A DNA stretch of 64,000 bases from Rubripirellula sp. (GCA_965216875.1 OZ244207.1:2048001-2112000); one strand, 5' to 3'; shown: positions 1 through 64,000, counted from the stretch's first letter. A program made the numbers and translations. Notes: a model not told the origin generated them from the letters alone.

Positions 1-869
1 AAAAAGAACCGTTCGTTTTGACGCGGCGGATGATGCAACAGCCATTCTGCCGCTCCCTTGACCAAGGGCGAATCATATTGGCCACAAACTTGCATCGCCA
101 ACAAACCCGCGGCCGTCATCGTGAACGACGGGTGGTGCGTTCCCGGCGTGTAACTGAAGCCGGACACTTTGTCTCGCGGAACACCGTTTCGATCCATCGG
201 CGACGCATAGGAATAACGTAAGTATTTCAGCGCCTTTTCGATCGCCTCGCCGGGAACATCAAGACCGTCATTTTTTGCCGAACGAAGCGCCATCAGTTGC
301 CAGACGGAAACGGACAGGTCCGCATCTTGGCTGGTGGGTGTGTATCGCCAACCCCCACGCAGTTTTTCTGATTTCCGGACTTGTTGCGCGGCAAGAATCA
401 ACTTGATTGACTTGTTGAGCGCCTTGTGAATTCGTTCGTTCTTTTCGGGCGTTGCGGCAGTTCCCAACATTTCGGTCAGCATCAACGTGGTGATGCCGTG
501 GCCGTACATGCGCGATGAATCCCGCCCGCCAAAGTACCCCGTGGTGTCTTGATGCCGCTCGGTGAGCACGAAGTCGATCGCGCGCTGCATCGCTCGGCCC
601 CGTTTCGTTGCGGGATCAGGTTGAATGCCAATCGAGGCCATCGCCATCACGGCAAGCGAGGACATTGCGACCTCATAGCCACGGTCGACGATTGCACCAT
701 CCTTACGTTGCGTCTCGATCAAGAAGTTGACGCCGCGCGAGACGGCACGATCAATGTCATCGGTCACGTAAAGTGAGGTCGGAGAATCGTCCGCGAAGCT
801 ACGATCGATGAGTGCCCCCGTCAAGAAACCCGAGGCGATCGACGAAAAGAGTTGTCGCCGGTGCATCAT
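1..869 (-). CDS. Prenyltransferase/squalene-oxidase repeat protein (terpene cyclase/mutase-like alpha-alpha barrel), truncated by window start
   Basis: Absent from the ORF track (no stop in window). Read manually from ATG at 869, which overlaps the TGA of the upstream gene (ATGA): MMHRRQLFSSIASGFLTGALIDRSFA...AVSRGVNFLIETQRKDG...MYGHGITTLMLTEMLG...GGWRYTP..DADLSVSVWQLMALRSAK. QW-like and GGWxY repeats; RRxxF Tat-like N-terminus. Confidence 0.85.
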   Translation of the reverse strand, partial: MMHRRQLFSSIASGFLTGALIDRSFADDSPTSLYVTDDIDRAVSRGVNFLIETQRKDGAIVDRGYEVAMSSLAVMAMASIGIQPDPATKRGRAMQRAIDFVLTERHQDTTGYFGGRDSSRMYGHGITTLMLTEMLGTAATPEKNERIHKALNKSIKLILAAQQVRKSEKLRGGWRYTPTSQDADLSVSVWQLMALRSAKNDGLDVPGEAIEKALKYLRYSYASPMDRNGVPRDKVSGFSYTPGTHHPSFTMTAAGLLAMQVCGQYDSPLVKGAAEWLLHHPPRQNERFF

Positions 870-3800
870 TTTGATTTCTCCGACGCACGTTTTGCTACCG
901 CACGAAAATAGGCTTCAATCTCGCGACGATACTGTGGTGGGACAGCATCTTTTCGACTTTCGGTCGCGTCCTCGGTTCGACGCTCACGGAGTTGGCCCCA
1001 CTCCAAGCCATCACGTGAGATTCCTCGCGTATCGACCTTGCCGCCGTCAGGCATGTCTCCCGAGCCGGAACGTTGGTTCGCCGACGCTGATTCCGACGAT
1101 TGTTCACTCGATTCGTTTTGTTGTCCCGGTTCCTGTTGGCCAAACTGCTGCTGGCGTTGACGCGCCGATTGCTGCGACTGCTGGTTGAGCGCATTGGAAA
1201 GCGTTTGCGAGGCCTGCGCGGCAGACTGCTGAGATGGGTTGGGCTGCCCGCTCTCCTGTTGAGACGACTGCTCGCCTTGCGCCGGATCGCCCTGCGGCTG
1301 GTTCCCTTCCTGCGAGTCTTGCCCCGTTTGGTTCTGTTGGCCGGACTCGCTTTGTTGGTCTGATTGTCCTGATGGTTGCTGCGACAATGCGCGGTCGAGT
1401 TCGTCAAGCGTTTGAGCTTTCTGCTGCCCCTCGGCGACTTCGCTTGGTGATGCTTGCGATTGGGCCGTTTGCTGTGCCATCTGTTCGGCGGCGTCCTGCA
1501 TTTGGCCGGCAACCAATTGGGCGAGTTGCTGGGCCGCGTCCGCAATGCTCTGGTTGGCCTCTGCAACGTCTTGGCTTGCTTGTGGCGATTGCGCGGAATC
1601 CGAAGCGGCATTCTCGAGTGACTGTTGCGCTTCCTGTGTCGCCTTCATCGCAGACTCGGCGACCATCTCCGCAGCTTGGGCAAGTTGCGATGCGAGTTCT
1701 TCGCGTCCTAGGCGTTCTTCATGCCGCGCGGCACGCTCGAGCTGCTCCGCCGCCTCCGCAACATCTTCGCCGATACGTTGTTGGGTTTGGGCGAGCCGTT
1801 CGGTGTCTTGCTCGGACGCCTGAAGCTGATCCTGGAATCCGGCCTGCTGACGGACTTCGTCCAGATCCTGAGCCAGCTGATCAAGCGATTCGGCCGTTCG
1901 TTCTGCCATTCGCGAGGCAACCTCGGCAGCCGGGTGTTTGCCATTGGGATTTGGCAACGACTGCTTTTGAATTTGCTGCTTGCGTTGTTCCGATTGTTTG
2001 CTCTTGTCTCGAGCAAACTCGCGGGTCGATTGGGCAGCTTTGGCGGCTCGCTCTGCCTGCTGACTTCGCTGACGTTGATTTTCAACTTGCCGCTTCAGAT
2101 TTTCGTCGTTCTTATTGCGATCTTCTGCGAGTAAGTTCTCGGCACGCTTGAGCGCGTTGTCGGCGTCGCGTTTTTCTCTTTCGGCGCGGCGCAGTCGGTT
2201 GATTGCATCTCGTTCGATGGCGGCCCAATCACGCTTGTTCGTGTCTTCGGCACGAACCATCTGATCGCGAGCGTTGCGTTCGACCTGCTTGCTTTGATCA
2301 CGAGCGCGATTGCGTGCGGCGTCGTTACGGTGAACTTCGTCGTCAGCCGAGTTGTTGCTTAGCTGCTGCACTTTGCGCATTGCATCGGCGGCCTTTTCTA
2401 CCGCTTCGGACATTTCCTGCGATGCCTGCTGCATCTGCGACAACAGCGAATTCTCGGGATCAATTTGGTTGGCAGCTTGCGTTGCCTCGCTCAGGTCCTT
2501 GCGGGCACTATCCAAAAAGGCACTCGCTTCCGGATGATGGGGCGACGCAAGGTTGCGTTCGATGCCCTTCATCATCGCCTGATCGAGGGCGTTCGATTTC
2601 TTGGCGAGGTTGCGCAGCTGCTGACCGACCAAGCGTTTTTGTTCCTGGAATTTTGGGTCAGAACGCTCCAAGCTTTGATTGAGCGAGTTTTCATCGGTCG
2701 CAGCCTGTTCGAGCGTGCGCTGCGCGGCTTCTGCGGCCCGTTGGGCGATATCCGAGAGCTCCTGTTGCATCGGCTGGTTGGATTGCAGTTCACGCTCGAG
2801 CTCGGCCAGTGCGTCCTGAGCATCCTGTTGCGCTTGATCAGCCAAGTCGGTGGCGTCGTCGTTACGCTGCATCAGGTCATCGATGTTGGGAATGTCCTCT
2901 TGGTCGCGCATCGCTTGACGCGATTCACTCAGGTCTTCGCCCTGTTCCGCTTTCTCGAAATGGTCGGCCGTTTCGCGAAGGGTGTCAGCAAGGTCTTGGA
3001 GCGATTCGCTCGCTTGATCTAAATGTTCATCGCGTTGAGCCTTATCTTCGGTTGCCGCAGCGTCGCTCATCTTCTCTTCTGCCTGCTCAACCGCCTCCTG
3101 AATGCGGCTGGCAGCGATGTCGGCATCAAGAGAAAGTTCTCGTTGCTCGCGGTCAGTGATATCCGCTGTATTGGCCAGATCAACAAGTGATTCGATTGTG
3201 TCGAGGGCCGCTTCCTGAGCTTCGGATTGTTGCTGCTCAAGTGATTGAACCGTCTCGTCCTTGGCATCGGGTCGTTCATCGACCTCTTGCTTGGCTTCCT
3301 CCGCTTTTTCAGCTGCTTTGCGTGCTTGCTCAGGCAAGGAAAGCACGTAGGAACGAATCACTTCGCGAGCTTCTTCGACCTTGGGCTCGAAGACTGCCAG
3401 ACGCGTGGCGAATTCGGATTCAAGTGCTGTGAGTGGGCCGTCTGCGGTTAGGAACGCCTTGTCGCTCCAACGTCGTTGGCCGATGCGTTTGATCGCGTCG
3501 TTGTAATCTTGGCTGTAGCGAACTCGATCGAGCGGACCAACGTCCTCCCAGGGCAGATTCAGGTTTTTGAGATAACGCAGTGGCCAGTCCATTTCCGTTT
3601 GCCAACGTTCAAGCCACCAAGCGTGGGCGATTTTCGATGTCGCAGCTCCTTCCAACCGGCGTTCCAAAGCCAATAGCGCTTGCACCTCTTTCAAGAGTCG
3701 TTCGGCTTGATGATCAGCCTCGATCATCTGGATGGCGTTTGCAATCTTTTGAAAGACTTGCGCTGGAGGCTCGTCTTTGTATGGCGTGTAACCTTCGCTT

Positions 3801-6511
3801 GTCACGTTCTCGAGTGCCCGATGAACGAGGTTCAGGTCGGAGGCGAATTGCAAATCCACCACAGGGCGACGACGGTGCAGTGTCTCGTGCTCTTCGATTC
3901 GAGCCAGCAACAGGGTGACCGCCCGTTGCCAGTCATCACTGGCAAGCTTGTGGTCACGATGAGCGTTTGCCGCGTCCTTTGCGTCATCTTCGCGCTCGGC
4001 ACTTGCCGCCGCACGATTGACGGCATCACCGATCGCGGGCAATCGTCGAATCTGATCCGCCTCGGGGCCGATGTGGTTCATCACCTCGCGAGTCATGTTC
4101 TTCAACTGTTGACCGATCTGATTGTCGACCAACGAGTGGTTGACTTGGTTTTTTAGGTCGCCGTGGAACTGCTTGAGTGACCCCGGAAGCTCACCCGAGC
4201 GAAACTCATCGACCATGTCAGACATGCGAGTGGTCCAGGTGTTTGACCATCGTTGCCATGACCCGAAGTGTCGGCGGCTCGATTCTGGAAGCGAGCTCTC
4301 GTGGTCAAACATCATTTGAGTGATCGCTTCCAAGCGTCCCATCGCAACCACCACGTAACGCGGTAGCCGCGATTCCGGGATCTTGGCGTCGTCAGCTACC
4401 AGCGGCTCGATGCTCTCGGAAAGCGAGATGCCATCCCCGACAACGCCAACGGTGAATTCCAATCCGAATGCCGAACGAACGAGGGAATCGATTCGATTGG
4501 CCTGGTTTTCGGCATCACGTGCGACCGCGGCTAGATCTCGGCGAACCTTGTCACGGGTTTTCTTCCAGTCCGCGTCATCGAGTTCGCGCATCTTGCTCCA
4601 GCGAGCAAAAAAGCGGCTCAGGTCTTGATCGAGTTTTCCGATCGCGCGCCCGGTCAGCTCCAGGGTCGATGATTGCTGAATGGTTGGACTCGAATCGAGC
4701 AGATCGCCAACTTCTTCGAGCAACTGCGGGCTCGTCTTGCAAATCTCTTCCGCACGCTTGCTGAACGCTTCAAAGTCGAGGCTCGCGCCCTTTTTACTGA
4801 TCGTCGTCAATTCTTTCGACAAGTCCTTGGCCCCGAGTGCCCACGAGCTGACGTTTGCCGTGAAGTCACTCATATGCAGCAGACGTTGATGGCGATCTGC
4901 ATCAAATCCTTCGGATGTGATCAAGAATTCGATCCAACGAGACTCCCCGCGATTGCCCCGTCGATCTACACCAACGGCTCGCGTGCGTAGGATGTCACCC
5001 GGCTTCAACTTTTCGAGGGTCTTGGTCCCGTCTAATCGATTCACGAGGTCCCAATCCCACTCGGCTTGCAATTCTCGTTTGCCCCCTTCCACCTCGATTT
5101 CTCGCTGCAGCATCGCATTACTGTTGACCACAAACTCCTGGACGATCATGTCCATCGGAAGGTCATCGCTTGCGGTAGCGGCCAAAGAGACCACATCAAG
5201 TGGCGAAACGATGGTGGAATTCGGTTGGTCAACAAATTCGACAACCGGTGGTGCGTCAATGACAGGGTCGATTGCATATTGTGGACTGAAGGGATTGCTT
5301 AGCCCTGAGCGTTTGCTTTGCGCGTCGACTTGGTACTGTCCCGGCGTCTTGATGGTGATGGAAGTGACGAAGCTCGTTTCGCTCCCTTCGATTGGCTGCA
5401 TCGGTACTTCAACACCGTGATTGGCGTACCTCAACACAGCGTTTTCGACCGGTTGATCGAAGCTGACCGTCACGTCGGCGATCGTTCCCACGAGCGCTTT
5501 TAAATCGCCATGCTCGGCCTCTTCCACTCGCTCGGGCAGCTTCGTGTAGGCGGGCAGACGGTAGGTTTTGGTGAAACCTGCCGCGCGCGGTCGCGGCAGT
5601 GGCGTTAGAGTTTCCCAAAGACTGATCGCATCGCCGGCACGAACCTGGTAGTGAATCGGTACCGATCCGATCGAAACGTTTGCGGCGAAATGATGCTGGT
5701 AATCCAGTGTGTTGCCGCGTTGTTCATTGTCTGAGCCACTTGGCGCGACTCGCGGGGTCATTTCGGTTTCCCCGATGCTGCCGTCTTCGGTGCGCCACAG
5801 TAGCATCACCGATTCGGCCGGCGCTCCGCCAAGTTCGACGATGATCGCAACGGCGTCCCCTTCGGCGACGTAACCGGTCGCTGGATTCGGAGCGATGATC
5901 CGCAACTCGGTCAGCGAAGCCCGCTGGATGGCGATGCCGGGCAACATGGCACGTGCCACCCGCCTTCCAAATTGGATGTTTGGCATCAGCGACAAACAGG
6001 CGCACACGATCAAGACCGTGACGCTCAAGATCAACGGCCGTTGGACAAGACCAAACGGTAGAACGCGACCGATGTCAATCACGGCGATGCGATTGCCAAC
6101 GCGTCGCTGCAGTCGTTGGCGGAAACCTTCGGACCCGTTTTCAAGTTCGGGATCGCCAAGTTCAATGGCCGACAAGAGATCTTGTCGCAATCGTGGTTCG
6201 GCCGCTTCAAGTTGTCGAGCGAGCGTTTGCGCGCTGACTGAACTTAGCCGACCGAGTCCCTGCCACCACATCACGGCGAAAACCGATGCATAGCCAATGC
6301 AGCTGAGGGTCCAGCGTACAGAGTCGCTTAGGAAGAGAAAGTAATCGCAAGCAACAACGATCACCAACATCACAAAGGTGGCGACCAAACCAGCGGCGAA
6401 TGCTCGCAGAACGAGCAAGCTACGGCGTCGACGTGCAAATTGCGTCAACGCCTTGGCGGTCGCCGGTTCGACGTTCAAACCGTACGTTGGATCAGGGACT
6501 ATCGTTGACAT
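866..6511 (-). CDS. Giant membrane-anchored coiled-coil protein (DUF4175-like), 1881 aa
   Basis: Three N-terminal TM segments, LxxxLLSAIE motif, Ig-like region with (A)SDDLP motif, long Q/E/A-rich helical region, Q/S-rich tail, C-terminal WGQL...VPPQYRREIEAYF motif typical of the family. Confidence 0.85.
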   Translation of the reverse strand: MSTIVPDPTYGLNVEPATAKALTQFARRRRSLLVLRAFAAGLVATFVMLVIVVACDYFLFLSDSVRWTLSCIGYASVFAVMWWQGLGRLSSVSAQTLARQLEAAEPRLRQDLLSAIELGDPELENGSEGFRQRLQRRVGNRIAVIDIGRVLPFGLVQRPLILSVTVLIVCACLSLMPNIQFGRRVARAMLPGIAIQRASLTELRIIAPNPATGYVAEGDAVAIIVELGGAPAESVMLLWRTEDGSIGETEMTPRVAPSGSDNEQRGNTLDYQHHFAANVSIGSVPIHYQVRAGDAISLWETLTPLPRPRAAGFTKTYRLPAYTKLPERVEEAEHGDLKALVGTIADVTVSFDQPVENAVLRYANHGVEVPMQPIEGSETSFVTSITIKTPGQYQVDAQSKRSGLSNPFSPQYAIDPVIDAPPVVEFVDQPNSTIVSPLDVVSLAATASDDLPMDMIVQEFVVNSNAMLQREIEVEGGKRELQAEWDWDLVNRLDGTKTLEKLKPGDILRTRAVGVDRRGNRGESRWIEFLITSEGFDADRHQRLLHMSDFTANVSSWALGAKDLSKELTTISKKGASLDFEAFSKRAEEICKTSPQLLEEVGDLLDSSPTIQQSSTLELTGRAIGKLDQDLSRFFARWSKMRELDDADWKKTRDKVRRDLAAVARDAENQANRIDSLVRSAFGLEFTVGVVGDGISLSESIEPLVADDAKIPESRLPRYVVVAMGRLEAITQMMFDHESSLPESSRRHFGSWQRWSNTWTTRMSDMVDEFRSGELPGSLKQFHGDLKNQVNHSLVDNQIGQQLKNMTREVMNHIGPEADQIRRLPAIGDAVNRAAASAEREDDAKDAANAHRDHKLASDDWQRAVTLLLARIEEHETLHRRRPVVDLQFASDLNLVHRALENVTSEGYTPYKDEPPAQVFQKIANAIQMIEADHQAERLLKEVQALLALERRLEGAATSKIAHAWWLERWQTEMDWPLRYLKNLNLPWEDVGPLDRVRYSQDYNDAIKRIGQRRWSDKAFLTADGPLTALESEFATRLAVFEPKVEEAREVIRSYVLSLPEQARKAAEKAEEAKQEVDERPDAKDETVQSLEQQQSEAQEAALDTIESLVDLANTADITDREQRELSLDADIAASRIQEAVEQAEEKMSDAAATEDKAQRDEHLDQASESLQDLADTLRETADHFEKAEQGEDLSESRQAMRDQEDIPNIDDLMQRNDDATDLADQAQQDAQDALAELERELQSNQPMQQELSDIAQRAAEAAQRTLEQAATDENSLNQSLERSDPKFQEQKRLVGQQLRNLAKKSNALDQAMMKGIERNLASPHHPEASAFLDSARKDLSEATQAANQIDPENSLLSQMQQASQEMSEAVEKAADAMRKVQQLSNNSADDEVHRNDAARNRARDQSKQVERNARDQMVRAEDTNKRDWAAIERDAINRLRRAEREKRDADNALKRAENLLAEDRNKNDENLKRQVENQRQRSQQAERAAKAAQSTREFARDKSKQSEQRKQQIQKQSLPNPNGKHPAAEVASRMAERTAESLDQLAQDLDEVRQQAGFQDQLQASEQDTERLAQTQQRIGEDVAEAAEQLERAARHEERLGREELASQLAQAAEMVAESAMKATQEAQQSLENAASDSAQSPQASQDVAEANQSIADAAQQLAQLVAGQMQDAAEQMAQQTAQSQASPSEVAEGQQKAQTLDELDRALSQQPSGQSDQQSESGQQNQTGQDSQEGNQPQGDPAQGEQSSQQESGQPNPSQQSAAQASQTLSNALNQQSQQSARQRQQQFGQQEPGQQNESSEQSSESASANQRSGSGDMPDGGKVDTRGISRDGLEWGQLRERRTEDATESRKDAVPPQYRREIEAYFRAVAKRASEKSK

Positions 6512-6514
6512 CGT

Positions 6515-8848
6515 TTACACCAACCCTGCGCGTTTGCGAAGCCACCATTCGATTCCAAGCAACAGAATCACTGCGCCGAACCAATAGTATGATTGCCACA
6601 AATGTATGTCTGCTTCCTCAAGTCGACCCCTCGAGAGTGGCTTGATTGCCTCGAGGATCTTTTCGGAGGAAGATTCGTGAACGTAGATGCCTGCCCCTGC
6701 TTCGGTGAGCTGAAGCAATGCGTCTTGATCGAGACTAATCCGTTGCCGTTCAAGGTTCTCGGCCTGCCCAACCCAAATCGGCGTGCTTGCTTGTAGCGCC
6801 GCGGCATCAAACCCACTTGCCCGCACGCGGACTTCGTAAGAACCGGCTCCAAGTGGCGGCGTCTGCCCCTGGTAGGTTCCGCGAGCAGGGTCGTGCAAAT
6901 TGAGAGGGACGGTGGCAACGATTTTGTCATCGGCGATCAGCAACGCATCGACCGTGGCATCGCCAACGGGTTTGCCAGACGTGTCTTGCAGCCGCACTCG
7001 AACGGTCGACGCTTCGCCCGCGTCGTATTCGATCTTGTCGGTTCCGAGTGCAACGTAATTGTCGCTCGCGGCGTAGGGGGGCTGCATCACCGCAGCGACC
7101 AATTGGTTCCAGAATCTCGCATGGAAGCGGTCAGCGACTTTGTATCGCCACCGCCACGTTTGGTCGCTTGAAAGATAAAACACGCGTCCTGCACCGTAGA
7201 GTCGCGTTGCCAGCCAAGGTGACTGGCGGCCGTCGACGCCAACCGAATTGGCCCAGACTTCGGTACCTTCTTGGGGTTGAACGCGGCTGGCCGTTTGAGG
7301 GTTGGGCAATTCCTTCCAGAACTCTGCAAGCTCGTCTTGGTCGCCCCACAGATTCATGACCGGATGGTCGAGGCCCATCGCGGTTGGGCGAACGGTTTGA
7401 ACTTCGATTGCTGCCTCGCCTTGTTCGTAGCGAACCGGCACGAGATCGGCCAGGAAACCGCGGGCGAGTTCGCGAATTCGATCGTAGCGTCCGTCGACCA
7501 CGATAAGACCGCCACCGCGCGTCACAAACTCGCGGATCAAGAATGCATCCTGTTCTGTTATTTGATCGGGAGGCACTTCGCCAAGGATGATCGCATCGTA
7601 CACAGCCATCGCGTCACGCGAATCGGGGAACTCTCCGCGCTTGTCGCCACGATCCAGTGTTGGCATGTCGGTACCGAGTCCGAACAAAACCGTGTCGACC
7701 TGCCAGGCTGGGTCTCGCCCGAAGAGGTTGCGCAGATAGCGGGTTTCCCAGCGACTGGATCCATCCAAGATCAAGAGCCGCCGGTCGCGTGTCGATGCCG
7801 CGACGCGAAATGCCATTTGGTTGTTTTCTTGGGTCGAATCACCGACAAGCGGTTCGACAACGGCTTTCAAGTCCATCACGACACTGCTGCGTCTTACGCC
7901 ACGCGGAATGTCGCCCTCCATTTGCTGAACGATCGGTTCGACGTCGAGCTCGAAGGGGATCTCGCGCTGAGCGGCTGCGGTGACCGGAATGGTCTTTTCC
8001 CAAAAGGTCTTGCCGCCCGCTTCAATGCGAACTTTCATCTGGTCGCCAACGAGCCCCTGTTGCTTCATGACCAAGGTGCCGGACAAACGTCCGTCAGAAG
8101 CAACATTCTCGGGGCGGGAAATGCTGACAACGCCGACGTCGTCTGGTTCGTCGCTTGAGCCAACGCCGATCGCATGCACTTGAACGCCAGCCGCTTTAAG
8201 CTGCTCTGCGACCAGCATGGCCGAGTTGCCAGAGTTGTCGCGGCCATCGGTCATCAAGACGATCGCCGCGCGGCTTCCTTGGTCGTCCGCAGGATCACCG
8301 AGTTCAACGCTTTCGGTCGATCCGAGCATCGTTTTCAATGCCGCCGCGAGTTCGGTCACTTGGCCATCAGCGACCACTTCCAAAGAATTCGGCGTTTCGG
8401 ATTCGTCGGTCGAGGACCAAACCGTACTGGGCGAGCCTTGGGAAAAGGCGATCACATCGACCAAGTGCGTTTGGCGGAGCGACTCGAGCCAGCCGACGCT
8501 CTGGCCATCACCGGTTAGCTTGCTTGCGGCTCGTTCAATACGAAGGGGACGTGTTTCAGCATCACTGCTGTCGGTCACTCCCATGCTTTGCGATGCGTCG
8601 AGTGCAAAAACGACTCTACCGAGCGTCCCGACAACGCGCGTGCGATGGATTACCGGACCGGCCAGCAAAAGAATCGCGAGCGCTACCGCGGACGCACGCA
8701 GGGCGGGCAACAGATAGCTGTACGGTAGGTCGAGGCCCCTGGTTTCTTTGGCGTAGACCCACAAAACAAACAACGCGCCCAGCAAGGCAGCCAATGCCAC
8801 CAGAATGGGCGGGAAATCTCCGGCAAAACGCAATGAACTTGTCGTCAC
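6515..8848 (-). CDS. vWA domain + GATase1-like (DUF1355-type) membrane protein
   Basis: MIDAS DASQSM and LMTDGRDN; RWETRYLRN, GGGLIVVDG, YGAGRV and TWRWR motifs; C-terminal EWWLRKRAGLV. Confidence 0.85.
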   Translation of the reverse strand: MTTSSLRFAGDFPPILVALAALLGALFVLWVYAKETRGLDLPYSYLLPALRASAVALAILLLAGPVIHRTRVVGTLGRVVFALDASQSMGVTDSSDAETRPLRIERAASKLTGDGQSVGWLESLRQTHLVDVIAFSQGSPSTVWSSTDESETPNSLEVVADGQVTELAAALKTMLGSTESVELGDPADDQGSRAAIVLMTDGRDNSGNSAMLVAEQLKAAGVQVHAIGVGSSDEPDDVGVVSISRPENVASDGRLSGTLVMKQQGLVGDQMKVRIEAGGKTFWEKTIPVTAAAQREIPFELDVEPIVQQMEGDIPRGVRRSSVVMDLKAVVEPLVGDSTQENNQMAFRVAASTRDRRLLILDGSSRWETRYLRNLFGRDPAWQVDTVLFGLGTDMPTLDRGDKRGEFPDSRDAMAVYDAIILGEVPPDQITEQDAFLIREFVTRGGGLIVVDGRYDRIRELARGFLADLVPVRYEQGEAAIEVQTVRPTAMGLDHPVMNLWGDQDELAEFWKELPNPQTASRVQPQEGTEVWANSVGVDGRQSPWLATRLYGAGRVFYLSSDQTWRWRYKVADRFHARFWNQLVAAVMQPPYAASDNYVALGTDKIEYDAGEASTVRVRLQDTSGKPVGDATVDALLIADDKIVATVPLNLHDPARGTYQGQTPPLGAGSYEVRVRASGFDAAALQASTPIWVGQAENLERQRISLDQDALLQLTEAGAGIYVHESSSEKILEAIKPLSRGRLEEADIHLWQSYYWFGAVILLLGIEWWLRKRAGLV

Positions 8849-11109
8849 GCTTCACCTCGCTTTGCTCGGCGAACAGCATGTTGTTGCAAGAACAACTCTC
8901 CAATCATTCCGACTAACAATCCCAGTAGCAGCCACCGCCAGATCTCACGCCCAAAACGTTGCTCGCGGTCATCGGACATCCACGATGCGACGTCACTGTG
9001 AATGTTTGCACCAACGGCTTTGGCTGCCGCCGCCAATTGTCCCGATTCGGCATCGCGAAGCTGCGATTCCGACTTAGGAATCTCGACCACGCGGATCGTT
9101 TCGTCAGCGTCGGCTTCAAGTTGTCCATTTTCGATGGTTCGACGGAAGCGATAGACACCGGGAACTTTGCCACTGGCAACGACGAGCTCGTTGGGTGAGC
9201 CTGCATCGGGCTCGATCACGGTCTCGGAGCCACCCGGCTCGGTGAGCGTGTAGGTGAAAGTCTTCTCTGCTTGATTTGCCTTGTTGTCTGGATCCTCGTC
9301 GGTATCCGGCTCGCCAAATTCGTGCAGCCCAACCGCCAATCGCTGCCCCACGTCATAGGTCGTTTGCGAACGGTTTCCACCCAAGTCGAGCACCAATTGT
9401 TGAATCATTGGCAAATAGACGATCCTCATCGGGAACGTCGACCAAGCGGCATCGCAGGGCAGGCCAAACTGTACGACCTGGCCCCTACCGCGACGCGCGG
9501 CGACGACAAGTGGATCGCCACCGACCATCGACAGCAGCGTGACCGATGGCGGCAAAGCTTCGCCATCTTCAACAGCGTCGTCGGCCACCGTCAGTTTTCG
9601 GTAACGGTAGACCTCGACTTCCGACAACGGTTGCTGATCCTTTGATTCCAACAGAGCCCACGGCGTGAATTGCGGATTGACCGCGCCGATCGTGAAGGGT
9701 TTGTCGCGTGTCTCTTTGTCATCGCCGACCGTTTCAGCCAACGTCGCTGAAAGCATCAACTTGCCCGACTCGGATTCCCAGCCCTGATTGTAAGATTCGA
9801 CGTCGACCGAATCGCCGTCAAAGACAACGAGGGCGCCTCCCTGCAAGACAAAGTCGGAAATCCGTGATGCGTTGTCACCGGGTGATTTCATGTTGGCCAA
9901 AACAACGATGTCGGGACGCTTTTCATCAATCGCTTTTGCGAATTGACGCATGGTCACGACGCGTGTCGAAACGGCGTCTGGCAAATCTTCACCGCCAAAC
10001 GCAAAGGGGCTTAGCGCGATCGCTAGAAAGTCGGATTCCCCCTCGAGTGGCCGACTGCTCGGGCGTCCATCGGCAACGAGTACATGAATCTCGGACGCCA
10101 CATCGACACCAATGCTCCGCCGATTGTCACTGGAAAGGGCATCCGCAAACTCAACAGCCGCGGTCACCACATGGATGCCCGGTTCGGCGGTGGCGTGTGT
10201 CAAGCGATCAGTTGCTGTCGATCGCGGCGGAATCGACATGGTTCTTGCTGGCAGCGGCTTCCCGTCGACCGACCAGACGACTCGCACATCATGTGCAACG
10301 CGGTCACTCGCATTTCGGAAGCGAGCCGAGTAACGTGCCGGACGCCCCGCGATCACTGCAGGCGAATCCACCAGAATCGAATCGACCGAAACGTTGCTTA
10401 GCGAATCAGAGTCCACACCGTAGTTGAGGAAACTGACGACAGGACTCGGCTTGCTCTCGGCAAGAACGGTCTGCACCCGTTCAAGCGTTTCGAAACTTCG
10501 GTTGCACAAGTTCGCGCTTGCAAAATCGGAGACGATCAAGACTTTGCGATTGACGTGTGTGGCCTTGGCACTTGCTTCACCAGCAGCGCGAACAAACTGC
10601 CCCAAATCGAGCGGGCCACCATCGGTCTTGAGTTCGCGGATCTTTCGCAACGCATCTTGGGGTCCCATCGTTGCCGGGGGTGAGTCGATTTGACTTGCCG
10701 CGAGCAAAATCACTTCGTCGCGTCGCGACAGACGTTTCACGATGTTGGTCAAATCGGCTTTGGCCTGTTCGATTCGTGTCTGTCCAGTTTCATCGCGCGC
10801 CGACATGCTGCGACTGTCATCAATCGCAATCACGAGTGTCTGGGGCGCATCGCCAGGCAATGTCTTGAAACCGGTAAGAACCGGTCGCGCCAAACAAAAC
10901 GCCAACAGGATGGGAATCGCGCAGCGTAGCAACAGCAGCAGCAGGTTCATCAATTGCAACCGTCGCCGATTGATTCGAACGACACTGTCGAGCAGATACA
11001 TCGCCCCCCAATCGACCGTCGTGAACCGGCTGCGGAACAAGAGGTGAATGACCAACGGAACTGAAAATGCAATCGCACCAAAGGCGAGGATGCCGTTGAG
11101 CATCGTCAT
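8845..11109 (-). CDS. BatA N-terminal domain / vWA / CARDB-like protein
   Basis: PLVIHLL...W.AMYLL...LLLLLLRC...LARP BatA signature; MIDAS DDSRSM, IVSDF; C-terminal GREIWRWLL TM. Confidence 0.88.
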   Translation of the reverse strand: MTMLNGILAFGAIAFSVPLVIHLLFRSRFTTVDWGAMYLLDSVVRINRRRLQLMNLLLLLLRCAIPILLAFCLARPVLTGFKTLPGDAPQTLVIAIDDSRSMSARDETGQTRIEQAKADLTNIVKRLSRRDEVILLAASQIDSPPATMGPQDALRKIRELKTDGGPLDLGQFVRAAGEASAKATHVNRKVLIVSDFASANLCNRSFETLERVQTVLAESKPSPVVSFLNYGVDSDSLSNVSVDSILVDSPAVIAGRPARYSARFRNASDRVAHDVRVVWSVDGKPLPARTMSIPPRSTATDRLTHATAEPGIHVVTAAVEFADALSSDNRRSIGVDVASEIHVLVADGRPSSRPLEGESDFLAIALSPFAFGGEDLPDAVSTRVVTMRQFAKAIDEKRPDIVVLANMKSPGDNASRISDFVLQGGALVVFDGDSVDVESYNQGWESESGKLMLSATLAETVGDDKETRDKPFTIGAVNPQFTPWALLESKDQQPLSEVEVYRYRKLTVADDAVEDGEALPPSVTLLSMVGGDPLVVAARRGRGQVVQFGLPCDAAWSTFPMRIVYLPMIQQLVLDLGGNRSQTTYDVGQRLAVGLHEFGEPDTDEDPDNKANQAEKTFTYTLTEPGGSETVIEPDAGSPNELVVASGKVPGVYRFRRTIENGQLEADADETIRVVEIPKSESQLRDAESGQLAAAAKAVGANIHSDVASWMSDDREQRFGREIWRWLLLGLLVGMIGELFLQQHAVRRAKRGEA

Positions 11110-12005
11110 CGCAACCGCCTCCTGAGCGCCAGGTACTCATGCAAGGCTTCGGCAAGTGGCCGGTCGGTTGTCATCGGTATATGGTCAACGCGGTGTTTGC
11201 GACACGACTCACGCAGCTGACTTTGGTGCTGTTCGAGACGTTCCAAATAGGCGTCCCGTAGCGATCGCGTGTCGACCACTTGTTCGTTGGCTGTGTTTTC
11301 GAGATCTCGGAATTGAACCCGTCCCGTAAAAGGAAAATCGACTTCGTCCTGATCCAGAATCTGGAAAAACAAGACCTCGTGGTTTTGCGACCGAAACTGA
11401 GAGAGCGACCGACTGATCGAGGATACATCGCCCATTGCATCCGAGATGATGATCAACAAACCGCGACGACCAAGCGTTGGCGCAATCTTTCCGAAAACGC
11501 CGCCCAAATCGGTCTCTCGTCGCGAGACGTCCTTTGCCAGTGCCGTCATCATCGCCCGCAGGTGCGACGGCCTTGCCTTGACTGGCAAACGATCACGAGG
11601 CTCGTCGTCAAACGTGACCAGTCCGACGGCGTCCTGTTGACTCAGCATCAAGTAAGTCAGCGACGCGGCAAGCTGTTGGGCATAGTCAAACTTGCTCTGC
11701 TCGCTTTTGGTTCCTTGGTACCGCATCGACCCGCTTCGATCGAAGATCACTGTACAGCGAAGATTGGTTTCCTCTTCGTATTCGCGAATGTACAGTCGGT
11801 CACTCTTGGCAAAGACCTTCCAATCGATGTTGCTGATTTCGTCGCCGCGTACGTATTGCCGATGCTCCTTGAACTCGACGCTAAATCCTTTGTGCGGTGA
11901 GCGATGTTTTCCGCTACAAAACCCTTCGACCACCTGGCGCGCAAGCAGCTGCAACTTGGCAACCCGAGACAAATCCTTTGGACTCAGCAGGTCGTGAATT
12001 CGCAT
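11106..12005 (-). CDS. DUF58 family vWA-like protein
   Basis: GKHRSPHKGFSVEFKEHRQYVRGD...IDWKVFAKSDRLYIREYEEETN, DRSGSM. Confidence 0.95.
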   Translation of the reverse strand: MRIHDLLSPKDLSRVAKLQLLARQVVEGFCSGKHRSPHKGFSVEFKEHRQYVRGDEISNIDWKVFAKSDRLYIREYEEETNLRCTVIFDRSGSMRYQGTKSEQSKFDYAQQLAASLTYLMLSQQDAVGLVTFDDEPRDRLPVKARPSHLRAMMTALAKDVSRRETDLGGVFGKIAPTLGRRGLLIIISDAMGDVSSISRSLSQFRSQNHEVLFFQILDQDEVDFPFTGRVQFRDLENTANEQVVDTRSLRDAYLERLEQHQSQLRESCRKHRVDHIPMTTDRPLAEALHEYLALRRRLR

Positions 12006-12239
12006 AGAGCAGGCGCTGGCGCAAAAGGAGGGAGAGCAGGAGCGTGGCGGGATGGACTAAAGTATATCCAGATCTCGATAGCTTGCTGCTTGCCAGGAGC
12101 TCAGAAACAGCGAAACTTGCGGGTAAAAGCGCCTACCCCGATCGTTTCCTGTGCCAAATCTCCACATGTCGTTGCAGCAAGGCATTTCCACTTTGAACGG
12201 CATGCCATATCGCCTTAACCCAAAAAAGTTGTGCAAAGC

Positions 12240-12674
12240 ATGCGATTTCCAAATCTCGCGATCACCTCAACGCTCCTCGCTCCGATGGTTCTCGGCACGA
12301 TCGGCTGCAACGCCGAAGCCGAAGCAAAGGTCGCTTTGAGAAAGGCAAACTTAGTGACCATCGGCTCAGCCTATGAGGGGTTCGTCCAGGCAAACTCCGC
12401 AGCGCCGCAAAGCGAAGAAGAGTTCATCAGCTATTTGCAAGAGAGTCATCCCGACAAGGAAGCGGCCGATGAAGCCGTTGCAAGCTTGCAAGAAGGGAAC
12501 ATCATCGTCATCTGGAAGGGAACCTGGCCGGAGAATGCGGCGCAGTCCTCGACGATCGTTGCGTTTGAGGCAAACGTGCCCGGAAGCGGCGGGTATGCCG
12601 TCACCGCCGCCGGTCAAGTCGAACTGGTGACCGCGGGTGCGTTCGCTGAACGCGAGACGCTGGCAACCAAATGA
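12240..12674 (+). CDS. Small putative lipoprotein, planctomycete-type hypothetical
   Basis: ATG at 12240; signal peptide ending in GTIGC lipobox; VAFEANVPGSGGYAV motif. Confidence 0.7.
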   Translation: MRFPNLAITSTLLAPMVLGTIGCNAEAEAKVALRKANLVTIGSAYEGFVQANSAAPQSEEEFISYLQESHPDKEAADEAVASLQEGNIIVIWKGTWPENAAQSSTIVAFEANVPGSGGYAVTAAGQVELVTAGAFAERETLATK

Positions 12675-12690
12675 CGTGCGCTCCAACAAT

Positions 12691-12714
12691 CACCCTCCCG
12701 CTTGCGGGAGGGTG
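12691..12714. repeat. GC-rich perfect hairpin between convergent genes (REP-like and/or terminator)
   Basis: CACCCTCCCGC-TT-GCGGGAGGGTG, 11-bp inverted repeat. Confidence 0.7.
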
Positions 12715-12766
12715 TTAATACACGGAGTTTCGAAGCCTAGTGGAAGCGCAATCGCAACCTGCAGCG

Positions 12767-15391
12767 TTAACGGCGTTTTAGATCTTCTTCCCGAGTCGCT
12801 TGCCAGACTTTGTACGTGTCGGACTTTTCAAAGTCTTCAAATCCGAAGCGTTTGCGTTGGCTCGGAATCGGAACTTCATCGATGAGTTTGCCGAGGAGCG
12901 ACAGAGACCGGACGGCTTCGACATGATCGCCAGATGCAATTGCGATCGTGAACTTGTCATCAAACGATTCGACCAACCCGACGTCTTTGGGGTCGGCTCG
13001 CAGCGTGAGCGCGACAGCCTCGTCGATTTGACCGAGCTTCACCAGCATCACGCCAACACGGAGGTCAAGAAACCCGTCTCCGTGCGTCCACTGTTTCAAC
13101 GCCAGGTGATACTTGCTCAACAGCTCTGCGTTTTCGAGCGCGTGTCGCGATTGGATGCCGTGGATGCCGAAAAAGGCTGGTGCCCCATGATGGGCAAGGT
13201 GCCATCGCAACAATTGCATCCGCTTCGACTCGGTCAAGTTCAAGGTCAACGCCAAACGCAGCGGTGCGTGTGCGAGCTGAACGTGATCGGGCACGGAGTC
13301 ATAAGCTTTTGCAAATCGTTCTGGATCACTCAAGTAGGCGAGGATCAACTGTTCCTGCATCTTGAGTGAATCGACCGCAAAGGCGGTCCGCTCGGGCAAC
13401 GCGTCGTGTCCGACGGTACGTGCGTATTGAAGAATCGCTTGATGTGCGGCCTTCCACGCCACGCTCGAGGCGTCGGCTGCGGAGTAGATTTCGGTGGCAA
13501 CGACCTTCTCGCCCGATCGAGCAAGAGTGACTTGGTGATAGTTCAATTCATCGCCAAGCGATCGAAACACAAGCACAGGCCGTGTTGGATCGTCAGTTTT
13601 CATCGTCGCTAATCGATAGGCGACCGATTCGCCCGTTTCGACGCCCCGAATCGTTTCCTTCACGTCATGTTCGGTTTTGATGTGGCGAAAGACTTCCGCT
13701 GTCACCAAGCGATCGACGAGCTCGCGGCACCCCTGTTCCAATACAGACTCCCAGTCGACCATCGATTCGATCGCTGCGGAGTCTCCTTTTTCGATCGCGT
13801 CTTCCCAAGCGTTGCTCCATGCCTCGACCTCAGAGGGTTCAATCGGCAGTGCGTCCCGGTATTGGTTGCTTGGCAAAACGGCCAGACGCGACGTGATGGC
13901 TTCTTCCCAAGACTTGTGGGCTTCAGACGCCAGATAGTCCTCGGCACCCGCGACGGCGCTTAGATCGGCTTCGAGGTGATGCTCGTCCCCTAGCACGACG
14001 AGTTGGCGTGTCGCTTCGGCATAGTCGCCGATCGCGATCGCCAGTTGAATCTTTAGCAGCACTGCATCGACACCGGTTACAGTATCAAGATCGACACCTG
14101 CGATCATTTGCTTTGCCTGCTCGAAGGATTCTACTTCTGCGAGTTCGGCTGCAAGCACGAGGTTCAAGTAGGGATCGCCGCCAAGCCATTGTTGAAGTTC
14201 GTTTCCAGAATTCAGAATGAGTGTTTCATCGGCAAGCAGCACGCCCATGTCGAGCCCGCGTAGTGCCAGTGAGTGACGGGGAAAGTCGGTCGCGGCCAGC
14301 TTCTCGTAGGTTTCCAGCGATTCATCGGTTAGACCACGTGACTGGCAAATCTCAAGCCAGCGTGAGAGTCCGGCAGCGGTCTGCTTGGTCTCGTCGCTCA
14401 TTCGCGAAAACATCTCGGCGGCGCCCTCGACATCGCCGCGGCCAAGCAGTGACCAAACGGCGACCAGTTTGTCGGCGTCTTCCGCGTTCTCCAACATCTC
14501 AGGAGGAAGCTTTTCTCGCATTTCCGGATCGCGCGAAAGGAGCGCCGCAAAAACACGGCTATAGGCATCGCGCACCTTGACGCCGCGTTGCAACAAGAAC
14601 ATGGAGTCGAGTTTGACCTCGCCGTCTGCACGAACCAACTTGATCTCGTGATAGTCCAGACCACGCGCAAAGAGAGCTCGCATCACGATGTAGGTTTCAT
14701 CGCCGCGTTGTTGACTGCGCACAAATTCGTAATGTCCACCTGCGACTTCACGACTGAGCGCCGTGATCAGGCCGCGCGGTACCGCTTCGTAAATGACAGG
14801 CCGACCAATCAGATCGGCGATTGCCGCATCGTCTGAGAGCGTGGATGCAAATTCACGTCCAATTTCCTTCCAACGCCCCATCGCGATTGCGGCGTCCGTG
14901 TCGTTGTCGCTTACGGCTTTGGACCACCGAACTGCGAATGCTTCCGCTTCTTCGTCGGTGATTGGTGCGAGCGAATCGACTTCAGGTTTCGCGACTGTCG
15001 TTTCAGGAGGTGGCGGTGTTGATCCTGGAAGCCGCGGCATCTCGAACGCTGTGCCAGAAACGCTCGGTTGCACGTCGCTTGAAGTGTGTGAAGTAGATGC
15101 GGGCACCTGTTGCGGCTGAGCGACAAAGCTTGGCGTCCCGGTTGGCCGGCTGTTGCGATCACTTAGTCGGTTCGTCACAGCGCCCGTGCCTTGGACGCTG
15201 TCGTTTTGTAGTGTTGCCCGTTTGCCGGTCGGCGAGGGAGCAGGCAGTTCTTGTTGAGGAGACGGCGCTGACGGTTCAGCCAACTGCGGCGAAGGATCGC
15301 TTGTCAGCGCACTGTACGGCCGTTCCGAACGGCAGCCGATCGCACAGAGCAATGTGATCGCTACTAAGACTTTCAATCGATCCCCAAACAT
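12767..15391 (-). CDS. Putative lipoprotein with P/S/T-rich linker and an internally duplicated alpha/beta + TPR-like module
   Basis: Lipobox LCAIGC; low-complexity linker; two recognisably homologous halves. Confidence 0.8.
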   Translation of the reverse strand: MFGDRLKVLVAITLLCAIGCRSERPYSALTSDPSPQLAEPSAPSPQQELPAPSPTGKRATLQNDSVQGTGAVTNRLSDRNSRPTGTPSFVAQPQQVPASTSHTSSDVQPSVSGTAFEMPRLPGSTPPPPETTVAKPEVDSLAPITDEEAEAFAVRWSKAVSDNDTDAAIAMGRWKEIGREFASTLSDDAAIADLIGRPVIYEAVPRGLITALSREVAGGHYEFVRSQQRGDETYIVMRALFARGLDYHEIKLVRADGEVKLDSMFLLQRGVKVRDAYSRVFAALLSRDPEMREKLPPEMLENAEDADKLVAVWSLLGRGDVEGAAEMFSRMSDETKQTAAGLSRWLEICQSRGLTDESLETYEKLAATDFPRHSLALRGLDMGVLLADETLILNSGNELQQWLGGDPYLNLVLAAELAEVESFEQAKQMIAGVDLDTVTGVDAVLLKIQLAIAIGDYAEATRQLVVLGDEHHLEADLSAVAGAEDYLASEAHKSWEEAITSRLAVLPSNQYRDALPIEPSEVEAWSNAWEDAIEKGDSAAIESMVDWESVLEQGCRELVDRLVTAEVFRHIKTEHDVKETIRGVETGESVAYRLATMKTDDPTRPVLVFRSLGDELNYHQVTLARSGEKVVATEIYSAADASSVAWKAAHQAILQYARTVGHDALPERTAFAVDSLKMQEQLILAYLSDPERFAKAYDSVPDHVQLAHAPLRLALTLNLTESKRMQLLRWHLAHHGAPAFFGIHGIQSRHALENAELLSKYHLALKQWTHGDGFLDLRVGVMLVKLGQIDEAVALTLRADPKDVGLVESFDDKFTIAIASGDHVEAVRSLSLLGKLIDEVPIPSQRKRFGFEDFEKSDTYKVWQATREEDLKRR

Positions 15392-15619
15392 CCCTAGCCT
15401 TCCAAACGCCTAACCACGTGAGCCAATACAGAGGAATTTTGCTCTGGAATACCCGTTTTGTTCGGTTGAATGCGAGGCCAATTGCGGAGTCGCGCCGATG
15501 GTGGGAACCCGTTGAAGGGCGTTTCCGGCCGGGTTTGGGCCCCTTTTGGGAGAAATCGCGAAGACCTACGATTTGAGCAATCGGCGCAAGTTCCCCATCT
15601 CACCACAGCGAGCATTCCC

Positions 15620-16717
15620 TTGTCTCTGACTGACCGCCTTCATCGTTTTGCATCACGATTGATCGACCAAGAGCGGGCCAAGGTCGTTGTGCCACCGAAT
15701 GATCATTCGACCGGTTTCTGGTTTGGCGGTGGCAACATGATCGAGGATTCGTCGGGCGTTTTCTGGCTGGTCGGTCGCTACCGAAACCACGGCGACTCTC
15801 GGACCGGTTTGGGAATGGGCGAACGAGGGCTTGAGTTGGCGATCCTCCGCAGCGAGGACCGAGGGACAAGCTTTGAGAAGGTCGTCAGCTTTCCCAAAAG
15901 CGAGCTCGGTGTGGGTGACCGCGACGTCCTTTCGATCGAAGGCTGCGCACTTCGTCACTCTAGCCGAGGCATTGAGCTCTACGTTTCGACCGAAAAATCA
16001 GGCATCGGTTATCCCGAAGGGCTTGAATCCTACCTGAAGCCTGGAACGGGCATCTGGACCATCGAGCGGATCGAAGCTGCCAGTCCAGCCGAACTCGCCA
16101 CGACGAACATCAAAACGATCCTGGAAGCACACGATCCGCAATATGTGCATGTGAAGGACCCCTTCGTTGCAAACCTCGCCGGGCAAGATTATCTGTTGTT
16201 CTGTTCGCATCCGTTTAGCTGGAGCAGTTCGAATACCGCGTATGTGCCAATTGACGACAATGGACCACAGCAAGAGCCTTGCTTCGACTTTTTTCCACGC
16301 GGGTTTACCTGGGATGTAGCGATCACTCGGGGGACCGCGATCGTCTCATTGCCGGCCAGCTTGGTTCAATCCGACGACGGACAGCCCGTTCACTTGATGT
16401 TTTATGACGGCGGGGAGTCGCTGCGCAATCTCGACGAACACAAGTCGGCGGTCTCGAGACCGCGCGGATATTCTTGCGAAGAACTCGGCGGACTCGCGAT
16501 GATCACCGGCAACGACATCAACAGCATTCAACGGATTTCAACGAACCTGCCGAGTTTCATCTCGCCCTACGGGACGGGCTGCAGCCGATACGTTGATGTG
16601 CTCGTTAGTGAGGACGGGTTCTATGCGACATGGCAGCAATCGCAAGATGACCTGTCGCAGCCATTGGTCATGAACCATCTTTCAATGGAAGAGGCGCGCG
16701 ACCTTCTTGCCTCGTGA
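15620..16717 (+). CDS. Beta-propeller glycoside-hydrolase/sialidase-like protein
   Basis: Probable TTG start at 15620 (ORF open from 15470); Asp-box SEDRGTSF, HVKDPFV, SRYVDV motifs. Confidence 0.7.
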   Translation: MSLTDRLHRFASRLIDQERAKVVVPPNDHSTGFWFGGGNMIEDSSGVFWLVGRYRNHGDSRTGLGMGERGLELAILRSEDRGTSFEKVVSFPKSELGVGDRDVLSIEGCALRHSSRGIELYVSTEKSGIGYPEGLESYLKPGTGIWTIERIEAASPAELATTNIKTILEAHDPQYVHVKDPFVANLAGQDYLLFCSHPFSWSSSNTAYVPIDDNGPQQEPCFDFFPRGFTWDVAITRGTAIVSLPASLVQSDDGQPVHLMFYDGGESLRNLDEHKSAVSRPRGYSCEELGGLAMITGNDINSIQRISTNLPSFISPYGTGCSRYVDVLVSEDGFYATWQQSQDDLSQPLVMNHLSMEEARDLLAS

Positions 16718-16744
16718 CGGCCGTTGCGATAGTCAACCACCGGC

Positions 16745-17071
16745 CGTAGCTACCTTCGCCAGAAGGTGGTTTGTGCTGAGTAACCGTTGTCCATCACCCC
16801 ACACTCTGGCGAGTGCATCTACGTTGTTCGCGCCGTTTGTAGTAGAGCCTTTAGGCGGTCGTGGGCAGTTGCCTCGTTACCACGCTCTGCGTGGTAACGG
16901 ACACACGGGACGCTCCGCGTCCCCGATCTTCTTGGCGAGAAGATTCCGGCTAAAGCTCGGTACTACGAACGGTGGCAACTCTGGATCAACGACGTAGCTA
17001 CCTTCGCCAGAAGGTGGTTTGTGCTGAGTAACCGTTGTCCATCACCCCACGCTCTGGCGAGCGTAGCTACG
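16745..17071. repeat. Composite REP/REPIN (BIME-like) cluster
   Basis: Near-identical 79-bp REP doublets at 16745-16823 and 16993-17071 (GTAGCTACCTTCGCCAGAAGGTGG...CCACGCTCTGGCGAGCGTAGCTAC), flanking a second inverted pair (16835-16858 / 16940-16970) and palindromes at 16875-16899 and 16907-16923. Confidence 0.9.
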
Positions 17072-17774
17072 GCGTAAGCTGTTCTTCTAGACGCACCAAC
17101 AAGGACTCGTGCGCTACTTGTGAGAGTGGTGCTTGTGCGAGTTGAAACAGATCTGGCTTTCGCCACTTGACCAGGTTTCTGCGAAACGCGGCCAGTGTGT
17201 CGTCGTGGATCGAATTTGCGGCCAGCATCGCCAAATCGTTGTGCATGGACTCCGGGAGGAAAACAGCCGACGAGAAAAGCAACGCACGGAAATCGTCAGC
17301 GCGTCGGTCGTCCAGACGCATCGCTTCGAGATGAGCTGTGTCAAAGTCGAACCAGCAGGCCTCGTTGGTCGCCATGTCAATCGCGACGTTAATGGCGGTG
17401 GCGTCACCATGGCTCGACGGTTCCCGCGATCCACCATGGTGAAGCATGCTCAACGCGTCGATAGCGAGTCGGATCGCTTTGAGTCTATGTGCACTGTCGT
17501 TGGTTCGTTCGAGAAACTTCGCGAGAAGCACTGCGTTGGGAAAACTGGGCGAAACGACGTCACCCTCTTCCACAGTCGCTTGTCCCATCCGCTGCTCTCG
17601 GGTTTGCCATTGCTGCGCCGTGAGAATGCGAACCTTGCATCCCGCTACTGCGAGAAAGAGATTGGCGCAGAAGACACCGACGGGCGCGAGTCGTGTTCGC
17701 CTCTTGCGATAAACAACGCCGCCATTCGCTTCCTCCTTTATCACGCGGTTCAATCGCACACGTGCCAGTCGCAT
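17067..17774 (-). CDS. Protein-kinase-like fold phosphotransferase (Kdo/RIO/APH-like), hypothetical
   Basis: SHGDATAINVAID (HxDxxxxN catalytic loop) and WFDFD (DFG-equivalent); start ATG 17774 or GTG 17822. Confidence 0.65.
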   Translation of the reverse strand: MRLARVRLNRVIKEEANGGVVYRKRRTRLAPVGVFCANLFLAVAGCKVRILTAQQWQTREQRMGQATVEEGDVVSPSFPNAVLLAKFLERTNDSAHRLKAIRLAIDALSMLHHGGSREPSSHGDATAINVAIDMATNEACWFDFDTAHLEAMRLDDRRADDFRALLFSSAVFLPESMHNDLAMLAANSIHDDTLAAFRRNLVKWRKPDLFQLAQAPLSQVAHESLLVRLEEQLTP

Positions 17775-17839
17775 TGCGAGAGCGCGTTTGAATCCGAACG
17801 GTATTGAAATCGAAAACGTCACCGACCGCCCCTTTCGGC

Positions 17840-18595
17840 TCAGCGGATTGTGTCGGTGTAGTGGATTCGCCCGCTTTGGTGCACGATTGCCCAAACGTAC
17901 TTCAAGAAGGTTTGGGTGTAGCCGAAGGGCAAGCGGTCCATACGACGGCTTGAGGATCGCGCGACGATGCTGCGGTCGTAGATCACTGAACGAGGCGATT
18001 CACGGTAGAGTCCCGCGAGGATGGGCCATTCTTCGCCGATTGCTACCTGTTCGTCGAACGGTCCGTGACGGTCAAACGTTTCGGCAGTGCAGAACATTAA
18101 CGCGGGCATTGCTTTGGCTCGAGCGAGCGGCAGCAGTCGAACCAGATTCCAGAACCGCCACCAGAGTGCGGAGCGAACTCCACCATCAAGTGATCCGAGG
18201 CTTGTGATCCCGGCGACCATCTGGCGTCCTTGGCAGTGGTTTGCGATTTGCGTGATGGAATCTTCCGGGATGGTTGTGTCGGCGTCAACGAAGATCAAGA
18301 CGCGTCCGCTGGCCTGGTGGCGTCCCCGATTCCGGGCACGCGCCGCACCCAGTTCGTCGCGCGAGACCGTAATCACCTCCGACATTGCGTTGTATCGTTC
18401 GAGGATATCGCTTGTTCCATCAGTGCTTGCGTTGTCGACTAGCACAAGCTCCCAGGAACGGTTCGGGGACAACGATTCCTCGGGTGTGAATCCGTTCGAT
18501 TGACGGAAATGCCTGCCCGCCGCAATCACGGAATCAACCGTCTGGCCAATCAGACGTTTTTCGTTCCGAACAGGAATGATGATCGAAACTTCCAT
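17840..18595 (-). CDS. Glycosyltransferase family 2
   Basis: SIIIPVRNE, VDNASTDGT, ARNRG, FVDADT (DxD), late SSSRR motif. Confidence 0.93.
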   Translation of the reverse strand: MEVSIIIPVRNEKRLIGQTVDSVIAAGRHFRQSNGFTPEESLSPNRSWELVLVDNASTDGTSDILERYNAMSEVITVSRDELGAARARNRGRHQASGRVLIFVDADTTIPEDSITQIANHCQGRQMVAGITSLGSLDGGVRSALWWRFWNLVRLLPLARAKAMPALMFCTAETFDRHGPFDEQVAIGEEWPILAGLYRESPRSVIYDRSIVARSSSRRMDRLPFGYTQTFLKYVWAIVHQSGRIHYTDTIR

Positions 18596-19219
18596 CTAAT
18601 TTCCCGTTTCATCGGCTTCGAGCACGTAAAGGTCGCGGCTGATATGCCGGCACAGGAGCGAAGGTTCTGCTCGCGTTTCGACAACGTTCAGCCTAGCCGA
18701 ACGAAACAATTCAAGGAGGTCTTTGCGTGTGAAGTAAGTGGCCGGGTGGAGCGTGCACTCTTGAGCCGAGATGAGTCCGGCAAGTTTGGCGGCATAGTAC
18801 CCGAAGCTGCCACAGAAGAACTCTTGGACTTTCAATAGCTGCCGCGCGATCGAGCCATTGTAGGTCGACTGAAGCACGATGATCTGGCCACTGCACAACC
18901 GTCTGGCCTCGACGAGCAACGATTCGGCATCGTTCAGATAGTGAAGCACGTATAGCAAAAGGACCGCTGACTGCGTGTTCGAGTCTCGGCCGATTGCAAC
19001 ATCATCGATAAGAGTGGGCCCCGGACCAACCCAGTGTAAATCAGCCACGTCGAATTCAGCCACATTGCACGCCGTCTGTTGGCGAATCAAGTCCGCATTG
19101 TGACCAGTGCCCGAGCCGATATCGCTAATCTCTCCCGAGACGGGCAGAAACTCGTCGATCCGACGGAGGACTCGCCGAGCGCGTCGCGACATAACGAGGT
19201 TTGCAAGGCGGATAAGCAC
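18596..19219 (-). CDS. Class I SAM-dependent methyltransferase
   Basis: DIGSGTG motif I; LLYVLHYL; stop abuts the GT2 start. Confidence 0.85.
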   Translation of the reverse strand: MLIRLANLVMSRRARRVLRRIDEFLPVSGEISDIGSGTGHNADLIRQQTACNVAEFDVADLHWVGPGPTLIDDVAIGRDSNTQSAVLLLYVLHYLNDAESLLVEARRLCSGQIIVLQSTYNGSIARQLLKVQEFFCGSFGYYAAKLAGLISAQECTLHPATYFTRKDLLELFRSARLNVVETRAEPSLLCRHISRDLYVLEADETGN

Positions 19220-19234
19220 AGTGGAAATGCAGTT

Positions 19235-19939
19235 CTACGTGGGTGGTTTTGCAAGGTCACAAGGAAGCGTTGCCGTGTAGCCTGATTCGAGTAATCGTTG
19301 CAGAAGTCTCGAGATGGCTGGCAAGTAGCCGCGTTTTACATCAAGGGGATGGATTGCAGTCGAGGGAACGCGGTTTCGGTTGGACCATTGTGCGACTTCG
19401 CCAAGCCAAGCACCAGGTCGGGACGCCCAAGAGACCCATCCCCAGTCGAAGGAACGTGTGGCGAGTCTCTCGAGCAATGCTCCAGTATGGCAGCACTCGA
19501 TGCGACCGAAGCGAATCAAATAGTCGAATCCGTCAAGTGTCGTCGGGTCAACATTGAGTTGCCAGGCTGGTGGCAACAGTCCTGCAGACCGAACGCCTAC
19601 GATTGATTCGAAGCACTCTTGGGCTTGGTCAAGTGTTGGTTGGAGTTCTTTGAGGTTCATCCCGCCGAGTTCATCTGATCGGCGGGTCAGCAAGGAAACG
19701 AGTCGCGGGCGATGCTCGCGAAAGTGCGTGAGGCCATGAAGCAGCGACTCACCAGACTCGGTGATCAGACGATCGATGGTTCCATTCTTCTTCCAAGGCT
19801 CGCCATGCCACTTGGGAACGATCGCGCAGGCAAATCGATCGTCGAGTATCGGTTGGATCGCCTTATGGATTTGCGCAAGCTCGTCGGTGAAACGTGGTGT
19901 GACGTCATGAATGATGACCGTGAAAGGGCGGCTTACCAT
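19235..19939 (-). CDS. DUF2334 / NodB-type polysaccharide deacetylase family protein
   Basis: IIHDVTP, IVP, LHGLTH, PPAW, AIHPLD motifs; likely ATG at 19939. Confidence 0.85.
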   Translation of the reverse strand: MVSRPFTVIIHDVTPRFTDELAQIHKAIQPILDDRFACAIVPKWHGEPWKKNGTIDRLITESGESLLHGLTHFREHRPRLVSLLTRRSDELGGMNLKELQPTLDQAQECFESIVGVRSAGLLPPAWQLNVDPTTLDGFDYLIRFGRIECCHTGALLERLATRSFDWGWVSWASRPGAWLGEVAQWSNRNRVPSTAIHPLDVKRGYLPAISRLLQRLLESGYTATLPCDLAKPPT

Positions 19940-19959
19940 CGAATGCACCTTATCGACGG

Positions 19960-20319
19960 CTACCAAGGAACGGGCGCAGGTTCGTCCAGTAGCGAGAGTT
20001 TCTCGAGACACAGGTCGTGGACCCAGGCCGCCGAACCCAGCGAGACGGGTTTGTTGATTGGCGGAAGTGAGGGGAAATGCAAAGTGAGTTTCGCCGCTGT
20101 CCGTTTGTCAGGCCGTGTGAGTTTCGCACAGAGCGGGCACTTCTGAGATGCGAACGAGACGCGGTCGATGTATTCGACTGGGATTTCGGAAAGGGTGACG
20201 CGGTGGATGTCAGCAGACACCATGTCTTCGTCAAAGACGAGCGTCAAGAAGTTGTGACGCCAACGCTCGACCAAGTAATTTGGCATTGATGACCAGCGAA
20301 GCTCCCAATCATCGTTCAT
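19960..20319 (-). CDS. Small hypothetical protein, possible Zn-binding (CxxC...HxxC)
   Basis: ATGA overlap with the CYTH stop; CPLC and WVHDLC; fills the gap between neighbouring genes. Confidence 0.55.
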   Translation of the reverse strand: MNDDWELRWSSMPNYLVERWRHNFLTLVFDEDMVSADIHRVTLSEIPVEYIDRVSFASQKCPLCAKLTRPDKRTAAKLTLHFPSLPPINKPVSLGSAAWVHDLCLEKLSLLDEPAPVPW

Positions 20320-20789
20320 CGCCGACTTTCATCCCATTCCGAATACGGCATCAGTGAAAGCTGAGAGTTGTAGTACTTGCGTTGGTCGGTCACTTCTTCG
20401 CCGACCCAGTCAGGTTTTTCGAACGTTTGGTCTTCGCTCTCGAGTTCGATCTCGGCGACGACGAGCCCTTCGTTCACGCCGTGGAACTCATCAATCTCCC
20501 AAGTCATGCCGGCGTGTTCGATGATACGACGCGTCTTTTCAATGAGAGGTTGTTCACAAAGCCCCAGTATTTCCTTTGCGTCTTCGATCGGGACTGGGTA
20601 CTCAAACTCAGCTCGCGACGCGCCTTCTGAGATTCCCTTGACGGTGATGAAGGCCGAGTCACCGCCGATGCGAACGCGAACGGTCCGATGAGGATCTCGG
20701 TTGAGGTAGCCCTGTGAATAGGACTTGGCCTCGGCTTCTTGCCAACCTTCGCCCGAGACCAAGAATTTTCGTTCAATTTCGGTCGCCAT
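20316..20789 (-). CDS. CYTH domain protein (inorganic triphosphatase-like)
   Basis: MATEIERKFLV (ExExK), QGYL, TVRVR, EFEY, IEKTR, WEIDEF, AEIEL. Confidence 0.95.
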   Translation of the reverse strand: MATEIERKFLVSGEGWQEAEAKSYSQGYLNRDPHRTVRVRIGGDSAFITVKGISEGASRAEFEYPVPIEDAKEILGLCEQPLIEKTRRIIEHAGMTWEIDEFHGVNEGLVVAEIELESEDQTFEKPDWVGEEVTDQRKYYNSQLSLMPYSEWDESRR

Positions 20790-20952
20790 CGAGGATTCCT
20801 TCATCGGTGGTACTCGCGTCATTCGACCGTCCAATCGGCTCAAAATGACCACGACTTACGTTTCTGCGGGAATTCCATAGAATAGCAAATCTTTCTTGTC
20901 AGACCTGGCCCGTCGTGGTCACCTCAACATCGTTTTTCTCCCCCGTGAGTTC

Positions 20953-22038
20953 ATGACCCAATCATTCAATATTGTTGTTCTTGGCGGAGACGGCATTGGC
21001 CCCGAAGTTTGTGATCAAGCTGTTCGATTGCTTCAAGAGATTGAGCCGCACCTATCGGGAGTTTCGTTCGCATTCGATCAACACAATGTGGGTGCAGGCG
21101 AGTATCTAAAGAACGGCGACGCGCTTCCAGAAGCCGCGTTTCAGGCGTCGAAAAACAGCGACGCTGTTTTGCTTGGCGCGATGGGCATTCCCGATGTGCG
21201 CTATCCGAACGGCAAGGAGATTGCACCACAGCTTGACCTTCGCGAGCGACTCGAACTCTACGGCGGTATCCGACCGATTCGTCTATACAACGAAGTCGAT
21301 ACTCCCTTGAAAGGCTACGGCAAGGACGACATCGACTTTGTCTTAGTCCGCGAAAGCACCGAAGGATTGTTCTATGGGCGCGACGCAGTTGCCGATGTGA
21401 CGGCAGATGTCGCTGAGAACGCACTTCGTGTGACCCGTGAAGGTTGCCAGCGTGTGTGTCGATTGGCCTTTGAAACGGCTCGCCAACGCAACAAAGAAAA
21501 GCGGGTCACCTTGATTGATAAGGCAAACGTGCTATCGACCATGGTCTACTTCCGCCATGTCTTCGACGAAGTTGCCAAAGACTATCCAGACATCACAGCG
21601 GATCATTGCTACGTCGACGCTTCGGCACTTTTCATGGTTCGCAAGCCGAATACGTTCGACGTGATGGTGACCGAAAACATGTTCGGCGACATTCTCAGCG
21701 ATCTCGCTGCAGGACTCGTTGGCGGAATGGGCATGGCTCCTTCAGCCGATATTGGGGCCGACGCTGCTGTTTTCCAGCCTTCACATGGCTCGGCCCCCGA
21801 TATCGCTGGCAAGGGCATCGCGAACCCAATCGCGATGATCTTATCGGCCGCGATGATGCTCGAGTGGTTCGACAACGACGAAACCAAGCGAGGTGCGAAA
21901 GCACTTTACGAGGCGGTTGCCAACGTACTGGCCGATTCGAACGCTCGCACGCCCGACATGGGCGGGCAAATGTCGACAACGGATATGACCGACGCGATTT
22001 CAGCCGAGCTGGCACGCACGAGCCAACCGGTTGGTTGA
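20953..22038 (+). CDS. Isocitrate/isopropylmalate/tartrate dehydrogenase family protein
   Basis: GDGIGPEV, DKANVL, TENMFGDILSD, HGSAPDIAGKGIANP; substrate loop differs from canonical LeuB. Confidence 0.92.
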   Translation: MTQSFNIVVLGGDGIGPEVCDQAVRLLQEIEPHLSGVSFAFDQHNVGAGEYLKNGDALPEAAFQASKNSDAVLLGAMGIPDVRYPNGKEIAPQLDLRERLELYGGIRPIRLYNEVDTPLKGYGKDDIDFVLVRESTEGLFYGRDAVADVTADVAENALRVTREGCQRVCRLAFETARQRNKEKRVTLIDKANVLSTMVYFRHVFDEVAKDYPDITADHCYVDASALFMVRKPNTFDVMVTENMFGDILSDLAAGLVGGMGMAPSADIGADAAVFQPSHGSAPDIAGKGIANPIAMILSAAMMLEWFDNDETKRGAKALYEAVANVLADSNARTPDMGGQMSTTDMTDAISAELARTSQPVG

Positions 22039-22148
22039 TGCCGATCGGTCTGTGCACAGCGTTGGTCGATTTCTTGGGCCAACTACAATAGGGCAAACCG
22101 GTGACCAAGCAGGCCATCGGAATACCTGAATCTCAGGATGCGTCCTTC

Positions 22149-23477
22149 ATGTCTCGTCGAATCAGTCCGGTTTTCGCAGCTCTACTGGCGATTGCCGTTG
22201 TCGGGTGCGGGGCGCGCGAGAGGGCGGAAGTTCCACAACCGCAGACGGATCAAAGCGATCGCGACCCCGACGGTCAGCTTCAATCTGCGATTCGAATGCT
22301 TGAAGCCGGCGATGAAGAAGAGGCAGTCAAGCAAATTGAACGCTTGGCGCGAAAAAAGGAACCGCATCTTCCGGCGTGTCGGTTTATGGTCAACCGCCTC
22401 GTGCGAAGTGGGGCTTACACCGAGGACGTGCAAGAGCTTCAGGAGCTGACGTATTACTTGAAGGTAGTGGCCGATTCGGGGGACGCATCAGCCCGCATCG
22501 CTCTCACCCAGATTCTGATAGCCGGCAATCTGCCTGAGCAAGCAATCGAGCAACTTCAACAAGTCGTCTCTCAGCGGCCATCGATGAATCTGCTCTTGGC
22601 GCAACTCTTAGAGGCAGAGGGACGTCAACGAGAGGGGCGGCTTGCAGCGCAGCTCGCGGCCGAGCACTTTGACGGTTTGCTGAAGCAGGATTCAGACAAC
22701 GAGTCGGTTAGGCTCTCGCTCGCTTCGAGTCTGGTTGCCATGGGGCGACTCAAGGCGGCGGCCGATTCGTTGGAGCCAAAGGCGGGTGAAAGTCCGGCGG
22801 TGCGAGACGCGTTGATCGTCGTCTTGCTTCGAATGGCCGATTCGGAACGTGGCGACCAAGATCGCCAACTTGAGGCAGTCGCTGCGCTTGCCCGAGCACT
22901 CAAATACGACAACGGAAGTATCGGTGCGTGGTCGCGGATTTACCCGCTGAGTAAACAAAACGATGAAGCGGCCAGGGCGGCTCAACGGCTGGTTGCGGCT
23001 GCGGAACGGTCCAAGGAAGCCAACGCCGTGCTAAATCTGGTTCGGGGTTCCTATGCGTTCAACGACGGAGATGTCGATCACGCGGTCGAAGCTCTTGAAT
23101 CGGCTTATGCGTCGTGTCCGGAAAAGGTCGAGATCGCGAACAACTACGCCTGGTATTTGGCTCACTGTGATCCGCCGCGCTACGAGCGTGCCATCGAAGT
23201 CGCCAGCACGCTGGTCGATTCGCACCCCGACCGGCTTGAGTTTCGTGAGACGCGAGGTCAGATCCTTGCCTTGATGAATCGCGATGCCGAAGCGATCGAA
23301 GACCTGCAGGCGGCACTCAAAGCGATGCCGCGTCATGAGCCGCTGATCGAAACTTTGTTGAAAGTTTACGAGCGGCAGGGCGCGAAAAAGAAAGCGGAGC
23401 AACTTCGTGCGTTACCCAATAAGCCGCCACCGATCGAGGTGGAGAATATCTTTGAGCTGCTTGAGCTGGAAGGTTAG
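22149..23477 (+). CDS. TPR-repeat putative lipoprotein
   Basis: Lipobox AVVGC; NNYAWYLA...ETRGQIL TPR motifs. Confidence 0.85.
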   Translation: MSRRISPVFAALLAIAVVGCGARERAEVPQPQTDQSDRDPDGQLQSAIRMLEAGDEEEAVKQIERLARKKEPHLPACRFMVNRLVRSGAYTEDVQELQELTYYLKVVADSGDASARIALTQILIAGNLPEQAIEQLQQVVSQRPSMNLLLAQLLEAEGRQREGRLAAQLAAEHFDGLLKQDSDNESVRLSLASSLVAMGRLKAAADSLEPKAGESPAVRDALIVVLLRMADSERGDQDRQLEAVAALARALKYDNGSIGAWSRIYPLSKQNDEAARAAQRLVAAAERSKEANAVLNLVRGSYAFNDGDVDHAVEALESAYASCPEKVEIANNYAWYLAHCDPPRYERAIEVASTLVDSHPDRLEFRETRGQILALMNRDAEAIEDLQAALKAMPRHEPLIETLLKVYERQGAKKKAEQLRALPNKPPPIEVENIFELLELEG

Positions 23478-24601
23478 GGCAACGGTGTTGTTGTGGCCCG
23501 GCGACGATAGCCGATGCCTACGCACAACCCGATCGCCAAGAGTGCGATTGCCATACTTGGTTCGGGTACCGCAGCCACCTGGTTGTAGTGCCAATTGGCC
23601 GAATCGTTGAAAAAGATCGATCCAGCTGTTAATTGGATGTCGGCGTGGGCACCGACGCTGATAATAGAACCGCCCGTTTGAGCAGCAGCGAAGTTCGTTT
23701 TTGAATTGTCGAAGTCGATCACGATGTCCGCTCCACCAACATCAACCGTTCCGATGTAGTTGAGCTGCAAGGTGTAATCGTCAGCTGTTCCCGCGATACT
23801 GTCGATACCCGATTGAGCGTAGCGAAGTCCGGCCACATCGTCGTGTCCAAGTGTGCGCTGGACTTCGTTGTTCGCCGATCCTTGATTGAGCACCGCTTCG
23901 GTGTTGTCTGGGATCAGGCCAAGTGTTGACGCGTTCTGCCGACTTGACGTAGCCGAATAGAGATCGCCAGCGGGAAGGTCTGCCAAGTCGCGTGAATAGG
24001 TCGTTGAGTCAACCACGGAATCAATCGTAAAGGGATTGTTCTGGTCGGCCGCCGTTCCGGAAGTCCGGAAGTAGTTCAAATTGACGTCGTCTCCACGCAC
24101 ATCGTCTCGCGTTCCGACAACCCCATCCACTCCTGCCGCGAACTCGTAGACATTGTTTGGTCCACGAAGCGAAAAGGTGTAGTCCGAATTCAAGATCGAG
24201 TTGGATCCCATATTGGGATGCGCTAGTCCCAGAGCATGCCCCATCTCGTGCAGCAGGACGGTTTCAAAATCAATTGCGCCTACCGGAATGTTGGTGAAGT
24301 CTTGAATCAAGTTTCCGGTGGTTGGAACGAGGCGATTCCATGTGTTGACGACGTTTTGGACCGAGGTCGCCATCAGTGCTGTGTTTGAGACGCCTTTGTC
24401 CATCGATGTGGCGTCGATGCCAACAGTAACCGTTACGAGGCCGCCGGTCCCGTTGTAACCACGGGGGTGCGCGACAATGTTGGCATCGAGAGTGGAAGCA
24501 AAGCTGAAGGCGAATGCGTCAGCCTTGGGAGGATCGATTTGAGTCAGGCAGAACGCCAGACATAGACCCAAAAGGCCCCGCCACGTGCTGTCAGAAAACA
24601 T
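23474..24601 (-). CDS. PEP-CTERM-sorted metzincin (matrixin/M10-like) metalloprotease
   Basis: Signal peptide, HEMGHALGLAH zinc motif, LGHDDVAGL, C-terminal VPEPS + TM + RRR. Confidence 0.9.
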   Translation of the reverse strand: MFSDSTWRGLLGLCLAFCLTQIDPPKADAFAFSFASTLDANIVAHPRGYNGTGGLVTVTVGIDATSMDKGVSNTALMATSVQNVVNTWNRLVPTTGNLIQDFTNIPVGAIDFETVLLHEMGHALGLAHPNMGSNSILNSDYTFSLRGPNNVYEFAAGVDGVVGTRDDVRGDDVNLNYFRTSGTAADQNNPFTIDSVVDSTTYSRDLADLPAGDLYSATSSRQNASTLGLIPDNTEAVLNQGSANNEVQRTLGHDDVAGLRYAQSGIDSIAGTADDYTLQLNYIGTVDVGGADIVIDFDNSKTNFAAAQTGGSIISVGAHADIQLTAGSIFFNDSANWHYNQVAAVPEPSMAIALLAIGLCVGIGYRRRATTTPLP

Positions 24602-24888
24602 GAGAAAAGCTTGAGAAGAGGAGTTGGGCACCGCGACCACGATGATAGTTCGGGACGACCTCAAGTCGATCCAATCACCAATGAATTTGGAGCCGGAACC
24701 GGGAGGTGACAATTGTACACGCTTGGTGATGTCGGCGAGAAGCCCTCGGTCCTCTACAATGACGCAGTTGGCGTTCCCTTGGAGCGAGCTAGGGAAACGC
24801 CGCGATCCACCGACAGATGGCGTAGGGAGCTCGGGAATCGCCCGATCGTTTGAGCCATTCGTTTCCAACCGAGAAGGATTTGTTGGAT

Positions 24889-26172
24889 TTGACGTACCGA
24901 CAGCTGATTGCCGTGATTGCTGCGATGGCGTTTGTCATCCCGGCCGGGCGCGTTTTGATTGCGGCCGAGCCGCCTCAGGACAGTGAGGTTGCCCCTGACC
25001 CTCAGATTCCTGACCCTCCGATCCGCGACCCGCAGAATGAAGTTGCCGAAACGGGGCAAGGTGACTCCACACGAGCGGTCGCCGGGGGAGACGGCGAACT
25101 GCAGTTGCCGCCCAAAACTCGCGTCGAAGCTCCCAGTCACCAGCCGAGTCACTGGGTCAAACAGCTCAATAGCCCTCAGTTCCTCCGTCGCGAACTCGCC
25201 AGCCGCAAATTGGTCGAAGCGGGCGCTAAAGGGGTTGCCGCGATCGACGATGCAATGCGATCTGGCGACCTCGAAACGATCGAACGCTGCGTCGATATCC
25301 TCACCGAAATCGCTCTGGCGACTCCTCCTGATTCTGACGGTGGTGCGTTCGGATCGCTCGAGGCGACGGCTGAATCCGCAGCGGGAGTCCGCGCGGAGCT
25401 GGCGCGACACGCGGTAACGGAGGTGCGTGATCATCGTGCGAAACAGGCCAAGGGTGCGTTGACGGACGCAGGCATCTTTGTGGGCAATGACGAATTCATC
25501 GTTCGCGCTGTGAGTCGGATGCGGACCATGATTCAGATCGACACTTCCTGGAATGGCGAGCCTGATTCGTTGCAATGGTTGCGTTGGCTCGAGGAGGTTG
25601 AGTTTGCTCGCATCAAAGGAAAGGCAGTCAACCAAAAGGTAATCGAGCGACTCGTTCAGATTCCTGATTTGCGGACCATCGCTTTGGTTGACGCCGAGGT
25701 TGACCAAGCCACGCTCGAGCCATTGTTGGAAATGGATCGCATCCACTCACTCGAGTTTCGGTACGTACGACTGACTCCCGAAATGTGTGACTTGATCGCG
25801 AAGATGCCGATCCGCGTTTCCTTGAACCTGATGGGTACTGGCGTCTCGACCGAACGGGTCGAGCAGCTTCGGCAGACGCTTCCGGGCCTCTCCATCGAAC
25901 ACCGCCAGGGAGGGTTCTTGGGCGTCACCTGCTATGACGTTGACGAAGAATGCATGATCAATGGCGTCGTACCTGGTGGAGCGGCCGAAGAAGCTGGCTT
26001 GATCGAAGGTGATGTCGTGGTTCACATCGCTGGTCATCGGGTGAACCGGTTCAAAGACCTACAAAATGCGATCAACCAGCATCTGCCTGGCGATGAGATC
26101 GAGGTGCGATTTCGGCGCGGTATGAAAATCTTGAGCGTCAAGCTAAAACTGCGACGAATGAAACACAAATAG
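24889..26172 (+). CDS. Secreted PDZ-domain protein with HEAT-like and LRR-like segments
   Basis: Signal peptide; C-terminal GFLGV...VVPGGAAEEAGLIEGDVV PDZ; start uncertain (24850-24925). Confidence 0.85.
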   Translation: MTYRQLIAVIAAMAFVIPAGRVLIAAEPPQDSEVAPDPQIPDPPIRDPQNEVAETGQGDSTRAVAGGDGELQLPPKTRVEAPSHQPSHWVKQLNSPQFLRRELASRKLVEAGAKGVAAIDDAMRSGDLETIERCVDILTEIALATPPDSDGGAFGSLEATAESAAGVRAELARHAVTEVRDHRAKQAKGALTDAGIFVGNDEFIVRAVSRMRTMIQIDTSWNGEPDSLQWLRWLEEVEFARIKGKAVNQKVIERLVQIPDLRTIALVDAEVDQATLEPLLEMDRIHSLEFRYVRLTPEMCDLIAKMPIRVSLNLMGTGVSTERVEQLRQTLPGLSIEHRQGGFLGVTCYDVDEECMINGVVPGGAAEEAGLIEGDVVVHIAGHRVNRFKDLQNAINQHLPGDEIEVRFRRGMKILSVKLKLRRMKHK

Positions 26173-26233
26173 TCGCAGCTTCTTTCGCAACGACGATTGA
26201 TCAGACGCCATCCCTTCGCGCACGAGTCACAGT

Positions 26234-27373
26234 TTGCCTTCAGGTCCAGCACTTAAGGAAGTCCCGCAACATAACGCGGCGTGGCAGGACAGTGCGTGGC
26301 GTTCGCGCCTGCGACGGCGGCTTCTCGATTGGTTTTCGCAAAACGCACGCGAATTGCCATGGCGCAGCGATCCCAAACCGTATCACGTTTGGATTAGCGA
26401 GATCATGTTGCAGCAGACGCAGGTTGCAACGGTCATTCCCTATTTTGAACGGTTCCTGGATCGGTACCCGACGATTTCGGACCTCGCGAAATCGGACGAA
26501 CAGGAGCTGCTGGCACTTTGGGAAGGGCTTGGGTACTACCGCCGCGCACGATCGATGCACCGTGCGGCACAGGACGTCGTGCGTCTTCACAACGGCGTCT
26601 TTCCCGAAACCTACGACGAGGTGCTGGCACTGCCCGGGGTCGGTCGATACACGGCTGGAGCGATCCTTTCGATTTCGCGCAACCAGCGTCTGCCAATCCT
26701 GGAAGGTAACACCCAGCGATTGTTTAGTCGCTTGGTCGCCATGCGCGGCAATGTGACCGACAAACCAAACGTCGATCTGTTGTGGCAAATCTCTGAAGCG
26801 TTATTGCCCCGATCCAACTCGGGCACGTTCAACCAAGCGGCGATGGAACTGGGCGCGTTGGTCTGCACGCCCAAAAACCCGCGATGCGATACCTGTCCGC
26901 TGAAGGCAAGCTGCGCGGCAAGAGCGGCCGGATTGCAGAACGAGATTCCGGGCAAAGTAAAGAAGATCAAGTACGAAACGCGTGATGAGTTTGCGTTCGT
27001 CTTTCAAAAGACAATCAAACATCGACAGTGCTTCCTGATGCGAACCTTGCCGCCCGGCGGTCGATGGGCCGGACTCTGGGACTTCCCACGAGCGACAAGC
27101 AAGTCGTTCGGCAGTGTCGATGAAGCAAAGGGTGAAATCGAAACTGAATTGGGCGTGTCGATTCAACCAGGCCAGAAACTCAAGACCCTCAAGCACGCGG
27201 TCACCAAATACCGCATTTCTCTGCATGTCCACGACGCAACGATCGCCAAGCGGTCACCGCCGATCAAAAAGCCATGGCGCTACGTCAGCATCGAAGACTT
27301 TGCCGATTTGCCGATGAGTGTCACCGGACGGAAGATTGCCGAGGCACTGATAACGCAACACGCGTCGAATTGA
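26234..27373 (+). CDS. mutY: A/G-specific adenine DNA glycosylase MutY
   Basis: WISEIMLQQTQV, WEGLGYY, HhH LPGVGRYTA, Fe-S motif CTPKNPRCDTCPLKASC, C-terminal NUDIX-like domain. Confidence 0.96.
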   Translation: MPSGPALKEVPQHNAAWQDSAWRSRLRRRLLDWFSQNARELPWRSDPKPYHVWISEIMLQQTQVATVIPYFERFLDRYPTISDLAKSDEQELLALWEGLGYYRRARSMHRAAQDVVRLHNGVFPETYDEVLALPGVGRYTAGAILSISRNQRLPILEGNTQRLFSRLVAMRGNVTDKPNVDLLWQISEALLPRSNSGTFNQAAMELGALVCTPKNPRCDTCPLKASCAARAAGLQNEIPGKVKKIKYETRDEFAFVFQKTIKHRQCFLMRTLPPGGRWAGLWDFPRATSKSFGSVDEAKGEIETELGVSIQPGQKLKTLKHAVTKYRISLHVHDATIAKRSPPIKKPWRYVSIEDFADLPMSVTGRKIAEALITQHASN

Positions 27374-27383
27374 CGAAGCGGCG

Positions 27384-28739
27384 TTAAGGAATTGCTTTGA
27401 ACTCAATCATCTCAGCGGCCTTGAATCCGACATTCCACTTTGCGTTGAGTTCAACTTGCCCGACATGGCTGTCTTCGCCCAGTAGCGCCGTCGGCTGTTC
27501 GTTGATCACGCCATCGTGATCGACATGAACGTGTATTTGGTACTTTCCCGGTGGCAACCGTTTGGGATGCGTACGTGAATCGGCTTCATGGTCGACGATC
27601 ATGGACATCGTTCCATTGACAAGATGTCTCGGCGTCACCGTTCCCTGTGTGAAAGCGACAGGGTCAGTGTCAAAGGCTTGAGTCTGGTCATTCCAGCGAT
27701 GGGCGAAGAGTTGAACGACCGTTCCGACTTTCCAGTCGTCGGGGCACCCTTTCATACGCAGGACCTTTTGGGTCGGCACCCAATGTTGCTGGGGTAGGTC
27801 GGAAACGGTTTTGAACTGGCCCTGCTTCGAGGCTGAGTAGTCTGCAATCCAACCAACGATGGCTTTGTAGGATTGGTCATTCAGGTGCATTTTGAGTCCG
27901 CCCATGTGCGAAACCGGCAGCGTTGCTGAGGGTTTCGCAAAGGTTCCGTCCTCATTCTTGGGCGGCAGTTTCGAGGTTGGTTTCAGCACAAGCAGACTCA
28001 TCGACGGTTCCTCGAAGTTGAGCATCGGGAAGTGCTCGTCGCTCTTTTTGCGGCTGCTCGCGATGAGCGATCGCATTGTCGATTCGGGGGTCTTCGCAAA
28101 GAGATTCATCTTTGCACCGTACTTTGCAACAAACTCGCGATGACGCTCGGCCGGCTTGCGGTGCATTGGGTTCTTCGGATCGATCTCGTGCGGCGTGTGG
28201 CATGGAAAACAACGCATTCGCTGAGACCAAACGTTGCGTGTGAAAGAGGTGACGAGTCGGCTCTTGCGCGTGTGGCGAATCACCTCGTCGGGAACGGACG
28301 GGCCGATTGCTTGAATCGCTTCGGGCTTTTGCTCGAGGAGAGCTTCGTCTTTGCAGCAGGCCTCGATCCAAGCCGAAAAGGCGTTGAGTTCTGCGTCGCG
28401 ATTCTTTTTGTGGATTCGTCGCGCCATCGCATCGCGATCATCGGCCCCCATCTTTATCAAACGCAAGATCTTTGAATCGGCCGGAGAACTCGTGTCGATC
28501 AATCCTTGTTTTCGGAGGGATAGGAACGTCTCTGTGCTCGATGGCAGGATGTATTCCTTGAGGTCAACCGACGCGAGGTGGCATTGAACACAGCTGGATG
28601 GATTGGGCGACCGGAAAATCGGCATGATGCGTTGCTCAAACACATCCGCAGGAGCGCCATTCTCGGCCCAGGTGGGGCAGGGCAGAGAAGAAAATGACAG
28701 TGTCAAAGCGATCGCCAGTGTTGCAATGCGGTTCTTCAT
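27384..28739 (-). CDS. Secreted putative c-type cytochrome with two CxxCH motifs
   Basis: Signal peptide; FEQRIMPIF...CVQCH; CFPCH. Confidence 0.8.
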   Translation of the reverse strand: MKNRIATLAIALTLSFSSLPCPTWAENGAPADVFEQRIMPIFRSPNPSSCVQCHLASVDLKEYILPSSTETFLSLRKQGLIDTSSPADSKILRLIKMGADDRDAMARRIHKKNRDAELNAFSAWIEACCKDEALLEQKPEAIQAIGPSVPDEVIRHTRKSRLVTSFTRNVWSQRMRCFPCHTPHEIDPKNPMHRKPAERHREFVAKYGAKMNLFAKTPESTMRSLIASSRKKSDEHFPMLNFEEPSMSLLVLKPTSKLPPKNEDGTFAKPSATLPVSHMGGLKMHLNDQSYKAIVGWIADYSASKQGQFKTVSDLPQQHWVPTQKVLRMKGCPDDWKVGTVVQLFAHRWNDQTQAFDTDPVAFTQGTVTPRHLVNGTMSMIVDHEADSRTHPKRLPPGKYQIHVHVDHDGVINEQPTALLGEDSHVGQVELNAKWNVGFKAAEMIEFKAIP

Positions 28740-28772
28740 CGGGGCTCCCTTCGCAGTGTGGTGGAGCCTTTA

Positions 28773-29240
28773 TTAGACCGCGGCGTCCGCTGGTTTTCCA
28801 CAGTTTGTCTCAGTTCGATACCGGAACGATGAAACGGCCTGAGCGAGAAAGATGAGGATGAACACGAAGCCGACGACAACGGGCAGCATTGACTCGGGGC
28901 CTTTGTAGAGACTGTTGCCAAACGACGTGTCGGAAGTGCGAATGTCGAGAACCAGGTAAAAGGACTGCACGAGCAGCATGCAGCTACTGAAGAGTCTCTG
29001 AAATCGGAGCGATTCCACCTGTCCAGCAAGCGTGATCAACAGCCCAATGACCATCATGTCAACAAAATGGAAGAAGATGGCGTTGTGGTAATGGGGTGAA
29101 TCGAGTGTCGCTTGTGGCAAGCCGAACCTCGACATGTATTGAATGACGTCCTGCAAGAGAACGCTACCGGCCATCAGAACGTACATGATGCCAACAAACC
29201 AACATCCGTACTTGAATAGCTTGCTCTTTCGCGTAACCAC
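28773..29240 (-). CDS. Small 4-TM membrane protein, hypothetical
   Basis: Four hydrophobic segments; probable GTG start at 29240. Confidence 0.7.
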   Translation of the reverse strand: MVTRKSKLFKYGCWFVGIMYVLMAGSVLLQDVIQYMSRFGLPQATLDSPHYHNAIFFHFVDMMVIGLLITLAGQVESLRFQRLFSSCMLLVQSFYLVLDIRTSDTSFGNSLYKGPESMLPVVVGFVFILIFLAQAVSSFRYRTETNCGKPADAAV

Positions 29241-29452
29241 CGATTGTCCCCGTCGTTGGTGGGCGATTCCTAAAGAATGTCTGGACGGTATTCTCGCGAG
29301 CAATGCGTCGCCAAAACAAGTGAAATGCCAATCGATCGTCTGTGGCGGATAGACGCATCGACGTTGACGGTCCGTATGGGTATGCGGCGGGGTTACTTGA
29401 GTCGGGACCCGTGCAATGCGAATCAACGGACTTGCAAAACGAGGTGCGAATC

Positions 29453-30013
29453 ATGCGGTGGGTGATGGTTGGCTTGATGCTTGTTTGGTTTTGCAGTTTG
29501 GCGCCGCGTTCCCGCGGCGACTCGGGCCAAGATGAACAGCTCGCGGGAATTTGGTTTGGCGAAACGGTTAACGGAGTCCAAGCTCATCGTCTGCGTCAGT
29601 CGGTGTTGCTGATTCGCGGCGACAAATTGGTGATGATCGCGGGGACGGGCGTTGCCGTTTCAAGGTATTCCGCTTCCCAAGGCGAGATCAGCATCGAACG
29701 ATTTGACGGCCGATCGCAACCGGGACTCTACCAACTTGAAGATGGCTTGTTGAAGCTAACGTTGGGCGACGCCGAAGGAGTTCGGCCAACGCATTTGGAA
29801 CACAAGCCAGGTGACATTCAACTTGCGTTGCCGCGGCACGCCCACTACCGATTCACTCGGTCGCCAACGCGACGAGGACTGGAAGTGTTGAGCGACGCCT
29901 TGCAGGACCCGAAGGTCGTTGAATCGATGATGGATGAGGCAGAGATAGGATTGGTCAAGCTCGGGCGCTCTCGAACCCGAGTACAAGTGGGGGATCGCAA
30001 GCCATGCGACTGA
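29453..30013 (+). CDS. Secreted TIGR03067-like domain protein
   Basis: Signal peptide; LAGIW, GLYQLEDGLLKL, RP motifs. Confidence 0.7.
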   Translation: MRWVMVGLMLVWFCSLAPRSRGDSGQDEQLAGIWFGETVNGVQAHRLRQSVLLIRGDKLVMIAGTGVAVSRYSASQGEISIERFDGRSQPGLYQLEDGLLKLTLGDAEGVRPTHLEHKPGDIQLALPRHAHYRFTRSPTRRGLEVLSDALQDPKVVESMMDEAEIGLVKLGRSRTRVQVGDRKPCD

Positions 30014-30134
30014 ACTAGGAGCAGAGGATGAGACCTGGGTTCGCACTCTTGGCGAAGCGGTTGAAGTTCTCTTGGAAGAGGGCCGGTGAGCCTGACATAC
30101 TGCTCGACACTGATGAGTCACCCGCCAAACGAGG

Positions 30135-31199
30135 TTATGAGATTGCGTATACCTCGAGTCTACCGAAATCAGGGTTCTTGCCATCGGTGAATTTGCTCGG
30201 CTGGCCGTTGGTGCCGACGATATAGAGCTGTTTTGCATCGTTTGAAAAACGCATGTCGGTGACGCGGTAACCTGTCTTCAGCGATGCGGAAATCGCTCCG
30301 GTCGCCATGTCAAAAAGGGCAACGTTCCATTGGCCGCCTCTTAGGCGACCACCCATTGCAAACTGAGAACCGTCAGGTGCAACGGCGAGTGCTTCCATCA
30401 AACCTTCGCCCGATTCACCCTTGTGCGTTTCGTCAAGCTTTTCCGGTTTACCCGATTTCCAGCTCCAACGCTGCCAGAGCTGACGTCCGTTCCCAGCCAT
30501 CGGGTCGCGCATTTCACCCATGCCAGCAACCAGGAGTTCGTTCGAGTCGGCGGTGAATTCCAACGCGAAGATGCCGCCCAGGAAGCAATGGCTTTTGATG
30601 ATTCCCCAACTTGTGAAATCGGGTGTCGTCCAGTTGGCAACCCTCTTTCCCGTTTCAATGTCCCAAACACGGACTTCGCCCATCAAATTGCCAGCAGCAA
30701 CGAAACGGTTGTCGCGACTGAACGCAACCGCTTGCACGGATGGCACGTGAGACAATTCGAGCTTGGTGTCGCCTGTCTGAGCATCGACGACCTTGACCGA
30801 AGGTTCCCGCTCGGCGGCAGGCTCGTACTTGTAGCCGCCGGCTAAGTATTGGCCGGTCACCGAAGCAACCCAGCGCTTATCCGGCGAAATCGCCGAATCC
30901 CATGACCAGAAATCGTGCAGCTTTGTTCGTCGAACCCGTTCCTGTGCGTTGAGATCGAACCATTGCAGGTGTCCATCGTAGCCTGCGCTGATCACATGAT
31001 CGTTGGCGATCGCAACACCGCTGACGTAGTTTCCGTGCGAATCAAGTTTCTTGGCCTCGAGCGTGTCGAGACTCACTGCATAGACGCCGTCCATGCAGCC
31101 GACAACCATTTGGTCGGCAGCTAGGTCTGACATTGCCAGAATGCCCGTCGGTAGCTTCGCGGATTGCGTCTGCTTCCATTGCGTTTTGGTTTCGCTCAC
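30135..31199 (-). CDS. WD40-repeat protein
   Basis: SAGYDGHLQWFD, VAFSRDNRFVAAG...VRVWD repeats. Confidence 0.9.
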   Translation of the reverse strand: MSETKTQWKQTQSAKLPTGILAMSDLAADQMVVGCMDGVYAVSLDTLEAKKLDSHGNYVSGVAIANDHVISAGYDGHLQWFDLNAQERVRRTKLHDFWSWDSAISPDKRWVASVTGQYLAGGYKYEPAAEREPSVKVVDAQTGDTKLELSHVPSVQAVAFSRDNRFVAAGNLMGEVRVWDIETGKRVANWTTPDFTSWGIIKSHCFLGGIFALEFTADSNELLVAGMGEMRDPMAGNGRQLWQRWSWKSGKPEKLDETHKGESGEGLMEALAVAPDGSQFAMGGRLRGGQWNVALFDMATGAISASLKTGYRVTDMRFSNDAKQLYIVGTNGQPSKFTDGKNPDFGRLEVYAIS

Positions 31200-32518
31200 A
31201 GCAGAACCTCCGAAATCGGCGCAGCGTCTTCCTCGACCCGTTGAAAGGTCGGCAAACCTGGCAAATCGTATTCTTCGTGGGGATCAATGCCGAGTGCGGA
31301 AAAGATGGTGGCGAACAGGTTTCGGTTGTCGACTTCGCCTTCGGTCACTTCGCGTCCGAGTTGGTCGGTTGCTCCATAAACTGTTCCGCCGCGGATGCCG
31401 GCGCCCGCCATCGCAAGGCTCCACGCCTTTGAATAGTGATCGCGCCCGCGAGCATCGTTGAGCCACGGTGTGCGACCGAACTCGCCCATCGCGATCACAA
31501 GCGTGTCTTCGAGCATGCCGCGCTGCTCAAGATCGGTGATCAACTGATAAAGCACGTTGTCCAACTCGGGGACTAACATTTGGTGCATCTCGTGTTGAAA
31601 GACATGATTGTCCCAAGGCATTCCGTTGGCGACCATCACAAAGGTCGATCCATTCTCGATCAGGTGTCGGGCTTGCAAAGTGTGTTGTGCAAACGCACCG
31701 GGGCCATACCGCTGCCGATCCTCCTTCGGTAGCGTGTCCAAATCAAACAGAGGCGCGCAGCTCATCAAGCCACGCACTCGCTGAAATGCGGCGTTGTAGG
31801 AACCGGCGGCGGCACTTCGGCGATCGTTTTCGTATTTCTTGCTGAGGAATTGTCGAAGCGCCTCGCGGTCGTGGTGATCCGCTTCGGAGATCGTCTCCGG
31901 TTTGAGAATGTCGGGGATCGAGTATTCGCCGCCTGCTCGAACTGGCCCATACTCTGCACCGAGCCAGCCAGCCCAATTGCCCGCTTTGAAGGCTTTGAAT
32001 TCGTTACCTTCCGGGCATGGATCGAGTAGCACAAACTGCGGGACGGGACTGTCGAGTTGTCCGAGTTGCTCGGCAACGACACTTCCCAACAAAGGTCGCA
32101 CGAAGGGAGGCCTGGGCTTGTCGCCACGCGTCAACACATCGATGCCCTGGAAATGCTCTTTCGGCTCCGTCTTCATTGACCGAATGACCGCCAACTTGTC
32201 CATGATTTGGGCACATTGCGGCATCAGCGAACTGATCTGCACGCCAGGAAGGTTGGTGCTCGTTGCTGGGAACGGACCGCTGGTTGCTGTGCCCGGTTTC
32301 GGATCCCAAGTTTCAAATTGGCTCGGTGCCCCGCAAAGCCACAACAAAATGCATTTCTTGCCACGCTTTTTGGCTTGGTCCGCAAGGGTCGGAATGGAGA
32401 ACAACCCGCTGAAGCTTGCAACGGATGCGGTTGCAGCGGACATCGCACCCGAAAGGAACAACCGTCGGTGCACGGTGTGTTCGTCGCTGCCACAATCGTT
32501 TCGCTTTGAGGAACTCAA
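31196..32518 (-). CDS. DUF1501 domain protein (Tat-exported)
   Basis: HRRLFL Tat motif, PSQFETWDPKP, WDNH, GEFGRTP, GRDHY. Confidence 0.95.
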   Translation of the reverse strand: MSSSKRNDCGSDEHTVHRRLFLSGAMSAATASVASFSGLFSIPTLADQAKKRGKKCILLWLCGAPSQFETWDPKPGTATSGPFPATSTNLPGVQISSLMPQCAQIMDKLAVIRSMKTEPKEHFQGIDVLTRGDKPRPPFVRPLLGSVVAEQLGQLDSPVPQFVLLDPCPEGNEFKAFKAGNWAGWLGAEYGPVRAGGEYSIPDILKPETISEADHHDREALRQFLSKKYENDRRSAAAGSYNAAFQRVRGLMSCAPLFDLDTLPKEDRQRYGPGAFAQHTLQARHLIENGSTFVMVANGMPWDNHVFQHEMHQMLVPELDNVLYQLITDLEQRGMLEDTLVIAMGEFGRTPWLNDARGRDHYSKAWSLAMAGAGIRGGTVYGATDQLGREVTEGEVDNRNLFATIFSALGIDPHEEYDLPGLPTFQRVEEDAAPISEVLL

Positions 32519-32530
32519 ATTCGGAAAGCT

Positions 32531-34120
32531 CTAATGGTTGAAACGGAACTCTGCGCTGGTGAGCACGGCCCATACAACTTGGTGGAACCGTTCATCACTG
32601 ACGTTCGAACCAAGGTATTCGGCGAGACGTGATCTCTCGATGCTCGAAGGAGCACGCTGAAATGCGGCCATGAACAATGCATCAACTTGTTGTTCTTGGG
32701 AGGGCAAATCGCGAAGACGGGGGACAATGTCATTCGCCTGGTTTGCACCGCGAAGGAACCCCTCGATGGCTTGATTGTTGCTCAGGAACAGCGTTTCTTT
32801 GATCGTTGTCGTTGACTCATCCGGTAGCACTTCAGCCATCTGTTGTCGAAGTGGCTTGATGATCTTGGCATCATTTTTGAATTCGCCCCTTACAACGATT
32901 TGCATCGATCGAGCATATTGTTCTGCGGTAAGTGGCCGTTCCAAATACCAGGCAAAAAGAGACGGATCATCGTGGCCAGCGGAACGGATGCTCGAGAGTT
33001 GGTAGGCGTTGCTGTTTGCGATTGCCTCGATCAAACGGCGAAGATCGAATCCCGAGTCTTGTAGCTCGGATGCGAGAAGATCGAGCAGAGCAGGATGCGA
33101 TGGTTCGTGGACGCTATCCATTTCGTCAAAGGGATGGACGATACCGCGGGCCATCATCATCGCCCAAATACGGTTGGCGAGTGCACGCGCCACGCGCGGG
33201 TGATCGGCAACGACCTGTTCGGCAAAGGCTTCACGGCGTGAAAACTTGGGCTCACGTGGCAGGCCATCTTGTTTGGACGCCAGGTAAAGGTCGTCGCGGT
33301 CTTCTTGCTTGGCTTCCTTTTCGGGTCGCTCTTCTGCGATCACGTCTGCATCGATAAAGCTCAGAAGGTTCGGTCGACTGTCTCCAGTCAAATCAGCAAA
33401 CTCGCTGAAGCCGCCGATGGCAGATTCGCTTACTTGGGGCCCCTTCTTTTCGCTGACGTTCTTGCTGCGATTAAAGAATGCGACCAGTCCCCAGTAATGC
33501 TCTTGCAGGATTTCTGCGGCGATTGGATGGTCATGACATTGAGCACACTCGATGCGAAATCCGAAGATGGCGGGCGCAACCGCCTCGGCGATCTGCTGAT
33601 GCTCATTCTTGCGTTCGTACAGAAACCATTGTGCGCCGTGATCGATTTCATTCGAGGGGCGAGCCAAAACGAGTTCGGTGACGACTTCGTCCCAACGACG
33701 ATTCTCACGGATCATTCGTTCGAGGTAACCGCGCCACCCATGCTTGTTCCGTTCGTCGTAAACACGCGCGTCACCACGTCCCATCAACAGAGCGTCGAAT
33801 AGATCCGCGAAATGCTGGACATAGTCTTCACTTTCCAGAAGCGTCTCGATCAAAGCCGCCCGTTTGTCTTTGCGACCGTCGGCCAAGAAGGTCTCGAGTT
33901 CAGCGGTCGACGGGATGCGACCGGCAAGATCGAGATAGAGGCGGCGACAAAATTCGCGATCGGTCGCACGAGCCGCGGGCTCAATGCCTGACTCTTGCCA
34001 ACGCGTTTCGATTTCTTGATTGATCGATGCCGTCAAGCCTTCCGATGACGTCGTCTGCCCATGCACAACGCAAGGCAAAGTAACCAGCGAAATGAAGAAA
34101 ACGAATCCGACGCGGGACAT
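32531..34120 (-). CDS. DUF1549/DUF1553 (PSCyt2/PSD1) planctomycete cytochrome-domain protein
   Basis: RRLYLDLAGRIP, CAQCHDHP, NRIWAMMMARGIV, PSHPALLDLLA, C-terminal EFRFNH. Confidence 0.95.
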   Translation of the reverse strand: MSRVGFVFFISLVTLPCVVHGQTTSSEGLTASINQEIETRWQESGIEPAARATDREFCRRLYLDLAGRIPSTAELETFLADGRKDKRAALIETLLESEDYVQHFADLFDALLMGRGDARVYDERNKHGWRGYLERMIRENRRWDEVVTELVLARPSNEIDHGAQWFLYERKNEHQQIAEAVAPAIFGFRIECAQCHDHPIAAEILQEHYWGLVAFFNRSKNVSEKKGPQVSESAIGGFSEFADLTGDSRPNLLSFIDADVIAEERPEKEAKQEDRDDLYLASKQDGLPREPKFSRREAFAEQVVADHPRVARALANRIWAMMMARGIVHPFDEMDSVHEPSHPALLDLLASELQDSGFDLRRLIEAIANSNAYQLSSIRSAGHDDPSLFAWYLERPLTAEQYARSMQIVVRGEFKNDAKIIKPLRQQMAEVLPDESTTTIKETLFLSNNQAIEGFLRGANQANDIVPRLRDLPSQEQQVDALFMAAFQRAPSSIERSRLAEYLGSNVSDERFHQVVWAVLTSAEFRFNH

Positions 34121-34396
34121 CTGCGGTGGACAAAGAGCGAGGGTGGGGTGGGTGGTGGGCCTGATTGACCAGGACCCGGGTGGGACCTCTACGTTAATCG
34201 ATTTGAGCCGGGGTGTGTTAGTTCGATTCGGCTCTTCCAGGCGTTACGACTGGAATAACCCGACTCGCCGTCGGATTCGTGAAAGACGCGGCAGGGTGAA
34301 CGTTTTGAAAAGGATCAGCGATCCCCCCTGCGGATCTCCGATGACCAATCCCAAGAGACTTTATGGACATTCGACCCCGGCAAGGAGGCATCCGCC

Positions 34397-35383
34397 GTGC
34401 CAACGATCAAAGCCCCCGTTACCGTTTTGGTTATCGCTGCTGCACTTCTCTTGGGCAGCCAACAAAACGCCCAGGCACAACGTGAAGTCGATGTTTATGG
34501 CGGGTTGTGGATTCCATTTCTGCCCGACTACAACGCCGGGTCCATTGTTCCCAACGGTGGTGGATCGGTTCAAACTCCGAACATCTTCAATGACAACCAG
34601 ACCGATGTTGGTGGTCAAATTGGGATTCGGGGTCTCTACCGTTTCTATCCAACCAAGACGATGGTCGAGTTTGACTTGAACATCGCTGGGATCGATTCGA
34701 TGGGCTCCAACGCTTCCGTCGCTGACCCCGATGCCGCGTCGACCGTTTGGCTGGCCAACCTGACAGGTACAGGGTTCCTCGCAACGGCAAACGGCGCGAC
34801 TGCTCATTTCTCGCTCGATAGCGATGTGTTGCACTACAGCGAGTTCATTGGGCTACGAGACCGCTTTGATATCTCGCGTTGGGGAATGGGTACCGTCGAT
34901 CTTGGATGCGGATTTAGCCACCTCGGTTTTCAGCAAGACTTTACGCTGAGCGCGCTGTTTGACGGATCTGGAAACACCGGACGCTACTTCGAGCAGATCG
35001 ACACCAACTACATCGGTGGAGACATTCGAAGCACATTCAACAAGCAGATTCATGGGCGCATGGTCCGCCTCGATTTGAACTTTGGCATCTATGACATGGA
35101 TGGCAAATACGATGGACGCAGCGTGTTTCGAAACGCCGGCGGTGCCGTCCTGAACACTTCGAGCGTGGTCGACGAGATCAAGAAGACAGCATTCACCCTT
35201 GATGTTGGGCTGAGAATGGACACCAACATTCGCGGTGTCTTGGTGCGTCCCGGTATTCACTTCAAGTACTTTACCGACATGGTTTCGATGAACCATCCGC
35301 AAACCATCGTTGCGGCTGATCCGGTAAGGCTGACAACCAAAGACGCCTACGTGCTCGGATTGAACGTCGAAGTGATGCTGTAA
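34397..35383 (+). CDS. Putative outer-membrane beta-barrel protein
   Basis: Signal peptide (AQA), alternating-hydrophobic strands, C-terminal YVLGLNVEVML. Confidence 0.7.
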   Translation: MPTIKAPVTVLVIAAALLLGSQQNAQAQREVDVYGGLWIPFLPDYNAGSIVPNGGGSVQTPNIFNDNQTDVGGQIGIRGLYRFYPTKTMVEFDLNIAGIDSMGSNASVADPDAASTVWLANLTGTGFLATANGATAHFSLDSDVLHYSEFIGLRDRFDISRWGMGTVDLGCGFSHLGFQQDFTLSALFDGSGNTGRYFEQIDTNYIGGDIRSTFNKQIHGRMVRLDLNFGIYDMDGKYDGRSVFRNAGGAVLNTSSVVDEIKKTAFTLDVGLRMDTNIRGVLVRPGIHFKYFTDMVSMNHPQTIVAADPVRLTTKDAYVLGLNVEVML

Positions 35384-35428
35384 AAGGCTCGCTAAATCTG
35401 TCGAGCGATGAGGGTTTGGGCAGTGCCC

Positions 35429-35521
35429 GTGAGCCGCTGGCCGTCAGGCCTCGGGCCCTTGCCGACGCGCGGCTAGTGTGAAGGCGATTAAGGCCCGGCC
35501 GCTTACGCGATCGCGGCTCAC
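35429..35521. repeat. REP-like inverted doublet with GTGAGCCGC ends
   Basis: Left arm GTGAGCCGCTGGCCGTCAGGCCTCGGGCCCTT; reverse complement of right arm GTGAGCCGCGATCGCGTAAGCGGCCGGGCCTT. Confidence 0.7.
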
Positions 35522-35797
35522 TTGTGCAGGCAACGGTGCGATCGTCACTCTTGAGACATTCCTGGTTTTTCGAGTGAGAATCCTCGTATTTTCTTCTTCC
35601 CGCAGAGTGCCCCTCGGTTGGTGCGAAACTTTGACGGTTCTAGCGGATTGTTCGGCGACGAATACTCGTACCGATGATCCCGGTTAACTTTGGCAGTGCT
35701 AGTCGTGCGTGTCGTTCCGATTGCTAGGACGAGGCCACATCTTGGTGGCAAACCCGATTGGTGTCCGATCCCGTGACTGGGTGACCACTTTTGCAGA

Positions 35798-37171
35798 GTG
35801 ACGGACATCAACTTTGCCTCGACCCGGAAAAGCAACGTGAAAACCGTCCATCCAGCCCGCCGACGCAAGCTATTGCTAGCAAGTTTGCTTGCGGTATCGG
35901 CCAGCAGCAACGCGATCGCCGCAGATTCGACATCGGGCGCCGCGAAGGTCTCGCCCAAGCGGTTACCGGTTGTGACGCACACGGCGACCGACGAGGAACT
36001 GCTCAACAAAGTGACTCCCGAAGCAGCCAAGCTCTTTCAGGCATTCCAAAAGAAGCGCGCTGCTGAAGTCCAAAAGAAGGCCGAGCAAGCGCGCAAGCAG
36101 TGGTCAGCTCCGGAAACCACGCAGCCCAAAAAGTGGCTGCGATCAAAAAGCTCAGCGGCGTCGGTCGAGGTTTCGCGTCGATTGATCATTCAAGCGACCC
36201 ACGAGCATTCGGTTGGCGCATGGGCATCGGCTGAAGCATCCGCATGGGAAGCATTGCGTTACGCGGCCGAAGGTGTCGAAATCGCTCACCAGGAATCGGG
36301 ACGCACCGTCACGCTTGCAGCACTCGATGACTTGCGCGTCGCTCGAACGGCGATGCGAGAGGCACGTGAGTTTGGCGGCATGTATGGCGACATCGACGGT
36401 GAAGGCATCGGCCGCATGGCAGCCTCGCACCGCACGACCGTCTTGGATGACCAAGAAACGGGATCGCTCAAAGCGGCCGACGCGATTGATCGCTACTTGG
36501 ACGAAGCTCGCGTGCGTCTGGCAGGGATTGCGACCGAAAGTGTCGAAGCAGCACAGGCCATGGATCTATTGGCGGCCATCTACCTTGGCCGTGCTGACGC
36601 GAAAACACTTCCCAGTTCGACCGCTCTGTGTCTGCGTCGCGCCGCGATGCAAGGACAACCCCGCAATGCAAGCCTCGCGATGCGATTGGGCATGCACCTG
36701 GCTGACCTCGGGTTGTACAAAGAAGCTCGTTGGGCACTTCACCATTCGATCAAAATCGATCCAAGTGATGAAGCCGCCCAGGCATTGGTCGCGGTCTTGC
36801 GCCGTACGGGTGAACACGATCAGGCGACGCAGCTTGCCGCGGCTCTTCAGCAGCGCCATCAGGCATTGGCAAATGTCGGGAAAACCCGCGTGCCTCGCGT
36901 CACTGAGCTGACGCCGGAACAATTTGCGGAGGTTTCCAAACCGGTTAACCAGGGCCGCAGTCTTTTTAAAGGCACCCTGGCGAGTGCCAAAAAGAATATC
37001 ACGCGCATGAAGGGCATTCTACCAAGTGACGCGGCAAGCGAAAACGCGCGACAGCCAGAGAAGCCTCGTATCGAAGAGGCGGCAGATTCGTCCGCACCGC
37101 AGAGCGATGAAGCAGACGCAAAGCCCGGCAAGATTCGTCGGTTCTTCAACGCGTTTGTTCCGGCCTGGTAA
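35798..37171 (+). CDS. Secreted TPR-like helical protein
   Basis: Signal peptide (RRRKLLL...AIA), TPR-like LGMHLADLGLYKEA; alternative start 35837. Confidence 0.8.
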   Translation: MTDINFASTRKSNVKTVHPARRRKLLLASLLAVSASSNAIAADSTSGAAKVSPKRLPVVTHTATDEELLNKVTPEAAKLFQAFQKKRAAEVQKKAEQARKQWSAPETTQPKKWLRSKSSAASVEVSRRLIIQATHEHSVGAWASAEASAWEALRYAAEGVEIAHQESGRTVTLAALDDLRVARTAMREAREFGGMYGDIDGEGIGRMAASHRTTVLDDQETGSLKAADAIDRYLDEARVRLAGIATESVEAAQAMDLLAAIYLGRADAKTLPSSTALCLRRAAMQGQPRNASLAMRLGMHLADLGLYKEARWALHHSIKIDPSDEAAQALVAVLRRTGEHDQATQLAAALQQRHQALANVGKTRVPRVTELTPEQFAEVSKPVNQGRSLFKGTLASAKKNITRMKGILPSDAASENARQPEKPRIEEAADSSAPQSDEADAKPGKIRRFFNAFVPAW

Positions 37172-37231
37172 ATGCTAATTCAAGCCCCGTTAGACCCTGA
37201 AGAAGACTTCAAAGAACGACTCATCTGTCAA

Positions 37232-38458
37232 ATGAACTTGAATTTGACCCACCGCGAACAAACCTTGCAGCGACTAGCACTCGCTCTGCTGTGTGTTGTC
37301 TGTTTCGCGTTCGATGCTCAAGCGCAACAGCCTCAGGCGGTCGATGGTGGTGCTCTGCCAGTGGCAACGAAAGCCGACCCGTGTGGATGCCGGAACACTC
37401 CAGGTGGTTATCCCTGCTTGGGCGGTTGCCAGAACTGCATCATGGGCGTTGATTGCGCCACTTGCGGCGGTGCCGAAGCGCGATGGCAAGACATGCGTCC
37501 GATGCCATTTAGTTCCTACGGTCCCGGTGGATATGCTGGCCCGGCCCGAATGGCTCATCTCAGCGAATACCATCTTCGACCGGGTGACCGCATCGAGATG
37601 TTGTATTTGATCACGCGTCGTCAAAAGGAAGGGCCTTATCGACTCGCGCCTGGTGATGAACTTCTTATCGAATCGGTCGCTGACGCCGACCTGGCACGCG
37701 GGTCGTTGGAAAACGGGCTGGAGATTCAACCCGACGGAACGATCACGTTGCGGCTGCTCGGACAGGTGCACGCCGCCGGCTTGACCGTTGCCCAGCTTCG
37801 TGAGGTCCTCGACAAGCAATACAGCAAGTATTACGAAGAACCTGCCATCGACGTCACGCCCGTTCGTACCAACATCTTGGCAGAAGACATTCGTAGCGCC
37901 GTGGGTGGTCAGAACGGGTTCACTCAGCAGTCGATCGTGGTGACCGTTTTGCCCGACGGAAAGATCCGTCTGCCAAGCATCGGTGAGATTTGCGTTCAGG
38001 GCTTCACGCTCAACCAACTCAAACGAGAAATTAACCTTCGCTACGAAGAGATCGTTGTTGGTTTGGACGTCGAGCCAATCCTCGAGTCGCAGGCCCCCCA
38101 TTTCGTGCATGTGCTTGGTGAGGTGGCGACACCAGAACGCATCGAGCTGCAAGGGCCAACGACAGTGCTTGGTGCGATCGCCGCAGCGGGTGGAGAACTA
38201 CCCGGCGGAAACTTGCGTCAGGTCGTTATCCTGCGTCGCGCCGAAGATTGGCGGTTGATCGCAACCATGCTCGACCTGCAAGGCGCCGTGTTTGGTAAGC
38301 GGCCGACACCAAGCGACGAGATTTGGCTCCGCGACGGTGATGTCGTGATCGTGCCCGCGAAACCGATCCTGCGGTTGAATAACTGGATCCAGCAAATCTT
38401 CACCGACGGCATTTACGGCGTCTATCCTGGCCAGTTCGACTTTACGACCAACAACTAG
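37232..38458 (+). CDS. Polysaccharide biosynthesis/export (Wza-like, Poly_export + SLBB) protein
   Basis: YRLAPGDEL, QPDGTITL..LG.VHAAGLT, second PDGKIRLP, VLGEV..P, AIAAAGG, LRDGDVVIVP. Confidence 0.9.
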   Translation: MNLNLTHREQTLQRLALALLCVVCFAFDAQAQQPQAVDGGALPVATKADPCGCRNTPGGYPCLGGCQNCIMGVDCATCGGAEARWQDMRPMPFSSYGPGGYAGPARMAHLSEYHLRPGDRIEMLYLITRRQKEGPYRLAPGDELLIESVADADLARGSLENGLEIQPDGTITLRLLGQVHAAGLTVAQLREVLDKQYSKYYEEPAIDVTPVRTNILAEDIRSAVGGQNGFTQQSIVVTVLPDGKIRLPSIGEICVQGFTLNQLKREINLRYEEIVVGLDVEPILESQAPHFVHVLGEVATPERIELQGPTTVLGAIAAAGGELPGGNLRQVVILRRAEDWRLIATMLDLQGAVFGKRPTPSDEIWLRDGDVVIVPAKPILRLNNWIQQIFTDGIYGVYPGQFDFTTNN

Positions 38459-38495
38459 TGCTTGTGGTTGTCGAGACCATCTGTTCTGTCCGTGA

Positions 38496-41400
38496 CTATC
38501 GAGCTTTGATGCGTCCGGAACGTTTGCTCTGTGCAGGCGTTTCACCGGCCGGTCGCAACATTTCGGCGGGCAGGAATGTTAGGCAGAATCCAGATTCAAG
38601 CGAATTGAGCACCTGATCCAATTCGCGTTTGCGAAGGCCTTTTTCGAGATCGATCCGCACCGACGAGGCCGCCATTTCGCGCCCCTTGGTGCTAATCCGC
38701 TGGGCGACGTTGCCGAAGCTCGAATCGTAATCGACGAGCTCTTGCTCTTTGACCAGTTGGCCCCACATCATCGTTGCGCACTGCGCGAAGCTGACGGTGG
38801 TCACGCGTTCGGAGCCCTGGAAGGTGCATTTTTCCATCTCGATGATTTCGGTCATGCAACTCTTCAGCTGGGTGCGTAGCTCTGCCTCATCTGCAGGCCG
38901 ATACAAACGCGTGAGCATCTGTGGTTCGTCGCAGTCGTCATCTAAGTTGAGGAAGTTGTCGCGCAGGGTTTGAACCAGCGAGATGAGTTTGGCGCGCCCG
39001 CCAACTTGGAAAATTGCCTTTGGTCGTCCTTGATGGACTTCGTGACAGGCAACCGCGACAGCTGCCAAATGAGCGGAAAGGAGCTCACGGTCTTTCACGT
39101 CTTCATGATGGCTCTCATCGAGCTGCGATCGCAGCTCGCGAATGCGTTGCCAGAGCTTTGCGCACTCGCTACCAATTTGGTCTTCGATCGGATTGATGTC
39201 GCGCAGTACGGCGTGACGATAGTGTGCTCGAACATCGCCATTGGCTTCATAGGCCCTGAGCCAGTGTTCCGTCAGTGATTCGTAGGGTTCAAGCTTGGGC
39301 AAGAACAGGTGGTCGTGAATCCAACGATCAAAGGAATCGGCGTTGGTCGCTGGTGTCGACCAAATGGCTTCGCTGAAAAGGTCTTCCGTGCTGTAAGATT
39401 GTTCTTGGTGGCACGCAAGTCGATAGCCAGTGAGAACGCGGTCTTTGATGACATCGAACATCGGCTGTGTCCGGGTGTCCTCATCCGAAAACTGGGTGTA
39501 CTCTCGCGCGTCCCAACGCACCAGTTCGCTGCATACACGAGAGGCGATATGGTGGCCAAGGTTTCGGTAGGCAGCCACTTGGTCGTCGGTATAGAACTGG
39601 TTCGTTGTCGGTTCATCGGGGAAGGACGGAAACCGATGGCGGATCTGTTGAATGTCGATCGGATCCGATTGGGTGATCGCCATTTGGCAATAGACCAATA
39701 ATCCCGTCGAACCATCTTCGTAGCGAATCCGCGCGACAATGTAGGGTTGATGGACAACCTTTTCTTCGCTGTTCGACTTGTCAACCGCGAGCCGCCCAAA
39801 GTCGATCGGAGCGTCGTGGTCGAGATCGAGAATCTTGACTCCGTATTGGGATGCGGCGGTGGTGCACATCCGCGCAAGCGGTGCCAGCGGGTTGTTGCCC
39901 AAGTTGGCTCCCGCGTCGCTGACGATGATCAAACGACATTTCCTGCGGAACAATTCGGTGACGCCGAGATAGTCGTAGAAGCCACCATCGGCTACGTGCC
40001 CCATGCTTTCCGTTTGAGCCAGGTTTGCCGCGTAGGCTCGTGGACGCTCGGCTCGTGAGGAGTCGGTGTCGGTGATATCGATTGGCTGAAGGATGGAGCG
40101 CAGGAACTGGCAGATGCCCGACCAATGATTCACGCCAACAAAGTAGGCGACCGCAGTAAGCAGAGCGATCAGGAACAGCGAAAAGGTGATGCCGAACCAA
40201 TACCATCCGAAAAACAGGCTGGCGAACAATCCAGCGCACGCGAACGTTCCAGCGACGGGAGTCGAGCGAATTGCTGCAACGAGGCTGGCTCGCCGTGAGT
40301 CTGCGTCTTTACAGCGAATCAACCATTGCCCAAGTCCGTCCCCAAAGAAACTCAAGATAATCGACAGTGCGCGAGTGTCGGTCATCAGTGGCGTCACGGC
40401 AGCGCCAGAAATCGTCACCGCATCGCTGACCGTCAGTGGTGTTCGGCCGACTCCAGGCAACTGAATCTTGCTGGTCTCGTAAATCGAATCGACATGGTCA
40501 CCGTCGCCGCAGTAAACCGGCGAAAAGACAAACGGACGACTGCGCACATGGTAACTGCCTTGGATCACACAAGGCGTCATTCGCGCCGCAAGATAGAGCG
40601 GATGGGGCAAGCCATCGCGGGTCGGCTCGAACTCGTGAAGCGGCGTCGACCCGTCATACGCCGCAGATCCCGATTGAGTCGAACTCAGGAACAACCGCGC
40701 GATTCGGTCGCGATAGTACGCGTAGATGGTGATCGTTTGATTGCGGACCACACTCAGGCAAACGCCGATGCAAAAGAGGGTCCACCAACCGAGCAACCAA
40801 CGCCAACGCACCGCTTGGTCGTGTGGTGGAACGATCAATGTACTGGCGACGGTGCGATCTTGAATGACGCCTTCAAAATAGGTTTCTAGTTTCGAGCGAC
40901 TCGACTCGGCGATCTTGCGTTTGGCGTCAAAATCGTCGCCGCCAAGGGGCTGACGCAGAATCGGCACCGCCGCAAGATCCGCTTTCGAGCTGTCCTTGGA
41001 TCGATATTGCTCGAGAAAGCCGGGGAAGTCGGGGTGGTGCAGCAGTTCATTGAATGTGTTGAGATAAGCACGATGCAGATTTCGTCTGTGGTGTGCAATC
41101 AAATGGTAGTGGCGAATCGTCTGCGCGTCGTGCTTGTCGACATCTTCAAAATAGTCTTTGGCAACGTCGTCGTCGGGCGTGAATCGTGTTCGAAGGTAGG
41201 CTTCCGAGCATGCCGCCATCCGACGCCAGAAACTCCACGGTTCAACTTGATCTTTGCCTATACGAGCTTGCTCGGCGGCTGAGACTGGCGACGGAGGGTC
41301 CGATTTGGTGTAGGTCGGAACGCCGTCGCGCAGCGGGACCAGCACGTTGACTCGCTGGTGCTGGCTCCAATCATCGCCGTAGTTGATCGGCGCCTTAGCA

Positions 41401-42578
41401 ATGTCGTAATCGACGCTCAGCGTTGGGGCGTCTGGGACACCTGTCGTGTGACTCGCAGCCCAGGCTTCAGGGGCGGCACGATACTGCTCAAATTGGTCCT
41501 CGAGGTGGTAGAGCGTTGGCCAGCTTTGGACGTCACCGACGACAAGGTAGGGGCCGCGTTGATCGGCGTAACCACTGATGTCTTCACGAGCCATCCAATG
41601 CACCATCGCGAAGCACGCAAAGAAGACGACGCCACTGGTCGAAACTTTCTGAAGCGCTTTTTGCCAGTACTGGGACTCGTCCCGCTCAGAGCGAAACAGT
41701 CGGTCACGTCCGACGAAGACGAGCACTTGGATGGTTCCCGCGATAATCGCAAACCACTGCGCGTAGTGGTTTAGTTGGATTTCATCGCCGGTACGTGAGG
41801 TATTGGATTTCCCGTTCCCCAAAAAGACTGCAACCGAAACCAAGAGCGAGACAAGAAAGAGCGTTAGCCCAATGCGGCTGATCGTTAGCTGGCGTGGTGA
41901 TTCGCGGAACCACCCGAAGACGGTTGCCAGCGCCCAGCCAACACCCACAATCAACGGAGGATAGAAAGCGATTGCGAGTTCGCCACCGAAGCGAAAGTCG
42001 AGCACGTTGTGCAGCATGATCCGAAACATCGGATCGTCGAAGGAACGCCAAAAGAGCGCGAGGAGTGTTGCGATGAACCCGGCTAAGCCGATGATCACGA
42101 GCGCACTTAATAATACGGACCACAGAAAGCTGGGAGCAATCGATATTCGGTTTGCCAAGTAGCGTCCGACGCCGTTGAGCCGGCCGCTGTCCACTTTGCC
42201 AGTCTTCGAGCAACGCCCCATCATCCAGCGAGCAAGCGTTCCTTGGCTGGATGTTTCGTCGTCGTGAAAGCCGTCCGACTTGTCACGTGATTCTTGCTTC
42301 GCGCGCGTTGCGAGATGGGCAGCGATGTAGCCGCCGCCGGAAACGCTACAAAGGAAGTCGACGTAGCGAAGCAGCCCCGAGTGAGAAAGGCCCTGCAAAA
42401 ACCCATCATTGAACATGGCGGATCGCAGACCACCGCCAGAAAGCGAGAGTCCCACCAGGTTGTCTGGACGCTGCGTATCGTCCTCGGCCGCTTGCTTTTC
42501 TGGGAACGCGTTTGCTCGGCGTTCGTGGACCCGTTTCCACTCCGCTTCGCGGTATTCGTCGGGCAGAGACTCGGTCAT
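38496..42578 (-). CDS. Large membrane-integral patatin/cPLA2-like phospholipase
   Basis: LSLSGGGLRSA oxyanion motif, SVSGGG nucleophile, ISGAA, DGGFYDYLG catalytic Asp, FPDEPTTNQFY; multiple TM helices. Confidence 0.88.
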   Translation of the reverse strand: MTESLPDEYREAEWKRVHERRANAFPEKQAAEDDTQRPDNLVGLSLSGGGLRSAMFNDGFLQGLSHSGLLRYVDFLCSVSGGGYIAAHLATRAKQESRDKSDGFHDDETSSQGTLARWMMGRCSKTGKVDSGRLNGVGRYLANRISIAPSFLWSVLLSALVIIGLAGFIATLLALFWRSFDDPMFRIMLHNVLDFRFGGELAIAFYPPLIVGVGWALATVFGWFRESPRQLTISRIGLTLFLVSLLVSVAVFLGNGKSNTSRTGDEIQLNHYAQWFAIIAGTIQVLVFVGRDRLFRSERDESQYWQKALQKVSTSGVVFFACFAMVHWMAREDISGYADQRGPYLVVGDVQSWPTLYHLEDQFEQYRAAPEAWAASHTTGVPDAPTLSVDYDIAKAPINYGDDWSQHQRVNVLVPLRDGVPTYTKSDPPSPVSAAEQARIGKDQVEPWSFWRRMAACSEAYLRTRFTPDDDVAKDYFEDVDKHDAQTIRHYHLIAHHRRNLHRAYLNTFNELLHHPDFPGFLEQYRSKDSSKADLAAVPILRQPLGGDDFDAKRKIAESSRSKLETYFEGVIQDRTVASTLIVPPHDQAVRWRWLLGWWTLFCIGVCLSVVRNQTITIYAYYRDRIARLFLSSTQSGSAAYDGSTPLHEFEPTRDGLPHPLYLAARMTPCVIQGSYHVRSRPFVFSPVYCGDGDHVDSIYETSKIQLPGVGRTPLTVSDAVTISGAAVTPLMTDTRALSIILSFFGDGLGQWLIRCKDADSRRASLVAAIRSTPVAGTFACAGLFASLFFGWYWFGITFSLFLIALLTAVAYFVGVNHWSGICQFLRSILQPIDITDTDSSRAERPRAYAANLAQTESMGHVADGGFYDYLGVTELFRRKCRLIIVSDAGANLGNNPLAPLARMCTTAASQYGVKILDLDHDAPIDFGRLAVDKSNSEEKVVHQPYIVARIRYEDGSTGLLVYCQMAITQSDPIDIQQIRHRFPSFPDEPTTNQFYTDDQVAAYRNLGHHIASRVCSELVRWDAREYTQFSDEDTRTQPMFDVIKDRVLTGYRLACHQEQSYSTEDLFSEAIWSTPATNADSFDRWIHDHLFLPKLEPYESLTEHWLRAYEANGDVRAHYRHAVLRDINPIEDQIGSECAKLWQRIRELRSQLDESHHEDVKDRELLSAHLAAVAVACHEVHQGRPKAIFQVGGRAKLISLVQTLRDNFLNLDDDCDEPQMLTRLYRPADEAELRTQLKSCMTEIIEMEKCTFQGSERVTTVSFAQCATMMWGQLVKEQELVDYDSSFGNVAQRISTKGREMAASSVRIDLEKGLRKRELDQVLNSLESGFCLTFLPAEMLRPAGETPAQSKRSGRIKAR

Positions 42579-42830
42579 GTATTGGCACCCCATCGCGTTG
42601 GTAACGTCGACTACCCCCGATGATAGTGACACGGCGCTGGGGCAACCTAGTGTTCAAACGTATTTGGCGAGATGTGACAATTAGGTGAGCCTTGGCGAAT
42701 AGCGAGTGATGATGCAACCGAAAAGGTTGTGAGCCTCTCGCCGCTGTCGTTTGTAACTCCGGGCATCAGCTGGAATCTTTGCGCAAGCCGCGCAAAGGCT
42801 GGGTGACGATCGGCAAGCACCGAACGCCAC

Positions 42831-43571
42831 TCACCATTCGCCCGTTTGGCCAAACTTCTTATGCGTCGCATCGGAGAACGCCTTTGCGGCCGCATTGAGT
42901 TTGGCGACGGCCTCGGGCGTCGGAAGCCCCGCGCAGCTGCGGGCTGCGGCGATCACGGTGTTGCATTCGTTCTCGTCCATGAACAACGACGCTTCCAGCA
43001 AACGGGCCTCGTCCTCTTCGGGCACAGCGAGGAATCCGTGTTTGTCGGCATGAATCAACTGTCCTGGTTTGATCGTGCGTCCGAAGACTTCGACTTCACA
43101 ATCCCATCGCACTGGAACAACGTGCGCATGGCCAACCGACAAGCGTTGTGCGAGTGCCTTGAATCCGGCATTGGTCATCTCGTCCACATCGCGAATCGAG
43201 CCGTCCGTGATGGTGCCAACACAACCAAGCGCGCGGTGCAAGTTGCTGTTCACTTCACCCCAAAAGGATCCGAGCACTTTGGGTTTGTCCAAATCCTGCA
43301 CAACGACAATCTTGGGGCCAGGGGCGTTTGCGACGTATTCGCGGTAGGCTGCTCCCGGCTTCTTTTCTTTGTGTGCCGCATTGGACGGTTCGATCACGAC
43401 GGTCACGGCATAACCGACCATGGGCCCCATCTGAGGCATGAAATCGTTCGTCTCTTCGAGGTTGAATCCGTCGTGGGCGATGTCGCTTGAAGTGATCTGC
43501 TCCCAACCGTTGTAGATCGTGGGAGTGTTCCAGCGTTTGAGTTTCAAGAGGTCAGAGTGGGACAGTGGCAT
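42831..43571 (-). CDS. RraA family / HMG-CHA aldolase-like protein
   Basis: MVGYAVT, WGEVN, GTITDGSIRD, PGQLIHADKHG. Confidence 0.9.
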   Translation of the reverse strand: MPLSHSDLLKLKRWNTPTIYNGWEQITSSDIAHDGFNLEETNDFMPQMGPMVGYAVTVVIEPSNAAHKEKKPGAAYREYVANAPGPKIVVVQDLDKPKVLGSFWGEVNSNLHRALGCVGTITDGSIRDVDEMTNAGFKALAQRLSVGHAHVVPVRWDCEVEVFGRTIKPGQLIHADKHGFLAVPEEDEARLLEASLFMDENECNTVIAAARSCAGLPTPEAVAKLNAAAKAFSDATHKKFGQTGEW

Positions 43572-43580
43572 CGGAGAGAC

Positions 43581-44867
43581 TTAGGCGGGTGGGGAAAGGA
43601 GTGATTTGTCGGCGTATGCATCTCGCAGAATCTGCATCGTGTGACGAACGCCAATGGATTGGTTCGAATCGGAGTTGAGATGGTTGCCAATTTGGGTCAA
43701 ACAACCGATGTTTCCGGTCGCAACGAGATCGGCGCTGGTCGCGCGAATGCACTCCGCTTTTTGCTGACCAAGTGAGGCTGCGACTTCGGGTTGGTCGATG
43801 TTGTAAGTGCCAGCGGAGCCACAACAGAGATGCCCCTGGGCGATCTCGACAACCTCTGCGCCAGGAATCGAAGCGAGCAACCCGCGTGGTTCGCTGCGAA
43901 CACCTTGCGCATTGGCCAAGTGGCACGCATCGTGATAGGCAATCCGAACAGCTTGGGACTGGGGCGGGATTTCAACGAGCTCACCCAAACGCGCAAGTAG
44001 TTGCGAAACGTCGCAGACAAGACTTGCGAACTTCGCCGCTTTTGCTTCGTCCGCTGTTCCCTTCAAAACCAAGCCGTATTCATGCATTCCAGACCCGCAA
44101 CCCGCAGCGTTGGTGACGATCGCATCGACGTCGAGTGGAAAGGCTTCCAAGTTCTGTCTTGCGAAGGCCTGCGCCTGCTTGAGGTTACCGACGTGCCAAG
44201 AAAGCGCGCCGCAACAGCCTTGGGTTCTCGGCACGATCACTTCGACACCATTGCGTGTTAGCACGTCGATCGTTGCCGTGTTGATGTCGGGATCGAGCAC
44301 ACTTTGCGCACAACCGGTCAATAGGGCGACTCTAGCGCGACGTTCGCCCTGCGGTGAATAGGTTTCGTTCCAACTTTGCTTGGCAGGAATGGATTCGGGA
44401 AGCAGCGAAAGCATCACTCGCAGTTGCTTGGGCAGCAAACCTGCAAACGGCTTTGCGAGTCTTCCTGACAACGCTGCCATTCGAAAACGGCTTGGGTAGG
44501 GCAGGGTGCTTTGGGCGAGGAACCGAACGACTCTTTGGATCAGTGGGCGACGGCGCTGAGGTTCCTGCAAAGCCCGGAAAGGACTGATTAGATCGCGATA
44601 CGGCACGCCTGAGGGGCAAGCGGGTTCGCACGCCAAGCAGCCGAGGCAGGTGTCGAGGTGGTCCGTCGCTGCGTCGAGCGGCATCGTGCCTTCAAGCACC
44701 TCTTTCATCAAGACGATGCGGCCGCGTGGAGTGTCGGTCTCCTGCCCAAGTTCTTGGTAGGTAGGGCAAGCAGCCAGGCAGAACCCGCAGTGCACACAGG
44801 TGCTGACTGCGGCGGCCATGTCTTCGCCGAGAGGTCCATGATGTTGCGGATCAATGTCGTGTTGCAT
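43581..44867 (-). CDS. glcF: Glycolate oxidase iron-sulfur subunit
   Basis: CVHCGFCLAACP and CLGCLACEPACP 4Fe-4S motifs, two CCG domains, YHDACHL. Confidence 0.93.
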   Translation of the reverse strand: MQHDIDPQHHGPLGEDMAAAVSTCVHCGFCLAACPTYQELGQETDTPRGRIVLMKEVLEGTMPLDAATDHLDTCLGCLACEPACPSGVPYRDLISPFRALQEPQRRRPLIQRVVRFLAQSTLPYPSRFRMAALSGRLAKPFAGLLPKQLRVMLSLLPESIPAKQSWNETYSPQGERRARVALLTGCAQSVLDPDINTATIDVLTRNGVEVIVPRTQGCCGALSWHVGNLKQAQAFARQNLEAFPLDVDAIVTNAAGCGSGMHEYGLVLKGTADEAKAAKFASLVCDVSQLLARLGELVEIPPQSQAVRIAYHDACHLANAQGVRSEPRGLLASIPGAEVVEIAQGHLCCGSAGTYNIDQPEVAASLGQQKAECIRATSADLVATGNIGCLTQIGNHLNSDSNQSIGVRHTMQILRDAYADKSLLSPPA

Positions 44868-44884
44868 CGTATTTTGAATGCTGC

Positions 44885-45973
44885 CTAAATCGGCAAGAAC
44901 TTTGCTTGAGGATCGATCGCGTTCTTAATGCCCTTTGCGATCACGCTCTCATTCCGTTTCCCGAGCCAATGAACGTGAGTGTCGCCACGTACAACCAATC
45001 CTTGAAGGCCTTCGGCGGCAAGCAATGGATCAAGGTCTTGCAGAGCAGATTCCGTTGAAGTCGCCGCCCAAACCACTGCCCCGCCAACACTCACATGCGT
45101 TTGCACGTCACCAAGCGACTCAAGTTTGTCGACAAGCTGCGGAAAACTGGCTGGACTTGACGGAATCTTGACGACGAATGGATCTGCAGCGGCAAAGGAG
45201 AGTTCAATGACTTCGTTCCAATAGGCAGCGGCTTCATCGTCAGCAACGGGCGACAAGGTCAACCCGATCTGTTGCTCGACGTCCGCGGCGATCGGCGCGA
45301 TCGATTCGTGCGGGCCACTGAAGCGCACCATGACCTCTTCGTTGCGGAAGTCGACGGCATCAGGTTCCCAACGGCCGCGTCCGATTTGCTGCATCATGCT
45401 CGCGGCAGTTTTTGCGCTGTCGCACCGAATCTTGAAGCTTCGAGAGGCGGGAGCAACGGGGAAAACTTTGAAGGTCAGATCCACGATCAAACCGTAGCGG
45501 CCAATCGATCCGACGAGCAGTTTGGGAATATCAAAGCCGGCCGCGTTCTTGACGACTTTACCGCCGACACGCACGAGATGGCCATCGCTGGTAAGCAAGT
45601 GTGCACCGAGCAAAAAGTCTCGCAACCCTCCGTATCGAAAGCGACCTGGGCCAGACAATCCAGCGCAAACGGTGCCGGCGAGTGTTGCGCCACCGTCAAC
45701 CAGCATCGGGTCAAAGGGAAGGTATTGTCCTTTGTCCCGAAGTACGTCGATGACTTCACGAAGCGTCGTACCAGCTTTTGCGGTGAAAGTGAACTCGGAG
45801 GGTTCGTATTCGACGATACCTCGGTAGTTACTCGTCGAAACGTAGATCGCGTTGGAATCGCCCGCGTGGCTGAGCGCCGGTTTGGTCCGGTTGCCAACAG
45901 GCACGACGACAGTTGATTCAGCGACGATCGACGTGATCGCATCGAGTGAATCGGGTTCCTGCATTTCACTCAC
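44885..45973 (-). CDS. glcE: Glycolate oxidase FAD-binding subunit
   Basis: [41 protein letters not shown]; lies between glcD and glcF. Confidence 0.93.
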
Positions 45974-47405
45974 GCGAGATCACTCCCGCCTCTTCCAGAG
46001 GATGCAATCCCGTCATCGAAAGTGACGGCGCCTCTTTTCCAGGGAACATTTTGCCCGGATTGCCGATTCGCTTGGGGTCGAATGCCAGACGAAGCCGATC
46101 CATCAGCGCAATCGTCGGCTCATCAAACATCTCTGGCAAATAGTCGCGTTTTTCCATTCCAACGCCATGTTCGCCTGTGATGGAGCCGCCCATTTCGACG
46201 CACATCTTCAGCAACTTGCCAGCGAGCGCTTCGGCGCGATGGAGTGCGCCAGGAATCGTGCCGTCGAACATGATTAACGGGTGCAGGTTTCCATCGCCGG
46301 CATGAAACACGTTCGCTACTCGGATGTCGGCTTCACGAGACATCTGTTCGATTCGCTCGAGCGCTTCACCGAGTCGCTTTCGTGGAACGACACCATCTTG
46401 AACCAGGAAGTCGGGACTCAGTCTGCCGACTGCTGAAAAGGCCGACTTGCGTCCGCGCCAAATCGAAAGGCGATCTTCGGCGTCGACCGCGACACGCTGG
46501 GCAAAGTGGTCGGTTGTGGCAAGGATTTTGGCGAGCTGCTCTTTCTCGTGTTCAATCTTTTCACGTGGACCCTCCAGTTCAACGATCAAGACCGCCGCGG
46601 CGCCGGGCGGGTATCCACACGCAACAGCAGCCTCGGCCGCTTCAATCGCGAGCGCGTCCATGATCTCGAGTGCACCCGGCAGCAGACCAGCGTCGATCAC
46701 TGCCGAGACCGCGTCACCAGCGGCTCGCAAACTCTTATAGCCAACGAGCACCGTGTGGAACATCTCGGGCTTGGGAAGTAGCCGTAGCGTGACTTCGAGG
46801 GCGATCCCGAAAAGACCTTCGCTGCCACAAAACAAGCCGGTGTAGTCGGGACCGATCGATTCGACCGAGTCGCCTCCGAAGTTGACCACTTCGCCACTGG
46901 CGAGAACAGCTTTGATGCCCAAGACATGGTTCGCGGTCATACCGTACTTCAAGCAGTGTGCGCCGCCGGAGTTGAAGGCGACGTTTCCACCAATAGTGCA
47001 GATCGTTTGGCTTGAAGGGTCGGGGGCATAGTACAAACCATGGGGTGACGCCGCATCAGTAACGTGGTTGTTGATCACGCCCGGTTGAACCACGGCGACG
47101 CGATCATCAGGATCGACCCGAAGGATCTTGTTCAGTCGGTTGAGTGCGATGACGATGCCACCAGCGACAGGCAAGGAACCTCCCGAGAGACTCGTTCCGC
47201 TGCCGCGCGCGACAAAGGGGACTGCGTGATCGTGGCACCAACGTACGGCGGCAACGGTTTCGTCAGCGGTTTCGGGGATCACCACGGCAAGTGGCTTTTC
47301 GCGGAACGCCGTTAAACCGTCCGACTCAAATGCAGCACGAAACGCATCGTCTTTGACGAAGCGTTTTGCTGGAAATATCTCGGCCAGACCGCTTAGATCA
47401 GTCAC
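45966..47405 (-). CDS. glcD: Glycolate oxidase FAD-linked subunit
   Basis: [46 protein letters not shown]. Confidence 0.94.
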
Positions 47406-47415
47406 TCGTTTCGCT

Positions 47416-48528
47416 TCAGCTCAAACAATCTTTCAGGGCAGCAAGCAAAGTCGTCACGTTGCGTTTGGTCGCTGAATCGCCCATCAAACCAATCCGCCAT
47501 GCTTTACCAGCGAAGACGCCCAGTCCGCCACCGATTTCAATGTCGTACTCTTCGAGCAATCGACGTCGCACCGCGGCTTCGTCGATTCCTTCAGGAACGG
47601 AGACGCAGTTGAGTGTGCAAAGCGAATTCTTGGGAATGTACTTTAGTCCCAGTTCTTCCAAGCCGGCTCGCAGTAGCTTGTGCATCTCTTCGTGGCGACG
47701 CACACGGTTTTCGATGCCCTCTTCGACAATGATCGAAAGCGCCTCGCGGAGTGCATAAACCATGTTGATCGGCGCGGTGTGGTGGTAAGCCCGTCCACCA
47801 CCGCCGGTGTAATAGTTCTTGAGCATCGAGACGTCCAAGTACCAGCTTTGCACCTTAGTCGTGCGTGCGTCCATCTTTTCGATTGCACGAGGTGAAAAGG
47901 AAACGGGGGATAGACCGGGAGGACATGAGAGGCATTTCTGTGTGCCGGAGTAAACGGCGTCGATGCCCCAATCGTCAACTTTGACTTCGTGACCGCCAAG
48001 CGAAGTGACCGTATCGACCGCAAGCAACATCCCGGCGTCGTGGACAATCTTTCCAACGTTGGTCAGGTCTTGATGTGCCCCGGTTGAGGTTTCAGCGTGA
48101 ACGACCCCCAGCACCTTCGCGTTGGGGTGCTTGCCAACTGCGTCGGCGATCATTTCATCGGTAAAGGTTTCGCCCCAAGGGACTTCGACAACGTGCACGG
48201 TCGCACCGGCTCGCTCCATGTTGTCTTTCATGCGTCCGCCGAAAACGCCGTTGATGCAGACGATGACTTCATCGCCAGGTTCAACGAGGTTCACGACGAT
48301 CGTTTCCATGCCCGCCATGCCGGTGCCCGAGACCGGAAAGGTCAATGCGTTCTCCGTCCCGTAAACCTGCCGCATCAATTGGCAAGCTTCGTCCATGTAT
48401 TCGATGTACTGTGGATCCAGATGTCCCAGTGTTGGCGCGCCGATGGCCCGCAGGATGCGTGCGGGAACGGTACTTGGGCCAGGCCCCATCAAGATGCGCT
48501 GGCGTGGATTGAGCGGAGAAACGGTCAT
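47416..48528 (-). CDS. Serine/alanine:glyoxylate aminotransferase (PLP class V)
   Basis: [34 protein letters not shown] (PLP Lys), YHHTAP, WRIGLMG. Confidence 0.93.
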
Positions 48529-48568
48529 AGCGTCTTCGGGTCGTAAGATAAATGGTTCGCGTGGGCTG

Positions 48569-50251
48569 CTATGCGAGGCAAATCCCCAACAAGCCAGCCA
48601 CAAGAATGTAATACAGAAAGACAAAAAATGTGATCCGTATCACGTCGCCCTCGCGGCCGATCAGCCCGACGACCGCACAGGCGGCAACAACGTTGTGGAC
48701 ACAAATCACGTTTCCAGCGGCACCGCCCACTGCCTGCAGCGCCACGACCCAGCGAGGGTCGGCACCGATATTCTGGGCAACGCCAAACTGAAAACTGCTG
48801 AACAGCATGTTCGAAATCGTGTTGCTGCCTGCGACAAACGCGCCCACACCGCCGATTGCGGGCGACACAGCGGGCCAAGCCTTTCCGACGATTGAGGAGA
48901 CTCCACTGGCCAATTCTTCGGGCATCGAGGCGAGTCCGGCTGCCCCGTCGCCCGAATTCAGGAAGACCTGCACCATCGGGACGGCAAAGATCAGTGCGAC
49001 CGACGCCGAAAGGATCATTCGCCAAGATTTGGTGACCGCTCGGCCAACCGAGGGAGCATCCATTCGATGAAGAAGAACGGTCAGAATACAAACGACGATG
49101 AAGATGGTGCCGGGGAGGAATAGGATCGATACCGGTTTGATTTCGACCGTCGAACCGAACACCGCAACCGTGGTTTGCGGATCGGTCGGCAAGGCAAAAC
49201 TTTTTAGCCAATTGCCAATCTCGAGCTGTGGCAGTCGCGTTAGCACCAACAGGGCGGCAATCAAAACGTAGGGCAGCCAGGCTTGCCAAAGCCGCAGGCT
49301 ACGTTTGGGGGCTTCAAACTTGATCTCGGTTGTACCGCTCCACGAAGCATCCCACTGCGCGGGCTCCGGAAAATCCCAGTGATCATTCTTGGGAAGCAAG
49401 AAGCGATTTTGCGCGGCCGGAATGACGATGGCGAGGCCAACAAGTGAGCCGAGCAGTGAAGGAAATTCAGGGCCAAGAGTGTTTGCGATGATCGCGTAGG
49501 GGATCGTCATGCAGAGCGAAGCAAACAACGCAAACTTCCAGATCGCAAGTCCATCACGAAAACTCCGATTGGCTCCGAAAAAGCGAGTCATCACGCAGAC
49601 AACCAACAGCGGAATGAGCGTTCCGCAGGTCGCATGAAGGATCGCGACTTTTCCTCCGATGATCGGTAGTAGTTCGGTCCAGGAGGCCATCCCCAGTCCC
49701 TCGGCATAGGCCTCGACCGCAGCGCTATCCTCAAGTCCGCCTTTGACTCCAACAAGGATCGGAGTTCCGACGGCGCCAAACGAAACGGGAGTGCATTGGA
49801 TGAGCATTCCAGACACAACAGCCGACTTGGCCGGAAATCCGAGGCCGACGAGAAGAGGCACGCAAACAGCAGCGGGAGTGCCGAAGCCTGCGGACCCTTC
49901 GATGAAAGAACCAAAAAGCCAAGCGATGATGATCACCTGAACCCGCCGGTCGTCACTGATGTTGGTGAAACCCTGACGTATGACCGAGAGCCCGCCACTC
50001 TCGCTGAGCGTGTTCAGCAAAAGGATCGCGCCAAAGATGATGTACAACAGCGTGAAGGTAATGACCAAGCCCTTGACCGAAGCGGCGGCGATTTGGGCAT
50101 AGCTCAATCTCCAATAAAAAAGCCCAACCAGCAGCGCCGTGACGTACGACAGAGGCATCGCCTTGGAGGCTGGAAAACGAAGGATCACCAGAAAGATCGC
50201 AACGACGACGATCGGCGAAAGAGCGACCAATGGAGCGAGCGTTTCGAACAT
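48569..50251 (-). CDS. lctP: L-lactate/glycolate permease (LctP/GlcA family)
   Basis: [39 protein letters not shown]. Confidence 0.93.
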
Positions 50252-50299
50252 AGTGACCCAATTCTTGAAAAGCGGCTTGCCCGATTCAGGCGGCGTTTT

Positions 50300-51280
50300 C
50301 TAGCGATCAAACTCGGGGTTAACGAGGTTGGGTGGGCGTTCACCTCGACAAGCCGCGAGACAATTCGCAACAGCCATGTTGCCCATCTTGGTGCGTGTCC
50401 CGATCGTTGCGCTGCCAAGGTGAGGTGCAACAACCGCGTTTTCTAGCGAATCGAGTTCAGGCTCTAATTGCGGCTCGCGTTCGTACACGTCAAGTCCCGC
50501 GCCTCCGTGTGGGTTGGCCTTGAGCCAATCGACGAGTGCTTTTTCATCGATCACCGGGCCGCGAGCCGTGTTGATGATTCGTGCAGTGGGTTTGAGTCGA
50601 GCCAGTTCCTCGCGTCCAATCAAATGCGTTGTTTCGTTGGTCAGTGCAACGTGGAGCGAAAGGAAGTCGCTCTCGGCAAGCACGTCGTCGAGCGAAGCGT
50701 ACGTTGCGTTGCACTCTTGTTCGACAGCTGCGTCAAGCTTGGATCGGCTCCAGTAAATCACGCGCATGTCAAAACCTGCGGCTCGTCGCGCAACCGCTTG
50801 TCCGATCCGCCCCATGCCGACGATTCCCAGTGTCGCGCCGCTGATATCAAGACCTAGCAATTGAAGCGGCCCCCATCCTTTCCAACTCTGCGACCTCACC
50901 ATCCGGTCGCCTTCGACGACGCGGCGTCCAGAGGCGAGCATCAACGCCAAAGCCATGTCTGCCGTTGAATCCGTCAAGACGCCGGGCGTGTTGGTCACGG
51001 GAATGGAACGCTGGGTGGCAGCGTCGACGTCGATGTTGTTAAAGCCGACAGCGAAATTCGCGATCACCTTGAGCTGAGGAAGTGCGTCCATCACCTCAGC
51101 GTCGATCGTGTCAGTCAATAGGCAAAGCAAGCCATCGGCGTCGCGTGCGCCGTCGATAATCTCTTGCTTTTCAAGGACACGGTCCTCAGCGTTGAATTGC
51201 AGGTCACTCGCCTGCTGCAAGCGTTTCATTGACTCGGGAGGGAGTTCACGAGTCAGAAAGATTCGAGGTCTGTCGGACAT
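50300..51280 (-). CDS. D-2-hydroxyacid dehydrogenase (glyoxylate/hydroxypyruvate reductase, GyaR-like)
   Basis: AVGFNNID, TNTPGVLT, GMGRIG, INTARG, DVYEREP, PHLGSAT. Confidence 0.93.
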   Translation of the reverse strand: MSDRPRIFLTRELPPESMKRLQQASDLQFNAEDRVLEKQEIIDGARDADGLLCLLTDTIDAEVMDALPQLKVIANFAVGFNNIDVDAATQRSIPVTNTPGVLTDSTADMALALMLASGRRVVEGDRMVRSQSWKGWGPLQLLGLDISGATLGIVGMGRIGQAVARRAAGFDMRVIYWSRSKLDAAVEQECNATYASLDDVLAESDFLSLHVALTNETTHLIGREELARLKPTARIINTARGPVIDEKALVDWLKANPHGGAGLDVYEREPQLEPELDSLENAVVAPHLGSATIGTRTKMGNMAVANCLAACRGERPPNLVNPEFDR

Positions 51281-51319
51281 AAAGTGAGACGAATCAGGCC
51301 AGGTGCGGGTCAAACGGAC

Positions 51320-51351
51320 AACATTGTAAGGCTGATCTGGCCGACAATGTT
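51320..51351 (-). promoter_or_regulatory. Candidate operator and -10 box of the glycolate operon
   Basis: AACATTGT-N16-ACAATGTT inverted repeat overlapping a minus-strand TACAAT (51323-51328), about 40 bp upstream of the first ATG. Confidence 0.4.
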
Positions 51352-51453
51352 CGGCTGAGCCCGTTTCGAAAGAATCTTCGGCTTCCAGCGCAAGCGGCGC
51401 GCTCCTTCACCTCGATTGAATCAAACCCAAGCGACCCGAGAACACAAGACACA

Positions 51454-51849
51454 TTGATGAGCAACGACCCCGCGAATCCATACGCAGCGCCAACGGCTGC
51501 AATGGCACCGACCGATATCAGCTCACTCGATCCAGTTGCCCGGGCCAAAGCCGAGGCGATCATCAAGGATGCGAGTCAGTTTTGGCTCGCCATCCTCGTG
51601 ACACTCTTGTGCAGCTCGCTCGGTGGCCTGATCATCGGTCCCTGGTACTTGGTCCGACTTCTTCAATGGAACTCATTGAAGAAGAGTGAAGCGGAGCTTG
51701 CCCAAATCAATCCTCCGCCCGGATCGCTCGCGGCCCAGTTTCAGTCTGCCAAGGTGAAGCTGATCGTCGGGCTTTGCTTCGGAGCGATGATGTTGCTGCT
51801 GGGCATCATGGTCTTTTTGCTGATGTTTGTGGGTGCCGTCGTCGCATAA
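51454..51849 (+). CDS. Small membrane protein with N-terminal NPY motif
   Basis: NPYAAP motif common in planctomycete membrane proteins; 2-3 TM segments. Confidence 0.75.
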   Translation: MMSNDPANPYAAPTAAMAPTDISSLDPVARAKAEAIIKDASQFWLAILVTLLCSSLGGLIIGPWYLVRLLQWNSLKKSEAELAQINPPPGSLAAQFQSAKVKLIVGLCFGAMMLLLGIMVFLLMFVGAVVA

Positions 51850-51865
51850 CGACCGGCCCGTCCTT

Positions 51866-51945
51866 CGTAGCTACCTTCGCCAGAAGGTGGTTGTGCGTTG
51901 GATGACCGTCTTCCACTGCCCCACGCTCTGGCGAGCGTAGCTACG
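51866..51945. repeat. REP doublet (REPIN-like), same family as 16745/16993
   Basis: GTAGCTACCTTCGCCAGAAGGTGG...CCACGCTCTGGCGAGCGTAGCTAC between convergent genes. Confidence 0.9.
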
Positions 51946-51959
51946 GTAAGTCACGGGCC

Positions 51960-51999
51960 GTAGGCCGGATCAAGGAGCGTCAGCGACGCAGATCCGGCA
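51960..51999 (+). repeat. GTAG-type REP of a different family
   Basis: GTAGGCCGGATCAAGGAGCGTCAGCGACGCAGATCCGGCA, with GCCGGATC/GATCCGGC stem. Confidence 0.75.
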
Positions 52000-52018
52000 C
52001 AAACACCTATTTGTCGCA

Positions 52019-54019
52019 CTAGTTGCCTGGGAATCCACCGGGTGCACCGGGAACTTGGAAGTTTGGCAACGTTGGGCCGCCAGCACCGGGCACAGGGCCG
52101 GTTGCACCGGGCTTAGCGAACAGTTCTTCGCGGTCGATGCGGAGCTTCGAATAGGTCTCTTCCGAGATGACGTAGTACCAGTCTGCGAAACGTGCATTCA
52201 GCTCGGCGACACGACGACGGGCATCCGCCAGTTGATCGTTGCGCTCGTCGATCTTGCGTTGGTTCTCCTTCAAGATCTTCTCACGCTCGGCCTCAAGCAA
52301 CTCTTGCTTCTCTTCATCCGACATGCTCGCAAAGTCATTCTCTTCGGATGCTTCCTGGCCAGCCTCGTCAGCTTTCACGACTACCTCGGATTCCGGAGCG
52401 GGGGCTTCGTCGGTGGTTTCAGGCTCAGCCGATGTTTCGGTTTCATCTTCACCAGCGCCTTCGGCCTCTTTTTCTGTATCGTCGGCTGCGTCCTCAGCGG
52501 ACTCGTCTTGGCCACCGCCCGAACCTTCGGCTTCGCCGCTTCCGTCGGATTCAGACTCGCCAGAGGCTTCTTCCGATTCGGTTGTTTCTTGAGCTGGTTC
52601 ACCGCCATCCGCGTCGCCGGCTTCGTCAGTGCTCGCGTCGGTGTTCGCTTCTGCTTCTTCAGTCGTCTCTTCGGATGCTTCCCCCTGACTTTCCTTGGCA
52701 TCGTTAGGTGCTGGATCATCGGAGGTTGCCGCAGCTTCGGTATCCGATGTGGCCGATACTTCGCCGTTAACCTCGGGCTGTGGAGCCATCATTTTTTCGA
52801 GGTCTTCGATCGTCTCTGGTGGCACTTCCAGGGCGGGTGCGGGGAATTTCGATTCGTCAACTTGCGTCATCACCAACAGGTAGCGATTGACGCCGCCTTC
52901 GCTTTCTTCGGCGGATTCGGAGTCTGCTCCGTCCGAGACGCCGGCGATGTTGCCAAACCGAAGGACGTACTGAACGCCGTCCTTCAAGCCAACAGTCAAT
53001 TCACCATTCGCAGACAGTAGTTGGTATTCGGTTCCACGTTGGATGGGATAGAACCCGCGACGGCCAAGTGAACTGATCGCATCTTTGTCAGTCAATAAGT
53101 CTTTGTTGGCGCGAAGCGTCGCACTCATACCGTCGGGTTTGCGGTGCACGTCGGCGATTTTGAGATCGTCGAGCGCATTCTTGATTTCGTTAAGCTTGGT
53201 GGCGTCGAGCTTTTCGCTTGGAAGTGGATCGACTGGAATGGGCGTCAACGGATCGTTGGCCGCATATTCGGCAAGCGACTCGAGGCTCCATTCCGTACCA
53301 TCAAGTTTGACCTTCGCATCGTAGTTGCTGGTCAGACTGAATTGTCCGGTAGCCAGCGAAGCGTTGTGGTCGCGAATCTCCATATCCTCGATATCGATGC
53401 TGCTCAGTTTCAGCAGGTCATCTTCGATCCACTTGGTGAAGCTGGTCGTCAGGGGGGCGTCGTCAAAGTCAACGACGTAAACGAGGTCCTGGCCAGGCAC
53501 GCGAACGAAACGCTTGGCTGCATCGTCGCTTGGGCTGCTGCCGATGATCAGCGACGCGAGCGTCTTTTGTGAGTCGTCTTTGAAGGTGACCATTCGTCCG
53601 ACACCCTCGTCACCGATCTCGAGATCTTCGAGTTTCGGCTCGATCACGCCAAAACCTTCGTGGTCTTCGGCGTTGTCGGATCGAACATCAAGGATCTTCA
53701 AGCCAACAAACGCGTTGGCGGCTTCCTTCATCTGTTCAACGGCGTCAGCTGGATAGCTGGCGCGCGATGGAATCGTCCACAAGCCCGATTCACGGTCTTT
53801 GCGGACTTCAAACGTTTCCAACTCGCCACGTTCGTCATCAAACGTGACGATCTTCAAGCTTGCAGCGGCAAGTGGATCCGAAAAGGTCTCGAAGAGATCA
53901 CGGTTGATCAGCGTATCGTTGCTTTGCTCGGACGTTGACGGCCAAGCGACAAAGGCGGCAATGGCAAGCATCACGACAGCGACGCACCAGAAGACGCCTG
54001 TTTTGGTACCTTCGTTCAT
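52019..54019 (-). CDS. DUF4340 domain protein with long acidic low-complexity insertion
   Basis: N-terminal TM, WTIPS...YPAD, WIEDDLL, LNARFADWYYVIS; follows the GldFG-like gene. Confidence 0.88.
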   Translation of the reverse strand: MNEGTKTGVFWCVAVVMLAIAAFVAWPSTSEQSNDTLINRDLFETFSDPLAAASLKIVTFDDERGELETFEVRKDRESGLWTIPSRASYPADAVEQMKEAANAFVGLKILDVRSDNAEDHEGFGVIEPKLEDLEIGDEGVGRMVTFKDDSQKTLASLIIGSSPSDDAAKRFVRVPGQDLVYVVDFDDAPLTTSFTKWIEDDLLKLSSIDIEDMEIRDHNASLATGQFSLTSNYDAKVKLDGTEWSLESLAEYAANDPLTPIPVDPLPSEKLDATKLNEIKNALDDLKIADVHRKPDGMSATLRANKDLLTDKDAISSLGRRGFYPIQRGTEYQLLSANGELTVGLKDGVQYVLRFGNIAGVSDGADSESAEESEGGVNRYLLVMTQVDESKFPAPALEVPPETIEDLEKMMAPQPEVNGEVSATSDTEAAATSDDPAPNDAKESQGEASEETTEEAEANTDASTDEAGDADGGEPAQETTESEEASGESESDGSGEAEGSGGGQDESAEDAADDTEKEAEGAGEDETETSAEPETTDEAPAPESEVVVKADEAGQEASEENDFASMSDEEKQELLEAEREKILKENQRKIDERNDQLADARRRVAELNARFADWYYVISEETYSKLRIDREELFAKPGATGPVPGAGGPTLPNFQVPGAPGGFPGN

Positions 54020-54034
54020 TGGTATGTCCTTTCG

Positions 54035-56926
54035 TTATTTCAGGCGGCTCTTGCTGATGTTCTCGCGTTCTCGCAAGCGGCGCGAGGCGAACACGACAAC
54101 GCCAACAATCAGTGGCGGGATACATGGCAGCGCCACTGCGGCCGCCTTGACTTGATTTTGAATGCGCGTGACCTGCTGGGCTGCGACGCGTTCGATCTCT
54201 TGAATTTGCGAATCACGGTCCGTTTGCAACTTGGTTCGTTTCACGTCCAATTTGCGTTGCTCGCGTTCCTGTTCGACTTGGAAGCGTTGGATCAGGGCGG
54301 TGACCTTGGCTCGGTCAACCTTTCCGCTCTGGCCTTCCTTTTGAAGTTTCTCGATTTGCTCGCGAAGCGACTTCAGCTTTTCGTCCATGCCCTCTTGAGC
54401 TTCGCGAATCGCTTCGTCGTATTGCGTTTGGAATCGTTCACTTTCCGTGCGGACACTTCGACGGGCCTCTTCTTCAACCGTGTCGATCATTCGCAGGCTG
54501 GTGAAGGTTGGTTGGTGCTTGCGGACGTCGATAAACTCGGTCTCGCCAGTCAACCAATCGATGCAGTTCAAGATGAAGGTGACGTTCTGGAATTGGAATC
54601 GAGCTTCTTCGACTTGATTGGGGTCAGCTCGAATCATCAAGAATTCAGGGATCATCAGGTCGGTGTCGGCGACATAGACAGCGCGAATTGCTTTCTTGGT
54701 CGCTGCTTCCTCGGCCGTTTCGCCGTCTTCTGAGCCAGCATCCTTTTCCGAATCCACTTCGCCTTCGATCTGCATCGCAATCGTTTGATTCGGTTTGATG
54801 TTACCGAGCTCGCGTCGAAGCGCCATCGGATCGTTCATCAGGTTGCGAAGCTTATCGCTGCCGATCAAACCGCTTTCGCGAATCGTTGTCAGCAGCGGAG
54901 TGTGTTTGAAGGTCGCATCGTTCAGCGGCTCAACCGCTCCCGAAACGATCGCCAACACTTCCTTCATTCCGGAGGTGATGACACTTTCGTCGCTCAAGCA
55001 TTCGCCCGGTTGTGCGTTTGGAGCATCTGCATCGACAAAGATCCAAAGCTCGTTCGATTGTTGTTCGAGGTTCGGGTAAGGGTTGTGGGCCTGCCAGACC
55101 AAATCAGGCGTGTACATGCCTTGCAGACCTGCTTTGCCTGGGCAGTTGATTTGCAGTGTTTCCCAAAGAGCGCGAATGTCACCTTTGGGTTGAGGGCCAC
55201 CGCCGCCAAACATTCCGCCAGGTGATTGTTTGGGCATGCCGGTGGGCGTGATGTATCCGGTTCCGACGGGTGCCGGGTCTTCAAAGACGACGGTCGGAAC
55301 GCCTGCCTTAACCGCGTCGATGAAGCGTTGGAATTGCGGAGGTGCCAGGGACGAAGGCTGGACCGCGATCAAAGCTTCGTACATGTCGGGCGAAACGGGA
55401 GCACTCATGTCGACTTCTTCGACTTCGTACTGTTTGCTCAGTTCGTCGATCAGCGGGTGCCGAGGAACCGGCTGGAACGACATTCCCTGCATCACGTTCC
55501 CGCCAAACAGGCGTGCGTCGGTGGCGACGATGCCGATTCGTTTGCGAGAACCGGATGCGACCGTGTTGATGGAGCGAACGAGTTCGTACTCGACCGGAAT
55601 CCCATACTCGAAGACGGGGACAACGACTTTCTCGAGACCTGAACGGAATGCCGCTCCCAAGATCAGTTGTTTCTGTTGGGTGGCACCTTTCTCGCGGACC
55701 ATTCGGTTGACAGGTTCGATGCCGAACCGTTGTGCGGCCAAGTTCGCATCTTCGCTGAACAGCTCAATTCCGTCGTAAAGGTTGACCGTAATGTCGCGAC
55801 CTTTCTTCGACGCCTCGCTGCGGAACTCCTTCAAAAGGTTGATCAATTCGTAACGAGTACGTGCGTAGAGCTCGGGGACATCGGCGCTGATGAAGGCGTC
55901 GATCACGATCGGGCGGTCGCTATCGAGATTGCGAATCAGGTTCTTGGTCGCAGGAGCAAGCGAGCTGACTTTTCCTTCAGTTGCGTCGTAGCGAACGATG
56001 TCCATGTTTCGGAAGAGGACGACCGCGCCGGTGGTTGCAACGATGAGCGCCAGTGTTCTGGCGATGTAGTGCCAAGCCATCGTGTTGCCATCTTTGCCAC
56101 CGGTCCAGTGGCGACGTCCGATCAACACCATACAGATGTAAAGTGCGACGGTCGCGACAAGCACAAAGTAAAGGACCGACGAACTACTGATCACACCGCG
56201 ACCGAAGTCGTCAAAGGGACGTGCGATCCCGCTGTTACTAAGCCATTCGGCGAGCTTCCGCCAGGGGCTGACCGAATCGGCAAGCGCGGCAAAGGCAAGC
56301 GGGGCGTTGAAGAGCGAGCCCAGAATGAAGCCGACGGTGAGGTTGCCGGTCAGGAAGGACGCGATCATCCCGATCGCGATCATCGTCAACCCGACAAACC
56401 AGTAGCCAAGGTAGGTTGTGAAGATCAGTCCGACGTCGATGTCGCCTTCTGTCAGAATCGCAAGTGTTGCAAACGTGCTGATTTGCGAGAACAGCAGCGA
56501 AGCGGTGAAAATCGATGCAGCCGCCATGTACTTGCCGATCACGATGTCAAAGTCATCGGCCGGCAGGGTCAACAGAAGTTCGTCCGTTCCCTGTCGCTTT
56601 TCCTCCGCCCAGATACTCATCGTGATCGCTGGGATGAAGACCAGCATGATCAACGGGTACCAGTAGTTGAGCTGGTCGAGCGTCGCGAGGTTTTGGTTGA
56701 AAAACTCGTAAGGCCAGAAGGCGGCCAGCGACGTGAGGAAGACGAAGATACAGAGGAACACGTATCCCGTTGGATTGCCAAAGTAGCCGATGAAGTTTCT
56801 TTTCATCACGGCAAATGCGGCACGTTTGGTGCCGGCGAGCGTGACGACCAGTGCAAGCAGCACAAGCAAAAAGAAGAGGTCAAACAGCAACAGGCTCAGA
56901 ACTGCCGTGACGACGTTATTCAACAT
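54035..56926 (-). CDS. ABC transporter permease fused to GldG-like domain (GldF+GldG-like)
   Basis: YFGNPTGYVF, PAITMSIWAEEKRQGTDELLLTLP, DATEGKVSSL...T, EYELVRSI, NCIDWL, C-terminal coiled coil + TM. Confidence 0.92.
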   Translation of the reverse strand: MLNNVVTAVLSLLLFDLFFLLVLLALVVTLAGTKRAAFAVMKRNFIGYFGNPTGYVFLCIFVFLTSLAAFWPYEFFNQNLATLDQLNYWYPLIMLVFIPAITMSIWAEEKRQGTDELLLTLPADDFDIVIGKYMAAASIFTASLLFSQISTFATLAILTEGDIDVGLIFTTYLGYWFVGLTMIAIGMIASFLTGNLTVGFILGSLFNAPLAFAALADSVSPWRKLAEWLSNSGIARPFDDFGRGVISSSSVLYFVLVATVALYICMVLIGRRHWTGGKDGNTMAWHYIARTLALIVATTGAVVLFRNMDIVRYDATEGKVSSLAPATKNLIRNLDSDRPIVIDAFISADVPELYARTRYELINLLKEFRSEASKKGRDITVNLYDGIELFSEDANLAAQRFGIEPVNRMVREKGATQQKQLILGAAFRSGLEKVVVPVFEYGIPVEYELVRSINTVASGSRKRIGIVATDARLFGGNVMQGMSFQPVPRHPLIDELSKQYEVEEVDMSAPVSPDMYEALIAVQPSSLAPPQFQRFIDAVKAGVPTVVFEDPAPVGTGYITPTGMPKQSPGGMFGGGGPQPKGDIRALWETLQINCPGKAGLQGMYTPDLVWQAHNPYPNLEQQSNELWIFVDADAPNAQPGECLSDESVITSGMKEVLAIVSGAVEPLNDATFKHTPLLTTIRESGLIGSDKLRNLMNDPMALRRELGNIKPNQTIAMQIEGEVDSEKDAGSEDGETAEEAATKKAIRAVYVADTDLMIPEFLMIRADPNQVEEARFQFQNVTFILNCIDWLTGETEFIDVRKHQPTFTSLRMIDTVEEEARRSVRTESERFQTQYDEAIREAQEGMDEKLKSLREQIEKLQKEGQSGKVDRAKVTALIQRFQVEQEREQRKLDVKRTKLQTDRDSQIQEIERVAAQQVTRIQNQVKAAAVALPCIPPLIVGVVVFASRRLRERENISKSRLK

Positions 56927-57004
56927 GGTGGATTGAACGCTTTCGAATAGTCAGATGTCGGACAACAACCGAATGGAATCAACAGAGTTGAAGGTGCGAA
57001 GAAA

Positions 57005-57754
57005 TCAAACGGTTGCACCATGAGTCAGCTTGTGGAACGCCTTGTCGAGGTCACCATTGCCGTGCTCTCGAAGTTCATCAACCGTGCCGTCAAAGACCAA
57101 TCGTCCTTCGTTGATCATGACGACGCGGTCGGCCATCGCTTCCACTTCTTGCAGGATGTGCGTGCTGAGCAGGATCGTTTTCGTCTCGCTCAATCGACGC
57201 ATCGTTTTGCGAACGCCATGAATCTGGTTGGGATCCAAGCCGGCGGTCGGTTCGTCAAGGATCAGCACGTCGGGCTCGTGAAGCAGTGCTTGGCTCATGC
57301 CGACACGTTGCTTGAAACCCTTCGAGAGCTTGCTGATGGACTTGTGCAGCACCGACGAGAGGTCGCAGATGTCGATCACCGCATCGATGCGTTCCTGCTT
57401 CTTGCTGGCGTTCATTCCACGAGCGTCGGCAAAGAAGTCGAGCATCGACGACGGCGTCATCTCGGGATAGAGCGGGCCGTTTTCGGGAAGGTAGCCGAGG
57501 TGGCGACTGCCTTCCAACCGGTCCTCCATCATGTTGTGACCGGCGATCCGGGCCTGACCTTCGCTTGCGGCAATGTAGCCGGTCAGCATTTTCATGGTCG
57601 TGCTTTTGCCTGCACCGTTGGGACCCAGGAAAGCAACCAGCTCTCCCTCGCCCACCGTAAAGGTGACATCTCGTGCAGCTGCGAAGGGGCCATAAAACTT
57701 GCTCAGCCCAATCGCCTCGATCATCGGGCGCGGCGTTTCTTTCTCGGACGTCAT
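57005..57754 (-). CDS. ABC transporter ATP-binding protein (GldA-like)
   Basis: GPNGAGKST, LSKGFKQRVG, ILDEPT, STH. Confidence 0.96.
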   Translation of the reverse strand: MTSEKETPRPMIEAIGLSKFYGPFAAARDVTFTVGEGELVAFLGPNGAGKSTTMKMLTGYIAASEGQARIAGHNMMEDRLEGSRHLGYLPENGPLYPEMTPSSMLDFFADARGMNASKKQERIDAVIDICDLSSVLHKSISKLSKGFKQRVGMSQALLHEPDVLILDEPTAGLDPNQIHGVRKTMRRLSETKTILLSTHILQEVEAMADRVVMINEGRLVFDGTVDELREHGNGDLDKAFHKLTHGATV

Positions 57755-57960
57755 AGGCTCGTGGCGTCTGGTCCAGGGAAGGTGGGGTAGGGGGACGAAT
57801 GAGTGGCATCAATAGACACTCACTCGCAACGCGGCGAGATTTTCGCACGCTTGGTCTAGATTTCAAGCTACCGGTACGCCCTGAAACAAAGGGCGGTTCG
57901 CCGGTATCGAGAATTTTTTGAGAGTTTGGGCCCCGAGCATCAGAGGGCTCGGATTCAAGG

Positions 57961-57984
57961 GTAGTGGACGAGGCAACGAGTCCC
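57961..57984 (+). repeat. Solitary GTAG-type REP-like element
   Basis: GTAGTGGACGAGGCAACGAGTCCC, GTAG foot + GGAC/GTCC stem, intergenic. Confidence 0.45.
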
Positions 57985-58063
57985 GTTTCGTGACATTCCT
58001 GTAAGAGAACGACGAAGCAGTTGTGGCCCCACCCACCACGGGTGGCCCGATGAGTCGGTTTGC

Positions 58064-58240
58064 CTAGGCGAGCTTTTCGCGCTCGATGATGACATCGGCG
58101 CCGGGCGTCAGCTTGCGAAGCTTGCGTACCACTTCGCTCTTGTCCATCGTGCCTTTCTTAGCACGAGCAATCAGGATCGCGGTTTTGCGACGACGAGCGC
58201 GGAGACGACGGATTTCGCGGACGCGTTCAATACCAGCCAT
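58064..58240 (-). CDS. Small basic protein, DUF6800-like (58 aa)
   Basis: Below the ORF-track cutoff; manual translation MAGIERVREIRRLRARRRKTAILIARAKKGTMDKSEVVRKLRKLTPGADVIIEREKLA. Confidence 0.8.
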   Translation of the reverse strand: MAGIERVREIRRLRARRRKTAILIARAKKGTMDKSEVVRKLRKLTPGADVIIEREKLA

Positions 58241-58354
58241 GTTCGATTCAAACTTTCTGCAGTTGGGTTTGTTTGTTGATCAAGCGAAAAGCCTATCACA
58301 TTTGCCAGCGACTCGTGTAGGCCATGTTCCCATCGCGTTTTTTGCTCGCTCGCC

Positions 58355-58465
58355 GTTCGTAGTACCGGCTTTAGCCGGAATCTTCTGCCCCCCTGATCCG
58401 ATGGCGGGGTCCAAAAGCGGGAACCTTCACAGCACATCCACCTTCTGGCGAAGGTAGCTACGAAC
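58355..58465. repeat. Hybrid REP doublet downstream of topA
   Basis: GTTCGTAGTACCGGCTTTAGCCGGAATCTT (58355-58384) facing CCACCTTCTGGCGAAGGTAGCTACGAAC (58438-58465). Confidence 0.85.
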
Positions 58466-58473
58466 AGCACAGC

Positions 58474-61212
58474 CTACGACTTCTTCTCAGGCACGCCTTT
58501 TTTCTTCGCAGTCTTCTTTTTGACGGCTTTCTTCTTTGCGGCCTTCTTTTTGGTTGCCTTTTTCTTAGCCGTCTTTTTCTTCGCAGCCTTCTTTTTGGTT
58601 GCTTTCTTCTTTTTCTTCTTCTTGGTCGGCCCCTTTGCGGCGCGAACGGCAAGCAGGTCGAGGGCAGCTTCGAAGGTCAATTCCTTCGGATCGGACCCGC
58701 GAGGCAGCGATGCATTGGTTTCGCCATCGGTCACGTACGGTCCATAGCGTCCATCAAGAATCTTCACCTCGCCTTCGGTCACCGGCGACTTGCCCTCATA
58801 AACCTTCAGCGGTTCTTTGGGAGCAGCGCGGCCTCGCGTCTTGGGCTGCTTGAGAAGCTCCATCGCTTGTTCGAACGTGACATCAAGCGGAGAGAGATCC
58901 GCTGGGAGGGAACGCGTCTCTTTCTCGCATTTGACGTACGGTCCGTAGCGACCGTCGAACGCCTGGACGGGGTTTCCGTTTTCCGGGTGGTCGCCGAGTG
59001 TTCGTGGCAGCTCGAGAAGCTTGCAAGCCATTTCGACCGTCAAGTCTTCGGGGGTCATACCACGAAGCAGCGACTGGTTACGTTTCTCTTCGTCGTCCGA
59101 TTCGCCAAGTTGAATGTAGGGACCGAATCGGCCGACTTTGACGTAAATGGGTTTGCCGTTGTCGGGGTGCGTGCCGATCGGAGCCTGCTGAATCTCGGCT
59201 TGTTCAAGCAGCTCGATCGCTTTTGGCAGGTCCATCTCATCGGGCGGCAAGCCGTCGGGGATCGAGGCCGTGCGTTCGCCCTGTTGAATGAACGGATTGT
59301 CGCGGCCAACACGCACAAAGACTTCTTCTCGGTGCTCACCCGAGTCGGGAGTGCCAAGGGTGAACTGCGCCGTGGTCCGCGGGTCGATTTCATCAAGTTT
59401 GACTTTGACGCGTTCCTTCAATCCGACATTGTGTTTGTCTTGGGATTGGTCGCCAAAGTAGAACTTCTCGAGGTATTGCCGCGCCCCCACTTCCTGACGA
59501 CTGATCGAGTCAAGGAAATCCTCCATTTCGGCGGTGAACTCGTAGTCAACGAGTGTCGAGAAGTGTTGTTCCATCAAGCGAGTGACACTGAAAGCTCGCC
59601 ATGTCGGAACGAGGGCAGAGCCTTTCTTGATGATGTAGTTCCGCCGCTCGTCGGTGATGGTTCCGATAATCGACGCATACGTACTCGGACGACCAATACC
59701 GCGTTCTTCGAGGGTTCGTGTGAGCGAAGCTTCGGTGTACCGCGCTGGTGGCTGAGTCGTGTGACTCTTTGGCTCAAGCTCTTTGGCGCTAAGCGATTCG
59801 TTCTCTTGAACACTTGGCAGGAGCCGTTCTTTATTGGCCAATTCGGCTTCGGGGTTGTCGCTGCCTTCGACGTAGGCTCGTAGAAAACCTTCGAACAAGA
59901 TGCTTGTTCCGCTAGCCGTGAATTTGGCTCCACCGCCTTCGATCGAGATGCTGATACGTTGCTTTTTCGCATCGGCCATTTGACAGGCGATCGTCCGTTT
60001 CCAAATCAACTCATAGAGGCGGAATTGGTCGGAATCGAGTTCGCCTTTGACAGCGCTCGGTTTTCGGAACGACGTACCGGCCGGACGTACCGCTTCGTGA
60101 GCTTCTTGGGCGTTTTTGACTTTACCCTTGTAGACCCGCACGTCGGGGTGAAGGAAATCGTCGCCGTATTCACTGCGTACCAAATTTCGAGCGGCGCCGA
60201 TCGCTTCCTTGCTGAGCGTCGTGCTGTCGGTACGCATGTAGGTGATGTAACCGTTCTCGTACAGCTTCTGGGCGGCACCCATCGTGCGTTTGGCCGAGAA
60301 ACCGAGTTTGCGGTTGGCTTCCTGTTGCAGCGTACTGGTCGTAAACGGTGCGCGAGGCCTTTCGGTAAAGGGTTTGACTTCGACCGACGTGACCGAGAAA
60401 TCGGCGTTCATCAAGCGGCCGGCCAATTCGGTCGCCTGCTGCTCGTCCATCTGGTACAGGTCGGCATTCTTGAGCTGACCGGTTGCCGAATCAAAGTCTT
60501 TGCCTGAGGGAATCTTGCGCCCGTCGACCGATGCCAGCGTCGCTGTCATCTTTTCCGATTTCTGGGTTTCGAAGATCGCTTCCAGGTCCCAGTAGGTCGA
60601 ATCGACAAAGGCAATTCGCTCGCGTTCGCGCTGAACGATCAGACGCACTGCGACACTTTGCACACGTCCGGCACTGGTGTTTTTGCCGACACGCCGCCAC
60701 AACAGCTGGGACATGTCAAAGCCGTAGAGGCGGTCGATAATTCGACGAGTTTCTTGCGCATTGACAAGACCTTCATCGATTTCCCGCGTCGCCTCGAGAG
60801 CGTTTGCGATCGCCTCTTTGGTGATTTCGTGGAAAACGAGTCGGTGGACCGGCACTTTTGGCTTGAGGATCTCGAGCAGGTGCCAGCTGATCGCCTCTCC
60901 TTCGCGGTCTTCGTCCGTCGCGAGATAGAGCTTGTCACACTCTTTGAGGGCTTTCTTGAGCTTCGTCACCTGCTTTTTCTTTTCATCAGGGACGATGTAG
61001 ACCGGTTTGAACCCGTCGTTGATGTCAACGCCGAGGTAGGCCCACTCTTCTTTCTTGAACTTCTCCGGACAATCTTTTTTGCCCTCGGGCAGATCGCGGA
61101 CGTGACCGATACTCGCCTCGACCTGGTATCCGCTCCCAAGGAATTTGGAGATTGTGCGTGCTTTTGCCGGTGATTCGACGATCACCAAGCTCTTGCCCGT
61201 GCTTTTGGCCAT
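58474..61212 (-). CDS. topA: DNA topoisomerase I (type IA)
   Basis: IVESPAKA, ATDEDREGE, SAGRVQS, GYITYMRTDS (catalytic Tyr), QEAHEA, GRFGPY/GRYGPY C-terminal repeats, Lys-rich tail. Confidence 0.98.
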   Translation of the reverse strand: MAKSTGKSLVIVESPAKARTISKFLGSGYQVEASIGHVRDLPEGKKDCPEKFKKEEWAYLGVDINDGFKPVYIVPDEKKKQVTKLKKALKECDKLYLATDEDREGEAISWHLLEILKPKVPVHRLVFHEITKEAIANALEATREIDEGLVNAQETRRIIDRLYGFDMSQLLWRRVGKNTSAGRVQSVAVRLIVQRERERIAFVDSTYWDLEAIFETQKSEKMTATLASVDGRKIPSGKDFDSATGQLKNADLYQMDEQQATELAGRLMNADFSVTSVEVKPFTERPRAPFTTSTLQQEANRKLGFSAKRTMGAAQKLYENGYITYMRTDSTTLSKEAIGAARNLVRSEYGDDFLHPDVRVYKGKVKNAQEAHEAVRPAGTSFRKPSAVKGELDSDQFRLYELIWKRTIACQMADAKKQRISISIEGGGAKFTASGTSILFEGFLRAYVEGSDNPEAELANKERLLPSVQENESLSAKELEPKSHTTQPPARYTEASLTRTLEERGIGRPSTYASIIGTITDERRNYIIKKGSALVPTWRAFSVTRLMEQHFSTLVDYEFTAEMEDFLDSISRQEVGARQYLEKFYFGDQSQDKHNVGLKERVKVKLDEIDPRTTAQFTLGTPDSGEHREEVFVRVGRDNPFIQQGERTASIPDGLPPDEMDLPKAIELLEQAEIQQAPIGTHPDNGKPIYVKVGRFGPYIQLGESDDEEKRNQSLLRGMTPEDLTVEMACKLLELPRTLGDHPENGNPVQAFDGRYGPYVKCEKETRSLPADLSPLDVTFEQAMELLKQPKTRGRAAPKEPLKVYEGKSPVTEGEVKILDGRYGPYVTDGETNASLPRGSDPKELTFEAALDLLAVRAAKGPTKKKKKKKATKKKAAKKKTAKKKATKKKAAKKKAVKKKTAKKKGVPEKKS

Positions 61213-61336
61213 TCAACGTGCGATGGTTCGAGTCTTGACTTCGGGTCCAGCCGATTTTCCGGCCTTCGAAAAGGATGGTCGGCGCCGACAGTGGTTGTTT
61301 ATCGGATTGGTTCTACCGTTGTGACAGCAATTCGCC

Positions 61337-61366
61337 TTGACCCTTGAAAAAGGGGGGCGATACGCT
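61337..61366 (+). promoter_or_regulatory. Candidate sigma70-type promoter
   Basis: TTGACC-N18-TACGCT in the topA divergent intergenic region. Confidence 0.4.
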
Positions 61367-61761
61367 TTCTACTTGGTTGGTGAGCAACTCCAGGTCGAAA
61401 GGACGCCCCAGCGGTCGGTCAACTTCCCGAAATGAACACGGGTGGTGACGTTTTGGTCCGCTGTTTGTCCTCAAGCCGCCTAAAGAGGGTTGGGTGATCT
61501 GCCATCATTTGTCAAGATGACTGAGGATGACGTTTTGCCGGCTCTTTCAGAGTGCCACCATGGACGGACCCCAATAATTTCACCAATCCCGCGAAAAGAG
61601 TACGCAGCCAATTTTCCCTGATTGTCGAACTTCTTCCTCCTCAACATTCACCCTCGGGTGCCAATTTTGGGGATTCTTTCCAGGGAGAGGCCCGGCGGAT
61701 ACAGTTTTGCAAACAAAACGACCACGGTCAGGCAGATTTGAGACTCTGAAAGTTTCCTCCT

Positions 61762-64000
61762 ATGAACAACAGTCCTTTCGAGATTTTCCGGCGCAACCTC
61801 AAGCCATTGATGGTGTTGTTGACCGGATTGGCAATGTTCGCATTCGTCGTCCTTCCTGTGATGGACACTTACATGCGGCGTGGAGCGAGTGGCGGCGGTG
61901 AAGCCGTTGTCGCCCAATTCGATGGGATCACCCTGACCCAGGCACGTATGGATTCGTTGACTCGCAACCATGCGGCAACTGTCCGGTTCCTTCGCGAACT
62001 CGCGGAATTGACGATTGCCGATGGTGGTGTGCCCCGAACCGGCGGTTTTTCCTACGACGCCCAAAATCAACGCATCGAACGAATCGGGATCAACGAAACG
62101 GCATCGAACGAATGGACCGTTCGTGCGGTTCAGTGGTCCAACCGAGCCAAGAAAGCTGGCTTCGAGCTTGACGATTTTGCGATCGAAACATGGCTGCAGC
62201 AGTACTCGGATGGTCGATTCACGGAGTCGCAGATCATCGGTCTGCTGATGGAGAGCACCGGCAACTCGATGGGCCGGCCACACCTGTACGAACAGCTTCG
62301 GTACCAATTGCTGGCCAGCATGTATTCCCAGGCCGCCTACGCAGCTGTACCGAGTGGTCAATTCCCACAGCTGACACCTTCCGAACAGTGGGAGTCGTTC
62401 CTGAAGCTCAATCGAAACGCGCGGATCGACGTTTACGGCGTTCCCGTTTCGGAATTCATGGACCAAACCAACGAGAATCCCTCGATGGCTGAAATCCAGA
62501 AGATCTTTGACGAAGGCAAAGATCGAAGCGCGAGCGACCAATCGCCCGAACCTGGTTTCTACAAACGTTCGACTGCAAAGTTTGAATACCTGGTCGCCAA
62601 TTACAAAACATTCCTCGACGCCGAAATCGCAAAGCTGACCGAGGAAGAGTTGCGTGCCGAATACGACAAACGTTTGAGTGGCGGCGAATTCCAATTGCCG
62701 ACCGGCATGTTCTCGCCCGCCGGTGAGGGTGCTGCTGAGGCTGGAGCGGACGCTGGTGCCGCAGACACAAGCCCAGAGGCCGCAGATTCTGGCGATGCAG
62801 CAGCGGAAAAGACGGACGCAGAAGCTTCCGAATCAGCCCCAGGCGACACGGATGCGGCATCGGCAGAGGAGGCTGAAGGCTCGTCAGAAGAAGCAGGTGC
62901 GGATGCTTCCGCAGAAGCGGGCGAAGCAACTGCGGAGGATACCGCTGAAGAAGCAGGCGAATCGACAAGCGAAGAAGGCGAAGCTGGCCGGGCCGATCAA
63001 TCCAGCACCAACGCCGATCGTGCTGTTCGCTTGGTTGCGTTGCAGGACGAATCGCAGTCGACCGAAGAAGCTGCTGCTGAAGCCACCGAAGAGGCTCCAG
63101 CATCCGAAGAGTCGGCCGAGACCGCTGAATCGGCTGACGAAGAGGGTGAAGGCGAAGCTGCCGCCGAGAAAACCGCGGCTGCCGACGATTCCAACGCAGA
63201 ATCAGAAGGTACCGAAGGTTCCGCTGGCGAAGATGCTTCCGCTGAAGCAGCCGCCGAAGAAGCCGAGCCAGCCAAGACGAAAACATTTGAAGAAGTTCGC
63301 GATCAGATCGCCGAGGACCTCGCCGGTCCAGAGGCTCGCCGCAAACTAAACGCGGCAGCCGCTGCGGCAGTGCGTGAGATGAAGAGTTACTTCAACAGCC
63401 GCGCGATTCACGAGAGCAATGTTGCCAACGGCGACAAGGTTGACCCCCTTGAACCGTTCGACATGAAGGCGCTCGCGAAAAAGCTTGGCCTGGAATACCA
63501 AGAGCCGGTTGGTCCCTACGACATTGTTTCGATTGACGATGAGCCGATTGCTCAATCGAGCGAAGAAGGCTTCGAAATGCTACGTCGTGGACCTCCATTT
63601 GCCCTGATGATGTATGGCTTCCCCGGCCAGCTTCAGCCACAACAGTTGTACTACCCGTTGCGAACGGTCGACGACCAAGGTGGCCTAACCTACATCTCGT
63701 GGAAGACCGAAGAAAAAGAGGCTTACACGCCAACGCTTGACGAAGTCAAAGACGAAGTCATCAAGGCAGCACGCACGATTGAAGCTCGTGATCTTGCACT
63801 TGCCGCCGCCCAAGAGATCGCCGAGAAGGTTGATGGCGGATCGTTTGAAGAGGCCATCGGTGAGGACAAGAAGGACTTCCTTGATCTTGGCATCGGTCCC
63901 TTCTCGCACCTTCAAATGCAGGGCCGTGGCGGATCGACGATCGGCAACGTGCCAGAACTTGATTCCGTTGGCGACGACTTCATGAAGTCGGTGTTTGCAA
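61762..64000 (+). CDS. Membrane-anchored periplasmic protein, PpiD/SurA-like chaperone candidate, truncated by window end
   Basis: Absent from the ORF track (no stop). MNNSPFEIFRRNLKPLMVLLTGLAMFAFVVLP..., reads open to the window end; TEEELRAEYD, KTFEEVRDQI and PTLDEVKDEV motifs resemble PpiD-type chaperones. Confidence 0.8.
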   Translation, partial: MNNSPFEIFRRNLKPLMVLLTGLAMFAFVVLPVMDTYMRRGASGGGEAVVAQFDGITLTQARMDSLTRNHAATVRFLRELAELTIADGGVPRTGGFSYDAQNQRIERIGINETASNEWTVRAVQWSNRAKKAGFELDDFAIETWLQQYSDGRFTESQIIGLLMESTGNSMGRPHLYEQLRYQLLASMYSQAAYAAVPSGQFPQLTPSEQWESFLKLNRNARIDVYGVPVSEFMDQTNENPSMAEIQKIFDEGKDRSASDQSPEPGFYKRSTAKFEYLVANYKTFLDAEIAKLTEEELRAEYDKRLSGGEFQLPTGMFSPAGEGAAEAGADAGAADTSPEAADSGDAAAEKTDAEASESAPGDTDAASAEEAEGSSEEAGADASAEAGEATAEDTAEEAGESTSEEGEAGRADQSSTNADRAVRLVALQDESQSTEEAAAEATEEAPASEESAETAESADEEGEGEAAAEKTAAADDSNAESEGTEGSAGEDASAEAAAEEAEPAKTKTFEEVRDQIAEDLAGPEARRKLNAAAAAAVREMKSYFNSRAIHESNVANGDKVDPLEPFDMKALAKKLGLEYQEPVGPYDIVSIDDEPIAQSSEEGFEMLRRGPPFALMMYGFPGQLQPQQLYYPLRTVDDQGGLTYISWKTEEKEAYTPTLDEVKDEVIKAARTIEARDLALAAAQEIAEKVDGGSFEEAIGEDKKDFLDLGIGPFSHLQMQGRGGSTIGNVPELDSVGDDFMKSVFA

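Follow-up and report, generated by a model that had tools for sequence, protein, structure and literature searches.

Gene content of the locus

The analyzed window, a 64,000-nucleotide stretch of DNA from Rubripirellula sp., contains at 42831..51280 seven open reading frames that all lie on the minus strand, and the source genome consists of one contig at 99% completeness. As the initial annotation had described, the genes are co-directional and closely spaced, with intergenic gaps of 48, 40, 10, -8, 17, and 9 bp from the gyaR-like gene to the rraA-like gene:

50300..51280, minus strand, GyaR/GHRB-type D-2-hydroxyacid reductase, predicted hydroxypyruvate/glyoxylate reductase (326 aa)
48569..50251, minus strand, LctP-family lactate/glycolate permease (560 aa)
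47416..48528, minus strand, AGXT-type alanine/serine:glyoxylate aminotransferase, class V (370 aa; single copy)
45966..47405, minus strand, GlcD, glycolate dehydrogenase FAD-linked subunit (479 aa)
44885..45973, minus strand, GlcE, FAD-binding subunit (362 aa; 8 bp overlap with glcD)
43581..44867, minus strand, GlcF, Fe-S/CCG subunit (428 aa)
42831..43571, minus strand, RraA/HMG-aldolase-fold protein (246 aa; accessory)

The aminotransferase gene begins with an ATG at 48528, and the reference used for searches begins one codon downstream. A spacer of 198 bp separates the operon from the next gene, which encodes a patatin-domain protein. No regulator gene or regulatory site was identified for the operon; a promoter and terminator scan was uninformative (0 promoters; 15 terminator-like sites seen, 11.2 expected). 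In agreement with the initial annotation, the window holds no glcB, gcl, glxR, or bhcB/C/D, and neither glcC nor glcG; genome-wide tblastn matches to these genes, if any, lie elsewhere. Conservation of the operon was checked across 201 genomes of the family Pirellulaceae, in which the AGXT and glcD genes are adjacent (within 5 kb) in 24 genomes of 14 genera, with the reductase linked in 7 and the aldolase in 5; the gene order is therefore not a matter of chance. One run labelled algae metagenome contains a near-identical strain, with 198 differences over 8,666 bases, and matches in runs X6 and X7 were restricted to short scattered pieces.

Probable substrate uptake and oxidation

The three dehydrogenase subunits follow one another in the order glcD-glcE-glcF and carry FAD and Fe-S/CCG domains. 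In profile searches, GlcD scores 504 (cut-off 897) and 467 (cut-off 568) on two curated models and GlcE reaches 194 bits against a cut-off of 284, these models being the best-scoring ones for both proteins despite the scores under cut-off, and GlcF exceeds its cut-off (PRK11274, 346 versus 333 bits); by tblastn, GlcD is 46% identical to E. coli GlcD. The permease is over the LctP cut-off (TIGR00795, 347 versus 341), and falls far under the LldP and GlcA models; no second gene of the LctP family turned up in the genome. Further evidence comes from two relatives that carry a GlcD of the same clade: in one (G188), malate synthase G adjoins this GlcD, which the tree places as sister to the AGXT-linked GlcD of Chthoniobacter flavus with support of 100/99, and in the other (G209), the GlcD gene lies within 3 kb of glcB-glcG. 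The pairing of one GlcD clade with malate synthase G in both relatives supports glyoxylate as the product of GlcDEF, and family and context make glycolate the likely substrate.

Alternatively, the operon could serve D-lactate or D-glycerate instead of glycolate, oxidizing them to pyruvate or hydroxypyruvate for subsequent amination to alanine or serine. E. coli GlcDEF oxidizes D-lactate too, LutABC was searched for in the genome and not found, and both the sub-threshold scores of GlcD and GlcE and the remoteness of the sole LctP permease from the E. coli LldP and GlcA models speak in its favor. Nevertheless, this assignment is improbable: malate synthase G, the partner of the same GlcD clade in the two relatives, is specific for glyoxylate; a separate LldD-like gene exists in the genome (38% to E. 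coli, under cut-off); and the aminotransferase is the most constant neighbor, though lactate oxidation requires none.

The aminotransferase

The aminotransferase matches Anabaena AGT best (E 2e-109), followed by animal AGT (E about 1e-81), PucG (E 3e-80), and plant SGAT (E 9e-48), and it is 70% identical to the AGXT of C. flavus. The resemblance to BhcA that had been proposed earlier does not extend to closeness, as the protein scores 216 bits against a cut-off of 650 and shares 31% identity with BhcA of a relative that has a real bhc cluster. Judged by these matches, the protein is of the AGXT type, on the AGXT/PucG side, and is neither BhcA nor plant SGAT. Family and context indicate that it likely aminates glyoxylate, and it may, on weaker grounds, also deaminate serine. 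A purine-related (PucG) function was rejected: PucG scores like animal AGT, yet allA, allC, allD, and allE have no match in the genome.

The reductase

The reductase scores 382 bits on the GyaR model (cut-off 455), finds its best PDB matches among archaeal glyoxylate reductases (E 1e-95), and has a cofactor loop (YWSRS) without Asp. In the alignment, the H-L-G-S (Gly-Ser) and R-x-x-M motifs occur in 11/11 operon-linked rows; in GHRB enzymes, these motifs correlate with the highest activity on hydroxypyruvate, although the same source describes the enzymes as promiscuous and cautions against extrapolation of function (PMC6303947). A reductase acting on glyoxylate only, co-transcribed with GlcDEF, would reverse the work of the dehydrogenase, which counts for a hydroxypyruvate role; such a role in vivo is suggested here more weakly than the activities assigned to GlcDEF and AGXT. 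A close orthologue is linked to the core in 7 of the 24 genomes (4 genera), and the other 17 have none within 8 kb; close orthologues also occur in three genomes (G090, G092, and G085) without a listed AGXT or GlcD match.

The RraA-like protein

The last protein of the operon is over the cut-off of PF03737 (72 versus 24.5 bits) and under those of the HMG/CHA aldolase (LigK/PcmE) equivalog models (35/179 and 32/304 bits). Its predicted fold corresponds to those of HMG/CHA aldolase 3noj and yeast YER010C, and most homologues of this kind are regarded as class II pyruvate aldolases. The metal/catalytic-type residues, with E106-x20-R127-D128 and E202 invariant, are retained in 21/21 aligned orthologues; the acidic-x20-R-D motif, reportedly that of RraA-like class II pyruvate aldolases, is present together with the RraA fold, with model pLDDT below 50 at 125-151, a segment that spans R127-D128. 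The protein is predicted to be a class II pyruvate aldolase or an oxaloacetate decarboxylase.

It is conceivable that this protein joins glyoxylate and pyruvate to 4-hydroxy-2-oxoglutarate as a substitute for malate synthase or, in reverse, that glyoxylate or glycolaldehyde is released from an algal sugar acid, in which case the operon would clear a two-carbon compound formed inside the cell. The RraA fold has been associated with activity on 4-hydroxy-2-oxoglutarate. The conserved residues, the fold matches, and the position of the gene 9 bp behind glcF all fit an aldolase branch. So does co-occurrence, in that the GlcD clade is found in 24/31 genomes with an rraA-like orthologue versus 42/170 without, in a sample that includes non-independent kin. 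The glycerate-kinase gene has, at a distance of about 0.9 kb, a gene for a YagF-type xylonate dehydratase (62% to the E. coli protein and over cut-off), which could generate glycolaldehyde internally. Against the branch, rraA-like is linked to glcD in only 5/201 family genomes (2 genera), and a GTDB-wide comparison shows the linkage in 7 of the 80 top loci; its neighbors elsewhere encode BNR/sialidase-like (21/82 loci), NanM-like (9), DHDPS-type aldolase (7), and HpcH (6) proteins, placing the family mostly in acid-sugar clusters; and the genome already has an Eda KHG/KDPG aldolase. Taken in both directions together, such a branch is quite unlikely. The protein was rejected as a fixed pathway member and is treated as a later recruit to the operon, and the new aldolase route envisaged in the initial annotation is weakened by this accessory status (5 versus 24 core genomes) and by the acid-sugar setting of most family members.

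Glyoxylate routes in the genome

The genome-wide searches suggested by the initial annotation returned neither malate synthase (family search with a control positive in 6/14 genomes, and tblastn) nor glyoxylate carboligase, the best gcl match being an acetolactate synthase, and isocitrate lyase (aceA) is likewise absent from the genome. A hidden gcl or an oxalyl-CoA route was discarded, since the three ThDP-family matches score highest as acetolactate synthases or, in one case, as a keto-acid decarboxylase, and frc has no match; the β-hydroxyaspartate cycle (BHAC) was also discarded, as its BhcB-, BhcC-, and BhcD-like matches (167/550, 113/690, and 146/500 bits) are scattered and, like that to BhcA, under cut-off. 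This absence of known routes covers malate synthase, gcl, and BHAC. The malyl-CoA lyase search found two HpcH/HpaI-family genes, one scoring best as an HpaI/GarL-type aldolase and the other matching no NCBIfam model at 1e-25, which rejects a malyl-CoA lyase only in part. Genes resembling ppc and pck are present.

By contrast with these absent routes, gcvT, gcvH, gcvPA, gcvPB, and glyA are all over cut-off, so that a glyoxylate aminotransferase, the glycine cleavage system, and SHMT, as a C2 route requires, occur together. A MOFRL glycerate-kinase-family gene is over the PF13660 cut-off and far under both glycerate 2-kinase models, and its product is tentatively taken to be a glycerate 2-kinase. 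The gcv, glyA, and kinase genes are unlinked to the operon. Since malate synthase, gcl, and BHAC are absent and gcvTHP, glyA, and a glycerate-kinase-family gene are present, the gene set would suffice on paper for a C2-type route, with the hydroxypyruvate reductase and glycerate kinase assigned at the family level; no PF00016 match to Rubisco exists in the genome, and the route is therefore not photorespiration proper but at most the same reactions.

Among the 24 core-linked genomes, all have gcvP and a glycerate-kinase-family gene (22 PF13660 and 2 PF02595), and one (G161) has a malate-synthase-family match; the kinase family is near universal (185/201) and does not discriminate. The GlcD clade is carried by 66/201 family genomes, with malate synthase in 4/66 and none seen in 62/66; gcl occurs in 0/201 (a search without positive control) and bhcC in 1/201. 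Surveys recognize glycolate-using bacteria from glcB, gcl, or bhc and would consequently miss these genomes.

Proposed function

Glycolate is a major algal exudate. In the proposed pathway, LctP likely imports glycolate, GlcDEF likely oxidizes it to glyoxylate, and AGXT likely transaminates glyoxylate to glycine; unlinked gcvTHP and glyA would carry glycine to serine, and the added reductase would let carbon continue through hydroxypyruvate and glycerate to phosphoglycerate, for a net balance on paper of 2 glycolate to 1 glycerate, 1 CO2, and 1 NH3. Its probable use is the scavenging of glycolate alongside sugars. The step from glycolate to glycine is likely, the chances of onward flow to glycerate are evenly balanced, and growth on glycolate as sole carbon source is doubtful; the proposal as a whole stands at roughly even chances. 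The photorespiration-like route of the initial annotation thus retains its gene set and the hydroxypyruvate motifs of its reductase, but it is tempered by the accessory nature of the reductase (7 genomes versus 24 with the core), by the publication of the core with a more modest reading, and by C. flavus, whose genome carries the orthologous core, gcvP, and a glycerate kinase and for which inability to grow on glycolate alone was reported (PMC5615132).

These last points favor a narrower function, in which the operon supplies glycine and disposes of glyoxylate: glycolate would yield electrons on oxidation and end up as glycine, serine, and one-carbon units, be consumed through glycine cleavage, or reach pyruvate by way of serine dehydratase, with no net glycerate route and with the reductase as a housekeeping glyoxylate reductase at the operon head. 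The 17 core-linked genomes without a nearby reductase orthologue, the serine-dehydratase-like gene of this genome, which could bypass the glycerate steps, and the SAR11 precedent, in which glycolate replaces glycine through glcDEF, agree with it. It leaves unexplained why a reductase with hydroxypyruvate motifs is kept at the operon head in 7 genomes of 4 genera, and the genome has a serA-like gene as well as glyA, so that outside glycine is probably unnecessary. Glycine supply alone is a possible, though less than even, account, and would amount to a wider record of a known arrangement. Comparably tentative is the boldest form of the C2-type proposal, namely that marine Pirellulaceae might grow on algal glycolate by a full AGXT, GHRB, and MOFRL route, a fourth natural route of net glycolate assimilation in which the RraA-like aldolase might add a side branch joining glyoxylate and pyruvate.

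Comparison with known systems

The closest counterpart is the AGXT-glcDEF-permease core without glcB in Verrucomicrobia (TE4605 and C. flavus), for which glycine formation only was inferred (He et al., 2017, PMC5615132, Text S1, Fig. S5). The window likewise has AGXT directly before glcD-glcE-glcF, an LctP permease attached as in TE4605, and no malate synthase, and besides AGXT, its GlcD and GlcF are 71% and 64% identical to those of C. flavus. It differs by the extra GHRB reductase in front, the RraA-like aldolase behind, the upstream permease, and the phylum. With the plant and cyanobacterial C2 cycle, the organism shares a possible sequence on paper of glyoxylate, glycine, serine, hydroxypyruvate, glycerate, and phosphoglycerate; however, it has no Rubisco, its kinase is of the MOFRL type, and gcv, glyA, and kinase genes are unlinked. 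The enzyme pair of the plant cycle, recognized in the initial annotation as SGAT plus hydroxypyruvate reductase, finds a parallel in the reductase motifs, but the aminotransferase, on the AGXT/PucG side, and the GHRB reductase, which lacks the NADH-type Asp, both differ in type from the plant enzymes.

The E. coli glc operon (glcC, glcDEFGBA) has the same glcDEF order and an LctP-family permease, whereas the present genome lacks glcB and glcC, as well as gcl and glxK of the glycerate pathway (gcl, hyi, glxR, glxK), and has a distant GlcG-family gene elsewhere. The bhcABCD cluster also has a class V aminotransferase predicted to act on glyoxylate, but the window enzyme is 31% identical to true BhcA and the genome has no BhcB/C/D orthologues. 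The mammalian set (AGXT, GRHPR, HOGA1) offers a further likeness, with an aminotransferase of the AGXT type and a GHRB reductase that deal with glyoxylate as well as serine-hydroxypyruvate; the window aldolase has the RraA fold, unrelated to HOGA1, and a similar role is conjecture. SAR11 HTCC1062 and Thermococcus kodakarensis, the latter with 2-PG-to-glycine enzymes, resemble the route proposed here in leading glycolate through glyoxylate to glycine without a Calvin cycle; there the purpose is glycine supply or removal, and a linked reductase-aldolase operon is not known from them.

If the glycine-serine-glycerate route carries net flux, the plant salvage reactions would be shown capable of sustaining a heterotroph; in C. 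necator they failed as the principal route, the C2 route contributing only marginally. A literature search, with subscription journals and bioRxiv supplements outside its view, found no account of the operon in Planctomycetota. The core itself is known from Verrucomicrobia; new here are its spread in the family, the GlcD clade linked to malate synthase, and the addition of the reductase.

Organization and surroundings of the operon

The seven co-directional, closely spaced glycolate genes described by the initial annotation form a real and conserved operon, encoded on the minus strand (51280 to 42831). Its GC content is about 57%, as in the surroundings, and the successive gaps of 48, 40, 10, −8, 17 and 9 bp appear compatible with a single transcript. 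The features are as follows.

51280–42831 (−): operon, 5'→3' GyaR/GHRB-type reductase, LctP permease, class V aminotransferase, glcD, glcE, glcF, RraA-like gene
38496–42632 (−): 1378-aa membrane protein with a patatin-like N-terminal domain, 198 bp beyond the last operon gene and co-directional with it
51866–51999: intergenic REP-like palindromic repeat, 25-nt arms
52019–57754 (−): Gld-like transporter cluster (ABC ATPase, ABC-2 permease fused to a GldG-like domain, long acidic protein)

The patatin-domain protein was not seen as a conserved neighbour of the operon; the REP-like repeat yields 532 blastn pieces genome-wide, 193 of them 80–99 nt long.

Fate of glyoxylate in the genome

The lack of glcB, gcl and bhcBCD, first noted for the window, extends to the whole single-contig assembly (8.26 Mb, 99.09% complete). 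Malate synthase (PF01274) had zero matches in the genome, with the control search positive in 6 of 14 genomes, and E. coli GlcB, AceB, AceA, GlxK, GarK, GlcC and Frc had no tblastn match in it. Membership in the glycerate pathway was rejected: the best Gcl match (33%) is an acetolactate synthase, and the remaining two ThDP matches correspond to a second acetolactate synthase and a protein resembling keto-acid decarboxylases. Membership in the β-hydroxyaspartate cycle (covered in sections of PMC11166783) was also rejected: the scattered BhcB-, BhcC- and BhcD-like proteins score 167, 113 and 146 bits, far under cut-offs of 550, 690 and 500, BhcC of G064 (a relative with a real bhc cluster) found no match in the genome, and the aminotransferase, formerly called BhcA-like, is 31% identical to BhcA of G064. 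Glyoxylate made by GlcDEF therefore has no textbook exit, but an aminotransferase is encoded next door.

Above cut-off in the genome are gcvT, gcvH, gcvPA, gcvPB and glyA, together with a PF13660 MOFRL glycerate-kinase-family gene that, however, stays under both NCBIfam glycerate 2-kinase cut-offs. This gene set partly supports the suggested photorespiration-like route; photorespiration proper is rejected, because no Rubisco was found in the genome. The genome also encodes ppc-like (32%) and pck (49%) genes, Eda, an LldD-like gene and, under cut-off, GlxR-like and fused serine-dehydratase-like genes. At locus L016:14823-19100, the MOFRL glycerate-kinase-family gene lies about 0.9 kb before a YjhG/YagF-type xylonate dehydratase, a pair that possibly marks an oxidative pentose route and an internal glycolate source.

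Enzyme types and substrate

For the aminotransferase, the best match is the alanine:glyoxylate aminotransferase of Anabaena (E 2e-109), followed by animal AGT and PucG (E ~1e-80 to 1e-85); plant SGAT is much further away (E 9e-48). The nearest relatives of the reductase are archaeal glyoxylate reductases, and its motifs H-L-G-S and R-T-K-M, with no Asp in the cofactor loop, recur in 11 of 11 operon-linked rows examined (one a duplicate); according to portions of PMC6303947, the Gly-Ser motif is associated with the highest hydroxypyruvate activity, and GHRB is the most promiscuous subfamily.

The substrate is informed by a natural swap, in which malate synthase G is paired with the same type of glcD: in relative G188 it lies (above cut-off) directly before a glcD 74% identical to the window's, while a glcD-glcE pair of G209 (81% identical) has glcB-glcG no more than 3 kb away. 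A 41-row tree places G188 GlcD as the sister of Chthoniobacter flavus GlcD, which is AGXT-linked (100/99), and G209 GlcD falls in a weakly supported group containing the window's. That the operon acts on another hydroxy acid is improbable. In G209, G211 and G154 (L156, L160, L162), glcD is directly preceded by a GlxR-like reductase instead, although none of the 201 family genomes gave a Gcl match at E 1e-150 (a search without a positive control). Like the operon's own reductase, this enzyme could serve either in forming glycerate or in reducing glyoxylate, and so it does not discriminate between the two.

Conservation across the family

Within the family sample of 201 genomes (the window's and 200 of at least 85% completeness), the aminotransferase was matched in 135 and GlcD at ≥57% identity in 66, a count that leaves out 13 weaker matches. 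Conservation of the operon was borne out by linkage: the two genes share a contig, at most 5 kb apart, in 24 genomes (14 genera), and within 8 kb there is a close reductase orthologue in 7 genomes (4 genera) and the RraA-like gene in 5 (2 genera), all undercounted in fragmented assemblies. Malate synthase was matched in 12 of the 201, in 4 of the 66 with GlcD and in 1 of the 24 linked genomes, and BhcC in 1 of 201. Both gcvP and a glycerate-kinase-family gene occur in 24/24 linked genomes; the latter is found in 185 of 201 and therefore does not discriminate.

In G087 (L121:10375-11460), an inverted threonine-aldolase-family gene (PF01212) takes the place of lctP between reductase and aminotransferase; the bhc-like cluster of G064 (L186), with BhcC above cut-off, has an allE-like gene alongside. 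Locus L180:3683-7051 holds a threonate/erythronate catabolic cluster (MFS transporter; 3-oxo-tetronate kinase and decarboxylase above cut-off). Malate-synthase TIM-barrel matches in open frames of ~1400 aa (contigs G128:C10, G027:C10 and G136:C6), double the size of malate synthase G, are possibly fusions. In G001 (L029), glcD, glcE and glcF each align in at least two pieces, which are frameshifts or assembly errors.

The RraA-like protein, a predicted aldolase

In the RraA-like protein, residues E106, R127, D128 and E202 are kept in 21/21 aligned sequences (the window's and 20 selected out of 80 loci). This agrees with the acidic-x20-R-D motif of RraA-like class II pyruvate aldolases, reportedly described in Mazurkewich 2014. 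The structure model (mean pLDDT 72; <50 at residues 125–151) resembles PSPTO_3204, yeast YER010C and the HMG/CHA aldolase 3noj, and most such homologues are likely class II pyruvate aldolases, as stated in part of PMC5065237. Parts of glcDEF occur at 7 of the best 80 RraA-like loci across GTDB, and neighbours among 82 clustered loci include BNR/sialidase-like (21), NanM-like (9), DHDPS-type (7) and HpcH (6) genes; a scan of further neighbours (77 of 150) turned up glycosidases, sulfatases and transporters alongside numerous genes that were unrelated or had no match. From these neighbourhoods, few with glcDEF and many of acid-sugar type, the predicted aldolase looks recruited from acid-sugar catabolism, and an aldolase branch is quite unlikely. 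The closest named records by this protein (78–83% identity) are Rubripirellula, and the operon carriers among the closest records are Rubripirellula, Rhodopirellula or Planctomycetaceae. Members of this protein family (L034–L113), which has no named function, share ~70% identity between records from Planctomycetota, Verrucomicrobiota, Bacteroidota, Chloroflexota and Bacillota, and their loci lie mostly within acid-sugar clusters.

Proposed route and comparison with known systems

Glycolate would be imported, oxidized and aminated to glycine, which is likely, and the added reductase would carry carbon onward to glycerate, a purpose for which the chances are about even. A role in glycine supply or disposal only is a lesser prospect, in line with SAR11 HTCC1062, where glycolate replaces glycine (excerpts of PMC6775983). 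In Cupriavidus necator, deletion of gcvTHP only slightly affects growth on glycolate (excerpts of PMC7486775), and Thermococcus kodakarensis has enzymes leading from 2-PG to glycine and serine, yet secretes glycolate (parts of PMC11032457). An algal niche is weakly supported by an algae-metagenome run from one study, in which one contig spans 42000–50665 of the window with 198 differences. The operon in Planctomycetota, or its reductase/aldolase extension, was not found described in the literature covered, most subscription journals being outside its scope; the main text of a preprint from 2025 about glycolate users in the sea (10.1101/2025.09.29.679071) makes no mention of aminotransferase, serine or Planctomycet.

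Growth on glycolate as sole carbon source by the C2 route is doubtful. The strongest evidence against it is the reported failure of C. flavus to grow on glycolate (He et al., PMC5615132), softened because that genome lacks a close reductase orthologue (best 38%) and a permease match within its 19-kb locus; gcvP and a kinase of the GlxK family, by contrast, are present in C. flavus. With AGXT 70% and GlcD 71% identical to the window's proteins, orthology to the core of He et al., which they found in Verrucomicrobia without glcB and interpreted as turning glycolate into glycine, is confirmed: the operon is a real, conserved member of their published AGXT-glcDEF arrangement, to which the window adds two genes, the reductase and the RraA-like gene.
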